This document shows, in pieces, positions 1 through 64,000 of a DNA stretch of 64,000 bases. Position 1 is the first letter of the stretch; every line of letters starts with the position of its first letter. The notes beneath the pieces are model-generated. The model made no database searches. It had not been told where the DNA came from and saw only the letters and a list, made by a program, of their open reading frames with translations. The translations under genes were made by a program, and so were the position numbers. Source of the DNA: Malacoraja senta. Taxonomy: Eukaryota. The stretch spans positions 24,306,001 through 24,370,000 of the forward strand of contig CM075989.1 in NCBI GenBank assembly GCA_038087875.1, given 5' to 3'.

Positions 1-11
1 AGCCATTTACA

Positions 12-83
12 CAGGGGTGGAAACCCCAGGGGGGCCAGAGGGGACACGTTCCCCCCATGTTTTGATAGCAAGTTCCGCTCTTG
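12..83. mobile_element. 72-bp hAT-like miniature element inside a Rex-like 3' UTR
   Basis: Exact 8-bp direct repeat CATTTACA at 4-11 and 84-91. Imperfect TIRs CAGGGGTGGAA / TTCCGCTCTTG. Confidence 0.6.
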
Positions 84-240
84 CATTTACAGTGTACAGA
101 TACACGATAAGGGAATAATGTTTAGTGCAAGGTAAAGCCAGTAAAGTCCGATCAAAGGTAGTCCGAGGGTCTCCAGTGAGGTAGACAGTAGTTCCGGACC
201 GCTCTCCGGTTGTGGTAGGATGGTTCAGTTGCCTGATTGT
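84..240 (-). mobile_element. Rex1/Babar-like LINE 3' end and UTR fragment
   Basis: Minus-strand IRQLNHP C-terminus. The same UTR recurs at about 8285-8537, 13490-14300, 19100-19295, 58300-58680 and 60600-60900. Confidence 0.65.
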
Positions 241-780
241 CATGTCGATGCTGCTCGCGGCTAATAATGTTTAATGTCCGTGCCAAATCCTCACAATGTC
301 TACTTTGCAGGGCCTTTTATAGCCAGCCAACAAAGCAATTAACAAACTGTTACAGACAGTTTTAAATGCGAGAAGTTAGAAGGAGTAAGTGAGTTGCTGA
401 GTCTGCAGTTTTATAACTGAGATAAAGTTATAAAATGTGGACGTGAAGTAAATCAAAACCTTGCAAATCCAGATTAGCATTTATATTGGCACCGTTTCGT
501 TCAGAGTTCAAGAGACTGGTCCCTGCTATATAAACCTGTAAATCTGTAAATCAGACCCTATTAAAAACGTTTCACCAGAAAATAAATCAGGGTGGGTGTG
601 ACGGGGTTTGTCATGTTGCTGCTGGGCCATGCCCTGATGTCACTACAATCTCATCTACACCAGCGCCAACTTACAAAAGGCACAAGCATGATCTCCTAGC
701 ATTGGGAGCATTGCAGTGCCTCACCCTCTCTTCTTCCAGCACTGTGGCACCCAGCACTAAGGCAACATGTGTTTTGGTGA

Positions 781-1010
781 TAGACATAAAAAGCTGGAAT
801 AACTCAGCGGGACGGGCAGCATCTCTGCAGAGAAGGAATGGGTGACGTTTTGGGTTGAGACCCTTCTTCAGACTGATCAGGCTGAAGAAGGGTCTCGACC
901 CAAAACCTCATCCATTCCTTCTCTCCAGAGATGCTGCCTGTCCCGCTGAGTTCCTACAGCATTTTGTGTCTATCTTTGGTTTAAACCAGCATCTGCAGTT
1001 CCTTCCAACA
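781..1010. mobile_element. Penelope-terminal-derived inverted-repeat (hairpin) element
   Basis: Two inverted arms around cttcttcagac...gctgaagaag. Same sequence as the 3' terminus of the GIY-YIG fragment at 10340-10960. Confidence 0.75.
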
Positions 1011-1014
1011 CAAT

Positions 1015-1620
1015 CCATATCCCTCGAAGGGCCGAATGGCCTCCACCTGCACCTATTTTCTATATCTGTGTGTTTATCGAAAAATCTCTTAAACACCACT
1101 ATCATATCAGGGCCTTCCAGGCTCTCACCACTTAATGTGTAAAAAAACGTAATCCACACATCTCCTTTAAACATTGCCCCTCTCACCTTAACGCTATGCC
1201 CTCTAGTCTTTGACATCTCTACCCAGGAAAAAAGGTTCTGACTGTCTACCCCATCGATACTTCTCATTATTTATCTTAAGTTTTTTATACAAATATATCC
1301 CGATTCGAATGTGGGAGGGTCTAGGACTAGATGTCACAGCCTCAGAATAAAAGGATGTTCCTTTAGGAAGTTGCGGAGGAATTTATTTAGTCAGAGGGTG
1401 GTGAATCTGTGGATTTCATTGCCACAGAAGGCTGTGGAGGCCAGGTCAGTGGATATATTTAAGGCTGAGATTGCTAGATTCTTCATTAGTACGGGTGTCA
1501 GAGGTGATGGGGAGAAGGCAGGAGAAAGAGGTTGAGAGGGAAAGATAGATCAGCCATGATTGAATGGCGGAGTAGACTTGATGGGCCGAATGGCCTAATT
1601 CTGCTCCTATCACTTATGAA
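1015..1620. mobile_element. Two CR1-like LINE 3' fragments (- at about 1015-1270, + at about 1310-1620)
   Basis: TRGHSxKxRG...FSQRVVNLW C-terminal CR1 peptide and conserved 3' tail. Confidence 0.8.
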
Positions 1621-1652
1621 TACTCTAAATTGATTTTTTTTCTCTCCCGCAG

Positions 1653-1703
1653 TGATGGCTTCAAGCAACTGGCAATTTACGACCACTTCCAGCCACTTCC
1701 ACG
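1653..1703 (+). CDS. ADAMTSL3: ADAMTSL3 internal exon, 51 nt: (S)DGFKQLAIYDHFQPLP(R)
   Basis: Pyrimidine tract and cgcAG acceptor, GTAGGT donor. Peptide matches the DGFK..YDHFQPLPR linker of ADAMTSL3. Phase 2 joins the next exon. Not in the ORF track. Confidence 0.9.
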
Positions 1704-2250
1704 GTAGGTCCAACATCGTACAGCAGCCTGGGGCAGCACAGTCACCTCTGTCAAACATTAGAGTGATATAATGCCACTACCAATAACCCGGTTACAAAGC
1801 TAGTTAGTTTTAGGTCCAAAGCAAACAAGAATTGTTGTTGTTATCGGAAGTATTTTGATGGTAACATTCTTTTTCTCCATTAAGATATTTATTCATTCTT
1901 AAATCTTTATGCAGAAATATTAATTCGCAGTGAATCACTTCAGTAATTTAGTTTTTTTTCCCCAATTATCTTTTCTTCTTGCTTACCTGACTTCACAGGA
2001 TTAAAAACCAAGATTGATGAAGGTGGGTAAATTACCTGTGCTAAACACTGACCACAAGGTGCCGTGCTGTTTAACTCTCTCCCTCTCTCTCCCTGTCTCT
2101 CCCTCTCTCTCCCGCCATCACAGAGCAGGTTTACTATCTGACAAGTTTGGAAACTTGTATTTAGGAAGTGCCTTTTATGCTATCGGGCTGTCCAATAACA
2201 GTTCATTAATTGCTTGATTTGTGCAATTCAATCTCCATTTTCTCACTGTA

Positions 2251-2580
2251 ATGGGCCTGTCCCACTTACGCGACTTTTTCGGCGACTGCCGGCACCGTCA
2301 TAGTCGCAGCAGGTCGCCGAAAATGTTCAACATGTTGAAAATCCAGCAGCGACCAGAACAAGGTACGACTCTTTGGGCGACGACTCACGACCATACAGGC
2401 TTCACCCAGCGACATGTCGCCTGTACGGTCGTGAGTCGTCTCCTCAGTCGCCCAAAGAGTCGTAGCGTCTTTCTGGTCGCCGCTGGATTTTCAACATGTT
2501 GAACATTTTCGGCGACCTGCAGCGACCTATGACAGGTGCCGGCAGTCGCCGAAAAAGTCGCGTAAGTGGGACGGGCCCAT
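2251..2580. mobile_element. Foldback MITE with TA flanks
   Basis: TA|ATGGGCCTGTCCCACTTACGCGACTTTTTCGGCGACTGCCGGCACC ... near-perfect reverse complement ...GGGCCCAT|TA, plus inner inverted arms. Confidence 0.85.
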
Positions 2581-5500
2581 TAGGCTAGTAATTCTTTGGG
2601 GTACATATCTTCAATTTCCAAAGCCGTTTTGTAATATAAGGAACAGTTTTCCACCACAGGAATGCCTTGCACTCAGACACACATGATGCATTTTGCCCAG
2701 CCTTTTCTGTTTATGTTGGACAAAGAGTTTTCCAGGAATGCAAAACGATTTTGTAAGTTGAGGTATTGGTGTGGAGCCAGTTATGTATTATTGTTTAGTG
2801 CAATAAACCGTTATGGTGTAGGAAATGGGTCAACAGATCGGAGACAGCAAGCTGCTAAATACAGTCATGGACAAGGGCGGACAGGGTGGTGCTGTTTCTC
2901 TATCCTCAGTGATATGAGTTGGGGATAATATGGATTTACAAATTCTGCTCAATTGTGTCCAATTTTAATGCTGCTCTGACCAACAGATATATCTTCCTTA
3001 CAGACTGTAGCAGAACATAATTACCTAATATGTTATTCTTTTTTTTTCATTAACATTTTCTCCCCGTTTAGATTTTTACTTGTGCTACAATCCAATGAGA
3101 CAGCCTTGCTTCATCAGCGGAGGTGCCTGTTTGCAAGGTGCTGATAGCTGAAAATCAACGTGATTTCAAACAAAGCTTCTAAACCACTCTCACAGTCCTC
3201 TTCCAGCAACTATTCCTAATGTCCCCTGCCTTCAGTGATGCAGGATCCGTCTAATTTGCCGTCATTCCGTCTCTGAATTAATGTACTGGTTTCCATGGAG
3301 ACGTCTTGTTGTGCCATTTCTGTTTTTGAAAATAAGCCAAAGTTGAGCTGACTCCTTGCACTTTGCCCAAGGCAGGAGAACTTCCATCTTTACTTGTGTT
3401 TTGTAATCTGCAGCTGCTTTTAACATTTGTAATTCCACCATCCACCTCAAATAACACAAGGTCCATGCTATTTATTTTGTAAATATTTTGGAGATCATTG
3501 AACATACAAACAAGTTATGCCTTTGTGAATCTCACTTCATGCTGTTAAACAAGTGTTGATCCCAACGATTCTGTCATTGATTTATGGTTTAGTTATTGGG
3601 TGCAGCAAAGAAGGATTAAGATTCCCATTCATCAAAATCGTTTCATCCATTCACGACTGGATCATTATCTTCACTGATCCTTTGTTCTTGCATTCCTTCA
3701 CTTATTACATTAATAACTATGGAATCCATTACTCATAATGCAAAAATACAATTCTTTATGAATGGCTCCCTCTTCCCCAAGAAAGAATCTTCATTAATTT
3801 ATCAAAGCTTCTATTGTGAGCTTTCAAAGACTAGAGCTCTACTGATTTCAACAGTAGGGCTGATGGTTTATTTTTGCCTGTATTATCTGCAGTATTTCCC
3901 TTTCCCTTCTGTGGCCCTGTGCCAAAGTTGATTAATTCTATAAAAGTCTCCAATGCTGTTTGCATTGGATCGATCTACCACATATTACAGTTTCTTGGGA
4001 CAAATATTTATGTTTCTGTAATCTGTTATTTTTCAGATAAAATGTCTGCACAAGTTATCAAAACATTCAGATATGATTCATACTTGATTTTATCTCACTG
4101 CATCTTTGACATATTTCTCTTAAAAATCGCGTAAATAGATATTGGGGTTTTTAACGTGTGCTGTTTAGATAGGGAGTTCATATCCTAACCAAATATGGAG
4201 CTTATCTGGTCTAATTGATCATGCTAGTCTGTGCAAATAAATGTATTTAGTAACTGGGTTTATGCGTACAAAGGAAATAATTGTGGAATATTGTTGATAA
4301 AATTGCAAACTACCAGTCCATAATGCATAGAACTTAGAATAGAAAAGAATTAGTAACATGAAACAGGATTTTCTAATAAAATCAAGTTAAATAGAGGTAG
4401 GAAACTATTCTCAGCAATGTCCTTATACAAGAATGCATGCTCTCATTCAGTTTCATTATCTGCAATTAAAATGAGGATGTTAACCTGTTTGCTTTGAAAG
4501 AGAGTAATATGACGTGCATGTGTTTAGAAGTTTCCAGTTCTAATTGCAAGTTGATCTCTGTTAAATTGTAAATATGTAGCGGGTCATTTTTCTCAGAAGG
4601 AAAATGAATGAATTACCCTGATTAAAGCTCTTTACGTGGCCTTAAGTTCTCTATAACCAATCATGTACCTGTTTAAAGATTAACTAACATAGCAATGTGG
4701 GAAGCACAACGGAGAAATGTTAATCATCTTGGTCTCACTAAGTCATTGATGAGTTTGTTTGTTTTTAGATGCAGCATGGTGAAATAATGTTCAGTTACGT
4801 TACTGGGTGAGCAGCCAAATATGTGGAGCATTGATCCAAGGAAATAAGTTCAAATCCCACCATGACATCTGAGCAAATAAATCCACATAATTAAGTATAT
4901 CTAGATTGTAATGCAGTCTCAGTAATTAAACCATTAGGTTGTTGTAAAAGCTAATGTGATTCACTAATATTCTGTGGAGAGGATATTTGCCTTGCCTCCC
5001 TGGTCTCGACTAAACACCACTCCAGACCCCAAGATACCAAAGATGTGCAGGTTTGCAGATTAATTGGCTTCTGTAAATTGTAGGATAGAACTAATGTACA
5101 GGTGATTGGTGGCTGGTGTGGACTTGGTGGGCTGAAGGGCCTGTTTTCCATGCTGTAGACTAGACTAAACTAGGACTAAACTAATCTCAACCCACCCATG
5201 GAGTTAATACGAACAGAAAATATTGGCGACACTCAGCAGGTAATGTACCATCTGAGAAAGAGAAACAGAAATAACATTTCACAGCCAAGACTGGTTCTTC
5301 CACCACAGGCTGAGTGTTCTCTGAAATTTCGGTTTTTATCTCAGATTTGCACCAGCTGCAGGTAATCTCTCACCAACTCAATGTGGTTTGTTCTTGGGAT
5401 TCTTCCAATTAGGGCTGGACCATAAATGACAGCATATCCAGCCATCCCCTGAATGCTTTGAACAGTGCTGATGAGATTCCAACCCAGCTAGGGTACAGCG

Positions 5501-5929
5501 GGATATTTTGGAGCTACTGAATCAAATATTTAAAATGGCATTTGCAACTAGACTGAATTTTGGCACAAGAGTGTTTTATTGTCATGTGTCCCAGATAGAA
5601 CAATGATATTCTTACTTGCAGCAGCACAACAGAATGTGTAAACATAGTACACTGTAAACACTATAATAAACGAGAGGGTTATTCAGGTAGGATAGGTATT
5701 TTGCATTCTGTATCGCCATGAATGGCTTGCACAAGGATATGATTATGTTCATGTTACTTGACTGTGAAGTAAAGATTCCAGATGTCCGCTGGCATCCCAA
5801 ATCATGGCTAAATCGGAAATGAAGCAGAAACGTTGTGAACAGTGGCAGACATGACCAAGTGGGAGCTGAAACTCACAACACATGTGCTGTGAGTTTGCTG
5901 TAATCCTCTCTGTTACTCAGCAGCCCACT

Positions 5930-6215
5930 TTAGTTTAGCTTAGAGATACTGCGCGGAAACAGGCTCTTCGTCTCAACGAGTCCGCACCGATCAGCGGTCC
6001 CAACACATTAACACCATTGACAATTTTACATTTATACCAAGCCAAATAACCTACAAACCTGTAAATCTTTGATATGTGGGAGGAAACTGAAGATCTCGGA
6101 GAAAACCCACGGGGAGAACGCACAAACTCTGTACAGACAGCACCCGTAGTCAGGATCGAACCCGGGTCTCTGGCGCTGTAAGGCAACAACTCTACCGCTG
6201 TGCCACCATGCCCCC
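5930..6215 (-). mobile_element. tRNA-derived V-SINE (HE1-like)
   Basis: A/B-box head (GGTTCGATCC), V-domain GGTTTCCTCCCAC, CR1-like tail with TAAAC repeats. Confidence 0.85.
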
Positions 6216-7506
6216 CTAAGTATTAGCAGTATTAAGAAGCAGCATTACCCTCAGAATCATCATGTTTTTCCAATATTTCTTATCCAACTTTTGCTGCATT
6301 TTGCTGCATTAATGGAAATCATAACTAACGATGTCCTCGGCATGCGACCTGTTAGCTCACACAATTACGTGGAGATTGTAGGGTCTCAGGAAGAAGGGGA
6401 AGTTGGCGATGAGGTTCATATTTAGCGGTTACTCGCGCTTCATTCAATGTTTTTGTAAGACAAGGAAGTGAAGGAAGAGGAGACTGGATAAAGGGTTGGT
6501 TGAGCATGGTTGAGATCAGGATACATTTCTTCACTCCGAGAGTGGTGCATCCTTGGAGTTCTCAAGTCAAGATGGTTGTGGAGTTTAGTCACTGAGTGTA
6601 TTCTACCATGGATCATTATGTCTCAGGTTATTGAAGCAATCGGAGAATTAGAGTTAGTGCAGGAAAGTGATTCTGAAGTAGAAGAATAGTTGTGACTGTA
6701 TTGCATTGTGGAGCAAGTCTACTCCAGCTCCTAAGTCTCATTATGTTCCATGGTGGAACGTGGAACTCTGGTTCCAACAGAGGGAGAGGACTGAACTTTG
6801 GTGTCTTCCCTCACAGTGGGAAATGCTGATTGCGCTGTGGGGGGGGGGGATGTTTTTTTATGTTATTATGTTACATTTTAAAGTGTTGAGTTATCTTATT
6901 TGTGTGCTGCATGGTAACTCAAATTTCACTGCACCAATTGGTGTATGGGTGACAATAAATGTCCTTTGTTCCATGGTGCACAGTTTTTCTCCTTTGTCCT
7001 AAGGGTCCATTTGAAAATTTGGAGGGATATGGGCCAAATGTTGGCAGGTGGGACCAGTATAGATGGGGCATGTTGGTCGGCATGGGCAGGTTGGGCCGAA
7101 GGGCCTGTTTCCATGCTATATGAGTTTATGATGCGAGTTGTGTGACTGCGCTGCTCTGGCTGTAGGTCAGCAGCAGTCGGGTCACTGCAGGTTTTTCATC
7201 AGCATCCAAATTATTTTTTTGTGTCGTCACTCCCAGTAAGTTATGCCAAAGGTGTTGTTCAGTGTGTTCTCATCCCAGTTACCAGTTCAGCTGCTAGAGG
7301 AGGTGGTTGAGGCAGGGACTAACACAACGTTAAAGAAACAGTTAGACAGGACAGGTTTGGTGGGATAGTGACCAAACGCAGGCAGGTGGGACTAGTGTAG
7401 ATGGGGCATCTTGGTTGGCATGGACATGTTGGCCGGTGTGGGCAGGTTGGGCCAAAGAGCCCATTTCCACACTGTAAGACTCGATGACCTTGTTTTATTC
7501 CACCAG

Positions 7507-7711
7507 TTGGGAGAGCAGCCCTTGGACTGCCTGTTCAATTTTCTGTGGAGGTGGCGTACAGACACGCAGTGTCAGCTGCATTGAAGAGAACATGTTTGGT
7601 GAAATTATCCCTGTGGAAGAGTGGAAATGCATGTACACCTTCAAACCTCCAGTGATACAGAACTGCAACCTGTTTGACTGCCCCAAATGGATCGCCATGG
7701 AATGGTCTCCA
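7507..7711 (+). CDS. ADAMTSL3: ADAMTSL3 exon, TSP1 repeat: WESSPWTACSIFCGGG...CNLFDCPKWIAMEWSP
   Basis: ccAG/GTAAGT. Lies in ORF 7484-7720. EEWKCMY and CNLFDCPKWIAMEWS motifs. Confidence 0.96.
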
Positions 7712-7824
7712 GTAAGTTGAACTTTATTTGGGTTTTATCCACACGAGACTGTGCTGGTTGTGTCAATCTCTAGTCTGAGATTTATTCCCGTTGGCATAAT
7801 TGAGACTCCGACTCTCAATAGTTG

Positions 7825-8200
7825 AGTCCAGTTTCAGTCTTGGCCACCATGTTACAGGAAAGATGTTGTCAAGCTGGAAAGGGCACAGAGAAGATTTACA
7901 AGGATGTTGCCAGGACTCGAGGGCCTGAGCTGAAGGGAGAGGTTGAGCACAATAGGACTTTATTTCTTGGAGCTCAGAAGGATGAGGAATGAAATTACAG
8001 AGGTGTACAAAATCATGAGAGGAATATATTGGATAAATGTCCAGAGTAGGGGAATCAAGAGCCAGAGGACACAGATTTAAGGTGAGGGGAAAAAGATCTA
8101 ATAGGGACCTGAGGGGTAACCTGTTTACCCAAAGCATGGTGGGTATATCGACTGAGCTGCCGGAGGAGGTAATTGAGGCAGTGCTATCACAAGTTGGGCT
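7825..8200 (+). mobile_element. Degenerate CR1-like LINE fragment
   Basis: ESRARGHRFKVRG...FTQ peptide in ORF 8037-8291. Confidence 0.75.
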
Positions 8201-8567
8201 GAAGTGCCTGTTTACATGCTCAATGGCTCTAAAAGACTATGACCAATATATACTGTTCATAAACAAGAAACTGTGTTTGAGTTTAAATTGAGTTTATTAT
8301 CATGTTTACCGAGGTACAGTGAAAAGCTTTTGTTGCATGCTATCCAGCAATTGAAAAGACAATACATGATTACATTCGAACCGTCCACAGTGTTCAGATA
8401 CAGGTTAAAGGGAATGATATGAATCACGTTTAGTGCAAGATGAAGTCCAATCGAAGATAGTCCGAGGGTCACCAATGAGGTAGATGGTAGCTCAGGACCG
8501 CTGTGTAGTAGTTGGTAGGATGGTTCAGTTGCCTGATGAGAGCTGACAGGACTGTGTTGTGTTGCAG

Positions 8568-8715
8568 TGTACAGTAAGCTGTGGTCGCGGCCTGCGCTAC
8601 AGGGTGGTCCTCTGTATCGACTACCGCGGCCAGCACACTGGGGGCTGTAACGCACAACTCAAGCCACACATCAAGGAGGAGTGCACCGTGCCAATCCCAT
8701 GTTATAAAACTAAAG
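8568..8715 (+). CDS. ADAMTSL3: ADAMTSL3 exon: CTVSCGRGLRYRVVLCIDYRGQHTGGCNAQLKPHIKEECTVPIPCYKTK
   Basis: gcAG/GTAACT, translated by hand, phase 0 to 1. Confidence 0.96.
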
Positions 8716-8754
8716 GTAACTGAAACATCTGTCCTGAACAAGCACCCCGACGCA

Positions 8755-9078
8755 AATCGCCACCTATCCATGTTCTCCACAGATGCTGCCTGACCCGCTG
8801 AGTTACTCCAGCACTCTGGGAAACGTCACCTATCCATGTTCCGGCAGCATCTATGGAGCGAAGGAAATAGGCAACGTTTCGGCCCGAAACCCGGAAGGGT
8901 TTCGGCCCGAAACGTTGCCTATTTCCCTCAGGGTTTCGGCCCGAAAGGTTGCCCATTTCCTTCGCTCCACAGATGCTGCCTGACCCGCTGAGTTACTCCA
9001 GCACTCTGTGAAACGTCACCTATCCATGTTCTCCAGAGATGCTGCCTGACCCGCTGAGTTACTCCAGCACTCTGTGTC
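8755..9078. repeat. Composite element: 66-bp Penelope-terminal units around a palindromic core (copy A)
   Basis: Units GAAACGTCACCTATCCATGTTCTCCACAGATGCTGCCTGACCCGCTGAGTTACTCCAGCACTCTGT. Core shared with 19985-20453. Confidence 0.8.
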
Positions 9079-10062
9079 TTTTCTCTAAGAAACAAAATAC
9101 AGACCTCACTGCCCATATGATGATCCATAATGGGCTAATTGTGAAGATTTATTTTTCCATTGGTAAGAATCGTGAAATATATGGAATTTGCAAACACGGA
9201 AATATAATCGCCTGCCCCCTTCATTCAACCAATTAATATAAATAACAAGGATCTGGATCACTGCTGGGATTCTGCTGATGATAAGCTGGCAATGAGTGAG
9301 TGCATCTTTCCCCCTTACGCCTCTCTCCTCTATCTGTGCAGACATGTATAGAAGATGATTTCAATGCCCTTTTAAATACTATTCACAAAGCCAGAACGAT
9401 TGTCATCTGTGGCCGTTCTCCTGATCCTGAGCTCTCTGTAAACTCCCAGCCTTCATCCATGTGCTGTCTTCAGTGATTCCCACGACTGATAATTACATCT
9501 ATATCTACAGTTGCCTTATCTCTCTGTCCCTCTCCCTGCCCTTGTTTAATGGAGTGATACTTTTAATTTTCCAATTCCAAGGCAGAATTCTCGCCCGGAA
9601 GACAGAAATACATCGGGTATATTTTTCAATTACATGAAAATGCCACAATATAATTGCTGAGACCCTGTCTTTATCTGTCAGATCCGGGAAATTATGGGGT
9701 TTGCATCCGACTTTACTGTTTTTAGCACAAGTTCAGAGGAGCAGCACTAAAGTTACTTTAATGAAACACTTGGGGACGGGTCGGAAAGTTCACCGTCAGT
9801 GTACAAACTTCAGAGGCCAGAAGGCGTCTCTGTCCCTGTCTCTGCAGACTGTGTTTATCCCAGAAGATTAAGGAATCACATTATCTCAGAAAATGGTTCC
9901 ACCACTTGTGTTTCCCTTTGATTTAAACCGCACAATAACATCCTGAAGACTTCACTTGGAGAACCAACATGTTTAAACCAACAGAAAGGAATTCTTCATT
10001 CAATAGTGCAATCTAACCTTTTTGTTTTGAATGAATTTGGACACCTATTGGTTTAATGTGTA

Positions 10063-10086
10063 TGTGTGTGTGTGTGTGTGTGTGTG
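10063..10086 (+). repeat. (TG)12 microsatellite at a 3' splice site
   Basis: Read directly. Only TTATTTCCAG lies between it and exon 10097. Confidence 0.95.
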
Positions 10087-10096
10087 TTATTTCCAG

Positions 10097-10181
10097 AAAA
10101 ACTTCCTGTGGAAGCTAAAGTCCCTTGGATTAAGCAAGCGCAGGAAATGGTGGAAACGATCTCAGTGTCCGAGGAGCCAAA
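10097..10181 (+). CDS. ADAMTSL3: ADAMTSL3 exon: EKLPVEAKVPWIKQAQEMVETISVSEEP(K)
   Basis: ccAG/GTGAGT, phase 1 to 2. Matches the EKxPVEAKxPWxKQAQE linker. Confidence 0.95.
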
Positions 10182-10339
10182 GTGAGTTCAAGGGTTTTCA
10201 TTTTCACATTACGCTTATTGTGAAATTTGTTTTAATTGTGCCGTGTCCTTGCCTGTCACAATAAAGGGATCATGTTGCCTCATCCATTGAACTGCTGTTT
10301 GTGTTATGTTCTTAGCTCTATAAACATTGTTTTTATTTC

Positions 10340-10960
10340 AATGCTCCCTCCGTAACTCCCTGGTCAATTTGTCCCTTCCCACCTGAACCACCCCCTCTCC
10401 GGGCACTTTCCCTTGCAACTGCAAAAATGCCACACTTGTCGCTTTACCTCCCCCCTTGACTCCATTCAAGGACCCAAGCAGTCTTTCCAGGTGCGGCAGA
10501 GGTTCACCTGCATCTCCTCCAACCTCATCTATTGCATCCGCTGCTCTAGATGTCAGCTGCTCTACATCGGTGAGACCAAGCGTAGGCTTGGCGATCACTT
10601 TGCCCAACACCTCCGCTCAGTCTGCAATAACCAACCTGATCTCCCGGTGGCTCAGCACTTCAACTCCCCCTCCCATTCCCAATCCGACCTTTCTAACCAT
10701 GGCCAGAGTGAGAACATTGACTTCTCTAATTTCAGGTAGTCCTTACATTCTCCTCCCCTTCTCAGCTCTCCCTCAGCCCACTGGCTCCTCCTCTTCCATT
10801 CTTCCTCCTGTCCCCCCACCCTCACATCAGCCTGAAGAAGGGTTTCGACCCGAAACGTTGCCTATTTCCTTCGCTCCATAGATGCTGCCTCACCCGCTGA
10901 GTTTCTCCAGCATTTGTGTCTACCTTCGATTTTCCAGCATCTGCAGTTCCTTCTTGAACA
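10340..10960 (+). mobile_element. Penelope-like element 3' fragment: GIY-YIG endonuclease remnant plus terminal repeat
   Basis: ORF 10413-10739 with NLIYCIRCSRCQLLYIGETKRRLGDHFAQHL..PVAQHFN (GIY-YIG with CxxC), followed by the terminal repeat. Confidence 0.88.
10829..10863 (+). ncRNA. Minimal type I hammerhead ribozyme motif in the Penelope terminus (putative)
   Basis: CTGAAGA-A-GGGT(TTCG)ACCC-GAAA-CGTT. Core boxes and stem II are present, stems I and III are minimal. Confidence 0.6.
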
Positions 10961-11599
10961 CGGTACTAATCTCCATCAGCAGGCTAATGGTCTACCTGTC
11001 TCCTTATTGAAACAGACCAAGGCATCATTCATAATCAGTGCAGAGGCTGAACCAGGGAGTGTTGATTAAAATAGTCAGTTCAGTTTCAAATCAGCACAAA
11101 AATAAATTGTAAAGGGATTGGGATAAAGAATCGGATAAGAGGAAGACTGGAGAAGCCAAGAAAACCAAAGTTAAACCTTGAAGAATAATGCCAAAGAAAT
11201 GAAATATTGTCATTGCTTCAGATCATTTTTAGTGTCAGAGAGATAGTTTGGCATTTATTAAGATATATTGTGATATTAAAAATGCCGTGAGATTGAGATG
11301 GGCAAGCTGTACGTATGTGTTGCAGTTTGAGTCTGTATCTTTGATATCAGGCAGTGACATTTGATTGGTGAGTCAGACAGCGTGTCGCCAAATGAATGCA
11401 GCTTGTTCAGGGCAGGTTATCTTGACTGCTCACGGCCAGATTCCTTTGTTTAACTGCACATGAGGTCTGAATCAGGCTGAGTTGCACACAAATAGTGACC
11501 ACTTTGCCTCCCCATTTGCTCCATAAGGCAGCGCATTGCCACACTGGCCGTCTGTTGGTGATCTGAGCCTGGTCATTACACACAAGGTTTACATTCATT

Positions 11600-11903
11600 T
11601 TATTAGAGATACAGTGCGGAAACAGGCCTTTCAGCCCATCGAGCCCACGCTGACTTGCTATCCTTGCACACTAATGCTGTTCTACACGCACTTGGGACAT
11701 TTTTACAATTTTACAGAAGCCAATTAACCTAAAAACCTGCATGTCTTTGGAGTGTGGGAGGAAACCGGAGCACCCGGAGAAAACCCACGCAGGTCACGGG
11801 GAAAGCGTACAAACTCCGTACTGACAGCACCCGTAGTCAGGATGGAACCCGGGTCTCTGGTGCTGTGAGGCAGCAACTCTACCGCTGTGCCACCCTGCCG
11901 CCT
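11600..11903 (-). mobile_element. V-SINE (HE1-like)
   Basis: Full head, V-domain and tail on the minus strand. Confidence 0.85.
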
Positions 11904-12640
11904 GAGGTCTGAGAAGATTTCAGTAACAAGCCCACAGCATATCCTTCTCTCTGCAACTGGATCTGAGCTGTTATTTTCCCCAGAATACTCTTCATCTCCA
12001 TTTCAGATGCATATTTTTCACCTTAGTACTTTAGAAACATAGAGTCATATAGCACGGAAACAGGTCCTTCAGCCCAGCTTGTCCATGCCAACCAAGATGC
12101 CCCATCTAAGCTAGTCCCATTTACCTGTGTTTGGCCCAAATCCCTCTCAACCTTCCCTATCCAAGTGCCTTTTAAATAATGGGATAGTCCCTGCCTCAAC
12201 TACCTGCTCAGACAGCTCATTCCATACACGCACCATCCACCGTGTGATAAAGTTATCCCTCGGATTTGATGAAACCTTCCCCCTCTCTCCTTTAACCTAT
12301 ATCCAGTTGGAGTTCTTTGCCACAGACGTCTATGGAGGCCAAGTCATTGGGTATTTTTAAAGCGGATTAGTAAGGGCGTCAAAGGTTACGGGGAGAAGGC
12401 GGGAGAATGGGGTAGAGAGGAAAAGATTGATCAGCCATGATAGACCAGCATTCACCTGAAGGTCGACACTGGAGTGCTGGAGTAACTCAGCGGGACAGGC
12501 AGCGTCTCTGGAGAGGAGGAATGGGTGACGTTTCGGGTTGAGACCCTTCTCCAGACTTCTTGCATTCACCCTATATGTTCCCCTCATGATATACAGCACA
12601 TACATATATACTATACACTATACATTATATACACATACAC

Positions 12641-12777
12641 CTCTTCTTCTTGCATGTGGCGTGGACAGCCTAAAGTTGTGGGACAACTTGTTCTATTTGA
12701 TATTTGATTTTGCACGCCAGGTTGATTGCATTCGTTGAAACAGGGCGGACCATGTGAAGGTGCAATCTCCCACCGCG
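12641..12777 (-). mobile_element. Short non-autonomous element sharing its 3' tail with the Ingi/Vingi-like LINE at 17821
   Basis: Tail AGGCTGTCCACGCCACATGCAAGAAGAAG is similar to AGGCTGTGCACGCCGTACGCAAGAAG. Flanked by CACATACAC repeats. Confidence 0.55.
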
Positions 12778-13140
12778 CACATACACATTATACACATACA
12801 TAGTATACACTGCACATTATATTGTATATACATTATATACACATACACTATACACGGTAGATCATATAATACACACAGTTTATACATATACTCTATACAC
12901 CTTGCATTATATACATTGTTTACATATACACTATACATTATATGTTATATACGTGTGCATTAGACACTATACATTATATATTATATACATTAAACACATA
13001 CATTATACATTGCACATTATATATATATATTATATAATAAATACTATACACAGTACATTATGTACAGATACACTATACTATGCATTATATATCATATACG
13101 TTATATACACACATACTATACATTGTATACATTTCCACAC
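12778..13140. repeat. Degenerate TA/CA low-complexity tract abutting the exon 13149 acceptor
   Basis: Read directly. Confidence 0.85.
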
Positions 13141-13148
13141 CTGCACAG

Positions 13149-13447
13149 GTTTATTCCTGAGGCCTGGTCACAGTGCAGCGCCTCGTGTGGGCATGGCCTG
13201 CAAGTGCGGAGTGTGACGTGCCGCATTCTCCTATCCTTCTCCCAAACGGAGGAAGAGTTGCCGGATGAGGAGTGCGAGGAGGAGAAGCCGCCCAGCGAGC
13301 GAGCGTGCTACCTGGCGCCGTGTGACGGCACGACGGCTGCACGTGGCCCAGAGGTGGCCTACAATAACCAGCGTGACAACGCAATGGACGAACAGTTTGA
13401 CTGGGAATACGAAGGCTTCACCCCCTGCACAGCCACCTGCTTAACAG
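13149..13447 (+). CDS. ADAMTSL3: ADAMTSL3 exon, TSP1: FIPEAWSQCSASCGHG...DWEYEGFTPCTATCLT
   Basis: acAG/GTATTA. Lies in ORF 13060-13647, phase 2 to 1. Confidence 0.95.
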
Positions 13448-13534
13448 GTATTACTTTCATCTATTTCAATGCGTGTATCATTTTAGGTCAGTTCAGTTTA
13501 TTGTCACGTGTACCGAGGTGCAGTGAAAAGCTTA

Positions 13535-13856
13535 ACTGGGCCATTCCCACTTTCCCGAGTTACTCACGAATTCTCCCGAGTTTTCCCCTTGATTCAAACT
13601 CGGGGAATGTCCGTAGCGAGTCTGTAGGAGGCTGTAGGAGTCCGTAGATATTTCGTAGCGGCTCGTAAAGCCAGCCGTAGATACTCGAGACATCAGGTAA
13701 GTCGTGACGTTTTTTCAGCGTGTTGAAAAATGTCCACGAGTAAAAAAAATAGCCCCGAGTACCTGCGGCTGGCTATTACCGTAATTCTCTGAGTTTGAAT
13801 CAAGGGGAAAACTCGGGAGAATTCGTGAGTAACTCGGGAAAGTGGGACAGGCCCTT
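13535..13856. mobile_element. TA-flanked MITE nested in a Rex-like 3' UTR
   Basis: Perfect TIR of about 55 bp (CCCACTTTCCCGAGTTACTCACGAATTCTCCCGAG...). Right end AAGTGGGACAGGCCCTT|TA. The host sequence resumes after it. Confidence 0.85.
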
Positions 13857-13985
13857 TAGTTGCGTGCTAACCAGTCAGCGGAAAAACACAATACATGATT
13901 ACAATCAACCTATTTACAGTGTACAGATACATGATAAGGGAATAACATTTAGTGCATGGTAAAGTTGATCAAGGATAGTCTAAGG

Positions 13986-14195
13986 TAGACAAAAATGCTG
14001 GAGAAACTCAGCGGATGAGGCAGCATCTATAGAGCGAAGGAATAGGTGACGTTTCGGGTCGAGACCCTTCTTCAGACTGGTCTTGACCCAAAACGTCACC
14101 TATTTCCTTCGCTCCATAGATGCTGCCTCACCCGCTGAGTTTCTCCAGCATTTTTGTCTATCTTCGATTTTTCCAGCATCTGCAGTTCTTTCTAA
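13986..14195. mobile_element. Penelope-terminal hairpin element with target-site duplication
   Basis: Inverted arms. Flanked by AAGGATAGTCTAAGG (13971-13985) and AAGGATAGTCCAAGG (14196-14210). Intact hammerhead core on the minus strand at about 14047-14075. Confidence 0.8.
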
Positions 14196-14366
14196 AAGGA
14201 TAGTCCAAGGGTCACCAAAGCGGTAGATAGCAGTTCAGCACACTGCTCGCTATGGTGTGGTTGGATGATTCAGTTGCCTGATAACAGCTGCGAAGAAACC
14301 TCTTGTAACAATAACAAAAATGGTTCGATGCACAAAATGACGAAGGGTCACCAAACTGAAACCGTA

Positions 14367-14906
14367 AAGGCTCTGTCTCACGGTGTTGCGGTCATCGGCG
14401 GTGAAGCGCGGCGTCGCCGGTAGAGGGGACCGCACGGCAACGGCGAGAGCACCGAGCCTATGCCACGGGAGCGCCGCACGGATGCTGCGCGGGGGCCGAG
14501 TGATTTAAGTACGGCTGGTCCCACGAGCTTGCGGTAAGTTAAAAAAAAGGGCGGGCCGACTGCGATGATGTCATTTTGGATCTGCAGGGCTGTGGCAGCG
14601 GCCGTGCTGATCACGGCGCTGTGGCGGAGGCCGTGCCGGCGGCCGTGTGGCACACGTGCCTCACTGGCGGAGGCTGTGGCGGTGAAGGTTCTACTCACGG
14701 CGCTCGTGCCACACTGGCGGAGGCTGTGCGGTAGGTAAATATTTTTGAACAGTGTTGGTTTTATTTTAGCACCGTGCGGTGTTGGGAACAACGCCGCACG
14801 GCCCCGGAATTGTGCGTTTGACCGAGCCCGCGGTCTCCGGCGGCCCAGGAGCGGTAGATAGTTCCTGTTTCGCCACCAATGACCGCAGACTCGTGCGACA
14901 GGCCTT
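14367..14906. mobile_element. GC/CpG-rich TA-flanked MITE
   Basis: TA|AAGGCTCTGTCTCACGGTGTTGCGGTCAT ... ATGACCGCAGACTCGTGCGACAGGCCTT|TA. Confidence 0.75.
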
Positions 14907-15394
14907 TAACTCCCTTTTTCTTTTGGAGATTTTCCAAGTGTCTGTTTTGGTCAATTTTAACATCACCTGTTTCTTTTTAACCTCCTAAGTTTCCCTTCAC
15001 GGGAATGTTGGTGGGCCTCTCCCAATCCTCATGCACTAGTTTAATGCCTTGCCCACCTAGAGAAGGGTATAGTTTAATGGATTAATACTCTGCATTCAGT
15101 ACCAGGCTCTGTAATAAACACTGTCTTCCCCAGCGATGTTACAATGCAAGATTTATTATAAATTCATATGAGGCTTGAAAGAAATTGATCCCAAAGTTGA
15201 TGAGCTGGTGTTTATTGAATAAAGGATTTGTGACACAATTATCATCACGTGATGAGCAATTCTGAGGAATTTTAATTGATTTTGAAGTTAACGTTTCTCC
15301 AACATTTGACATAGAGAAAAATATTTGGACAGGTACATGGATAGGTAAGGTTTCGAGGCACATGGAGCGAACGTGGGCAGGTGGGACTAGTTCA

Positions 15395-15690
15395 GGTTAG
15401 AGATTCAACATGGAACAGGCCTTTTGGCCCACTGGTCTGTTACGACCAGCGATCCCCGCACACTGGCATCATTCTATTCACTAGGGACAATTTGCTATTT
15501 TTACCAAACCAATTAACCTACAAACCTGTACATCTTTGGAATGTGGGAGGAAACCGGAGCACCCGGAGGAAACCCACTCGGTCACGGGGAGAACGTACAA
15601 ACTACATACAGACAGCACCTGTAGTCGGGATCGAACCTGGGTCTCGGGCGATGTAAGGCAACATCTTTACCGTTGTGCCACCGTGCCGCC
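15395..15690 (-). mobile_element. V-SINE (HE1-like)
   Basis: Head, V-domain and tail motifs. Confidence 0.8.
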
Positions 15691-16414
15691 CCACTGCACC
15701 CCCAGCGTGCCGCCACATTTAGATGGCATTAGCAAGTTGGGCTGAAGGGCTTGTTTCTTTGTTGCATCGACTCAATGAGAAGGTATGCCAATAAAAATCC
15801 ATGTACTGATGTGTCTTTACATTATGTAACAATGGCACCAATGTGTTTAGTATAGAATGTTTAATATATCAACATACAGCACAGGAACAGGCCCTTCGGC
15901 CCACAATGTCTGTGCCGATCATGATGCCATGATAAACTAATCTAGCTGCCTGCGTATAATCCTTACCCCATCCATGTGCCTGTCTAAAAGCCTCTTAAAT
16001 GCCACTATTGTATCTGCCTCCACCACCACCTCCACTGGCTGCATGTTCCAGGCACCCACCACCCTCTGTATAAAATTAAACTTGTCCCACACATCTCCAT
16101 TAAACTTTTCCCTTCTCTCCATGTGAAAGATTCCATGTTCCCTCAAAATTCTTTGCTTCACTGTTTAAAAAAAGCATTTGGACAGGTACATGGATAGGAC
16201 AGGTTTAGAGGGATATGGGCCAAACGCAGGCAGGTGGGACTAGTGTAGATGGGGCATGTTGGTCACCATGGGCAAGTTGGGACGAAGGACCTGTTTCCAC
16301 ACCGTGTGAAACTATGACTTGATAGAGCACTGCGTGTCAGTTAATAGTCATCTTATTCCACTGCTGCGATGATTGCGATTCCTTTGTTAATTCTATGTTT
16401 ATCTTCAACATCAG

Positions 16415-16544
16415 GGAAACAGGAAACTGTGGTTGTGTGTCGTGATAAACTGACGGAGGAAAGTGTGGATGAGAGTTTGTGTGATGACAACAAGCGGCCA
16501 CCACACATGGTCCGTGTGTGTGGTACACAGCCTTGCCCTGCCAG
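16415..16544 (+). CDS. ADAMTSL3: ADAMTSL3 exon: GKQETVVVCRDKLTEESVDESLCDDNKRPPHMVRVCGTQPCPA(R)
   Basis: tcAG/GTATGT. Lies in ORF 16369-16641, phase 1 to 2. Confidence 0.94.
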
Positions 16545-17820
16545 GTATGTTGTTTCTGGAGTCCAGCAAACTTTAAATCGCTTTTATTCTTTGTATTTCA
16601 AACGTTGTGTTCTTAATCAAATAGGAAATGTATTCAATTAAATTTAGCTTAGTTTAGAGATACAGCGCGGAAACAGGCCCTTCGGCCCACCAAGTCCGTG
16701 TCAGCCAGCGATCCCCGCACACTAATGCTATCCTACACACACACTAGGGACTTTTTTTTAAACAATATTACCAAGCCAATTAGCCTACAAGTCTTTGGAG
16801 TGTGGGAGGAAAGTGGATAGGCAGCATGGGCAAGATGGGCTGCAGGGCTGCTGTTTCCATGCTGTATGACTCTATGACACCTTGATAGTGAACATTGTCC
16901 TCCCTGGGGTTCTATCTGGTTCGCTGCTTTATGGAGATATATGCCTTAGACCCGAGGCAACCATATTGGTGGGTGTCACAGTGTTGAACGTGAGGATGAT
17001 AATTGTGGACTGCAGGAGAACATAGGCTGGCACATTTTCCAGAGAAGTAGAGGAAGTCATTTAATACAGAGAAGTGTGAAGTGATGCACTTTGACAGAAA
17101 GGATGTGTAGAAACAATATAGGTTCAATGGCATAGTTTTCTAAAGGGCAAGAGGGACTTGGGTGTACATGTACATAAATCTTTGGAATTGGCAGGGGATG
17201 TGGAGAGTGTGGTTGGTAAAATATATGGGGTCTGGGGATTTATAAATGAAGACACAAAGCAAGGGGGTCATGTTGAATTTGCACCAAACACATCAGGTCA
17301 CCACTGGAGCACAGCATCCACTTCTCACCCAACTTCAGGAAGAACATAGAGGCCTTACGGAGAACGCAGGAAAGATTTCATAGAATATTTCAAGAGTTGA
17401 GAGATTTTAGCTGTGAAATTAGAATTGAGAAGCAGGGGAGGTGATCGCTGGACAAAGACGTATGAAAGTCTGAAGAAGGGTCTCGACCTGAAACGTCACC
17501 CATTCCTTCTCTCCAGAGATGCTGCCTGTCCCGCTGAGTTACTCCAGCATTTTGTGTCTATCTTCGTATGAGCGGACATATTGATAGAGGTGGAGCAGGT
17601 AGACACAAAAAGTTGAGTAACTCAGCGGGTCAGACAGCATCCCTGGAGAGAAGGAATGGGTGATGTTTTGGGTCGAGACCCTTCTTCAGACTGAGAGTCA
17701 GGGAAAGGGAAATGAGAGATATAGACGGTGATGTGGAGAGATATTGAACAAATGAATGAAAGATAGGCAAAAAAGTAACAATGATAATGGAAACAGGCCA
17801 TTGCTCGCTCTGGGCTAGGT

Positions 17821-18176
17821 CTTCTTGCGTACGGCGTGCACAGCCTGACGTTGTAGATCAAGGGTAGACATCCAGGCCAGGACAGCATCAGTTATTGGGT
17901 GGGTGGCTTTGATGCCACCAGGGAAAAGCCTCAGTGGGCAGTCATTCACGATGTGTGGGATGGTCTGGTCTGGATGTCCGCAGTCGCAAGCAGGGCTGCC
18001 TGTCATCCCCCGCTTATGTAGGTGACGGGCTGTTCTTGCATGGAGGGTGCGGATTCTGTTCAGGGTTAGCCATTGCTTGCGATGGAGGTCAAAAACCCGG
18101 TGGTTTCACTGTGGGGTCAGTGATGACCTCTCCGTTGTTTGGTGTTGGTATCTTTCCAGGCTCTGAGCCACCTGAG
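17821..18176 (-). mobile_element. Ingi/Vingi-like (I-group) LINE 3' fragment inserted in a Penelope terminus
   Basis: DPTVKPPGF/DLHRKQWLTLNRIRT...GMTGSPACDCGHPDQTIPHIVNDCP (CCHC knuckle, frameshifted). Flanked by TGGGCTAGGT and TGAGCTAGGT. Confidence 0.7.
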
Positions 18177-19984
18177 TGAGCTAGGTGAAAATGAATTACA
18201 GACAATGAGACTCAACAAGACGACCTGGGTGAGGGAGGGACGGAGAGAGGGGGTGCATGGGGGGGAGATCATGGCTGGTTTACATGGGATGAATGGAGGG
18301 AAGCTGGCCCCATCAGCAGCATTTCTAGAATCGGGGGAACATATTTGGGGTAACACATACAAACACACAACTTTTTTTATATCTAAAAAGTAATTGTGAA
18401 GTGGATGTCATTGCTTTTAGAGATGCTGGATGCAGAAGCAATCAAAAGTATTATTAAAGGATTTTTTAAAAACAATTCAGAGAACAATTTTCAGGGACAG
18501 AGCACAGGAAAGCACTCAATGGGCCTGCTCTTCTAAATGCTAGCACGGATTCGACGGGCCAAGTGGCTCCTTCTATGATGTATTAATTCAATGATTGTAT
18601 GGATTAGCTTGTGGGAAATAAAGTTAGTTATTTACACAAACAATCCCAGGAGACAGGCGTGAATGCTGTCACAGGGCACACCATCTTTAATGCACTGGTT
18701 AAGTACTCTCCAGTAACTCATTTCTATTGCTTGCCAAGAATTTCAGCTCCATTAGGATAAATAATCAAACTCCACTCTCAAGAAAATGTCGAGATGAATT
18801 TACTTTCTTTTCAAACAAAAGTTGCTTCTTTCCACGATTTCCCACACGAACAGTTCATATAACATTTCAACAGTAAATTCCCAGAAGTACAAACTATGTT
18901 GACCAAATTATTAAAACATTTTTATGAGGAATCCCATCAATTTATCTAAGACTGTCCACGTATCGCTATTGGCAGCTCGCATATCTAAGTTTTTAATTCA
19001 GTACGTTATTAAATATATTGCTTTGAATTCTCCTGTTGAAGCAGAGAATTGCTATTTGTCTTCAGAATGTGAATTTTGAAAGAAATCATTTTTGTAAACT
19101 TCAGTTTAGTTTATTGTCACGTGTACAGTCAAAAGCTGCTTTTGTTGCGTGCTAACCAGTCAGCAGAAAGACAATACATGATTACAATCGACCCATTTAC
19201 TGAGTGCAGATACATGATAAAGGAATAACGTTTAGTGCAAGGTAAAGCCAGCAAAGTCCACTCAAGGATAGTCCCAGGGTCATCAAGACGTAGATAGATG
19301 CAAGTCCTCTGAATTCACAATGGTGGAGGTGTTAAAACAATTTCATAAAGTGTTATTCAAGTGCATTGCAAGTTACCTGTGTCTCTGGAATTCAAAAGGT
19401 CGTCATGAAATGGAGGGTGACAGTCTTACTTCCAGGGAAGGGGATCAGACAATAGAGGGCGTAAGATGAAGGTGAGAGGGGAAAGATTTATAAGGGAACC
19501 ACGGAGCAACTTCCTCACACAGATGGTGATGCATGCGTGGAACGTGCTGCCCGAGAAAGAGGTCGAGGTGGGTACCGTAACAACATGTGTAGGAAGGAAC
19601 TGAAGGGGCTGGTTTACACTGAAGATGGACACAAAATGCTAGAGTAACTCAGCGGGACAAGCAGCATCTCTGGAGAGAAGGAATGGGTGACGTTTCAGGT
19701 CAAGACCCTTCTTCAGACGTATTAAAGACATTAGGTCATGTACAAGGATAGGAAAAGTTTAGAGGTATAGAGAGACACCAGGAACGAATTGGCTTCGGTA
19801 AAATTGTGAGGTGTCCCTAGTGTTTAGGATAGTGCTAATGTATGAGGTGATCGCTGGTTGGCGCGGACTCGGTGGGCAAAAGGGCCCATTTCCATGCTCT
19901 AAAGGAAAGTCTAAAAAGTGCTCGTGACTCTCTGTAGCATGAGGCGACGGTTGTTGGGAACAACCGTTCAACCCATCTAGAGGC

Positions 19985-20453
19985 TTCCAACCCAAAACAT
20001 CACCTATCCATGTTCTCCACAGATGCTGCCTGACCCGCTGAGTTACTCCAGCACTCTGTGAAACATCACCAATCCATGTTCTCCCGAGATGCTGCCTGAC
20101 CCGCTGAGTTACTCCAGCACTCTGTGAAACGTCACCTATCCATGTTCCGGCAGCATCTATGGAGCGAAGGAAATAGGCAACGTTTCGGCCCGAAACCCTT
20201 CCGGGTTTCGGCCCGAAACGTTGCCTATTTCCTTCAGGGTTTCGGCCCGAAAGGTTGCCCATTTCCTTCGCTCCACAGATGCTGCCTGACCCGCTGAGTT
20301 ACTCCAGCACTCTGTGAAACGTCACCTATCCATGTTCTCCACAGATGCTGCCTGACCCGCTGAGTTACTCCAGCACTCTGTGAAACGTCACCTATCCATG
20401 TTCTCCACAGATGCTGCCTGACCCACTGAGTTACTCCAGCACTTTGTGTCTAC
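19985..20453. repeat. Composite 66-bp-unit/palindrome element (copy B)
   Basis: Same architecture and orientation as 8755-9078, with more units. Confidence 0.8.
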
Positions 20454-20632
20454 CCACGTTGCAGACACAGAGGAGCAGGCGGTGACTGTGAAGAACAATT
20501 AAGATCGAGGATGAATTGGTGCTCTGTGGTTTTGAAGGAATTTTATAAACTATTGTTTTTCATTTCAGACATTAAATGAGGGGATTTAGTGAGGATTTAA
20601 TCACGTAGATTTGAAACTAAAAGTTCTACATT

Positions 20633-20930
20633 CGGTGGCATGGCGGTGCAGCGGTAGATTTGTTTCCAGGTAGTGGCAGATGACCGGGTTCGACCCTGAC
20701 TACAGGCGCTGTCTGTACAGGGTTTGTACGTTCTCCCCGTGACCGCGTGTGTTTTTTCCAGGATCTCCAGTTTCCTCCCACACTGCAAAAGATGTACAGG
20801 TTTGTAGGTTCATTGGGTTGGAATAAGTGTAAATTGTTCCGAGTGTGTGTAGGATAGTGTTAGTGTGCAGGGATCGCTGGTCGGCACGGACTGGGTGGGC
20901 CGAAGGGCCTGTGTCCATGCTTTATCTCTA
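20633..20930 (+). mobile_element. V-SINE (HE1-like)
   Basis: GGCATGGCGGTGCAGCGG..GGTTCGACCC head, V-domain, tail. Confidence 0.85.
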
Positions 20931-21789
20931 AGTGTAAACTTCCTGTCTACTCTTGGTGGAGTTAAGATTTAGTTGGGCTGCGTGCTTGATATCCAGCCAA
21001 TCTTTCATGTCATTGTGCATCTTCCATTTGGCTGGAGTTAAATTACACATCAAGTAGAGATCAGCAACGTTAATCTGTGTCTGGGGATTGGAACAATGAA
21101 GAAAACGAAAAAAGGGCCAACAATTGTCTACAGTCAATTGTGATTACTGGGCCACAAAATGCCTCTTCATAAATCTCATGGCGTTAGGCTGTTATCAAAC
21201 TCTGACTTTAAAACCAAAACATACAATTAATGGTCCAATTCTCTAGTCCTGGCTCCCGATGAGAACGTAATATTTTTACCATATCACTCACAGTTGACCT
21301 CAATGCAGTGTATTTCAACAGCTGGAGGAGTCCGTCACCCAGTAACGCCTCCACTCAAAAATTGAAAGCCACAGTCACGGGGAAAGGAGTCATTGTATTG
21401 TGGGAGCAGAAATTACCAGGACGCCTTTCTAAATGCTACCAAGATAAATAAAGGTGGCTACAAATCTAATAGGTCACCAAGTGTCAGTGGGGCCACTGGA
21501 CAGTGGAACAAGTAGGTTGATGTTACAACAGCCACTGCTTCTCTCAACCTCTGTGATGTTGTTTAATGACTCGCTCTGTTGCAACTTCCCCTTGTCACCA
21601 GCCATTGCTTGGGATTCTCTTCTATATTGTAGCCATCTCCGACCCATCTCCTGACATGACCCGTCCCTCCCTCTTCCATGCTTGATATCTGCTTCCCCTA
21701 GATATGGACCAAGTACTGTGGTAGAATGCTTCTTGTTAGTATTGAACTACCGGCAAAGAACCACATTGTTGCCTCTCTCTTCTCCTTCG

Positions 21790-23553
21790 AGTGGCACAGT
21801 GGTGCAGTGGGTTGAGCTGCCACCTCACAGCACCAGAGATCCTGACGGGTATGATCCTGACTACGTGTGCTGCCTGTGTGGAGTTTGAACTTTCTCGCTT
21901 TGACCATGCGGGTTCCTTCCGGTGTGCTCCGGTTTCCCCCCACATCCCAAAGACGTGTGTGTTCTAAGCTAATTGGCCCTCTGTTAATTGCCCCTTGTGT
22001 GCTGGGAGTGGATGAGTAAGGTCAGTATGGACTCGATGGGCCGAAGGGACTGTTTCCACGCTGTATCTCTAAATTAAACTAATCCTTATCCCTCTTCATA
22101 AGATTATAAGTGATAGGAGTAGAATTAGGCCATTCGGCCCATCAAGTCTACTCCGCCATTCAATCATGGCTGATCTATCTCTCCATCCTAACCCCATTCT
22201 CCTGCCTTCTCCCCATAATATCTGACACCCGTATTAATCAAGAATCTATCTATCTCTGCCTTCAAAATATCTACTGACTTGGCCTCCACAGCCTTCTGTG
22301 GCAAAGAATTCCACAGATTCACCAGCCTCTGACAAGTGAAATTCCTTCTCATCTCCTTCCTAAAAGAATGTCCTTTAATTCTGAGGCTGTGACCTCTGGA
22401 CCTAGACTCTCCCACTAGTGGAAACATCCTCTCCATGTCCACTCTATCCAGGCCCCTTGCTCGGTTGCACCATCTAGTCTTTGTTTTCTAACTGTTGTTC
22501 CTCTCTTCTCTCTCCTTCCTCCTTTGCTGCAACCTTCAGGTCTCCTTCAGCAATGAGTCTTTCCATCATCTCATAGCTGGCAGAAAATGAGTTGGGTTTA
22601 GTTTAGTTGAGGAAGGAACTGCAGATGCTGGTTTAAACCAAAGATAGACACAAAAAGCTGGAGTAACTCAGTGGGACAGGCAGCATCTCTGGAGAGAAGG
22701 GATGGGTGATGATTCGGGTCGACACCCTTCTTCAGACTGGTTCAGAGTTGAATTTAACGTAGAGATACAGATACAGCGTGGAAACAGGCCCTTCGGCCCA
22801 CCGGGTCCGCGCCGACCAGTGATCCACGCATATTAACACTATCCCACACACACTAGGGACAATTTACATTTATACCAAGCCAATTTACCTACAAACCTGT
22901 ACGTCTTTGGAGTGTGGGAGGGAACCGAAGATCTTGGAGAAAACCCACGCAGGTCACGGGGAGAACGTAAAAAACTCCGTACAGACAGCACCCGTAGTCA
23001 GGATCGAACCAGGGTCTCTGGCGCTGTGAGGCAGCAACTCTACCGCTGCACCACCGGGCCACCCACAAATTTAGAGATACAGCATGAAAACAGGCCCTCT
23101 TACTTTAACGCTATGCCCCCCCCTCCCCCCCCCCCGATACACCACAATCCTGCATCAACGCATCTAAACGTCACAAATGGTTACACCATGTCTCTGTTAT
23201 CAAACACAACGGCAGCAACAACACAAACAGTGAAGAGGACAATAGACAATAGACATTAGGTGCAGGAGTAGGCCATTTGGCCCTTCGAGCCAGCACCGCC
23301 ATTCAATGTGATCATGGCTGATCATCCCCAATCAGTACCCCGTTCTTGCCTTCTCCCCATATCCCCTGACTCCGCTATCTTTACAAGCCCTAGCTAGCTC
23401 TCTCTTGAAAGTATCCAGAGAACCGGCCTCCACCGCCCTCTGAGGCAGAGAATTCCACAGACTCACAACTGTGTGAAAAAGTGTTTCCTCGTCTCCGTTC
23501 TAAATGGCTTACCCGTTATTCTTGAACTGTGGCTCCTGGTTCTGGACTCCCCC
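21790..23553. mobile_element. Repeat cluster: V-SINE (+, 21790-22082), CR1 (-, 22095-22452), Penelope terminus (22610-22740), V-SINE (-, 22760-23065), CR1 (-, 23240-23553)
   Basis: Motifs as above. ORF 22188-22442 is a CR1 C-terminus. Confidence 0.8.
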
Positions 23554-24534
23554 ATAAATGACTCTGAGCTAGTGGTTGAAGGTGGAATGTTGGCCTGGGT
23601 ATAGGTGAGTAATTCCATAGCAACTCTAATCTTCTAATAAATTATCAGAACAAAGGGATGAAAAGTGATATTCCCATTCTTGTTCGCTGGCACGGAGCTG
23701 CACCCAGCAAGACATTTATATGCATCTCTGAAATTTGGACGGCCATATAATGGTCGGCAGCAGCCCACCAGATTGAATATTTTCCCACAAAATATGTGTG
23801 TTGGAGAGGTAAGAGACTACAGATGCTGGAACCTTGAGTAGGGTCAGGCAGCACCCGTGGAGGGAATGAACAGGCGATCGTTTAGGTCGGGACCTGAATT
23901 CAGACTCAACATGCTTAGTTTAGTTTGGACGTGGAGCCTAGACACAAGCACTTTGGCCCAACAGGTTTGCACCGACCATCATTTACCCGTAGATAGACAC
24001 AAAATGCTGGAGTAACTCAGCAGGGCAGGCAGCATCTCTGGATAGAAGGAATAGGGTGACGTTTCGGGTCGAGACCCTTCTTCAGACAATTACCTGTACA
24101 CTAGTTCCATCCTACACACTAGGGACAATTTACAGAAGACAAATAACCTACGATCCTGCACGTCTTTGGAAGGTGGAAGGAAACCGGAGGAAACCAGAGC
24201 ACCCGCAGAAAACCCATGTGTCGCAGGGAGAAGGTACAAACTCCATACAGACAGCACCCGCAGTCAGGATCGAACCTGGGTCTCTGGCAGTTATAAGGCA
24301 GCAACTCTACCGCTGTGTATTTGTGAACTGGAGAATTGAAAGAGCAGAGACTGTTATATTAAGTTGCATTAATATAACATCCGACACAACCTCAGAAAAT
24401 TCTAAACCACTTTACAGCCAATTAAAAGGAGAATAATATAGAGACATGTGAGCTATTTAAAGCAGAGCAAGATCCCAGATATGGCAATGTAATTAAGACC
24501 AGATTCATTGTTTCTGACTTTAGCTGAGAAGTAA

Positions 24535-25527
24535 CTATTTACAATATACATCAATGATTTGGATGAAGGGATTCAAAGTAACATTAGCAAATTTTCAGAT
24601 GACACAAAGCTGGGTGGTAGTGTGAACTGTGAGGAGGATGCTATGAGAGTGCAGGGTGACTTGGACAGGTTGGGGGAGTGGGCAGATGCATGGTAGATGA
24701 ATTTTAATGCGGATAAATGTGAGGTTCTCCACTTTGGTAGCAAAAACAGGAAGGCAGATTACTATCTAAATGGCGTCAAGTTGGGAAAAGGGGAAGTACA
24801 ACAGGATCTGGGGGTCCTTGTACATCAGTCTATGAAAGTAAGCATGCAGGTACAGCAGGCAGTGAAGAAAGCGAATGGCATGTTAGCCTTTATAATAAGA
24901 GGAGTTGAGTATAGGAGCAAAGAGGTCCTTCTGCAGTTGTACAGAGCCCTAGTGAGACCACACCTGGAGTATTGTGTACAGTTTTGGTCCCCTAATTTGA
25001 GGAAGGACATTCTTGCTATTGAGGGAGTGCAGCGTAAGTTTACAAGGTTAATTCCCGGGATGGCGGGACTGTCATATGCCGAGAGAATGGAGCAGCTGGG
25101 CTTGTACACTCTGGAGTTTAGGATGAGTGGGGATCTCATTGAAACATATAAGATTGTTAAGGGTTTGGACACGCTAGAGGCAGGAAACATGTTCCCGATG
25201 TTGGGGGAGTCTAGAGCCAGGGGCCACAGTTTAAGAATAAGGAGTAAGCCATTTAGAACGGAGACGAGGAAACACTTTTTCTCACAGAGAGTGGTGAGTC
25301 TGTGGAATTCTCTGCCTCAGAGGGCGGTGGAGGCAGGTTCTCTGGATGCTTTCAAGAGAGAGCTAGATAGGGCTCTTAAAAATAGCGGAGTCAGGGGATA
25401 TGGGGAGAAGGCAGGAACGGGGTACTGATTGGAGATGATCAGCCATGATCACATTGAATGGCGGTGCTGGCTCGAAGGGCTGAATGGCCCACTCCTGCAC
25501 CTATTGTCTATTGTCTATTGTCTATTG
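24535..25527 (+). mobile_element. CR1-like LINE, 5'-truncated, about 1 kb, covering the RT C-terminal region
   Basis: FSDDTKLGG motif and ORF 24697-25428 (LYRALVRPHLEYCVQFWSP...RGHSLRI...FSQRVV), ending in (CTATTGT)n. Confidence 0.95.
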
Positions 25528-26189
25528 AGCATGAGTTCATAAATTCTCGGAGCAGATTTAGGCCTTATCCCTCTTCATAAGATCGTAAGATCATAAGTGA
25601 TAGGAGTAGAATTAGGCCATTCGGCCCATCAAGTCCACTCTGCCATTCAATCATGGCAGATCCCTCTCTCCCTGCTAACCCCATTCTCCTGCCTTCACCC
25701 CATAACCTCTGACACCCGCCATGAATTGTCTTATTGATCTCGAGTTCTGTGCCAAACGAGCAATCACGTGTGAAGATGGAATGAAACACAGATCGGTTCT
25801 GCTTCCTCTAACCTTTGTCCCACCAGCTGTACACATACCTGTTATATTTGATTGTTTTTGATAAAGTGTGGATTTAGCTACCTCTGCAAATAATCCTCTC
25901 CAGAGCTGCTTCCCCTCCACCAACCCCAACAGTAGCTGGATGATAAATTGTCATTGCAGTGCTGACACGCCAGAAACAAATCCTTTGAAGCACAAAATTG
26001 AAACAGATGATAACTATAAGTCTGGAGAGAGAAATGATGAGAGCTACGAACCAATGACAACAGGATTCTGTAGCTACCCTTCAGCATCTCCCATTGCCAC
26101 AGAATTTCATCAAGAATATTAGTGATCAGTGTCGGTAACAATTTCCTCTTGGCAACCTTGCTTCAGTGTAATGCACTCATCAAATTATT

Positions 26190-26487
26190 GGTGCAACAGT
26201 GGAGTTGCTGCCTGACAGTGCCAGAGACCCGGGTTCCATCCTGACTACAGATGCTGTCTGTGCGGAGTTTGTGCGTTCTCCCTGTGACCGGGTCGGCTTT
26301 CTCCGGGTGCTCCGGTTTCCTCACACACTCCAAATACATTCAGGTTTGCAGGTTAATTGGCTTCTGTAAAGATTGTAGATTGGCCCTAGCGTGTAGGATA
26401 TAGTGCCAGTGTGCGGGGATCGCTGGTTGGCGTGGACTCGATGGGCCGAAGGGCCTCTTTCCATGCTGTATCTCTAAACTAAACCAA
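26190..26487 (+). mobile_element. V-SINE (HE1-like)
   Basis: Head, V-domain and tail motifs. Confidence 0.85.
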
Positions 26488-26923
26488 AAGTCAGATGCAG
26501 CCAGTTGCATCAATGAGTTACGATTTTGTCAATGCTCATGAGACAGATGACAAATGTATCAGGAGTGATGGGAAGGGTTTGTGCATTTCACCTTGAGCTC
26601 AGCCAACTAATGCAGTGTGACTTCCTGCGTTGTTACACGACTACATGTGAAGTGGGCATTACTCTTACACCCATTCATGAATGATCTGATGACAATGGTT
26701 GTTCAGTCTATCGTTCAATGGTTGTAAGGCATTAGCACACTCTGTGAGAGTTATAGCGTCATACAGCATGGAAACAGGCCCTTCGGCCCAACTGGCCCAT
26801 GCTCATTAACATGCCCCATTTACACTCGTCTCAGTGTTTAGCCCATATCCCTCCAAACCTATCCTATCCATGTACTTGTCCAAATATTTTGTAAACATTG
26901 TGATCGTACCTGTCTCAACTACC

Positions 26924-27456
26924 AAATCTGAGGAAGGACATTATAGCCATAGAGGGAGTGCAGAGAAGGTTCACCAGACTGATTCCTGGGATGTCAGGAC
27001 TTTCATATGAAGAAAGACTGGATAGACTTGGCTTATACTCGCTAGAATTTAGGAGATTGAGAGGGGATCTTATAGAAACTTACAAAATTCTTATGGGGTT
27101 GGACAGGCTAGATGCAGGAAGATTGTTCCCGATGTTGGGGAAGTCCAGGACAAGGGGTCACAGCTTAAGGATAAGGGGGAAATCCTTTAAGACTGAGATG
27201 AGAAAAAACTTTTTCACACAGAGAGTGGTGAACCTCTGGAACTCTCTGCCACAGAGGGTAGTTGAGGCCAGTTCATTGGCTATATTTAAGAGGGAGTTAG
27301 ATGTGCCCCTTGTGGCTAAAGGGATCAGGGGGTATGGAGAGAAGGCAGGTACGGGATACTGAGTTGGATGATCAGCCATGATCATATTGAATGGCGGTGC
27401 AGGCTTGAAGGGCTGAATGGCCTACTCCTGCACCTATTTTCTATGTATCTATGTAT
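26924..27456 (+). mobile_element. CR1-like 3' fragment nested in an oppositely oriented CR1 fragment (about 26750-27735)
   Basis: Uninterrupted ORF 26958-27362. The host ...CAACTACC|TCCTCC is split, with CTACC on both sides. Confidence 0.88.
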
Positions 27457-28094
27457 CTACCTCCTCCGGCAGCTTGGTCCATATACCTACCACCCTTTGT
27501 ATTAAAAAAGTTGCCCTCAGGTTCTTGTTAAATCTTCCCCCCCGCACCTCAAATGTATGTCCACTGTTTTTTATTCCTCTGCCCTGGGTAAAAGACTCTG
27601 TGCGTTTACCCTATCTGTTCCTCTCATCATCTTATACACCTCGATAAGATCTCCCCTCATCCTCCTGCTCTCCAAGGAAGAAAGTCCCAGCCGGCCCAAC
27701 ATCTCCCAATAGCTCAGGCCCTCCGTCATGCCAACATCCACCTGAAGCCATTTTAATATTCCTTCCCATTACCAAATAACCCATCTCCCCAAATGTAGAG
27801 CCTATCCTATGGCACAGTTCTGTACCATGACTTCAACGGTGAATGTTGGTCATGAATGTCAAGCACTATCTCCACCTGGGACCATTGCCATTGTGTGCTA
27901 TGCCGTGGTATCAGTAGGTGCCATGTGGGACTGGGATAACCCTGGTCATCCATTGTTTTCCTCATCCAGAGTAAGGTCAGCTTTAGTAAACCGCCCATCG
28001 GCAGAGATCAGCTTCTTCAGTTGTAAAACACAGGACTCTCTTTCATCACGGACGAAATGTAATATTGACCATTGACCATGTAAATAAATTTGAG

Positions 28095-28405
28095 GAGGCG
28101 TGATGGTGCAGCGGTAGAATCACTGCCTCACAGCGCCAGAGACCAATGTTCGATCCTGACAATGGGTATTATATGTACAGAGTTTATACGTTCTCCTGTG
28201 ACCCAATGGGTTTTCTCCGGGTGCTCCGGTTTCCTCCCACGCTCCAAAGACGTGCAGGTTTGTAGGTTAATTGGCCTTTGTGAATTTCCCCTAGTGTGTA
28301 GGATGCAAAAGTGGGATAACATAGAACTAGTGTACAGGTGATTGCTGGTCGGCGTGGACTAGGTGGGCCGAAGGGCCTGTTTCCATGCTGTGTCTCTAAC
28401 CTAAA
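28095..28405 (+). mobile_element. V-SINE (HE1-like)
   Basis: Head, V-domain and tail motifs. Confidence 0.85.
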
Positions 28406-29844
28406 CGAAATGCTTTTCAATATATTCAGTTGAGTATAAAGTTATGTAATCTCAGAAACCAGCAATGTACCAAAACAAATGATTTTCTCCTGATAACAGC
28501 AAGCTAATAGTATTGGGATCACATTATAGGATGACATTGAACAGAAAAATAGAGGAACAAAACATAAATAAACTTTTTTTGGCCCAGCAGATGTGGAACA
28601 CAAAACAATAATAAATTTTTCATGATATGTGATATTACAGTTATTAGGTTAAGTGTACTTTGAAGAAACTCTTCTTGTACATCCTGATTAATATGTCCCC
28701 AAGATATCGTTATTATTCAATTGTTCTATAATTCTTTCCAGTCAATAGCTTGGTCAATATAAGGATTGCTGTCTTGATCATGTTTGTATTAAAAAGCAGT
28801 TAAATTGAGATTTAATAGCCTACAAATTCTTCCAGGCCAGCAAATGCATATACATGGGACAGCCTGTGAGTGCTGAACAGTTACATGGAATTAGATACTG
28901 TAGACGTACCCACCTCCTCACCCTCCCCCAACCTCACCCTCCCCTTTCCCCAACCCCCACCCCCTCCCCTCCTCCACCCACCCCCACCCTGTCTTTGTGA
29001 AGTGGTTACCATGTTATGCCAGTCCACTGTTGCCCGTTGATCATCCCACCAAGGATCAAAGCCCTGACTGTTGTAGTTACCAGACTGCAAACAGCAAGAT
29101 ACAAAACACCGTTGTACATCAATGTATCAATCTAAATGGAAATATCGCAAAGAAATGTTTGTATAATTACTATAAATGTGCATCTGTGTACTGAAGTCAT
29201 GCCAAAACTATCGTAGTTTAATATGAGGCTGTTTGGGGAACAATAAATCCACTTGATTCCTTGGCATAAACACCATGAGCTGGATTTCAGGCCCCTGTCT
29301 GGTATTCATTTAATAGTTTAACACATTTTTACAACCATGTAATGCATATCATATTCCCTGTTAGCAAAGCAAAATTTGGTTCCTGGACTAAAATTTAGGA
29401 ATTCACTTTAACATTTTGCTCATCTCTTCAATAAATTAGTGGCAGTCTTTTTTTTTAACATATTTTGAGGTTGTGCCAAGATCAAAGATAATTGGATAAA
29501 ACTGTGGGAAAATGTTGAGGCACAGATAACTTATGCAACTGGAAATACATCTTTCTCCATGTTTATTTCTACAAGTTTCTAAACCTACAATGATAATGAC
29601 TCACCGTTTTATTTCCATCCATTACTGTTGAGTACACTTGCCTGTGGTACCACCAGGAAGAAATCCTTTTTTGTCCTTTTTCCTCTCCGTAACAGCTCTA
29701 ACCACTCGTTCCGGAAACAAAAGAACATTCAAAGACGGCGGCCAAACTATCTGCTTTCTTTATGCTTTTTTTTCTAACTTGGGTAATATTGTGCCAGATG
29801 TGTGCAGAGTCCAGTGTAGATGGGGCATGTTGGTCAGTGTGGAT

Positions 29845-30105
29845 GGAACTGCAAATGCTGGTTTATACCGAAGATGGACACAACATGCTGGAGTAACTCA
29901 GCGGTCCAGGCAGCATCTCTGGAGGAAAAGGATGTGATGTTTTGGGTTGGAACCCTGCTTCAGACTGAAAGTCGAGGGGTTTCACCGCCCCCACCCCCAC
30001 CCCTATTTTCAGTGTGAAGAAGTGTTCCAAATATAAAGGTCACTCATCCATTTTCTCCAGAGGTGCTGCCTAAACCGCTGTGTTACTCCAGAGCTTTGTG
30101 TCTAC
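29845..30105. mobile_element. Degenerate Penelope-terminal hairpin element
   Basis: Inverted arms of the GCTGGAGTAACTCAGC family. Confidence 0.65.
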
Positions 30106-30257
30106 CACCAAACATGTACATCTTTTCCAACCTCACTGCAAATCTCTTATTATGATGTTAGTGGCATCCTCTTCAGAGAGGACTTGCCCCTGATCCCTTT
30201 ACTGATTCAAAATTGATCCGCTCTACCTGTGACCTTTGCTCTATTTTCTGGCTTCAC

Positions 30258-30590
30258 TCAAGATTCAAGATTCAAGGGAGTTTATTGTCATGTGTCCCTG
30301 ATAGGACAATGAAATTCTTGCTTTGCTTCAGCACAACAGAACATAGTAGGCATTGACTACAAAACAGATCAGTGTGTCCATATACCATTATATAAATATA
30401 TACACACATGCATAAATAAACTGATAAAGTGCAAATAACATATAATGGGCTATTAATGTTCAGAGTATTGTCCGAGCCAAGTTTAATAGCCTGATGGCTG
30501 TGGGGAAGTAGCTATTCCTGAACCTGGTCGTTGCAGTCTTCAGGCTCCTGTACCTTCTACCTGAAGGTAGCGGGTAGATGAGTGTGTGGG
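30258..30590 (-). mobile_element. Rex1/Babar-like LINE 3' end
   Basis: Minus strand reads PLPSGRRYRSLKTATTRFRNSYFPTAIRLLN, with a (TCTTGAA)n tail. Confidence 0.75.
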
Positions 30591-32803
30591 CACTCTTCAC
30601 TGAATTAGCAAAATTTGATTGAAGACCAATCAATCCAATACACTAGTTCAATAAGGAAAGACATACAGACCAAAGTCATGACTACATGGTCAGTTGTAGG
30701 TAAACTCGGAGAATTTGCAGGTACCACGTTATTGCAAAGTAATGTTTATGAAACATTTAGACAGTTACATGGATAGGACAGGTTTACAGTGATATGGGCC
30801 AAACTCAGGCAGGTGGGCCAAGTGTAGTTGGGACATTTGGGCAGTGTGGGCAAGATGGGCTGAAGGGCCTGTTTCCATACACTATGACTAATTTATTATT
30901 TGGTGTGCCGTAACAAGGCATTTAGGAATTGTTGGTTTAGTCGAAGTCAGAAAGGATAAACTTAATGTTTGACAAATTATTTGGATTGCTTTGAAGCAGC
31001 AGCCAGTTGAATATATAAAAGTTACATGGTTGATGTAACATAAATGAATCTTCATGTCTTTGATAAATATCTTGCTAGAGGCTAGTTTCTAGAGGACAAA
31101 CAGTGCAATGTAAATAGATAAATGTGGGGGGAAGCACAGTGATGGAACGTGACAACAAGTGGGCAGGAATAATGAGATGAATGTAAGCAGTTCATAAACA
31201 TAACAGTCCAGGTAAAAAGTGCCAAAACCATCAGCCAGAAATATGGAGCTCATCAGTGGCAACAGAAAGTACAAGTAAATAAGTGATAATAATGTACAGA
31301 AACGTTGGCAAGGTCACGGTGCAGTTTGCAATCTTCAACAGTTTATTTGCATTATCACTTAAACCGGTAATTTCCTCTCTGCCGATGCTAATGGTTGGTG
31401 TATGAAGGCAGGCCAGTGAAGCAAAATGTACTTTGTAGCTGAGATTCACCGTGTTGATGCTGAGCTTGGAGCACGATGCTGAAAGACACGAGAAGCTGCT
31501 TTTCAGTGAAGTGCAGGAAGCTAAGAGGAGATTTAATGTTTTGTTTAAAATTACGAAACACTGCAATCGTGAAACAAGGTGACTGGGGCATGAGGTCGAC
31601 GCACGGAACTGCAGATGCTGGCTTACAAAAGAAAATGGCACAGAGTGCTGGAGTAACTCAGCAGGTCAGGCAGCATCTCTGGAGAACATGGATAGGTGAC
31701 GTTTCGGATCAGGACCTTTCTTCAGACTGATCCGGGTGTATGGGGAGAAGGCGGGAGAATGGGGTTAGGAGGGAGAGATAGATCAGCCTTGATTGAAAGG
31801 CGGCATAGACTTGATGGGCCAAATTCCCAAGGAACTTATGAGCCCATGCTTTCCGTCGCATAACTGAGCTAGTTCCACTTGGAACTAGTGGACCCTTTGA
31901 TCCCTCCATTTATGTTCTATCCAGGTAATACTGTCCACATGTCTTTTATATGTTGTAATTACAGCTGCCTCCACCACTTCCTCTGGCAACCCATTCCACA
32001 TTCGCACCACCCTTTGTGTGAAATACTTGCCCCAAACCAGATCGCTTTCAAATCTTTTCTTCTTTCATCTTAAAACTGCTCCTTCCTGGTTTACATTGAC
32101 CTACTCTGGGGAATAGACCATGGCTCATTCCTGATGGTTTTATGTACCTCTATAGGGTCAACCACCCACCTCTTACACTCCAGGGAGAACAGACCCAGCC
32201 TATCCAGCCTCTCCTTATAACTCAAACCATTCACTAGTCCATTCCTTGACATGTTATCAGCCAAGGATAATTATTGGTAAACTCAGCCCATCGGATGTGT
32301 GCGTGGTGCAACAGGTTGTCTTTGAGTCTTGTTGGTTTGTGACACTGAAAGTGAGATAATGTTAAAAGTATATTTAGAATAATCACAAGAATTTGTAGAT
32401 TTTTATCAATGAGTTGCTGTTAGTTTTTGTGTAAGGTTGACAGGAATCCTAAAGAAGGCCGGCACGTGGAGCAGAGGTAGAGTTGCTGCCTCCCAGCGCC
32501 AGAGACCCGACTACGGGTGCTGCCTGTACGGGGTTTATACCTTCTCCCCGTGACCTCGTGGGTTTTCTCTGGGTGCTCTGGTTTCCTCCCACACTCCAGA
32601 GACCCGCAGTTTTCCAGCTTAATTGACTTCTGTAAATTGCTCTGTTGTAGTGTAAGCTTACAATACAACATAACTATTTGTCAAATTAAAGATAGATTTA
32701 CCGTTTTGTAGTAGAATTAACTTTCCTGATTGATTGTGGGCTTAAAAAAAATTTAGTATGTGGACCAAAATACGGGGGAGGGGTGAGACTGGTCCTTGAT
32801 GAC

Positions 32804-34159
32804 GCTGCTGGCCTTGCCGAGGCAGCATGAGGTGCAGGTGGAGTCAGTGGAAGGGAGGTTGGTTTGTGTGATGGTCTGGGCTGCTGGCCTTGCCGAGGCA
32901 GCATGAGGTGCAGATGGAGTCAGTGGAAGGGAGGGTGGTTTGTGTGATGGTCTGGGCTGCTGGCCTTGCCGAGGCAGCATGAGGTGCAGATGGAGTCAGT
33001 GGAAGGGAGGGTGGTTTGTGTGATGGTCTGGGCTGCTGGCCTTGCCGAGGCAGCATGAGGTGCAGATGGAGTCAGTGACAGGGAGGTTGGTTTGTGTGAT
33101 GGTCTGGGCTGCTGGCCTTGCCGAGGCAGCATGGGGTGCAGATGGAGTCAGTGACAGGGAGGTTGGTTTGTGTGATGGTCTGGGCTGCTGGCCTTGCCGA
33201 GGCAGCATGGGGTGCAGGTGGAGTCAGTGACAGGGAGGTTGGTTTGTGTGATGGTCTGGGCTGCTGGCCTTGCCGAGGCAGCATGGGGTGCAGGTGGAGT
33301 CAGTGACAGGGAGGTTGGTTTGTGTGATGGTCTGGGCTGCTGGCCTTGCCGAGGCAGCATGGGGTGCAGGTGGAGTCAGTGACAGGGAGGTTGGTTTGTG
33401 TGATGGTCTGGGCTGCTGGCCTTGCCGAGGCAGCATGAGGTGCAGATGGAGTCAGTGACAGGGAGGTTAGTTTGTGTGATGGTCTGGGCTGCTGGCCTTG
33501 CCGAGGCAGCATGAGGTGCAGGTGGAGTCAGTGACAGGGAGGTTGGTTTGTGTGATGGTCTGGGCTGCTGGCCTTGCCGAGTCAGCATGGGTGCAGGTGG
33601 AGTCAGTGACAGGGAGGTTGGTTTGTGTGATGGTCTGGGCTGCTGCCTTGCCGAGGCAGCATGGGGTGCAGGTGGAGTCAGTGACAGGGAGGTTGGTTGT
33701 GTGATGGTCTGGGCTGCTGGCCTTGCCGAGGCAGCATGAGGTGCAGATGGAGTCAGTGACAGGGAGGTTAGTTTGTGTGATGGTCTGGGCTGCTGGCCTT
33801 GCCGAGGCAGCATGAGGTGCAGGTGGAGTCAGTGACAGGGAGGTTGGTTTGTGTGATGGTCTGGGCTGCTGGCCTTGCCGAGGCAGCATGAGGTGCAGAT
33901 GGAGTCAGTGACAGGGAGGTTGGTTTGTGTGATGGTCTGGGCTGCTGGCCTTGCCGAGGCAGCGTGAGGTGCAGATGGAGTCAGTGGAAGGGAGGTTGGT
34001 TTGTGTGATGGTCTGGGCTGCTGGCCTTGCCGAGGCAGCGTGAGGTGCAGATGGAGTCAGTGGAAGGGAGGTTGGTTTGTGTGATGGTCTGGGCTGCTGG
34101 CCTTGCCGAGGCAGCGTGATGTGCAGATGGAGTCAGTGGAAGGGAGGTTGGTTTGTGTG
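32804..34159 (-). repeat. 76-bp minisatellite, about 18 copies, amplified from Rex1/Babar-like coding sequence
   Basis: ORF track shows a 76-nt period. The unit encodes ITQTNLPSTDSICTSCCLGKASS and continues into non-repeated VIKDQSHP. Confidence 0.92.
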
Positions 34160-34749
34160 CGTCCACAATTATCATCAGTCACTTTGAGGACAAACACACA
34201 AAATCCTTCATAAAAGCCCAGTGTGGGTGGGGTGCAGCTATCCACAAAGTCTCCTCACCCCCACCACCTGACTTTGGCATCTTAGAAACATAGAAAAATA
34301 GGTGCAGGAGTAGGCCATTCGGCCCTTCGAGCCACCACTGCCATTCAATATGATCATGGCTGATCATCCAGAATCAGTACCCCTTCCTTCTTTCGCCCCA
34401 CATTCCTTCATTCCGTTAGCCCTAAGAACTCTATCCAACTCTCTCTTGAAAACATCCAGTGAATCGGCCTCCACTGCCTTCTGTGGCAGAGAATTCCACA
34501 GATTCACAACTCTCAGGGTGAAAAATTTTTCCTCATCTCTGTCCTAAATGGCCGACCTCACATCCCAGAATAAATACGTAAATCACTGCCACCCGCTATT
34601 GAAGATTTAATAAATCATAATTTTAAAATGTTTTACTGTTTCATAAAAAGGTGTTCAGTACAAAGATCCTGGAGCCTGGGACACAGCTAATATCTCTCAC
34701 TGACACAGTAGTGATCTCATTATTTCATTATCAATAAATGTAACAGCGT

Positions 34750-35240
34750 AGAGACCCAAAAAGCTGGAGTTACTCAGCGGGACAGGCAGCGTCTCAGGAG
34801 GGAAGGAATGGGTGACGTTTCGGGTCAAGACCTTTCTTCAGACTGGTTAGTGATAGGGGAAACGAGAGATGCAGATGATAATCTTGAGAGATAAAGAACA
34901 ATGAATGAAAGATAAGCAAAAAAGTCAGGATGATAAAGGAAACAGGCCGTTGTTAGCTGTTTGTTGGGTGAAAACGAGAAGCTGGTGTGACTTGGGTGGG
35001 GGAGGGATAGAGAGAGAGGGAAAGCTGGGGTTCCTTGAAGTTAGAAACATCAAAATTGATACCACTGGGCTGTAAGCTGCCGAAAAGAAATATGAGATGC
35101 TGTTCCTCCAATTTGCGTTTAGCCTCACTCTGACAATGGAGGAGACTGAGGACAGAAAGGTCAGTGTGGGAATGGGAAGGAGAATTAAAGTGGTTAGCAA
35201 CCGGGAGATCAGGTTGGTTGAGGCGGGCTGAGCGCAGGTG
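34750..35240 (-). mobile_element. Penelope-like element 3' end: GIY-YIG C-terminus plus terminal repeat
   Basis: ORF 34953-35246 with HLRS..PDLPVANHFNSPSHS..RKLEEQHLIF..LQPSGIN. Confidence 0.85.
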
Positions 35241-35609
35241 GACCACATTACTGGTGAGTTCACACCCACAGCTGTCTGGGCCAGAGTTATGTTACAACTG
35301 CCTTCTACCTCACGCTGTTCAGTGACCAAGCACTGATTTTGTATTCTACAGAGACACCAGGTGGTAGAATCTGTGTTCTCTCAGCATTAGTAAAAACTCC
35401 AGCATTGAAAGCAAAAAGACACCTCTGCTATAAAGCTACACGTCCTCACAGAGAATGCTGGAGATACTGAGCAGGTGAAGCAGCGTCTGTGGAGGATGGA
35501 ACTGTTCTAACGTTCCAGGCTTGAGATTCTTTCTTCCATCACAGATACATGTGCAAAAAACCCAAAATCTTTAGAACAAGTCAGAGAATCAGAAGGACCC
35601 CAAAATGTA

Positions 35610-35812
35610 CAGGAAGGAACTGCAGATGTTGGTTTAAACCGAAGAAAGACACAAAATGCTGGAGTAACTCAGCGGGACAGGCAGCATCTCTGGAGAGAAG
35701 GAATGGGTGACGTTTCAGGTTTCTGAAGAAGGGTCTCGACCCAGAACGTCACCCATTCCTTCTATCTAGAGATTCTGCCTGTCCCGCTGAGTTACTGCAG
35801 CATTTAGTGTCA
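35610..35812. mobile_element. Penelope-terminal hairpin element
   Basis: Inverted arms around ctgaagaagggtctcgaccc. Confidence 0.75.
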
Positions 35813-36969
35813 ATCAAAGCTTTTCACTGTTCCTCAGTACACGTGACAATAAACTAAACAGATTTCCTCATGATCTTATGCTGCTTTCATTTTAACCTCA
35901 TTTTCCCAGCCACATTCCAGGACATCCTGCTTCTTGGATCAGTTTTTTACGAGGAAACTTGCGAGGACCAATTGAGAATTAGTTAGTCGGCCATTGAGAA
36001 GTCATAATATCTCCCTTGCTCCAAAACAATACAAGGTTTAGTTGCTGAAAAGCTATTTCTGAGCTGCTGCTGCACACAGGTTAGAAACGTAGGCAGCCAA
36101 CTATAAATATGTGGATTTCAAATATGTTTGAAACATTACACCTAGAAGAGATAAGACTCCTCCTGGCAGGTAAACCAGATCACTTCCACCTGACGTGGTC
36201 TGCATTTATAGAATTATTACAAACATATGGTGCAAAAAAAATTGAGGTCAGGTAAGGGGGGATGCTAGTTGAAGAGTTGGTATGTCCCATTTACGTAATT
36301 CTCATAAAAATATTTGTTTCTCACTTTTTCCTCTTTCTCTCTCTCTTTCTTTCCTAGGGTCTATTTCTTAACTCTTTGTCTTTTGTTTTTAATTTTGCTC
36401 TTATAGGGTTTTCGTCCTTTTTTGTTGTCACATTTCCTACACTTTCACTTTTTCCTTCACTTTCTTCTTTCTTTCAATCTTTTCCTTTTCTAGTGTAAAA
36501 AATAAATGGAGTACATTAATTGTAAGAAGACATAAGTGACGAGTACTAATGTATGTGGTTGTAATGTAATGTACTTCTAATAAATAAAAATTAAAAAAAA
36601 AAAAAAAAAGAAACGTAGGCAGGGGATTGTGTTCAGGAGTAAATTACAGAGATTTATCAACTGAAATCCTCTAGTGCAGCCTGTGTGATGTCAGCTTTGA
36701 CCTTTATCTATTTATTACCCACAGTGAATTTGCACTCTGTTGTACCGAGGTAGAAACTCCGAGATTCTTCGCCAACAACATCATCCAGGTTTACATTCTG
36801 TTGCAGGGCTGCAGCTGATTAGATCTTCCGTTGCAAGTTATCGACATTCTATTCAAATAAATCTGAACTAATGAAACCTTCAGCAGCCACATCTATGCAT
36901 TGGTATGAGAGTGTATATTATCTTGCTGGCAGACCTGTGCCAACCACTATGTTTCTTCCACTTTATCAG

Positions 36970-37180
36970 ATGGGACTCCAGACTGTGGAAACAATGCAGT
37001 GCAACCTGTGGGGTCGGCTTGCAAACCAGGGAGGTTTTCTGCAAACGAATGGTGACACACCACCTCGAGGACTTTGTCAGAGTCGCTGATGAGGAATGCT
37101 CGGATCCAAAGCCCCCTGAAGTACAGGCCTGCAATCAGCTAGATTGTCCACCATCCTGGCATCGTGGAGACTGGCACCCG
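36970..37180 (+). CDS. ADAMTSL3: ADAMTSL3 exon, TSP1: WDSRLWKQCSATCGVGLQTREVFC...CNQLDCPPSWHRGDWHP
   Basis: tcAG/GTATGT. Lies in ORF 36905-37222, phase 2 to 0. Follows an intron of about 20.4 kb. Confidence 0.95.
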
Positions 37181-37671
37181 GTATGTAAAACTCCATCAAC
37201 ACTTCATCTCAATAGACAATAGACAATAGGTGCAGGAGTAGGCCATTCGGCCCTTTGAGCCAGCACTGCCATTCAATGTGATCATGGCTGATCATCCCCA
37301 ATCAGTACCCCGTTCCTGCCTTCTCCCCATATCCCCAGATTCCACTATCTTGAAGAGCCTTATCTAGCTCTCTCTTGAAAGTATCCAGCGAACTGGCCTC
37401 AACCAGAAAAGGGTCTCAACCGGAAAACCCCTTGTCGTCCTCAACAGTTCAGTGGTTCAATGAGGTTTATTTGTCTCAGGTGCAACTGCCAAGTGAAATT
37501 CCTTCTGCATATTCACACGTGTGGGCGACCCCATGTTTTGGCGCCGTTTCCAAAGTCCAAAGTCCACCCGCACGCTCGGTCTACTGGAGCGGTTCCTGAT
37601 CCAGGCGAGCCCCAGGCTGCTGCAGGGCCTTCCTCCATCACCCTCGACCGGTTCGTCCCGTGAACCGATGT

Positions 37672-38041
37672 TCCTCTCTTCTCCTCTCCTCTCCTCTCCT
37701 CTCCTCTCCTCTCCTCTCCTCTCCTCTCCCCTCCATTCCTCACTTCTCCTCTCCTCTCCTCTCCTCTCTCTCCTCTCCTCTCCTCTCCTCTCCTCTCTCT
37801 CCTCCTCTCCTCTCCTCTCCTCCTCTCTCCTCTCCTCTCTCTCCTCTCCTCTCCTCTCCTCTCCTCTCCTCTTCTCTCCTATCCCCGCTTCTCCTCGACT
37901 CTCCCCTCCCCTCCTCCTCTCCTCTCCTCTCCTATCCCCCCCTCTCCTCTCTTCTCCTATCCCCCCCTCTCCTCTCTTCTCCTATCCTCTCCTCTCCTCT
38001 CTTCTCCTATCCTCTCCTCTCTTCTCCTATCCTCTCCTCTC
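37672..38041 (+). repeat. (CTCCT)n polypyrimidine microsatellite
   Basis: Read directly. Accounts for the SSPLL ORFs. Confidence 0.95.
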
Positions 38042-39926
38042 CTGTCCCACTGAGTTACTCCAGCATTTTGTGCCTATCGCAATGTAAACCAGCATCTGCA
38101 CTTCCTTCCTACACAATAATACAAGGGAGTTCTTCGTACAAATGCAAAGTAAAGGAGGTAATAATCTAAAATTATTTAACCCCTCCTGACATCTGGAAAA
38201 TTGTAATTGAAAATCAAGTTGAGGTTAGTTGTCGTGCAATAAACTGCAAACAAAACTCATCAACAAACAGAAATCTGACAATAATATAAAATGCTGGAAT
38301 TATTCAGCAGTTCAGGCAGCATCTGTGGAAAGTAAAGCAGATGAAAAGTCTTTGCTCTGAAATGTTGTTTCTGCTCCTCTTTACACAGGTGCTGCCGGAC
38401 CTGCTGAGTATTTCCAGCATTTTCTGTTTATAATTTAATCCAGGTTTTGCAAAAATAGATGGTCCCACTCCAAATATGTTTTAAATCCCACCCGGGTTCC
38501 ATCCATGTGGAGTTCCAGAGAATAGTATTGGGTGGCATGTACAGCTACTTTATTACAGTCTCCGCCCTCCCCCCCCCACACACACACACACACCAGTTAC
38601 AGTAAAATTAACCCCGAAAATACAGGTTGGTGGCTGAGTGTTTATATTGAATGATCATTTTCTGTTGGGTCAGGTCCACCCAGGCTGAAGGCTTCACAAG
38701 TGAGCAATCAACCATGCTGCAAGCTAGTGTCTTTGCCAGAGGCTATCAAGTTGCCAGAGCTGGGGCTTTATTTCTGGGAAGGAATGGCTGGGGAATTGTT
38801 GCAGACTGTTTACTCCATTCTGCATTAAGTTATACTGGTTCATAGCCAGCGTGAGGAGGTGATAGTTACTCTCAACATAACTTGGAGTAAATAACTCCAT
38901 TGTCATTTGTGTTGGGAGTGCTGACGTGAAACAGCTGTGTATTTACAACCAGGGACATAAATTTGGAAATTCGGTCGTGATTCGAGAAAGAGTCTCAGAT
39001 ATTATAGTGAAGCGTACGGCTCTGAAACACGGAACTAAACGCTGCAGAATGTGATGGGCGGTGGAGTCAGGAACAAAATGTATGATATAAGCAGCTTGTA
39101 TCCCCTTTCTCCCCCTCTCCTCTCCACGCAAACACTGCACTAATTGTGAATCATCTGTAGCTCTCGATGAGATATTCAATAGCCTTGCAAGGAGGAGCAC
39201 TTCAGTACTGCAGCAGACATATCGTAACGTTTTTAGTCTAAATAGTGATCAGATGTTGACCCAAGGCTGGAAATATCGTTTGCTACAGTATCATGACTGG
39301 CGGTTTGATAGAAATGACCCACTTTGTGAGTATTATTGAAGGCATTTAAAGCACAATTGTGACTGATGGATATGCACAAGTTGCTGGAGAAAGGTGACAC
39401 GCTAACATAAGTCATAAGGTCATGTGATAGGAGTAGAATTAGGCCATTCGGCCCATCTAATTCATTTCACTTGCACTTTATGTGAAATGTGACGAATAAA
39501 ACCGTATTGTATTGTATTATAATCCACTCCGCCATTCAATCATGGCTGATCTATCTCTCCTAACCCCATTCTCCTGCCTTCTCCCCATAACCTCTGACAC
39601 CCGTACTAATCAAAAATCTATCTATCTCTGCTATAAAAATATCCACTGACTTGGCCTCCACAGCCTCCTTTGGAAACTTCAGTGGAAACACTGACAATTG
39701 CCTGTTGATTTGAAGGTGTGGAAACCCAGTTTCAGAGCTTTAGATTGGATGGAGGCAGTCACATTAACAAGATGACACTACCCACACTAACCTCTCCCCC
39801 ACCCACCAGATCTGTACATAACTCAGCAGCTGCCCCCATCAAGACCGTCCATGTGAAGACCAACCATATTGTGAATCTGCAGGGCCTTGCAGTTTTAAAA
39901 GCCTTTCCCACAGACATGCCAACAAG

Positions 39927-40400
39927 GGCAGCATAGTGGTGCAGCAGTAACATTGCTGCCTCACAGCGCCGAAGACACGGGTTCGATCCTGACTGCGGGT
40001 GCTGTCTGTATGGAGTGTGTATGTTCTCCCTGTGACCACGTGGGTTTTCTCTGGGTGCTCCAGTTTCCTCTCTCGCTCCAAAGACTCAAGGACCTGTCCC
40101 ACTTGGGCGCCATTTGCACGTCACGCAGGTTGCGCGCGACGATTTTGAGCATCCAAAAATCCTGGGGCGCCGAGCGCTACCGTGCGTCACTGCATACGCC
40201 ACCACGCATCACCGTGCGTCATGACGCACCAACCAATTTTTAGGATGTCGCGCAAAAGACGCCCAAATGGGACAAGCCCTTTACAGGTCTGTAGGTTCAT
40301 TGGTCCCTGATGTGTGTAAGATAGTGTTAGTGCCGGGGATCGCTGGTCGTTGCGGAGTCGTTGGGCCGAAGGGCCTGTTTTCGTGCTGTACCTCTAAAAT
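39927..40400 (+). mobile_element. V-SINE interrupted by a MITE
   Basis: The SINE sequence ...CTCCAAAGAC|TACAGGT... is split. Confidence 0.8.
40088..40281. mobile_element. MITE with AAGGxCCTGTCCCACTT termini, nested in a V-SINE
   Basis: AAGGACCTGTCCCACTTGGGCG ... CGCCCAAATGGGACAAGCCCTT|TA. Confidence 0.78.
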
Positions 40401-40899
40401 CAAAAGAAAAGTCAAGTCTAAATAACACTGACGGCTGCTAATACCTACCTCTTGCTCAGCTGACTGCCATAACCGTTTACAGTGTTCAGAGGCTTTGAAA
40501 ATTATTTGATAATGTGCTTGAAAACAAAAATCTAATTATTATTAATTTATATAGTAAGAAAGAACTGCAGATGCTGGTAAAATCAAAGGTTGACACAAAA
40601 AGCTGGCGTAACTCAGCGGGTGAGGCAGCATCTCTGGAGAGAAGGAATGGGTGGCGTTTCGGGTCGAGACCCTTCTTCAGACTGAAAGATCACCCATTCC
40701 TTCTCTCCAGAGATGCTGCCTCACCCGCTGAGTTATTTTATCATTATTTTAGCTGGTTCTCAAATATTATGGTGAAGCGCAGAGCTCAGAAAGACATTGA
40801 ATGTGTAACTAAACGTTGTTGAGACGCAGGACAGAGATGAGCCGTGACTTACAAACACCTACATCACATTTATTGGAAAGAAAGACACATTGTTCTGTG

Positions 40900-41208
40900 T
40901 GGGTGGCACGGTGGTAGAGTTGCTGCCTTACAGCGCTTACAGCGCCAGAGAACCAGGATTCAATCCCGACCACGGGTGCTGTCTGTACGGAGTTTGTACG
41001 TTCTCCCCGTGACCGCGTGGGTTTTCACAGAGATCTTCGGTTTCCTCCCACACTCCAAAGACGTACGGGTTTGTAGGTTAATTGGCTTGGTATAAATGTA
41101 AACATTGTCCCTAGTGTGTGTCGGGTAGTGTTAATGTGCGGGGATCGCTGGTCGGTTGGGACTCGGTGGGCCAAAGGGCCTGGTTCCGCGCTGTATCTCT
41201 AAACTAAA
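40900..41208 (+). mobile_element. V-SINE (HE1-like)
   Basis: Head, V-domain and tail motifs. Confidence 0.87.
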
Positions 41209-41403
41209 GTGAAAAAGTAAATTGTGGCTTGTGGAGACAGGTAGAACTGTTTGCTCTTCTTGGGAAAATCTGGACAGTTGAAGGTTATTAAATCTCTTTT
41301 TTTAATTTATTGATCTTGATATTTGCTCTTTAATGTCCTTAGAAGGATGCAACATTTATTGCACTCCTTCTGATGATTCACCTCTCATGAAATGTTTTAA
41401 TAG

Positions 41404-41583
41404 TGTTCGCATACATGTGGAGGAGGTTTACAGTCACGCAAGGTCCAATGCAGGCAGCTCGTGACTGATGGAAGTTCTGTCAGCCTTCCTGACGAGCTTT
41501 GTCTTGAGGACAAACCACAGATGAAGCAACCGTGTGGTGACGTTGACTGCCCACCACATCTGGCATTGGGGAAATGGTCCAAG
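41404..41583 (+). CDS. ADAMTSL3: ADAMTSL3 exon, TSP1: CSHTCGGGLQSRKVQCRQLVTDGS...DCPPHLALGKWSK
   Basis: atAG/GTAGAG, translated by hand. DCPPHLAxGxWSK is characteristic of ADAMTSL3. Confidence 0.95.
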
Positions 41584-42571
41584 GTAGAGTCATAAACCCG
41601 TTGAATCAAATACGTGTTGGATTATTGATTCTCTCTCTCCCTCTCCCTCTCTCTGCCTTCATGTTTCTTGTTGACGTGGTTTACTTATGATCTCATACCT
41701 TGCAGAAACCTTTTAATGAAAGTTAATGAAATGCCACAGAACATTGACTGAAACCAGATCCTTCAGTACAATCACCATTGCAAACCCATCTATACTAACC
41801 ACACCCTCATTCACCTGTTAGTCATAGAGTGTGGAAACAGGCCCTTCGGCCCAGCTTTGCCCACACCGACCAACATACCCCGTCTACACTAGTCCCACCT
41901 GCCTGTATTTGACCCAAATCCCTCTAAACCTGTCCTATCCATGTACATGTCTAAATGTTTTTTCAATGTTGCGATAGTCCCTGCCTCAACTACCTCCTCC
42001 AGCAGCTCATTCCATACACCCGCCACCCTTTGATTGAAAAAATTACCGTCAGGTTCCTATTAAATCTTTCCCCCCTCATCTTAAACCTATGACCTCTGGC
42101 TCTCGATTCCCCTACTCTGGACAAGAGAGTCTAAAGAAGGGTCTCGACCCGAAACGTCACCCATTCCTTCTCTCCAGGGATGCTGCCTGTCCCGCTGAGT
42201 TACTCCAGCATTTTGTGTCTACCTCTAGACAAGACACTCTGTGCATCTACATAATCTCATCTTTCTGGTATAATACACAAATAATTCAACAACATTCCAA
42301 GGACGTACAGGTTTGTAGGTTAATTGGCTTCTGAAAATTATAAATTGTCCCAAGTGCGTAGGATAGTGCTAATGTTCAGTGCGATCACTGGTTAGCGCGG
42401 ACTCGGTGAGCTGGAAGGCCTGTTTCCACCCTGTATCTCCAAAAAATAATTTTAAAGACCCATCTGTTTCTGTGGAACTAACCCTTCCTCTCATTAATTC
42501 AACCTATCATTAATTGTGTGGAATGTAAGTGTTCTTGTAAAGACTCAAGATTTCTCGTTGTGTGTTTGCAG

Positions 42572-42725
42572 TGTTCTGTGAGCTGTGGGGAAGGAATCCA
42601 GCGCAGAGATTGGGTTTGTCAGACAGTCTCCATGGCTGGGCAACAGGTCACGGTAGACCAGATGTCATGCAACGGACCCTCCAGACCTCCAACAGTTCAA
42701 GCCTGCACCATGCCTGCCTGCATTA
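42572..42725 (+). CDS. ADAMTSL3: ADAMTSL3 exon, TSP1: CSVSCGEGIQRRDWVCQ...QACTMPACI
   Basis: gcAG/GTAAGT. Lies in ORF 42518-42757, phase 0 to 1. Confidence 0.95.
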
Positions 42726-42889
42726 GTAAGTGGCCAACTTCTGTAAGTGATGCCTGAAGTATTTCACCCAAACCCATCTGACGTTAATTGCAGAAGCACA
42801 CAGCAAAATAACAAAATTACCCAAAATAACTGAATTTTGTGTTCTAGACCACAGTAAGGTTCTGTTATTTTTAGGCAATGATAACAGTT

Positions 42890-43272
42890 CTCATAAGTTC
42901 TAGGAGCAGAATTTGGCCATTCAGCCCATCAAGTCTACTCCAGCTTTCCCTCTCCCTCCTAACCCCATTCTCCTGCCTTCTCCCCATAACCTCTGACACC
43001 CGTGCTAATCAAGAATCTGTCAATCTCCGCCTTAAAAATACCCAATGACTTGGCCTCCACAACCTTCTGTGGCAATGAATTCCACAGATTCACCACCCAC
43101 TGACTAAAGAAATTCTGCCTCATCTCCTTTCTAAAGTTATGTCCATTTATTCTGAGGTTATGACCTCTGGTCCTGGACTCTCTCACTAGTGGAAACATCC
43201 TCTCCACGTCCACTCTATCCAGGCCTTTCACCATTCGGTAAGTTTCAAATGAGGTCCCCCTCATCCTTCTAA
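42890..43272 (-). mobile_element. CR1-like 3' fragment
   Basis: ORF 42959-43333. Confidence 0.85.
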
Positions 43273-44159
43273 ACGGATTGACCAAAGGGTTTAAAGTGTG
43301 ATATGGTCCCACAGAAAAGTGGGCTTGTTTCATAGTTTACCCCATGTGTTCATTGTAACAATCATACAGTATACAGATGTTAAAACATTCAGATCTACAA
43401 AAATGTTCTTTTCATTAAGTAAAACAGATTTGTGTTGCTTGACAATTATTTTCCTGGATGATGACCAGCCTTCATGTGCCAAATGTCTGCAAGGTCCAAC
43501 TCTTGAAACTGCTCCAATAGATTTTAAGAGCTATTGCTTACGTTTAAAAAAACACATGAATAACTTCACATGTATAGATTCCAGACATAAATATCTGAAA
43601 CTCTACAACTTTTTCATATATCTTGTTCTTATCAATTTCTCCTCATTGCAGAGTTTTACTGAGGCAGGGGTGTGAAAGGTTTTAGTCTGAATTGCTGAGC
43701 ACTGCCAGGTTCATGCCAAACTGGAACCTTCATCGCACTTTTCCAGTGATCCTTGCCCGCCTCATTATCTGTGTGCAGTCCCTATTTCACCTTGAGACTT
43801 CTGTCATTAAAAAAAGACACTTACTAACGCACTTTAGCACCCAAATCAAGAGAAGCTAAAGAATAATCCAGTATGGTTTCCCCACTGTTGATCGAGGCAA
43901 GTGTTCATAGATAATGGTAGATGCATGAATATTGTATTACAGTCTCAGAGCGTCTGGGTTTGGCCCCATGTCCAACATATCCCCTTTGAGAGAAGGATAG
44001 ATTAATTTTCTATCTACCTCATCTTTTTTCAATTATTTCCCATTTTTGCTTCCATGTGTGAGAAAACATTTGTGTAATCTGTGACCATCTTTAAAATAAC
44101 ATTGAATTAAGTCGCGTTGGTTATCAGATGTAATCAACTGGTTATTTGCTATCTTAATT

Positions 44160-44478
44160 AGTTTAGTTTATTTTAGGGACACAGCCTAGAAACAGGCCTT
44201 TTGGCCCACTGAGTCCATGCTGACCATCAATCACCCGTTCTGTGTTATTCCACTTTCTCATTCACTCCCTACGCACTAGGGGTAATTTACAGAAGGCCAA
44301 TTAACCTACAAACCTGTGCATCTTTGGGATGTGGGAGGAAACTGGAGCACCCAGAGGAAACCCACACAGTCACAGGGAGACCATGCAAACTTCACACAAA
44401 CAGCACCCGAGGTTAGGATTGAAGGTGGGTCTCTGGCGCTGTGAGGCAGCAGCTCTACCTGCTGCACCACTGTGCACC
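44160..44478 (-). mobile_element. V-SINE (HE1-like)
   Basis: Head, V-domain and tail motifs. Confidence 0.82.
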
Positions 44479-44687
44479 CAATATTGAGATGGTGTTTGGT
44501 TGCTTCCGAGTAAATTGCATTAATCTTTAGGCAAGGGTCTAAGAGTAAGTCTTCTTGATAAAAATAAATCAAAAATTATGCAACATTTCCACCACTTTGC
44601 TATTGAAGATAATTCTTGTATATTTTAAGTCTTAGATGTAAGTCTCATTCTAGACAATTCTTTAACATATATTTGTGTATTTCCTAG

Positions 44688-45801
44688 AGAGAAAGGACAA
44701 AAAAAACAATGTTTCTCAAAAGCAAGCTGTTCGTGAGCCACAGATCCTGGGCATACACAGAGTTTACATACAAACCAGGCAAGAGAAACGGATTCACTTT
44801 AGCATTGGAGGCCGAGCTTACCTCCTTCCAAAAACCTCCATAGTCATCCGATGTCCCGTGAGGAGATTCCATAAGTCACTGATCAAATGGGAAAGGGATG
44901 GCCACCATCTACAAAATACAAAACAAATTGGAATTACTAAATCAGGATCGCTGAAAATCCACAGACTTGAAGCGAAGGATATCGGTGTGTACAGTTGCAT
45001 TGCAGGTCCCACTCGGGATACCTTTGTCCTCAAGTTGATTGGCGATGATAACAAGTTAATCGAACCGCCTTCTTTCGTCAAAGCTAAGACGAGACAAGGC
45101 ATTGGGCCAGAGAAGATGAATCACAACGAATCCAACAGGCTGGAGGATAAATGGACCCAAATGAGCAAAATGTGGTACAGTTGGAGCAAAAAGAATGAAT
45201 TATCTGTGGATGATAGTCAGACAAATGATCACGTTTTCCTACGCCTACTTGGAAATCATTTGTTTTCAAAAAGAAAGGCTAGTTTTGCAGAGTTGTTTGA
45301 CTCGCAAGAGTTTTATAACAAACATCCTGATCGCTCTATATCCCAAGGAGCTTATAGTATGGATACCAAGCAGTTTGAAGAGATCTTACGGAATATAAGC
45401 TTCAGGATTGAGTCTGGAGAAATACCTGAAGATTTTGCTTCACAGCTGATGCACCAGTTGGCCGCTGAAGTATCTCGACCACAACCAACGGTGGAGAAAT
45501 GGAAAGTCCCAGCCGACGATAACGCATCCAGCTCCAAATTATTAGACAAGGCTCCGAATACATCTGAAGCTTTGACAGTTAAGGATGTACATCAACATAG
45601 GAAGAAACAAAAGCCTCCCACTATATTGAGAAACACACAGCTTCCTCTCCTGCCTCAGAAAAACATGAGTGTTGCAATGGGAACCGTGGCATACCTGGCC
45701 AGTAACACACTCTGTGTCACATTCCTCTGTGAATCTACCGGCAGCCCTGAGCCTGACATTTACTGGACAAAGGATGGTGCACCCGTGAAATTTAACGCAA
45801 G
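44688..45801 (+). CDS. ADAMTSL3: ADAMTSL3 large exon (1114 nt): Ig domain 1, linker, first part of Ig domain 2
   Basis: ctAG/GTACGC. Lies in ORF 44675-45880. RVYIQTR..AYLLPKTSIVIRCPVRRFHKS..GITKSGSLKIH..DIGVYSCIAG and QGAYSMDTKQFEEILRNIS favour ADAMTSL3 over ADAMTSL1. Confidence 0.97.
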
Positions 45802-45997
45802 GTACGCAAACTTAATGTCACTGTATATATTATATCTGTTAACTGTGGTGTGTTCCAAAGGGACTCGCGATAGCTCATAATTCATTCTATTGATCATGAA
45901 CATCAATGACATTACATTCTACTGTACAAATGAGACGAGCACAGCAAAGCTTTCTGAAAGCCCTGCAAACATTAGTTACAACTATCTTTAATTTCTA

Positions 45998-46368
45998 AAG
46001 ATTGTTAAGGGCTTGGGCACGCTAGAGGCAGGAAACATGTTCCTGATGTTGGGGGAGTCCAGAACCAGGGGCCACACAGTTTAAGAATAAGGAGTAAGCC
46101 ATTTAGAACGGAGGCGAGGAAACACTTTTTTTCACAGAGAGTGGTGAGTCTGTGGAATTCTCTGCCTCAGAGGGCGGTGGAGGCAGGATCTCTGGATGCT
46201 TTCAAGAGAGAGCTAGATAGGGCTCTTAAAAATAGCGGAGTCAGGGGATATGGGGAGAAGGCAGGAACGGGGTACTGATTGTGGATGATCAGCCATGATC
46301 ACATTGAATGGCGGTGCTGGCTCGAAGGGCCGAATGGCCTACTCCTGCACCTATTGTCTATTGTCTAT
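45998..46368 (+). mobile_element. CR1-like 3' fragment, nearly identical to 25151-25527
   Basis: Compared by eye. (CTATTGT)n tail. Confidence 0.9.
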
Positions 46369-47387
46369 TTCCCTGTCTTTCAGTGAATGACTGATAGATC
46401 TTTAATGACAGCCACGAATATGTGGCTTTGTGTAATTGTAGGAAAGTTTGTGAAATCAGATGTTTATTGTACATCTGTGAGTCTGAAGAAGGTTTCAACC
46501 CGAAACGTTGCCTATTTCCTTCGCTCCATAGATGCTGCCTCACCCGCTGAGTTTCTCCAGCATTTTTGTCTACCTTTGTTTATTGCACATGCTAGAATGT
46601 AAACGTGGAGAAGGTTATCCACTGTCATTTTACAAAGTTATCAGAGCAACTTGTTTCCACCATCTATAGCCTTTAGTAAATATTGTAGCATGAATTATTG
46701 GAGTCAGCAATAAAGGATCCGAGTTATCTTCTACTTAGAAGTATCTTGTCATCGAAGTCTGCCTTCAGATTAAACACCATGTTGGTGAGTGTGGTTTGTA
46801 AAGCCCCTCTCCCCTGACTCTCAGTCTGAAGAAGAATCTCAAACCGAAACATCACCTATTCCTTCTCTCCAGAGACGCTGCCTGTCCCGCTGAGTTACTC
46901 CAGCTTTTTGTGTCTGTCTTCGGTTTAAACCAGCATCTGCATCTTCCTATTCTTCAATGTGAGCATCCATTTGGGTGATGAGCAATAGATAAAGCTTGGA
47001 AAGTTTTGTAAAAGGATTGAAGTTAATTCAATTGATTGACATTTGCCCCAGGTGTGTAGGATAGAACTAGTGTACAGGTGATCAGTGTGAACTCGGTGAG
47101 CCGAAGGGCCTGTTTCCATGCTGTATATATAAATCTAAAAAAGCTAAAACTAAGGCAGATGGCTGTGGACTCCAGTTGCACTATCACTTGGGTCATGAGT
47201 AGAACACAAGATTCACACAGGGAGGGAGTGTAATACACAGAGGCCACCGTGGCACAGCTTTAGTAGGAACATGTGGAACTAAGGCCCAGTCCTCGGAGTG
47301 TTCAATATTCTAAAGTCCTTTTTACAACAAGATGTTCCTCAGAGACACAGGAAATGCAGATTCTGGAATCTTGCACAGAAGACAAAG

Positions 47388-47658
47388 TGAAACAGGTCCT
47401 TCGGCCCATCATGTCCGCACTGACCAGCGGTCACCCGGCACATTAACACTATCCTATTCACACTCGGCACGATTTTACAATTTTACTGAAGTCAATTAAC
47501 CTACAAACCTGCACGTCTTTGGAGTGAGGGAGGAAACCGGAGCACCCGGTGAAGACCCACGTGGTCACAGGGAGAACGTACAAACTCGGTACAGACAGCA
47601 CCCGTAGTCAGGATCGATCCCGGGTCTCTGACGCTGTGAGGCAGCAACTCTACCACTG
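47388..47658 (-). mobile_element. V-SINE whose head is interrupted by an L2
   Basis: SINE motifs, resuming as ACCACTGTGC at 48283. Confidence 0.8.
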
Positions 47659-48282
47659 ACCTGGAAAAGATCATCCACACATTCATCTCCTCCCGCCTAG
47701 ATTACTGCAACTCCCTTTACACTGGCATCAGCCAATCTTCCCTGTCCCGCCTGCAACTGGTCCAAAACGCTGCAGCGAGACTCCTGACGGGCACCCGAAA
47801 AAGGGACCACATCACCCCGATCCTGGCCTCTCTCCACTGGCTCCCTGTGCGGTTCCGTATAAACTTCAAGATCCTCCTCCATGTCTACAAAGCCCTCAAT
47901 GGGCTTGCCCCCACCTACATAAAAAGTCTTCTCACCCACCACTCCACCTCCAGGCCCCTCAGATCGGCCGACTTGGGGTTGCTGAATATCCCACGGTCTA
48001 GGCATAAGCTCAGGGGCGACCGCGCCTTTGCGGTTGCAGCCCCTAGACTGTGGAACAGCATCCCCTTTCCCATCAGAACTGCCCCCTCCATCGACTCCTT
48101 TAAGTCAAGATTAAAGACTTATCTATACTCCCAAGCCTTTCCTGACGTCCTCTGAGTGAGGGCTACATGTATATATGTATGTAGTTTGTTTTGTTGTGCT
48201 ATTCTTATAACAAATGTAAAGCACTTTGGCCAACGAGAGTTGTTTTTTAAATGTGCTATATAAATAAATGTGACTTGACTTG
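47659..48282 (+). mobile_element. L2-clade LINE 3' fragment with an open frame
   Basis: SRLDYCNSL..LQLVQNAAARLL..HITPILASLHWLPV..FKILL..APRLWNS..FKSRLKT (47658-48155). GACTT-repeat tail. ACCACTG on both sides. Confidence 0.93.
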
Positions 48283-48839
48283 ACCACTGTGCGGTCCACC
48301 AATCACAATCATGTTGCTACTTTGGAGACTTGTTGAGTAGCAAGTTGTGTTGCTGGACACACAGACTACTCTTCCAATAGCACTGAGCTGCTGGTGTCAT
48401 GTACTGGATTATGAACGGTGCTGTCATAATCCTTTTGATTTGTGGTTTAATTCCACAGTATTATTACAGGTAATCCATGGTGAGTTGGGGTTGAACTCAG
48501 ACAGCTTTGTTACCTGTTCCTCAATGTTTGAAGAGCACCAGGAATGGAAACCAGCAAACAATTTTCCACTGAGCAGTTTTAAGAGACAAATATTTTCTTA
48601 TTTAATGTAGAACACAAAGTGCTGGAAGAACTCATCAAGTCAGGCAGCATCCGCGGAGGGAATAGATAGGTGGACTTTTGGGTCAGGACCTTTCTTCAGT
48701 CGATATTTTTTTTCTTACTATTTCTGGGGGTAGAAACATTTACTTTTTCCAAGGATGCCTGATACCTTTTCATCTATTCCACAATGTAAAATCAACTGAC
48801 ATTGATATATGTTATGTGCCATAAAAAACAAACTGTGGG

Positions 48840-49042
48840 TGCTGGTTTATACCAAAGATAGACACAAAGCGCTGGAGTAACTCAGTAGGTCAGACAATAT
48901 CTCTGGAGAAAATTTGATAGGTGACGTTTTGGGTCGGGACCCTTCTTCAGACTGAAGGAGTGTCCCAGCCCGAAATATCATCTCTCTATTTTCTCCAGAG
49001 ATGTTGTCTGACCTACTGAGTTACTCCAGCACTTAGTGTCTA
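48840..49042. mobile_element. Penelope-terminal hairpin element
   Basis: Inverted arms TAGACAC...GTGTCTA. Confidence 0.75.
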
Positions 49043-50514
49043 CAGTATCTATGGCATGTGCCAATTCTATAGAGTTCACCTGAATGCTGCAAATATTGCA
49101 TTTCAATACAGCTGGACATGAATTTAGTTAAACTCCTGTTATTTTTGTAAGAATTACCATCACTATTATCTAAGTGAACACAGCTGTGGTGACTCTCTGC
49201 TGGTTTTAAGTTGGAATAGTTCTAATCAGAGCTGGAAGCTTTTGTTACAGCTATTACAAGGAAGACAGGTATACTCTGCATGTACGCAAGTCCTAAAGTC
49301 ATAGAATCACAGAATGGAAACTTCAGGCCACACTAGCCCATGCCAACCAACATGCCTCACTTACAGTGGACACAAGATGCTGGAGTAACTCAGTGGGACA
49401 GGCCGCATCTCTGGAGAGAAGGAATGGGCGACGTTTCAGGTCGAGAATAAATCTTTAATGATTCCCGTTTTCCAGGACCCCGTTCCTTCATCTCTACTAT
49501 GGACGTTCAGTCAATAAAATTCTGCTCCATGCCCCACCTACGCTAGTCTCACCTGCCTGCATTTGGCCCATATCCCACTAAACCTGTCCTATCCACGTAT
49601 GTTTCTTAAACGTTGCAACAGTGCCTTGTCGTCAGTTCCTTGCATCGGCAACACAAGAACAATTAGAGAAGGTCACAAAAGAAAAGTATCAGCGCGAGAA
49701 AGTGCCCTCAAATTATATCTTTTTGAAACGTGTTTAAAATGTTTACTTTTCTTGTCCTTCATGAGTTTCATATGTGAATAAACGCAGTCTGGCGTGCTGC
49801 AGCCAACAAGGTCACAGTGAGAACTGTAGACCATCATTCTTTCATTGAAGTATGCAGCAAACTCTGACCTACACACCAGTAACCTGTACAGTATCCTAGG
49901 AATCTGCTAGCTAAATATTTGGGTCTGTCCAATATTGGCATATCCTCACGTGTACAGATTAAAAGCAACAATATTCATTACAGTAATATTTGGATATAAT
50001 CCAACATAGTAAATTGACTTTGCTAATAAAAACCTGGATATCCATTCAAAATGAATCAAGTAATTGAGCTGTTTTATTTTCCATGGTGGATACATGCGAA
50101 GTTTCACATACCTGTATCCAAGCCTAGCAATGACTAAGAGAGATATTTAGCAAGCCCTTGCATCATTTTTATGGCAATGATATGTTTAGCAAGTTCTGTA
50201 ATTTATGTGGAAGATAGACGCAACATAACTCAGTGGGACACGTGGGACGGGATAGTCTGAAGAAGGGTCTCAACCCGAAACGTCACCCATCCCTTCTCTC
50301 CAGAGATGCTGCCTGTCCCGATGAGTTACTCCAGCACTTTGTGTCTATCTGCAGCATCTGCAGTTCCTTCCTATACAGTGTCATTTATTTTGCCTGAAGT
50401 TGTAATGTTGTGTTTTATCTTCAAACCAAGAATGAATAATTCAGTTTGTTGAGGTGGACAGTTTTCATTTTCTTTTTCATAATCTTTTTGTGATATTATC
50501 ATTTGTTTATTTCC

Positions 50515-51189
<675 letters not shown>

Positions 51190-52032
51190 TAATCTGTTGT
51201 TTCTCATTTATTACATTGTTTACAGTGTACTATGTTTCCATATCCAGTTGTGCTGCTGCAAGTAAGAATGTCATTGTTCTATCTGGGACAATGACACTCT
51301 TGACTCTCATTCACTGCAATAAATGTACAGACAGTTTTGCTGAAATGCTTCACGTTGAAGCAGATATCACTGCACAAAGTCATCAGAGGAATGGATCGGG
51401 TAAATGCATGGAAACTTTTGCCCAGAGTAGGGGAATCGAGAAGCAGAGGACATAGGTTTAAAGTGAGAGTGGGAGGTTTTAAGAAGAAGCTGAGACATAA
51501 CTATTTTACACAGAGGGTGGTGGGTATGGAACGAGCTGCTGGAGAAGGTCATTTTGGCAGGTACAATCATAACATTAAGGGCCATTATAAATGGCTCGAT
51601 TGTAATCATGTATTGTCTTTCTGCTGAATGGTTAGCACGCATCAAAAGCTCAGAGAGAATTCCAGCTGCTTGATAAGAGGTTCTGTAAATGCAAATGTTT
51701 CATTTTTACATCTACAGTTAATGTTTTAAGATTGTTATATTTAATGTAGTAATAATGATGTTGAAGAATGATTGTTTTGGCTCAGGCTTCCACTATGGTT
51801 CTGTAACTTTCTGCATGAAGGGAGCCTTGCTCATTATTATAGGCCGCACCTGTACTTTCTCACTCCTTTCCAACAAAGCCCTGCTCTGGAGTTCCCAAAC
51901 AAGGTGTTATCCCCAATCCAGATTGGAATTCCATCTGATGACAACAACCATGGGAATTATTTGAATGTGTTTGCAGGTTTAAAAATTGCAGTCCATAAAT
52001 CATCACCCTATGAAACTTACGTGAAAAAAAGG

Positions 52033-52402
52033 ACACAAAGTGCTGGAGTAACTCAGCGGGTCAGGCAGCATCTGTGGAGAACATGGATAGGTGACGTTTC
52101 ACAGAGTGCTGGAGTAACTCAGTGGGTCAGGCAGCATCTGTGGAGAACATGGATAGGTGACGTTTCACAGAGTGCTGGAGTAACTCAGCGGGTCAGGCAG
52201 CATCTGTGGAGAACATGGATAGGTGACGTTTCACAGAGTGCTGGAGTAACTCAGCGGGTCAGGCAGCATCACTGGAGAACATGGATAGGTGACGTTTCAC
52301 AGAGTGCTGGAGTAACTCAGCGGGTCAGGCAGCATCTCTGGAGAACATGGATAGGTGACGTTTCACAGAGTGCTGGAGTAACTCAGCGGGTCAGGCAGCA
52401 TC
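52033..52402. repeat. Tandem array of the 66-bp Penelope-terminal unit, about 5.5 copies
   Basis: Period 66 (ACAGAGTGCT at 52101 and 52167). Reverse complement of the units at 8755 and 19985. Confidence 0.92.
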
Positions 52403-53093
52403 TTCTCTGCGACTTCTCTGTCGTTTTAAAATGTAGGAATGTTTACTATCAATACACTTGAAACCCCAACTACTGAGCTGCACTTTACTGAATCCTTGGG
52501 CAGACTGCAGGTCTTATTTCAGTTTTAAGTATCTCCTTGACTAATCTTATTACACTCATTTGGTTTCCGTTTCTCAATAACAGTACTGCTGTTTGGTAAC
52601 TAGGATTTGCAATTTCTTTAATCCCAAGATAAAGTTCAGTCATTTACTGCATTCTGCTGTTCAGGGTTATATAAACCAGACTTCAGAGGATCATATAACA
52701 TATCTATAAATATTAATAAATAGGATTTTATTAGTATTTCAACATAGCATTTGTCTGAAATAATGAATTGCAATTTCACTGTGTGCTCATCATGCCCGGA
52801 TGACTTTAGGTTGTATGTCTTGCTGTTAGACGATTAAGTAGGTAATCTAAGTAGATTTTTTTACATGACTGTAAGGCATAAATTAGCTGAAAGAAATTGG
52901 AAATAAAAACAGAAAATGCTGAAAACACTCAATGGGTCAGGTAGTATCTGTGGAATGAGTAAAGAGTTTATATTTCAGGTTGCAAAAGGTTCAATCACGG
53001 CTTTCGACAGATTTGAAATGTTCACAATTGAATTGAATTGAATAAATTTGAATTGAATTGAATACATTTTATTAGCCAAGTATGTATGTTGAG

Positions 53094-53385
53094 CGTCACG
53101 GTGGCGCGGCGGTAGAGTTGCTGCCTTACAGCGAATCCAGCGCCGGAGACCCGGGTTCGATCCCGACTACGGGTGCTGTCTGTACGGAGTTTGTACGTTC
53201 TCCCCGTGACCTGCGTGGGTTTTCTCCGAGATCTTCAGTTTCCTCCCACACTCCAAAGACGTACAGGTTTGTAGGTTAATTGGCTTGGTAAATGTAAAAA
53301 TTGTCCCTAGGATAGTGTTAATGTGCAGGGGTCGCTGGTCGGCGCGGATATGGTGGGCCGAAAGGGCCTGTATCTCTAAACTAAA
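53094..53385 (+). mobile_element. V-SINE nested in a Rex-like 3' end (-, about 53028-53700)
   Basis: Well-preserved A/B boxes. The host reads LPSGRQLRTVKATTARHKNMFFP on the minus strand. Confidence 0.85.
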
Positions 53386-54159
53386 ACATACAAGGAATTT
53401 GCCTTGGTGCTCTGCTCGCAAGGATAACAACACGATATACAGTAGACAATTAAAACTAAAATATAATTTAAACATGTGACGAATTAAATAAAATACCAGA
53501 GCAAAAGGAGGCTACAGACTTTTGGCTGTTGAGTAGAGCTACTGCTCATGGGGAAAAAACATGTTTTTATGTCTGGCTGTGGTGGCTTTGACAGTCCGGA
53601 GTTGCCTTCCAGAGGGAAGTGCTTCAAGTTTGTGGCCAGGGTGAGAGGGGTCAGAGATAATCTTACCCGCTCGCTTCCTGGCCCTTGCAGTGTACAGTTC
53701 ATCAAGTTATTCTGAGGATTTTTTTGGGCGGCACGGTGACGCAGCAGTAGAGTTGCCGCCTTATAGTGCCACAGACCCGGGATCAATCCTGACTAGTCAT
53801 CATGAGGAGTTCCACACCTGAAATGTTACCTGTTTCTCTTTCCACAGATGCTGTCAGACCTGATGAGTTTTTCCAGCATTTTCTCTTTTTATTTCAGTTT
53901 GTCAATGTCTCTACATTGCTTTGCATGTCGGTAATTGTGGAATAATCTGGTAGGTGAATATTTGTAGCTTACAATGGAAGTATGTGATGGATAAACTTCT
54001 CTGAGTAACAGAGACGAGATAGTTCACCAAAGAATAGTGTTCATGAGGTCAGGTTCTGTGGCTCGGAAGATGGGCGGGTTCTTTGAGAGGATGAGTTGGA
54101 TAGTTTGCATTCTCTCTTCTTCTGGATTTCTGTTTGAAATTCCCTTGTACATTTTGCAG

Positions 54160-54287
54160 GATACAATTGCGAGAATCGGCAAGACTTGAAGTCCAGAATG
54201 TCACAAGGCAAGATGCAGGTCTTTATGGATGTATGGTTACCAATCAACTTGGAGCAGATAGTGAAACTTCATTATTATTGTATTCAG
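54160..54287 (+). CDS. ADAMTSL3: ADAMTSL3 exon, second half of Ig2: IQLRESARLEVQNVTRQDAGLYGCMVTNQLGADSETSLLLYS
   Basis: gcAG/GTAAGT. DxGxYxC Ig motif, phase 2 to 1. Confidence 0.94.
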
Positions 54288-54379
54288 GTAAGTTGATATT
54301 TGGATTAACGAGGTTATTATATCTCAAAAGTCATTTTCAAGAACTATTTAACAGAAAATTCCATTGGTTCTTAAAAATA

Positions 54380-54381
<2 letters not shown>

Positions 54382-54475
<94 letters not shown>

Positions 54476-54482
54476 GAGAGAA

Positions 54483-54517
<35 letters not shown>

Positions 54518-54558
54518 TTCTTCTAAATGTGTGTGTGTATGTATATATATTTAAATAA

Positions 54559-54610
<52 letters not shown>

Positions 54611-54700
54611 CTGTGTGTCTGTGTGTTTGTGTCTGTCTGTCTGTGTGACTGTGTCTGTGTCTGTGTGACTGTGGCTTTGTCTGTGTGACTGTGTGTATAC
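54382..54700. repeat. Compound (TA)n(GA)n(TA)n(CA)n(TG)n microsatellite
   Basis: Read directly. Confidence 0.95.
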
Positions 54701-54889
54701 CCACATATATTAGGGACCATTTCATCAACTAAGGAATTAATTTCATGTTGCCATTTACAAATGAGAAAGTAGTCTACCGATTGTGATGGCTGAATTGTTC
54801 ATTTGTCTCTATCCAGCGATATACTATGAATAAAAGTTGTTACGTAAGTGTGTGAACTTTGCATGAACTGTGGCAAAGAAAGAAGGAAG

Positions 54890-55200
54890 GTATCTCTGAA
54901 GCCTTAGAGCTGAGTCTCATCTTGACCATGGGTGAGATGGGAAAATTGAGCAAAAGGGAAGACAGCCTTACTGGAGGTGGGATAGGGGGCGGTGAAGTGG
55001 AGATAACTGTGGGAGATAATGGGTTATAGAAGATATGTGTGTGGCACATCTGTCTCCAGAGACGAACACAGAGAGATCCAGGAAAGGAAGAGATGGTCTG
55101 GGTGAATTTTTAAACTAAACAGAAATCAGTAGCAAAAGTGATGAAAGGTGATGATCTCCTACAAGTGCAGGTAGCAGTCCTCAATGTAACAACATAATTA
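54890..55200 (-). mobile_element. Highly decayed Penelope-like RT remnant
   Basis: Minus-strand frameshifted pieces FITFAT, LKFTQTISS, FLDLSV, SGDR, IFYNP and PFAQF. Confidence 0.5.
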
Positions 55201-55684
55201 CTGCATATATTGCTCAGTGTAGGTCAGGTACAGGAATATGCTGAAGCAATGTGATCGCACAAAATACTTTTTCCTCTCTTAAAACTTAACGCAAGTTAGA
55301 TGGACTTAAATCAAAGTTGCCGTCTTCGCAAGATGCTGAATATAAAGACCAGAGCATTGAGCCAAGGCTAAACAAAGATAACCCTGTGAGGTTTGACTAT
55401 GTGTCGGTGCTGTACAAATACAAAGTGTTTCAGATGTCACGCTTCAGACTGGTGAATGTGTAGCAAGTGTGGCCATTTAGTGAGAATTGTTAATGGACAT
55501 AGCTTCATTATTCTCCAATACACCCTCTCTAACTTTAACATAGTGACTTCCCACCAATGTTTCAATTTAAAAAGCAACTTTTAAAAGTCTTGCAGTGATT
55601 TAATGGAGTTGTGCTTGCCTTCCTTCATGCTTTTATTTAAATTAGCAGGTAAATTTGTGTTTAGCTTAAAGAGTTGAAGAATAG

Positions 55685-55978
55685 GTTACAGTTGCTGCCT
55701 CACAACGCCAGAGACCCGGGTTCGATCCTGACTACAGGTGCTGCCTGTACGGAGTTTTACGTTCTCCCAGTGACCGCGTGGGTTTTCCCCGGGTGCTCCG
55801 GTTTCCTCCTGCACTCCAAAGACGTACTGATTTGTCTGTTAATTGGCTTCGGTAAAGATTGTAAATTGTCCCTAGTGTTTAGGATAGTGTTAGTGTACGG
55901 GGATCGCTGGTCGGTGCGGACTCGGTGGGCCGAAGGTCCTGCTTCACCGCTGTATCTCTAAACTAAACTAAACTAAAG
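55685..55978 (+). mobile_element. V-SINE (HE1-like)
   Basis: B box, V-domain, (TAAAC)n tail. Confidence 0.87.
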
Positions 55979-56051
55979 TAAATGTGCGACAAAATTCATT
56001 GATTGCAGCTTTGTAACTTACACAATTTCTGTGTTGTTGATCTGTCAACAG

Positions 56052-56180
56052 AAATCCCGACCATCAAATTCTCCAGAGAAAATATCACAAACCTTACATC
56101 ATGGCACTTAGCAGCTGTCGTTGGAAGCAATTTACTGGCCAGAGTTGGGGCAACAATTATCATTAATTGCCCAGTTGAAG
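56052..56180 (+). CDS. ADAMTSL3: ADAMTSL3 exon, first part of Ig3: EIPTIKFSRENIT...VGATIIINCPVE
   Basis: acAG/GTAAAT. Lies in ORF 56003-56188, phase 1 to 1. Confidence 0.92.
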
Positions 56181-56734
56181 GTAAATAAAACTGAAGAGTT
56201 ATTTGTATGGTGTGTTAAAGAAGAGAATTGTTTTATTGGTTTAAGCAATTTAGTGCAGGATTCACATGAAGTGTCTCATGTACCACTGAATATCATCTGC
56301 ATTTGGTCTCAATCTTCACAGCTTTCCCAGTTTGTTCTTTCCTCCCTAGCTCCTCTCTTCTTCACAAACGTACTGGGAACTGTCTCCACCACTGTTTCTG
56401 AGCAGACAGCTAGACCTACCACAACAATCACCCGCAGAAAATAAATTCTTCTCACCTTCCGTTTTTTTCGCTGAAGATTTTGATTACCTTGAGTTACTGA
56501 CTCGTGAAACAATGGAAATAATATGTTTCTGATTTTTCATCAGATTATTTGATTTCTTCATGATGATTAAATGCGGGCAGGTGGGACTAGTGTAGCTGGG
56601 ACATGTTGGCCGGTGTGGGCAAGTTGGGCTGATGGGCCTGTTTCCACACTGTATCATTCTATGACTCTATGAAGCACAGGAACATGTTGCTAAGGATATA
56701 AAAAGCAATATATAATTTGTAGTCTTTCTTACTA

Positions 56735-57404
56735 AAGTGCCTGTCCCACTTGGCTGTCTTTCGCGCGCCATTTACGCGACCTGCTAGCGTGTGGGTAGAG
56801 CGTGGGTAGCGCGTGGGTAATGCGTGGGTAGCGCGGGGATGGGCGCATGGAGTGGTGTGGAGGAGTGTGGACTTGGTCCTGCAAGAAATCGTCGCGCGCC
56901 ACCGGCCTGTCGCGTAACTGATGGCCAAAGTGGGACAGACCCAAGACCCTGGCGCGACGCAATGTCTCACCTCCAACAGCAGCAGAAGCAGGCTAAAGAT
57001 CGTCGAACTCAGCCTGGGGCTCACGGCCATTGCGGATCCGGATCTGCCCCCACTCCTATTCCCAGAGCGGGGCCAAGAATATTGAAGATGGACACAAAAT
57101 GCTGGAGTAACTCAGCGGGACCGGCAGCATCTCTGGAGAGAAGGGATGGGTGACGTTTCGGGTCAAGACCCTTCTTTCAGACTGAAGAAGAGTCTCGACC
57201 CGAAACGTCATCCATTGCTTCTCTCCAGAGATGCTGCCAGTCCCGCTAAGTTACTCCTGCATTTTGCGTCCATCTTCAAATGACGTCACGCGCTCCAGAC
57301 GGCTGTGCGGGCGCATGCAGTGACGCGCGACTCTCGCGGGACCGCCGTGCGACCGTCACTACCGGCCTGTCGCGGAAGTGACGGCCCAAGTGGGACAGGC
57401 CCTT
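56735..57404. mobile_element. Composite TA-flanked MITE containing a Penelope-terminal hairpin (57082-57278)
   Basis: TA|AAGTGCCTGTCCCACTTGG ... CCAAGTGGGACAGGCCCTT|TA. Internal copy of the right end at about 56901-56942. Confidence 0.8.
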
Positions 57405-57697
57405 TATTCTTTATATATTGCTGTGCCTTTAATCTGCCTATCAATTTGATAACTTTTTATAACTTAATCACCAATATTTCGATTCTTTAATGCATTGCAT
57501 TGTATACCATGTGGCTTTAAAATAATAAATAGATTAAATTATGTTCCATTCCATAACATTGTCAAGTCCCGCTGTTGATATATATGGTGCTAACTACAAT
57601 GCTTTGCTTGTAAGCTTTGTTTTATAAGTGTGCTGTTCTGAGATTATACGAGTTTTCTGTATCCAGAGAGTCTTTATTATGTTATTTGTTTAAACAG

Positions 57698-57880
57698 GTG
57701 TTCCTGAACCAAAGATTACTTGGCAAAAAAAAGATGGTGTGTTGGGGAATAATTCCGTTCTACTGCAGAATGGATCTGTGGTGCTGACCAATACAAGAGT
57801 CACAAATCAAGGAATGTACACTTGTACGGCCATAAATGAAATTGGACAAGCAACTATGTCAACAGTTATTAAACTAACTG
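57698..57880 (+). CDS. ADAMTSL3: ADAMTSL3 exon, second part of Ig3: GVPEPKITWQKKDG...NQGMYTCTAINEIGQATMSTVIKLT
   Basis: acAG/GTAAGT, translated by hand. GxPxPxITW and GxYxC motifs. Confidence 0.94.
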
Positions 57881-58299
57881 GTAAGTTTGCACATTATTAA
57901 CCGATGCACAGTTAGTGGGAGGATACCAGTTTACACCCATCGCCAACAAGAGCAAATCAGAAACAATTTCATTCCCAAGCTGTTCCCTAATGCTTTATAA
58001 TGCTCAATCTGAAATTATTTTTGTTGGGAGCTTAGGTCAGAGTCAGAGATCAAATCAAAAAATATATACAGGCCATCTGAGGATTAGTAAATCATCAATG
58101 TAACACTTTAAACAAGACAATTATTATTAGATAAACAAGAGGTCCGCTTTTCCTAAAATGTTTCCTCATTTTCCAACCACTTTATAGATGAGTTTGGACA
58201 CAGGAGCAGTGTAACAATGGTCTCGACCCAAAATGTCACCTATTCCTTTTCTCCACGGATGCTGTCTGACCTCAAACAAAACCATTGAAGCACAATGAT

Positions 58300-58680
58300 T
58301 TGGGTAAACTAACCTCCCTTCTATTGACTCCATCTCCACTTCACACAGCCTCAGCAAGGCCAACAGCATAATCAAGATTAAGTCTCACCTTGGTCACTCC
58401 TTCTTCTCCCCTCTCCCATCAGGCAAGAGGTACAGAAAGAAAAAAACGCTCACCTCCAGATTCAGGGACAGTTCCTTCCCAGCTGTTATCAGGCAACTGA
58501 ACCATCCTACCAACAGCTTGAGTGTTCTTAAGCTCCGATCTACCTCATTGAAGATCCTCGGACTATCTTTAATCAGACCTTACTGGACTTTATCTAGCAT
58601 TTCCTTCACTATGTATCTGTACACGGTGGACGGCTCAATTGTAATTATGTCTTGTCTTTCCGCTGAATGGTTAGCACACA
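58300..58680 (+). mobile_element. Rex1/Babar-like LINE 3' end
   Basis: NLPSIDSI..KANSIIK..GHSFFSPLPSGKRYR..FPAVIRQLN plus UTR. Confidence 0.75.
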
Positions 58681-58759
58681 CTGGTTTTACACCCTGCTAG
58701 GAAAGAGATATTGTGATTAGAAGCAAACATTGCGAGAGTTGGAAATAGAAGTTAAGATT

Positions 58760-59422
58760 TAGTTTAGTGTAAAAGATACAGCATGGAAACAGGCCCTTCG
58801 GCCCATCTAGTCCGCGCCCTGCACACTAACACTATCCTACACACTAGGGACAATTTACACTTATACCAAGCTGATTAACCTACAAAACTGTACGTCTTTG
58901 GAATGAGGGGGGAAACTGATGATCTTGGAGAAAACTCACGTGGTCACGAGGAGAACATGCAAACTCCATACAGACAGCACCTGTAGTCAGGATCACACCT
59001 GGGTCTCTGGTGCTATAAACACTGTAATGATATGATATGAGATGATACGATAGAAGTTTATTTATCCCAGGGGGGAAATTGATCTGCCAACATTCATAAA
59101 AACACACAATACGTGAAACATGAAATTAAAGTGACGAGTGGAAAGGATTGGGGATGTGCAAAGATTGGGGGGGGGGGTGGATGGGTGGGGGGGTAGTCGG
59201 CCCCACGACAGAAGGGGGAGGAGTTGTACAGTTTGATAGCCACAGGGAAGAAGGATCTCCTGTGGCGTTCTGTGCTGCATCTTGGTGGAACCAGTCTGTT
59301 GCTGAAGGTGCTCCTCAGGTTGACCAGTGTGTCATGGAGGTGTTGAGCGGTATTGTCCAGGATGCTCCCATACAGATCACCCCATCCATGGCAACAACTC
59401 TACCGCTGCGCCATCGTGCCGC
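58760..59422 (-). mobile_element. V-SINE interrupted by a Rex1-like 3' end (about 59027-59366)
   Basis: The insert reads FSNRLVPPRCSTERHRRSFFPVAIKLYN on the minus strand. The SINE head resumes at about 59390-59422. Confidence 0.75.
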
Positions 59423-59460
59423 AATACGTTGATTAAACAAGAATTCCCTCATCTGTTTAG

Positions 59461-59580
59461 AACCAGGAGTTGCTGCCCAGGCTGTGGGATCCCCACAAAC
59501 CAAAGGAAGAAAACGGGTCTTACTGGCATCAAAGGCCGGCAGTCCAGTGCGAGTTAAACAAGGCGATGTTCTCCGCATGG
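59461..59580 (+). CDS. ADAMTSL3: ADAMTSL3 exon, first part of putative Ig4: EPGVAAQAVGSPQTKGRKRVLLASKAGSPVRVKQGDVLRM
   Basis: ttAG/GTGAGT, open 120 nt, phase 1 to 1. Supplies the strands leading into the G-C-P of the next exon. Confidence 0.8.
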
Positions 59581-59949
59581 GTGAGTTGGTCTCTTCCCTT
59601 TTTGACAGATGTAATCAAACTACTTCCTGTGGTTTATAGTTTAGAATATTACATTGGTTATGGACCAAATTATGGACTCTTTGGAACAAATTAATACAAA
59701 TTTCAGCCAAACCTCTGTATAATTATCTTGGTCTATTTTTGGTATGCGTTTTGTCTCGAAGGAAATGAATGTGTGGAGGATGTCTGAAGGAAACGTCTGC
59801 GGATAGTTTGTATTGCACGAGCGAACTTTTAATCAGCCCTGAATAGTTAGGAATATCACCAGTATTGTAATAAACAAGACATGATCCGTTCTCCATGGAC
59901 TGACTTGGACACAAGGTGGGACTGGAAACTTTGATGTTGATGAGATCTG

Positions 59950-60240
59950 GAGAGTTGCTGCCTTACAGCACTTACAGAGCCAGAGACCCGGGATCGATCC
60001 CAACTATGGGTGCTGTGTGTACAGAGTTTGTACGCTCTCCCCGTGACCACGTGGGTTTTCTCCGAGATCTTTGGTTTCCTCCCACACTCCAAATACGTAC
60101 AGGTTTGTAGGTTAGTTGGCTTGGTGTATGTGTAAATTGTCCCCAGTGTGTGTAAGATAATGTTAATATGCGGGGATCACTAGTTGGTGTGGACTCAGTG
60201 GGCTGAAGGGCCTGTTTCCGCACTGTATCTCTAAACTAAA
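59950..60240 (+). mobile_element. V-SINE (HE1-like)
   Basis: Head, V-domain and tail motifs. Confidence 0.85.
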
Positions 60241-60599
60241 CAAGTGGGCACAGCAGATGAGGAGAATGTAACTCCTGAAGGTAGATTTTTGGTTGCTGCC
60301 TGATTGCACTAAATGCACAATGGATTGCTGACTGTACTTTGGGGTCCACTCTGGATGTCAATTCCATTGACGGAACACAGTTGAGGGCATATTTCTGCTC
60401 CCGTGAGGAAATTGGAATGAATTTTTGACCCACTGGGAATTGCTGATAGGTCAAAAAGCATGGGTGGAGAGATGAAGTAAATGGTAGCGAGCAAAAATTA
60501 GGGGATAGAATATCCAATGAAATAGTCATAGACCTATACAGTAAGGAAACAGGCCCTTCTGCCTGACCTGCCCATGCTGACCAACATGTCCCAACTACA

Positions 60600-60900
60600 C
60601 TGTCATCGAGCCATCCACATTCTACAGGTACAAGAAAAAGGTAATAAAGTTTAGTGCAAGATAAAGTCCGATTAAAGATAGTCCGAGGGTCTCCAATGAG
60701 GTAGATGGGAGGTCAGGACCGCTCTCTAGTTGGTGATGGGAAGGTTCAGTTGGCTGATGACAGCCGGGAAGAAACTGTCCCTGAATCTGGAGGTGTGCGT
60801 TTTCACACTTCTGTACCACTTGCCTGATGGGAGAGGGGAGAAGAGGGAGTGACCAGGGTGAGATTCATCCCTGATCATGCTGCTGGCCCTGGTGATGGTC
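60600..60900 (-). mobile_element. Rex1/Babar-like 3' end
   Basis: ORF 60726-60920 with HPGHSLFSPLPSGKWYRSVKTHTSRFRDSFFPAVISQLN. Confidence 0.8.
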
Positions 60901-62773
60901 AGCCTTGTCATGTAGAACAACTGCCCTCCAATCCAGAGTTCAGCAAAGTCCTACCTCCCGTTCATTTCCGTTGGAGTGGATTTCAGGAGCATTATTTTCT
61001 ACTTTCCCTTCCAGCAAACGTTGGTAATTTCGTTTTTGTTGCAATACCATGTTGACGCCTTCTGAGTGAAGTAAGAGATTCTTTTCCGTTAATAATATTG
61101 CGAATCTTGGCTTGTAGCCGATATCAGTGAAGTATTTGAAACAATGCTGTGTTTCATTAGCATGGTGAATATTAAGGCTTGATTATAATTCTGTGGAGAT
61201 GTTGTTTCCAGATGTTGCCAAACGGTTGGTAAGATTACTCAAACCAATATTTGTCGTCCATTTGGCTCGCTGCGTGGAAACCACCACTGGGAAATTCTAT
61301 TATTTGACTTCAGCAAGTTTGAAAAGAACCACGCCACTGTGTTTCTGAGGGGTTTTATATGATGCATGACTCACCTTATTTCCATAGGCAGCTCCTCACT
61401 TAGAATCGCTTGTGTGTTGTTTTAATGACCCTCTGTTCAGGTAACGTACTGAGGACAAAACACAGAGGGTGCTGAGTTCACACAGAGGGTGGTGGGTAGA
61501 AGTTCAGAAGGTCTAGGAGCAGAATTAGTTCACTCAGCCCATCAAGTCTACTCCATCATTCAATCTTGGCTGATCTATCTTTCCCTCTCAACCCCATTCT
61601 CCTGCCTTCTCCCCAGTAGCCCCTGACACTCTATACGGAACAAGTTGCCAGAGGAGGTAGTTGAAGCAGAAACTATAACAACATTTAAAAGGCATTTGGA
61701 CAGGTACGTGGATAGGAAAGGTTTAGAGGGATATGGGCCAAACGCAGACAGGTGGGACTAGTAAGGATGGGGCACCTTGGACGGCATGGACAAGTTGGGC
61801 TGAAGGGCCTGTTTCTGTGCTGTGTGACTCAATATCTGATAAGAGCATGTTCTTTCCTGTACTGTTGCATTCATCTTCCTTGACCACACACGTAGCCTCT
61901 GATTCTTGACACGGCAGCGCGGTTAGCTCCAGTAACGTTCCCAGCTAGTACAGATGAATTTTAGTTTCAAGTATCAAGTCTAAATTTTAGTTTAGTTTAG
62001 TTTAGAGATACAGTGTGGAAAACAGGCCCTTTGGCCCAACGAGCACGCCGACCTGCGATCACTGTCCTACACTAGGACCAATTTACAGGTCAATTAACCT
62101 TCAAACCTGCACATCCTTAGGATGTGGGAGAAAACCAGAGCACCCGGAGAAACCCATATGGTCACAGGGAGAATCATGAGCCCTGTTCTGGCACTGTAAG
62201 GTAGCAGCTGTACCGCTGCACCCCTGTGCCACCCGTTATATTCTATGTGGCTTATTATGTGGCAGTAAAAATGCCAGTCCATGGTAAAATGTAAACAGCC
62301 AAGTGATAGAAATTCATTACGTAAATGAAACCAGAGCACAGATATTTGCAAAAATATTTTGCAGACCTATTCCTTTCTCCAGAGATACTGCCTGACCCGC
62401 TGAGTTACTCCAGCACTCTGTGTCTATCTTCGGCTTAACCCAGCATCTGCAGTTCCTTCTTTCACATTTTTGGTTCCCAACAGAATTGCTTCGCAAGAAG
62501 TCACATCTGGTGAAGAATTAGTTGTAAACTTGCGTTGCAATCTACCAATTCCTCAATGGTAAATATTGGATGCATATCTAACTTGCCGTAAATCATTTGC
62601 TGTTCATATTATCAAGGTTTTACTTTGTTGGTGTAACGTAAACGCAATCAATTTAAATTTCACAAAGAATCTTTGTAGTATAATTATTGCAGTTTTCTTT
62701 TTAGAATGACGGCTGTTATTATTGTAGTTTTCTTATTTCTGGTCCAAAACCTGTGCATCATATTATTTTCCAG

Positions 62774-62986
62774 GCTGCCCAACAGTTGCCAAAGACAAAA
62801 TGGCCATCACGTGGTATTTCAATAATCAATCTATCCACAGCATACCAGGACTTGAATACAAAATCCTGGCCAGAGGACAGGTCCTCGAAGTGAGAATGGC
62901 ATTGGAGAGGTTGGCGGGACAATACAAATGTCAGGCTGCCAATAATATTCGGACAGTCTCTGCTTATGTGAATGTGAGCTTTGTAG
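62774..62986 (+). CDS. ADAMTSL3: ADAMTSL3 exon, second part of putative Ig4: GCPTVAKDKMAITWYFN...LAGQYKCQAANNIRTVSAYVNVSFV
   Basis: ccAG/GTATGC. C...W...GQYKC Ig core. Overlaps ORF 62800-63036. Confidence 0.88.
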
Positions 62987-63274
62987 GTATGCTAAGAATT
63001 TATTCACTTGCTGTTTGGTATCATTCACCATTTTAAATTGGAGCAGCATTAGTGTGGGAGAGTGCTTGAAGAGCAGAGACCGTTGCACATTGCAACAGGA
63101 ACATCTGAACAGTGAAAGGCCTGAGAATCTCCACAATAGTAAATGTCAGGGTCGTCAAATGGTCTTTTATTTAACGTAACTACTCCCTAATGTTAATGTT
63201 CCTGCTTATTTATGCCCATCAGTCACTAATATAATTCTGGATTATAGTTTGAATATCGCCCATTCATTAAATGT

Positions 63275-63590
63275 TAGTTTAGTTTAGTTTTAGAGATACA
63301 GCGCGGAAACAGGCACTCTGGCTCACCGGGTCCGCGCCGACCAGCGATCCCCGCACATTAACACTATCCTACACCCACTAGGGACAATTTTTTTTTTTTT
63401 TTACATTTTACCAAGCCAATTAACCTGCAAACCTGTACGCCTTTGGAGTGAAACTGAAGATCTTGGAGAATACCCACGCAGGTCACAGGGAGAACGTACA
63501 AACTCCGTACAGACAGCACCCATAGTCGGGATCGAACCCGGGTCTCTGGCACTGCATTCTACTCTCCCGCTGCGCCACCGTGACTGCCCT
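63275..63590 (-). mobile_element. V-SINE (HE1-like)
   Basis: Head, V-domain and tail motifs. Confidence 0.85.
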
Positions 63591-64000
63591 TCTTTTCTTG
63601 TCTCTGGGATCATTAATGTGAAGTTCCCAGGTCTGCAATACACTCTTGAAATTCAGAGCAGTTCAAAGCAATTTACTAATACAAAGGGTGTTGAGGTACA
63701 GACACAATGAAAATCTTACTTGCAGAAGCTTCATAGAGTCACAGAGTGATGCAGTGTGGAAACAGGCCCTTTGGCCCAACTTGCCCACACTGAGCAACCT
63801 GTCCCAGCTACACTAGTCCCACCTGCCCGCGTTTGCCTCATATCCCTCCAAACCTGATCTATCCATGTAGCCATGTATCTGCCATGTTCACAGGCAGATT
63901 GATCCAGGAAACACGCAGTAAAACATAAATTATACTTAAATTACGTCAAAGTCAGCAAGATGATAAAAAGACAAAAGACAGGACAAAAACAACAAGACGT

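What the first reader, a model, noticed from the sequence alone, without database searches (positions are those of the whole stretch)
10829..10863. Minimal hammerhead-ribozyme cores scattered through the ADAMTSL3 introns via Penelope termini
Seen: the motif CTGAAGA-A-GGGT(N4)ACCC-GAAA-CGT(C/T) directly follows the GIY-YIG remnant. It recurs with intact core boxes on the sense strand (starting 10832, 17470, 46483, 50257, 57182; some with stem II mismatches) and on the antisense strand (about 14047-14075 and 24057-24085), plus many decayed copies. Established: Penelope-like element termini carry minimal type I hammerheads with a palindromic, almost absent stem III that are reported to cleave as dimers. 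Inference: several sense copies in one pre-mRNA could dimerise in cis and cut intronic RNA. Caveats: stem I is only about 2 bp by eye and there is an extra A after CUGAAGA.
Basis: partly seen in the sequence, partly recalled or inferred. Interest (0 to 1): 0.7.

Follow-up and report, generated by a model that had tools for sequence, protein, structure and literature searches.

The report
Penelope-type minimal hammerheads in skate introns
The motif is a real copy of the small self-cutting-RNA signature carried by Penelope-like jumping genes, a known kind, and here it belongs to a very abundant skate repeat whose intronic copies look like decaying leftovers rather than a device that cuts the ADAMTSL3 transcript.

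Summary
Observation confirmed: 10830-10861 (+) fits the published minimal hammerhead of Penelope-like elements (PLEs); the 'extra A' is a diagnostic feature, not a defect. It ends a 5'-truncated, internally deleted Neptune-type PLE in an intron of skate ADAMTSL3. The window holds 56 fragments of this repeat, 27 with a whole core, 4 strictly intact (2 sense, 39 kb and six exons apart, with mismatched helix I arms). Cis-dimer cleavage of the host pre-mRNA is not supported: no strand bias (12+/15-), no significant excess core conservation among young copies, catalytic G12 lost by CpG decay in 4 of 16, active fold predicted at under 0.001, and antisense copies nearby offer far stronger duplexes. 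Published relatives are inactive as monomers, weak as dimers, and one needs the element's protein. Side result: most copies are about 100 or 130 nt, often flanked by target-site duplications, and start just 5' of the core at an initiator-like site rather than at the cleavage site, so their templates were uncut. No cleavage or RNA-end data could be obtained. The scan noted this kind of motif before in two shark genomes. New member of a known kind; low interest.

The parts
10830..10861 (+). Minimal type I hammerhead: helix I 10830-31 with 10860-61 (2 bp), CUGAAGA 10832-38, extra A 10839, stem II 10840-43 with 10848-51, GAAA 10852-55, palindromic CG 10856-57, U16.1 10858, U17 10859; predicted cut between 10859 and 10860
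   Evidence: consensus in PMC4209133 Fig. S3
10350..10960 (+). 5'-truncated Neptune-type Penelope-like element copy (ends approximate), subfamily B
   Evidence: depth steps (bins 10336-10369 and 10948-10981)
10425..10694 (+). Broken GIY-YIG endonuclease remnant; frameshift just upstream, internal deletion near 10694-10712
   Evidence: Pfam PF01541 E 0.0016, below cut-off; 59/90 identical to P0125, which has RT and GIY-YIG hits; loose ends at 10694 and 10712
10862..10960 (+). pLTR sequence 3' of the hammerhead, including the optional tail of about 30 nt
   Evidence: bimodal 3' ends, none between +101 and +115 among 51 BLAST hits
10097..10182 (+). ADAMTSL3 exon upstream of the insertion
   Evidence: 26/28 identical to P0001 538-565; AG and GT ends
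13147..13447 (+). ADAMTSL3 exon downstream of the insertion (ends approximate)
50255..50286 (+). Second strictly intact sense core, subfamily A, solo copy
14046..14077 (-). Strictly intact antisense core, in a head-to-head inverted pair
24056..24087 (-). Strictly intact antisense core, solo copy with a 9-bp target-site duplication (1 mismatch)
17467..17564 (+). Solo sense copy, boxes intact but G10.1-U11.1; 7-bp duplication; tail-to-tail with an antisense copy 30 nt away
46480..46576 (+). Solo sense copy, subfamily B, 1-nt deletion in stem II; 14-bp duplication (1 mismatch)
57079..57300 (.). Head-to-head inverted pair; the sense copy (57182) has no helix I and a stem II mismatch
12455..12557 (-). 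Antisense solo copy in the same intron as 10832 (A6G, dead core); 9-bp duplication; predicted 89-pair duplex with the 10832 copy

Best explanation
The motif is the minimal hammerhead of a Neptune-type Penelope-like retrotransposon family that has littered this skate genome with short pLTR copies. It was kept in the active source elements, where it serves the element's own RNA cycle, probably as a dimer and with help from the element's protein (inferred from relatives). The copies in ADAMTSL3 introns are insertion products (shown: duplications, two tail lengths, inverted pairs) that decay without selection (shown within the window's small sample) and do not cut the host pre-mRNA to a degree that matters (inferred).
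For: All features of the published consensus are met. The upstream remnant is 66% identical to an RT plus GIY-YIG protein with a CX4CxxC linker. 56 fragments cover 5,225 of 64,000 bases; 95,000-128,000 contigs were laid on 1 kb in each of three runs. Strand 12+/15-, p=0.70; strictly or nearly intact 3+/3-; solo copies 7+/9-. Young copies: G12 lost in 4 of 16, the same as the loop CpG G (4 of 16); core vs tail p=0.19. Across subfamilies the core is more conserved than the tail (9/250 vs 137/1300, permutation p=0.008), as expected if selection acted on source elements. Active-ready fold below 0.001 in 5 of 5 copies; double-hammerhead docking -0.3 to +3.5 kcal/mol at 37 C. Sense-antisense duplexes -111 to -171 kcal/mol vs about -28 for sense-sense controls. 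Literature: monomer inactive and dimer weak; Anolis PLE hammerhead cleaves only with the PLE protein and no RNA-seq reads end at its site; 1 of 9 Xenopus dimer elements cleaved.
Against: No cleavage assay and no RNA-end data: all 24 runs listed were contigs. The sample is 16-27 copies of one locus, so modest selection or strand bias would be missed; the core was about half as variable as the tail in young copies, only not significantly. Copies were partly found by core match, which inflates core conservation. The folding model ignores Mg2+, tertiary contacts and proteins, and I ran no known active minimal hammerhead as control. The 10832 copy has the stronger C-G/G-C helix I, where 88% of summed depth in run X19 has T at 10831, and its 3' junction is shared with organisms F and G (table 8), so it has persisted. 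One copy (62365) starts exactly at the cleavage position.
Confidence: 0.8

Rival explanations
1. One reading: sense copies in one pre-mRNA pair through their ACGU palindromes, form double hammerheads in cis and cut intronic RNA.
For: Two strictly intact sense cores exist; dimer cleavage is reported for this class; docking turns slightly favourable at 10 C for pairs with 10832 (-2.1 to -2.9 kcal/mol); intronic ribozymes that affect a host transcript exist (CPEB3, search listing only).
Against: The two intact sense cores are 39 kb and six exons apart, and one of their two helices I cannot form. The only same-intron sense pair with intact boxes and palindrome (46483, 50257; 3.7 kb) includes a stem II deletion. 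Each sense copy tested (10832, 17470, 46483, 50257) has an antisense copy 30-2,300 nt away. No strand bias, neutral-looking decay.
Confidence: 0.03
2. Copies are inert alone but are cut when the PLE protein is expressed (for example in germ line), which refolds or dimerises them in cis or trans, so host transcripts are occasionally cleaved.
For: Protein-assisted cleavage is shown for the Anolis element. Copies keep the region 3' of the core, where that element's protein is thought to bind (inferred by analogy). Density is high: 27 cores in 64 kb.
Against: No selection signal in strand or decay; no intact PLE ORF in the window; no in vivo ends were seen even for the Anolis element.
Confidence: 0.07
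3. In this family the motif is no longer catalytic even in source elements and is kept as part of an internal promoter or protein-binding signal.
For: Helix I is only U-A or U-G plus G-C in most copies, weaker than the six published 2-bp cases, which are all G-C. An initiator-like sequence overlaps the 5' arm (motif recalled). Copies come from uncut templates. PLE clades without hammerheads thrive.
Against: Subfamily differences inside the motif (loop II, 11.4 A/G, 17 C/U, 1.1 A/G) all keep pairing or the NUH rule, and the core is more conserved than the tail across subfamilies.
Confidence: 0.1

Closest known systems
Minimal hammerheads (min-HHR) in pLTRs of metazoan Penelope-like elements (Cervera and De la Pena 2014, PMC4209133)
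   Same: CUGANGAH, G10.1-C11.1, GAAA, palindromic 15.2-16.2, NUH, no helix III, position 3' of a GIY-YIG ORF, mostly solo copies, some opposite-strand pairs.
   Different: No cartilaginous fish among the 56 rows of Fig. S3; stem II is 4 bp and helix I 2 bp with a U-A or U-G pair, at the weak end of the published range; density here is far above the 4,000-9,000 per genome reported for coelacanth and Xenopus, if the window is typical.
Poseidon element PAc of Anolis carolinensis (Frangieh 2024, PMC11167929)
   Same: Hammerhead in the pLTR, two 3' ends separated by a tail of 30-40 nt, insertion from uncut RNA.
   Different: This remnant has the Neptune-type zinc-finger-like linker; no ATG at stem II; no biochemistry here.
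Non-LTR retrozymes (Cervera 2020, PMC7229834; Li 2026, bioRxiv 10.64898/2026.07.22.740005)
   Same: PLE-related short repeats with type I hammerheads, many monomers.
   Different: Retrozymes are tandem arrays with a whole hammerhead per unit; the 66-bp arrays here lack the CUGA box and whole cores are solo or inverted.
Conserved intronic host ribozymes (amniote HH9/HH10, CPEB3; names partly recalled)
   Same: Ribozyme motif inside an intron on the sense strand.
   Different: Those are single, conserved, monomer-competent; no Rfam hammerhead model matched here at E up to 5 or 10.

Membership tests
PLE minimal hammerhead (min-HHR) | C3-U4-G5-A6-N7-G8-A9 and G12-A13-A14-A15.1 boxes, U16.1-H17 | tested here: met
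   10832-10859
PLE minimal hammerhead (min-HHR) | Unpaired nucleotide between 9 and 10.1; G10.1-C11.1 pair | tested here: met
   A10839; G10840-C10851; feature list
PLE minimal hammerhead (min-HHR) | No helix III; palindromic 15.2-16.2 | tested here: met
   CG at 10856-57
PLE minimal hammerhead (min-HHR) | Helix I of about 3 bp (published range 2-6) | tested here: met
   2 bp, lower limit; 6 of 56 published rows have 2 bp
PLE minimal hammerhead (min-HHR) | Compensatory changes within the family | tested here: inconclusive
   3 two-sided changes in 161 cells, 16-22 of 500 shuffles as high, slid control equal; RNAalifold predicts no pair
PLE minimal hammerhead (min-HHR) | Self-cleavage as dimer or with protein | not testable with these tools
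   no assay; no raw RNA reads offered
Penelope-like element (EN+, Neptune clade) | C-terminal GIY-YIG endonuclease fused to RT | tested here: met
   remnant 66% identical to P0125 with RT and GIY-YIG hits; RT part itself absent from this truncated copy
Penelope-like element (EN+, Neptune clade) | CX2-5CxxC linker between RT and EN | tested here: met
   present in P0125 and P0123; in the window split over two frames; clade rule, which also assigns it to Nematis; no tree built
Penelope-like element (EN+, Neptune clade) | 5' truncation, inverted pLTRs, optional 30-40 bp tail often on one end only | tested here: met
   7 head-to-head pairs, long tail on one side only in 6 of 7 (read); bimodal 3' ends
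Non-LTR retrozyme | Tandem units each with a complete hammerhead | tested here: not met
   66-bp arrays start at the GAAA box and lack CUGA
Canonical hammerhead (Rfam families) | Match to an Rfam hammerhead model; stable helix III or 6-bp helix I with loop contact | tested here: not met
   no hammerhead family among 52 matches or 6 matches
Host-exapted intronic ribozyme | Conservation of the core at the orthologous site across species | not testable with these tools
   contigs of relatives show only the shared 3' junction

The most novel reading that the evidence does not exclude
The short copies are a fossil record of the element's RNA: transcription starts at the A of an initiator-like TCAGTCT that overlaps the hammerhead's 5' arm, reverse transcription starts at one of two internal sites about 100 or 130 nt downstream, and runs off the uncut 5' end, giving masses of 'strong-stop-like' insertions that begin three bases before the core. 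This would tie the hammerhead to the promoter and show that cut RNA is almost never the template, which bears on the open question of what PLE hammerheads are for.
Probability: 0.3. Interest if true: 0.5.

Novelty: new member of a known kind. Interest (0 to 1): 0.2.

Why it matters
As it stands it extends a known ribozyme-transposon association to a skate and shows that hammerhead-like hits in elasmobranch introns are repeat copies, to be masked before any search for host ribozymes. If host transcripts were cut, a repeat present every few kilobases would be a transcriptome-wide hazard or regulator, but nothing here points that way. The fixed 5' end is the more useful lead: with very many copies, a skate genome allows a direct count of cut versus uncut templates and of strand bias.

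Tried and rejected
Rfam: no hammerhead family on the whole window or on 10780-10920; expected for a motif without helix III, so not counted against identity. No whole genome is held, so copy number, genome-wide strand bias and ortholog tests were not possible. Exact-pattern scans of metagenome and viral contigs found 0 loci. Run search: no RNA holder listed and no raw reads; run X1 is only guessed to be RNA and was not used as evidence of expression. Table 6 (molecule ends) was empty and cannot show RNA ends from contigs. A compensatory U-A to C-G change in helix I was considered and rejected: C at 10831 is a minority letter and occurs in one window copy. The upstream-similarity test is insensitive between subfamilies. 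A 43-codon open frame through the motif is within chance. A splice-acceptor reading of the 5' boundary was considered; solo copies share no upstream exon sequence. Luense 2017 could not be read; supplements of Li 2026 were not seen and may list this family; the supplement search of Frangieh 2024 returned nothing.

Full report
Observation. The motif lies at 10832-10858 on the + strand. A 27-letter pattern finds 20 copies with up to 3 mismatches, against 0 in each of 100 shuffles. A profile built from 21 window copies finds 56 fragments that cover 5,225 of 64,000 bases. I took 27 of the 56 as bearing a whole core; the other 29 are truncated or tandem pieces without the CUGA box. The host gene is ADAMTSL3 on the + strand: its large exon is 94% identical to the protein of the skate Rhinoraja longicauda and 84% to a sawfish. 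Exons were mapped; the motif is in the intron 10183-13146.

What the motif is. In hammerhead numbering the copy has both catalytic boxes, one extra A, a 4-bp stem II closed by G10.1-C11.1, a palindromic CG in place of helix III, a GUU triplet and a 2-bp helix I. This is the consensus of minimal hammerheads of Penelope-like elements in Cervera and De la Pena 2014 (PMC4209133; I read parts 1-3 of 4 of the text and parts 1-2 of 3 of the supplement). By my count 54 of the 56 rows of its Fig. S3 have the extra nucleotide and 6 have a 2-bp helix I, all G-C; none is a cartilaginous fish. Rfam gives no hammerhead match.

The element. Upstream lies a broken GIY-YIG remnant (Pfam E 0.0016, below cut-off). 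It has 23 relatives among 35 candidates, many from sharks and rays, and is 59/90 identical to P0125, which carries RT and GIY-YIG hits and a CX4CxxC linker. Craig 2021 (PMC8557442, passages) assigns that linker to the Neptune and Nematis clades, and Li 2026 (bioRxiv, parts 1-3 of 5) found Neptune and Poseidon in vertebrates, so Neptune is the likely clade; I built no tree. Contigs of relatives show loose ends at 10694 and 10712, an internal deletion in this copy. Other PLE hallmarks are present: seven head-to-head inverted pairs, with the long tail on one side only in six (read), and two classes of 3' end, with none between +101 and +115 among 51 BLAST hits. In three runs 95,000-128,000 contigs were laid on this 1 kb, with summed depth of 8-31 million on the pLTR against 6-65 on the flanks; the tool warns that this is no copy number, but the repeat is clearly very abundant.

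Test of cis cleavage. (a) Intactness: 6 of 27 cores pass all pairing tests, and two of these have G-U at 10.1-11.1, leaving 10832 and 50257 (+) and 14049 and 24059 (-). The sense pair is 39 kb and six exons apart, and one of its two helices I cannot form. (b) Strand: 12 sense and 15 antisense, p=0.70; without the 11 members of inverted pairs, 7 and 9, p=0.80. (c) Decay: in 16 copies of the young subfamily, non-CpG core positions differ from the majority in 5 of 160 cells against 49 of 832 in the tail (p=0.19; position permutation p=0.16). G12, the general base (recalled role), sits in a CpG and is lost in 4 of 16, as often as the loop CpG G. With 25 copies of all subfamilies (two very divergent ones left out) the core is more conserved, 9/250 against 137/1300 (permutation p=0.008); this fits selection on source elements but is inflated because copies were found by their cores. 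(d) Covariation: 3 two-sided changes in 161 cells, matched by a slid control; no consensus pair predicted. (e) Folding: with 100 nt from the core start, the chance that stem II forms with both boxes free prints as 0.000 for 5 of 5 copies, because the first box pairs with a pyrimidine stretch of the tail or an alternative hairpin takes the GAAA box; docking two hairpins into a double hammerhead is worth -0.3 to +3.5 kcal/mol at 37 C and -2.9 to +1.4 at 10 C, before any cost for distance. The model omits Mg2+, tertiary contacts and proteins, and I ran no active control. (f) Competition: each of the four sense copies tested has an antisense copy 30-2,300 nt away in the same intron, with duplexes of -111 to -171 kcal/mol against about -28 for sense-sense controls.

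What the literature adds. Cervera 2014 found no cleavage of a monomer and low cleavage of dimers and trimers. Frangieh 2024 (PMC11167929, parts 1-2 of 4) found that the Anolis PLE hammerhead cleaves only with the element's protein, that uncut RNA is the main template, that reverse transcription starts at two internal sites which explain the tail, and that no RNA-seq reads end at the cleavage site. Li 2026 saw cleavage in 1 of 9 Xenopus dimer elements, and reports retrozymes depleted in introns, which is a point for a cost of genic insertion in tandem forms. Luense 2017 I saw only as a title and through a review (PMC6765202, passages). I found no paper on this skate family in searches; one search was swamped by shark terms, the library lacks most subscription journals and Repbase, and the unseen supplements of Li 2026, which included one chondrichthyan, may list it.

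A side result. Of the 27 cores, about six keep element-like sequence further upstream (10832, 17663, 29937, 30009, 34815, 46826; 31699 unclear); the rest lose it within about 9 nt of C3 (the test is weak between subfamilies). Among 10 solo copies, 6 have a target-site duplication of 7-14 bp at the expected ends, against 4 of 90 mismatched flank pairs and 11 of 300 random flanks (search ranges were set after a first look, and one of the six is a low-complexity match). In the five clear cases the element begins at AGT (four) or GT (one) after 1-5 extra letters. In all four runs laid, position 10832 is among the best-supported loose ends (339, 630, 671 and 42 contigs) with unrelated A-rich letters followed by AGT, and no row at 10860 is listed; the table was cut (2,845 rows not shown) and the minority C at 10831 may favour clipping there. 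One window copy, 62365, does begin exactly at position 1.1. Longer copies read TCAGTCT across this boundary, which fits the initiator consensus YYANWYY with its A three bases before C3 (consensus recalled; it matches 1.1% of window positions; noticed after the fact). Penelope has an internal promoter in its pLTR (PMC2377424, passages), but there the start is further upstream of the ribozyme. A rival cause is self-priming at the near-palindrome at this spot, as proposed for rotifer PLE junctions (PMC3846280, passages). Shown: the copies keep the whole core, so their templates were not cut. Inferred: that the boundary is a transcription start.

Verdict. A real PLE minimal hammerhead and a new member of a known kind; the intronic copies are best read as inert debris (0.8). 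Cis-dimer cutting of ADAMTSL3 RNA is unlikely (0.03) and untested at the bench. Two earlier reports of this scan reached a like reading for shark genomes; they are AI notes, seen after my reading was set, and are not counted as support. Interest 0.2.

Noticed in passing
window 8734-9089 (+), 19981-20465 (+), 52026-52403 (-): Arrays of a 66-bp unit of the same repeat that starts at the GAAA box and lacks CUGA; the first two share an inner inverted piece of subfamily B, suggesting a separately amplified composite element.
   Followed up: partly
window 768-1014, 13949-14203, 29838-30120, 35604-35845, 40548-40744, 48820-49044, 57079-57300; 17466-17694: Inverted pairs that would give hairpins of up to about 100 bp in the pre-mRNA (possible editing or small-RNA substrates); several drew weak Rfam microRNA matches.
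   Followed up: partly
window 62365-62467 (+): One copy starts exactly at hammerhead position 1.1, as a cDNA of a cut RNA would; no clear duplication.
   Followed up: partly
window 35154-35240 (-) with copy 34815: Second, more decayed GIY-YIG C-terminal remnant of another subfamily, with a different sequence between ORF and hammerhead shared with copy 17663.
   Followed up: partly
window 24697-25425, 26904-27359, 47640-48152 (+): Open frames resembling C-terminal parts of CR1-type and L2-type LINE proteins (labels recalled, not searched).
   Followed up: no
window 32804-34159: Tandem array of 76 bp, 17.9 copies, 97% matches.
   Followed up: no
window 50500-51200 and 12760-13100: Long mixed CA/TA microsatellite tracts; source of the top Rfam microRNA matches.
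   Followed up: no
window 10848: In run X19, 64% of summed depth has G here (U-G in stem II), as in the composite arrays; subfamily B's loop also allows a 6-bp alternative hairpin over the GAAA box.
   Followed up: partly
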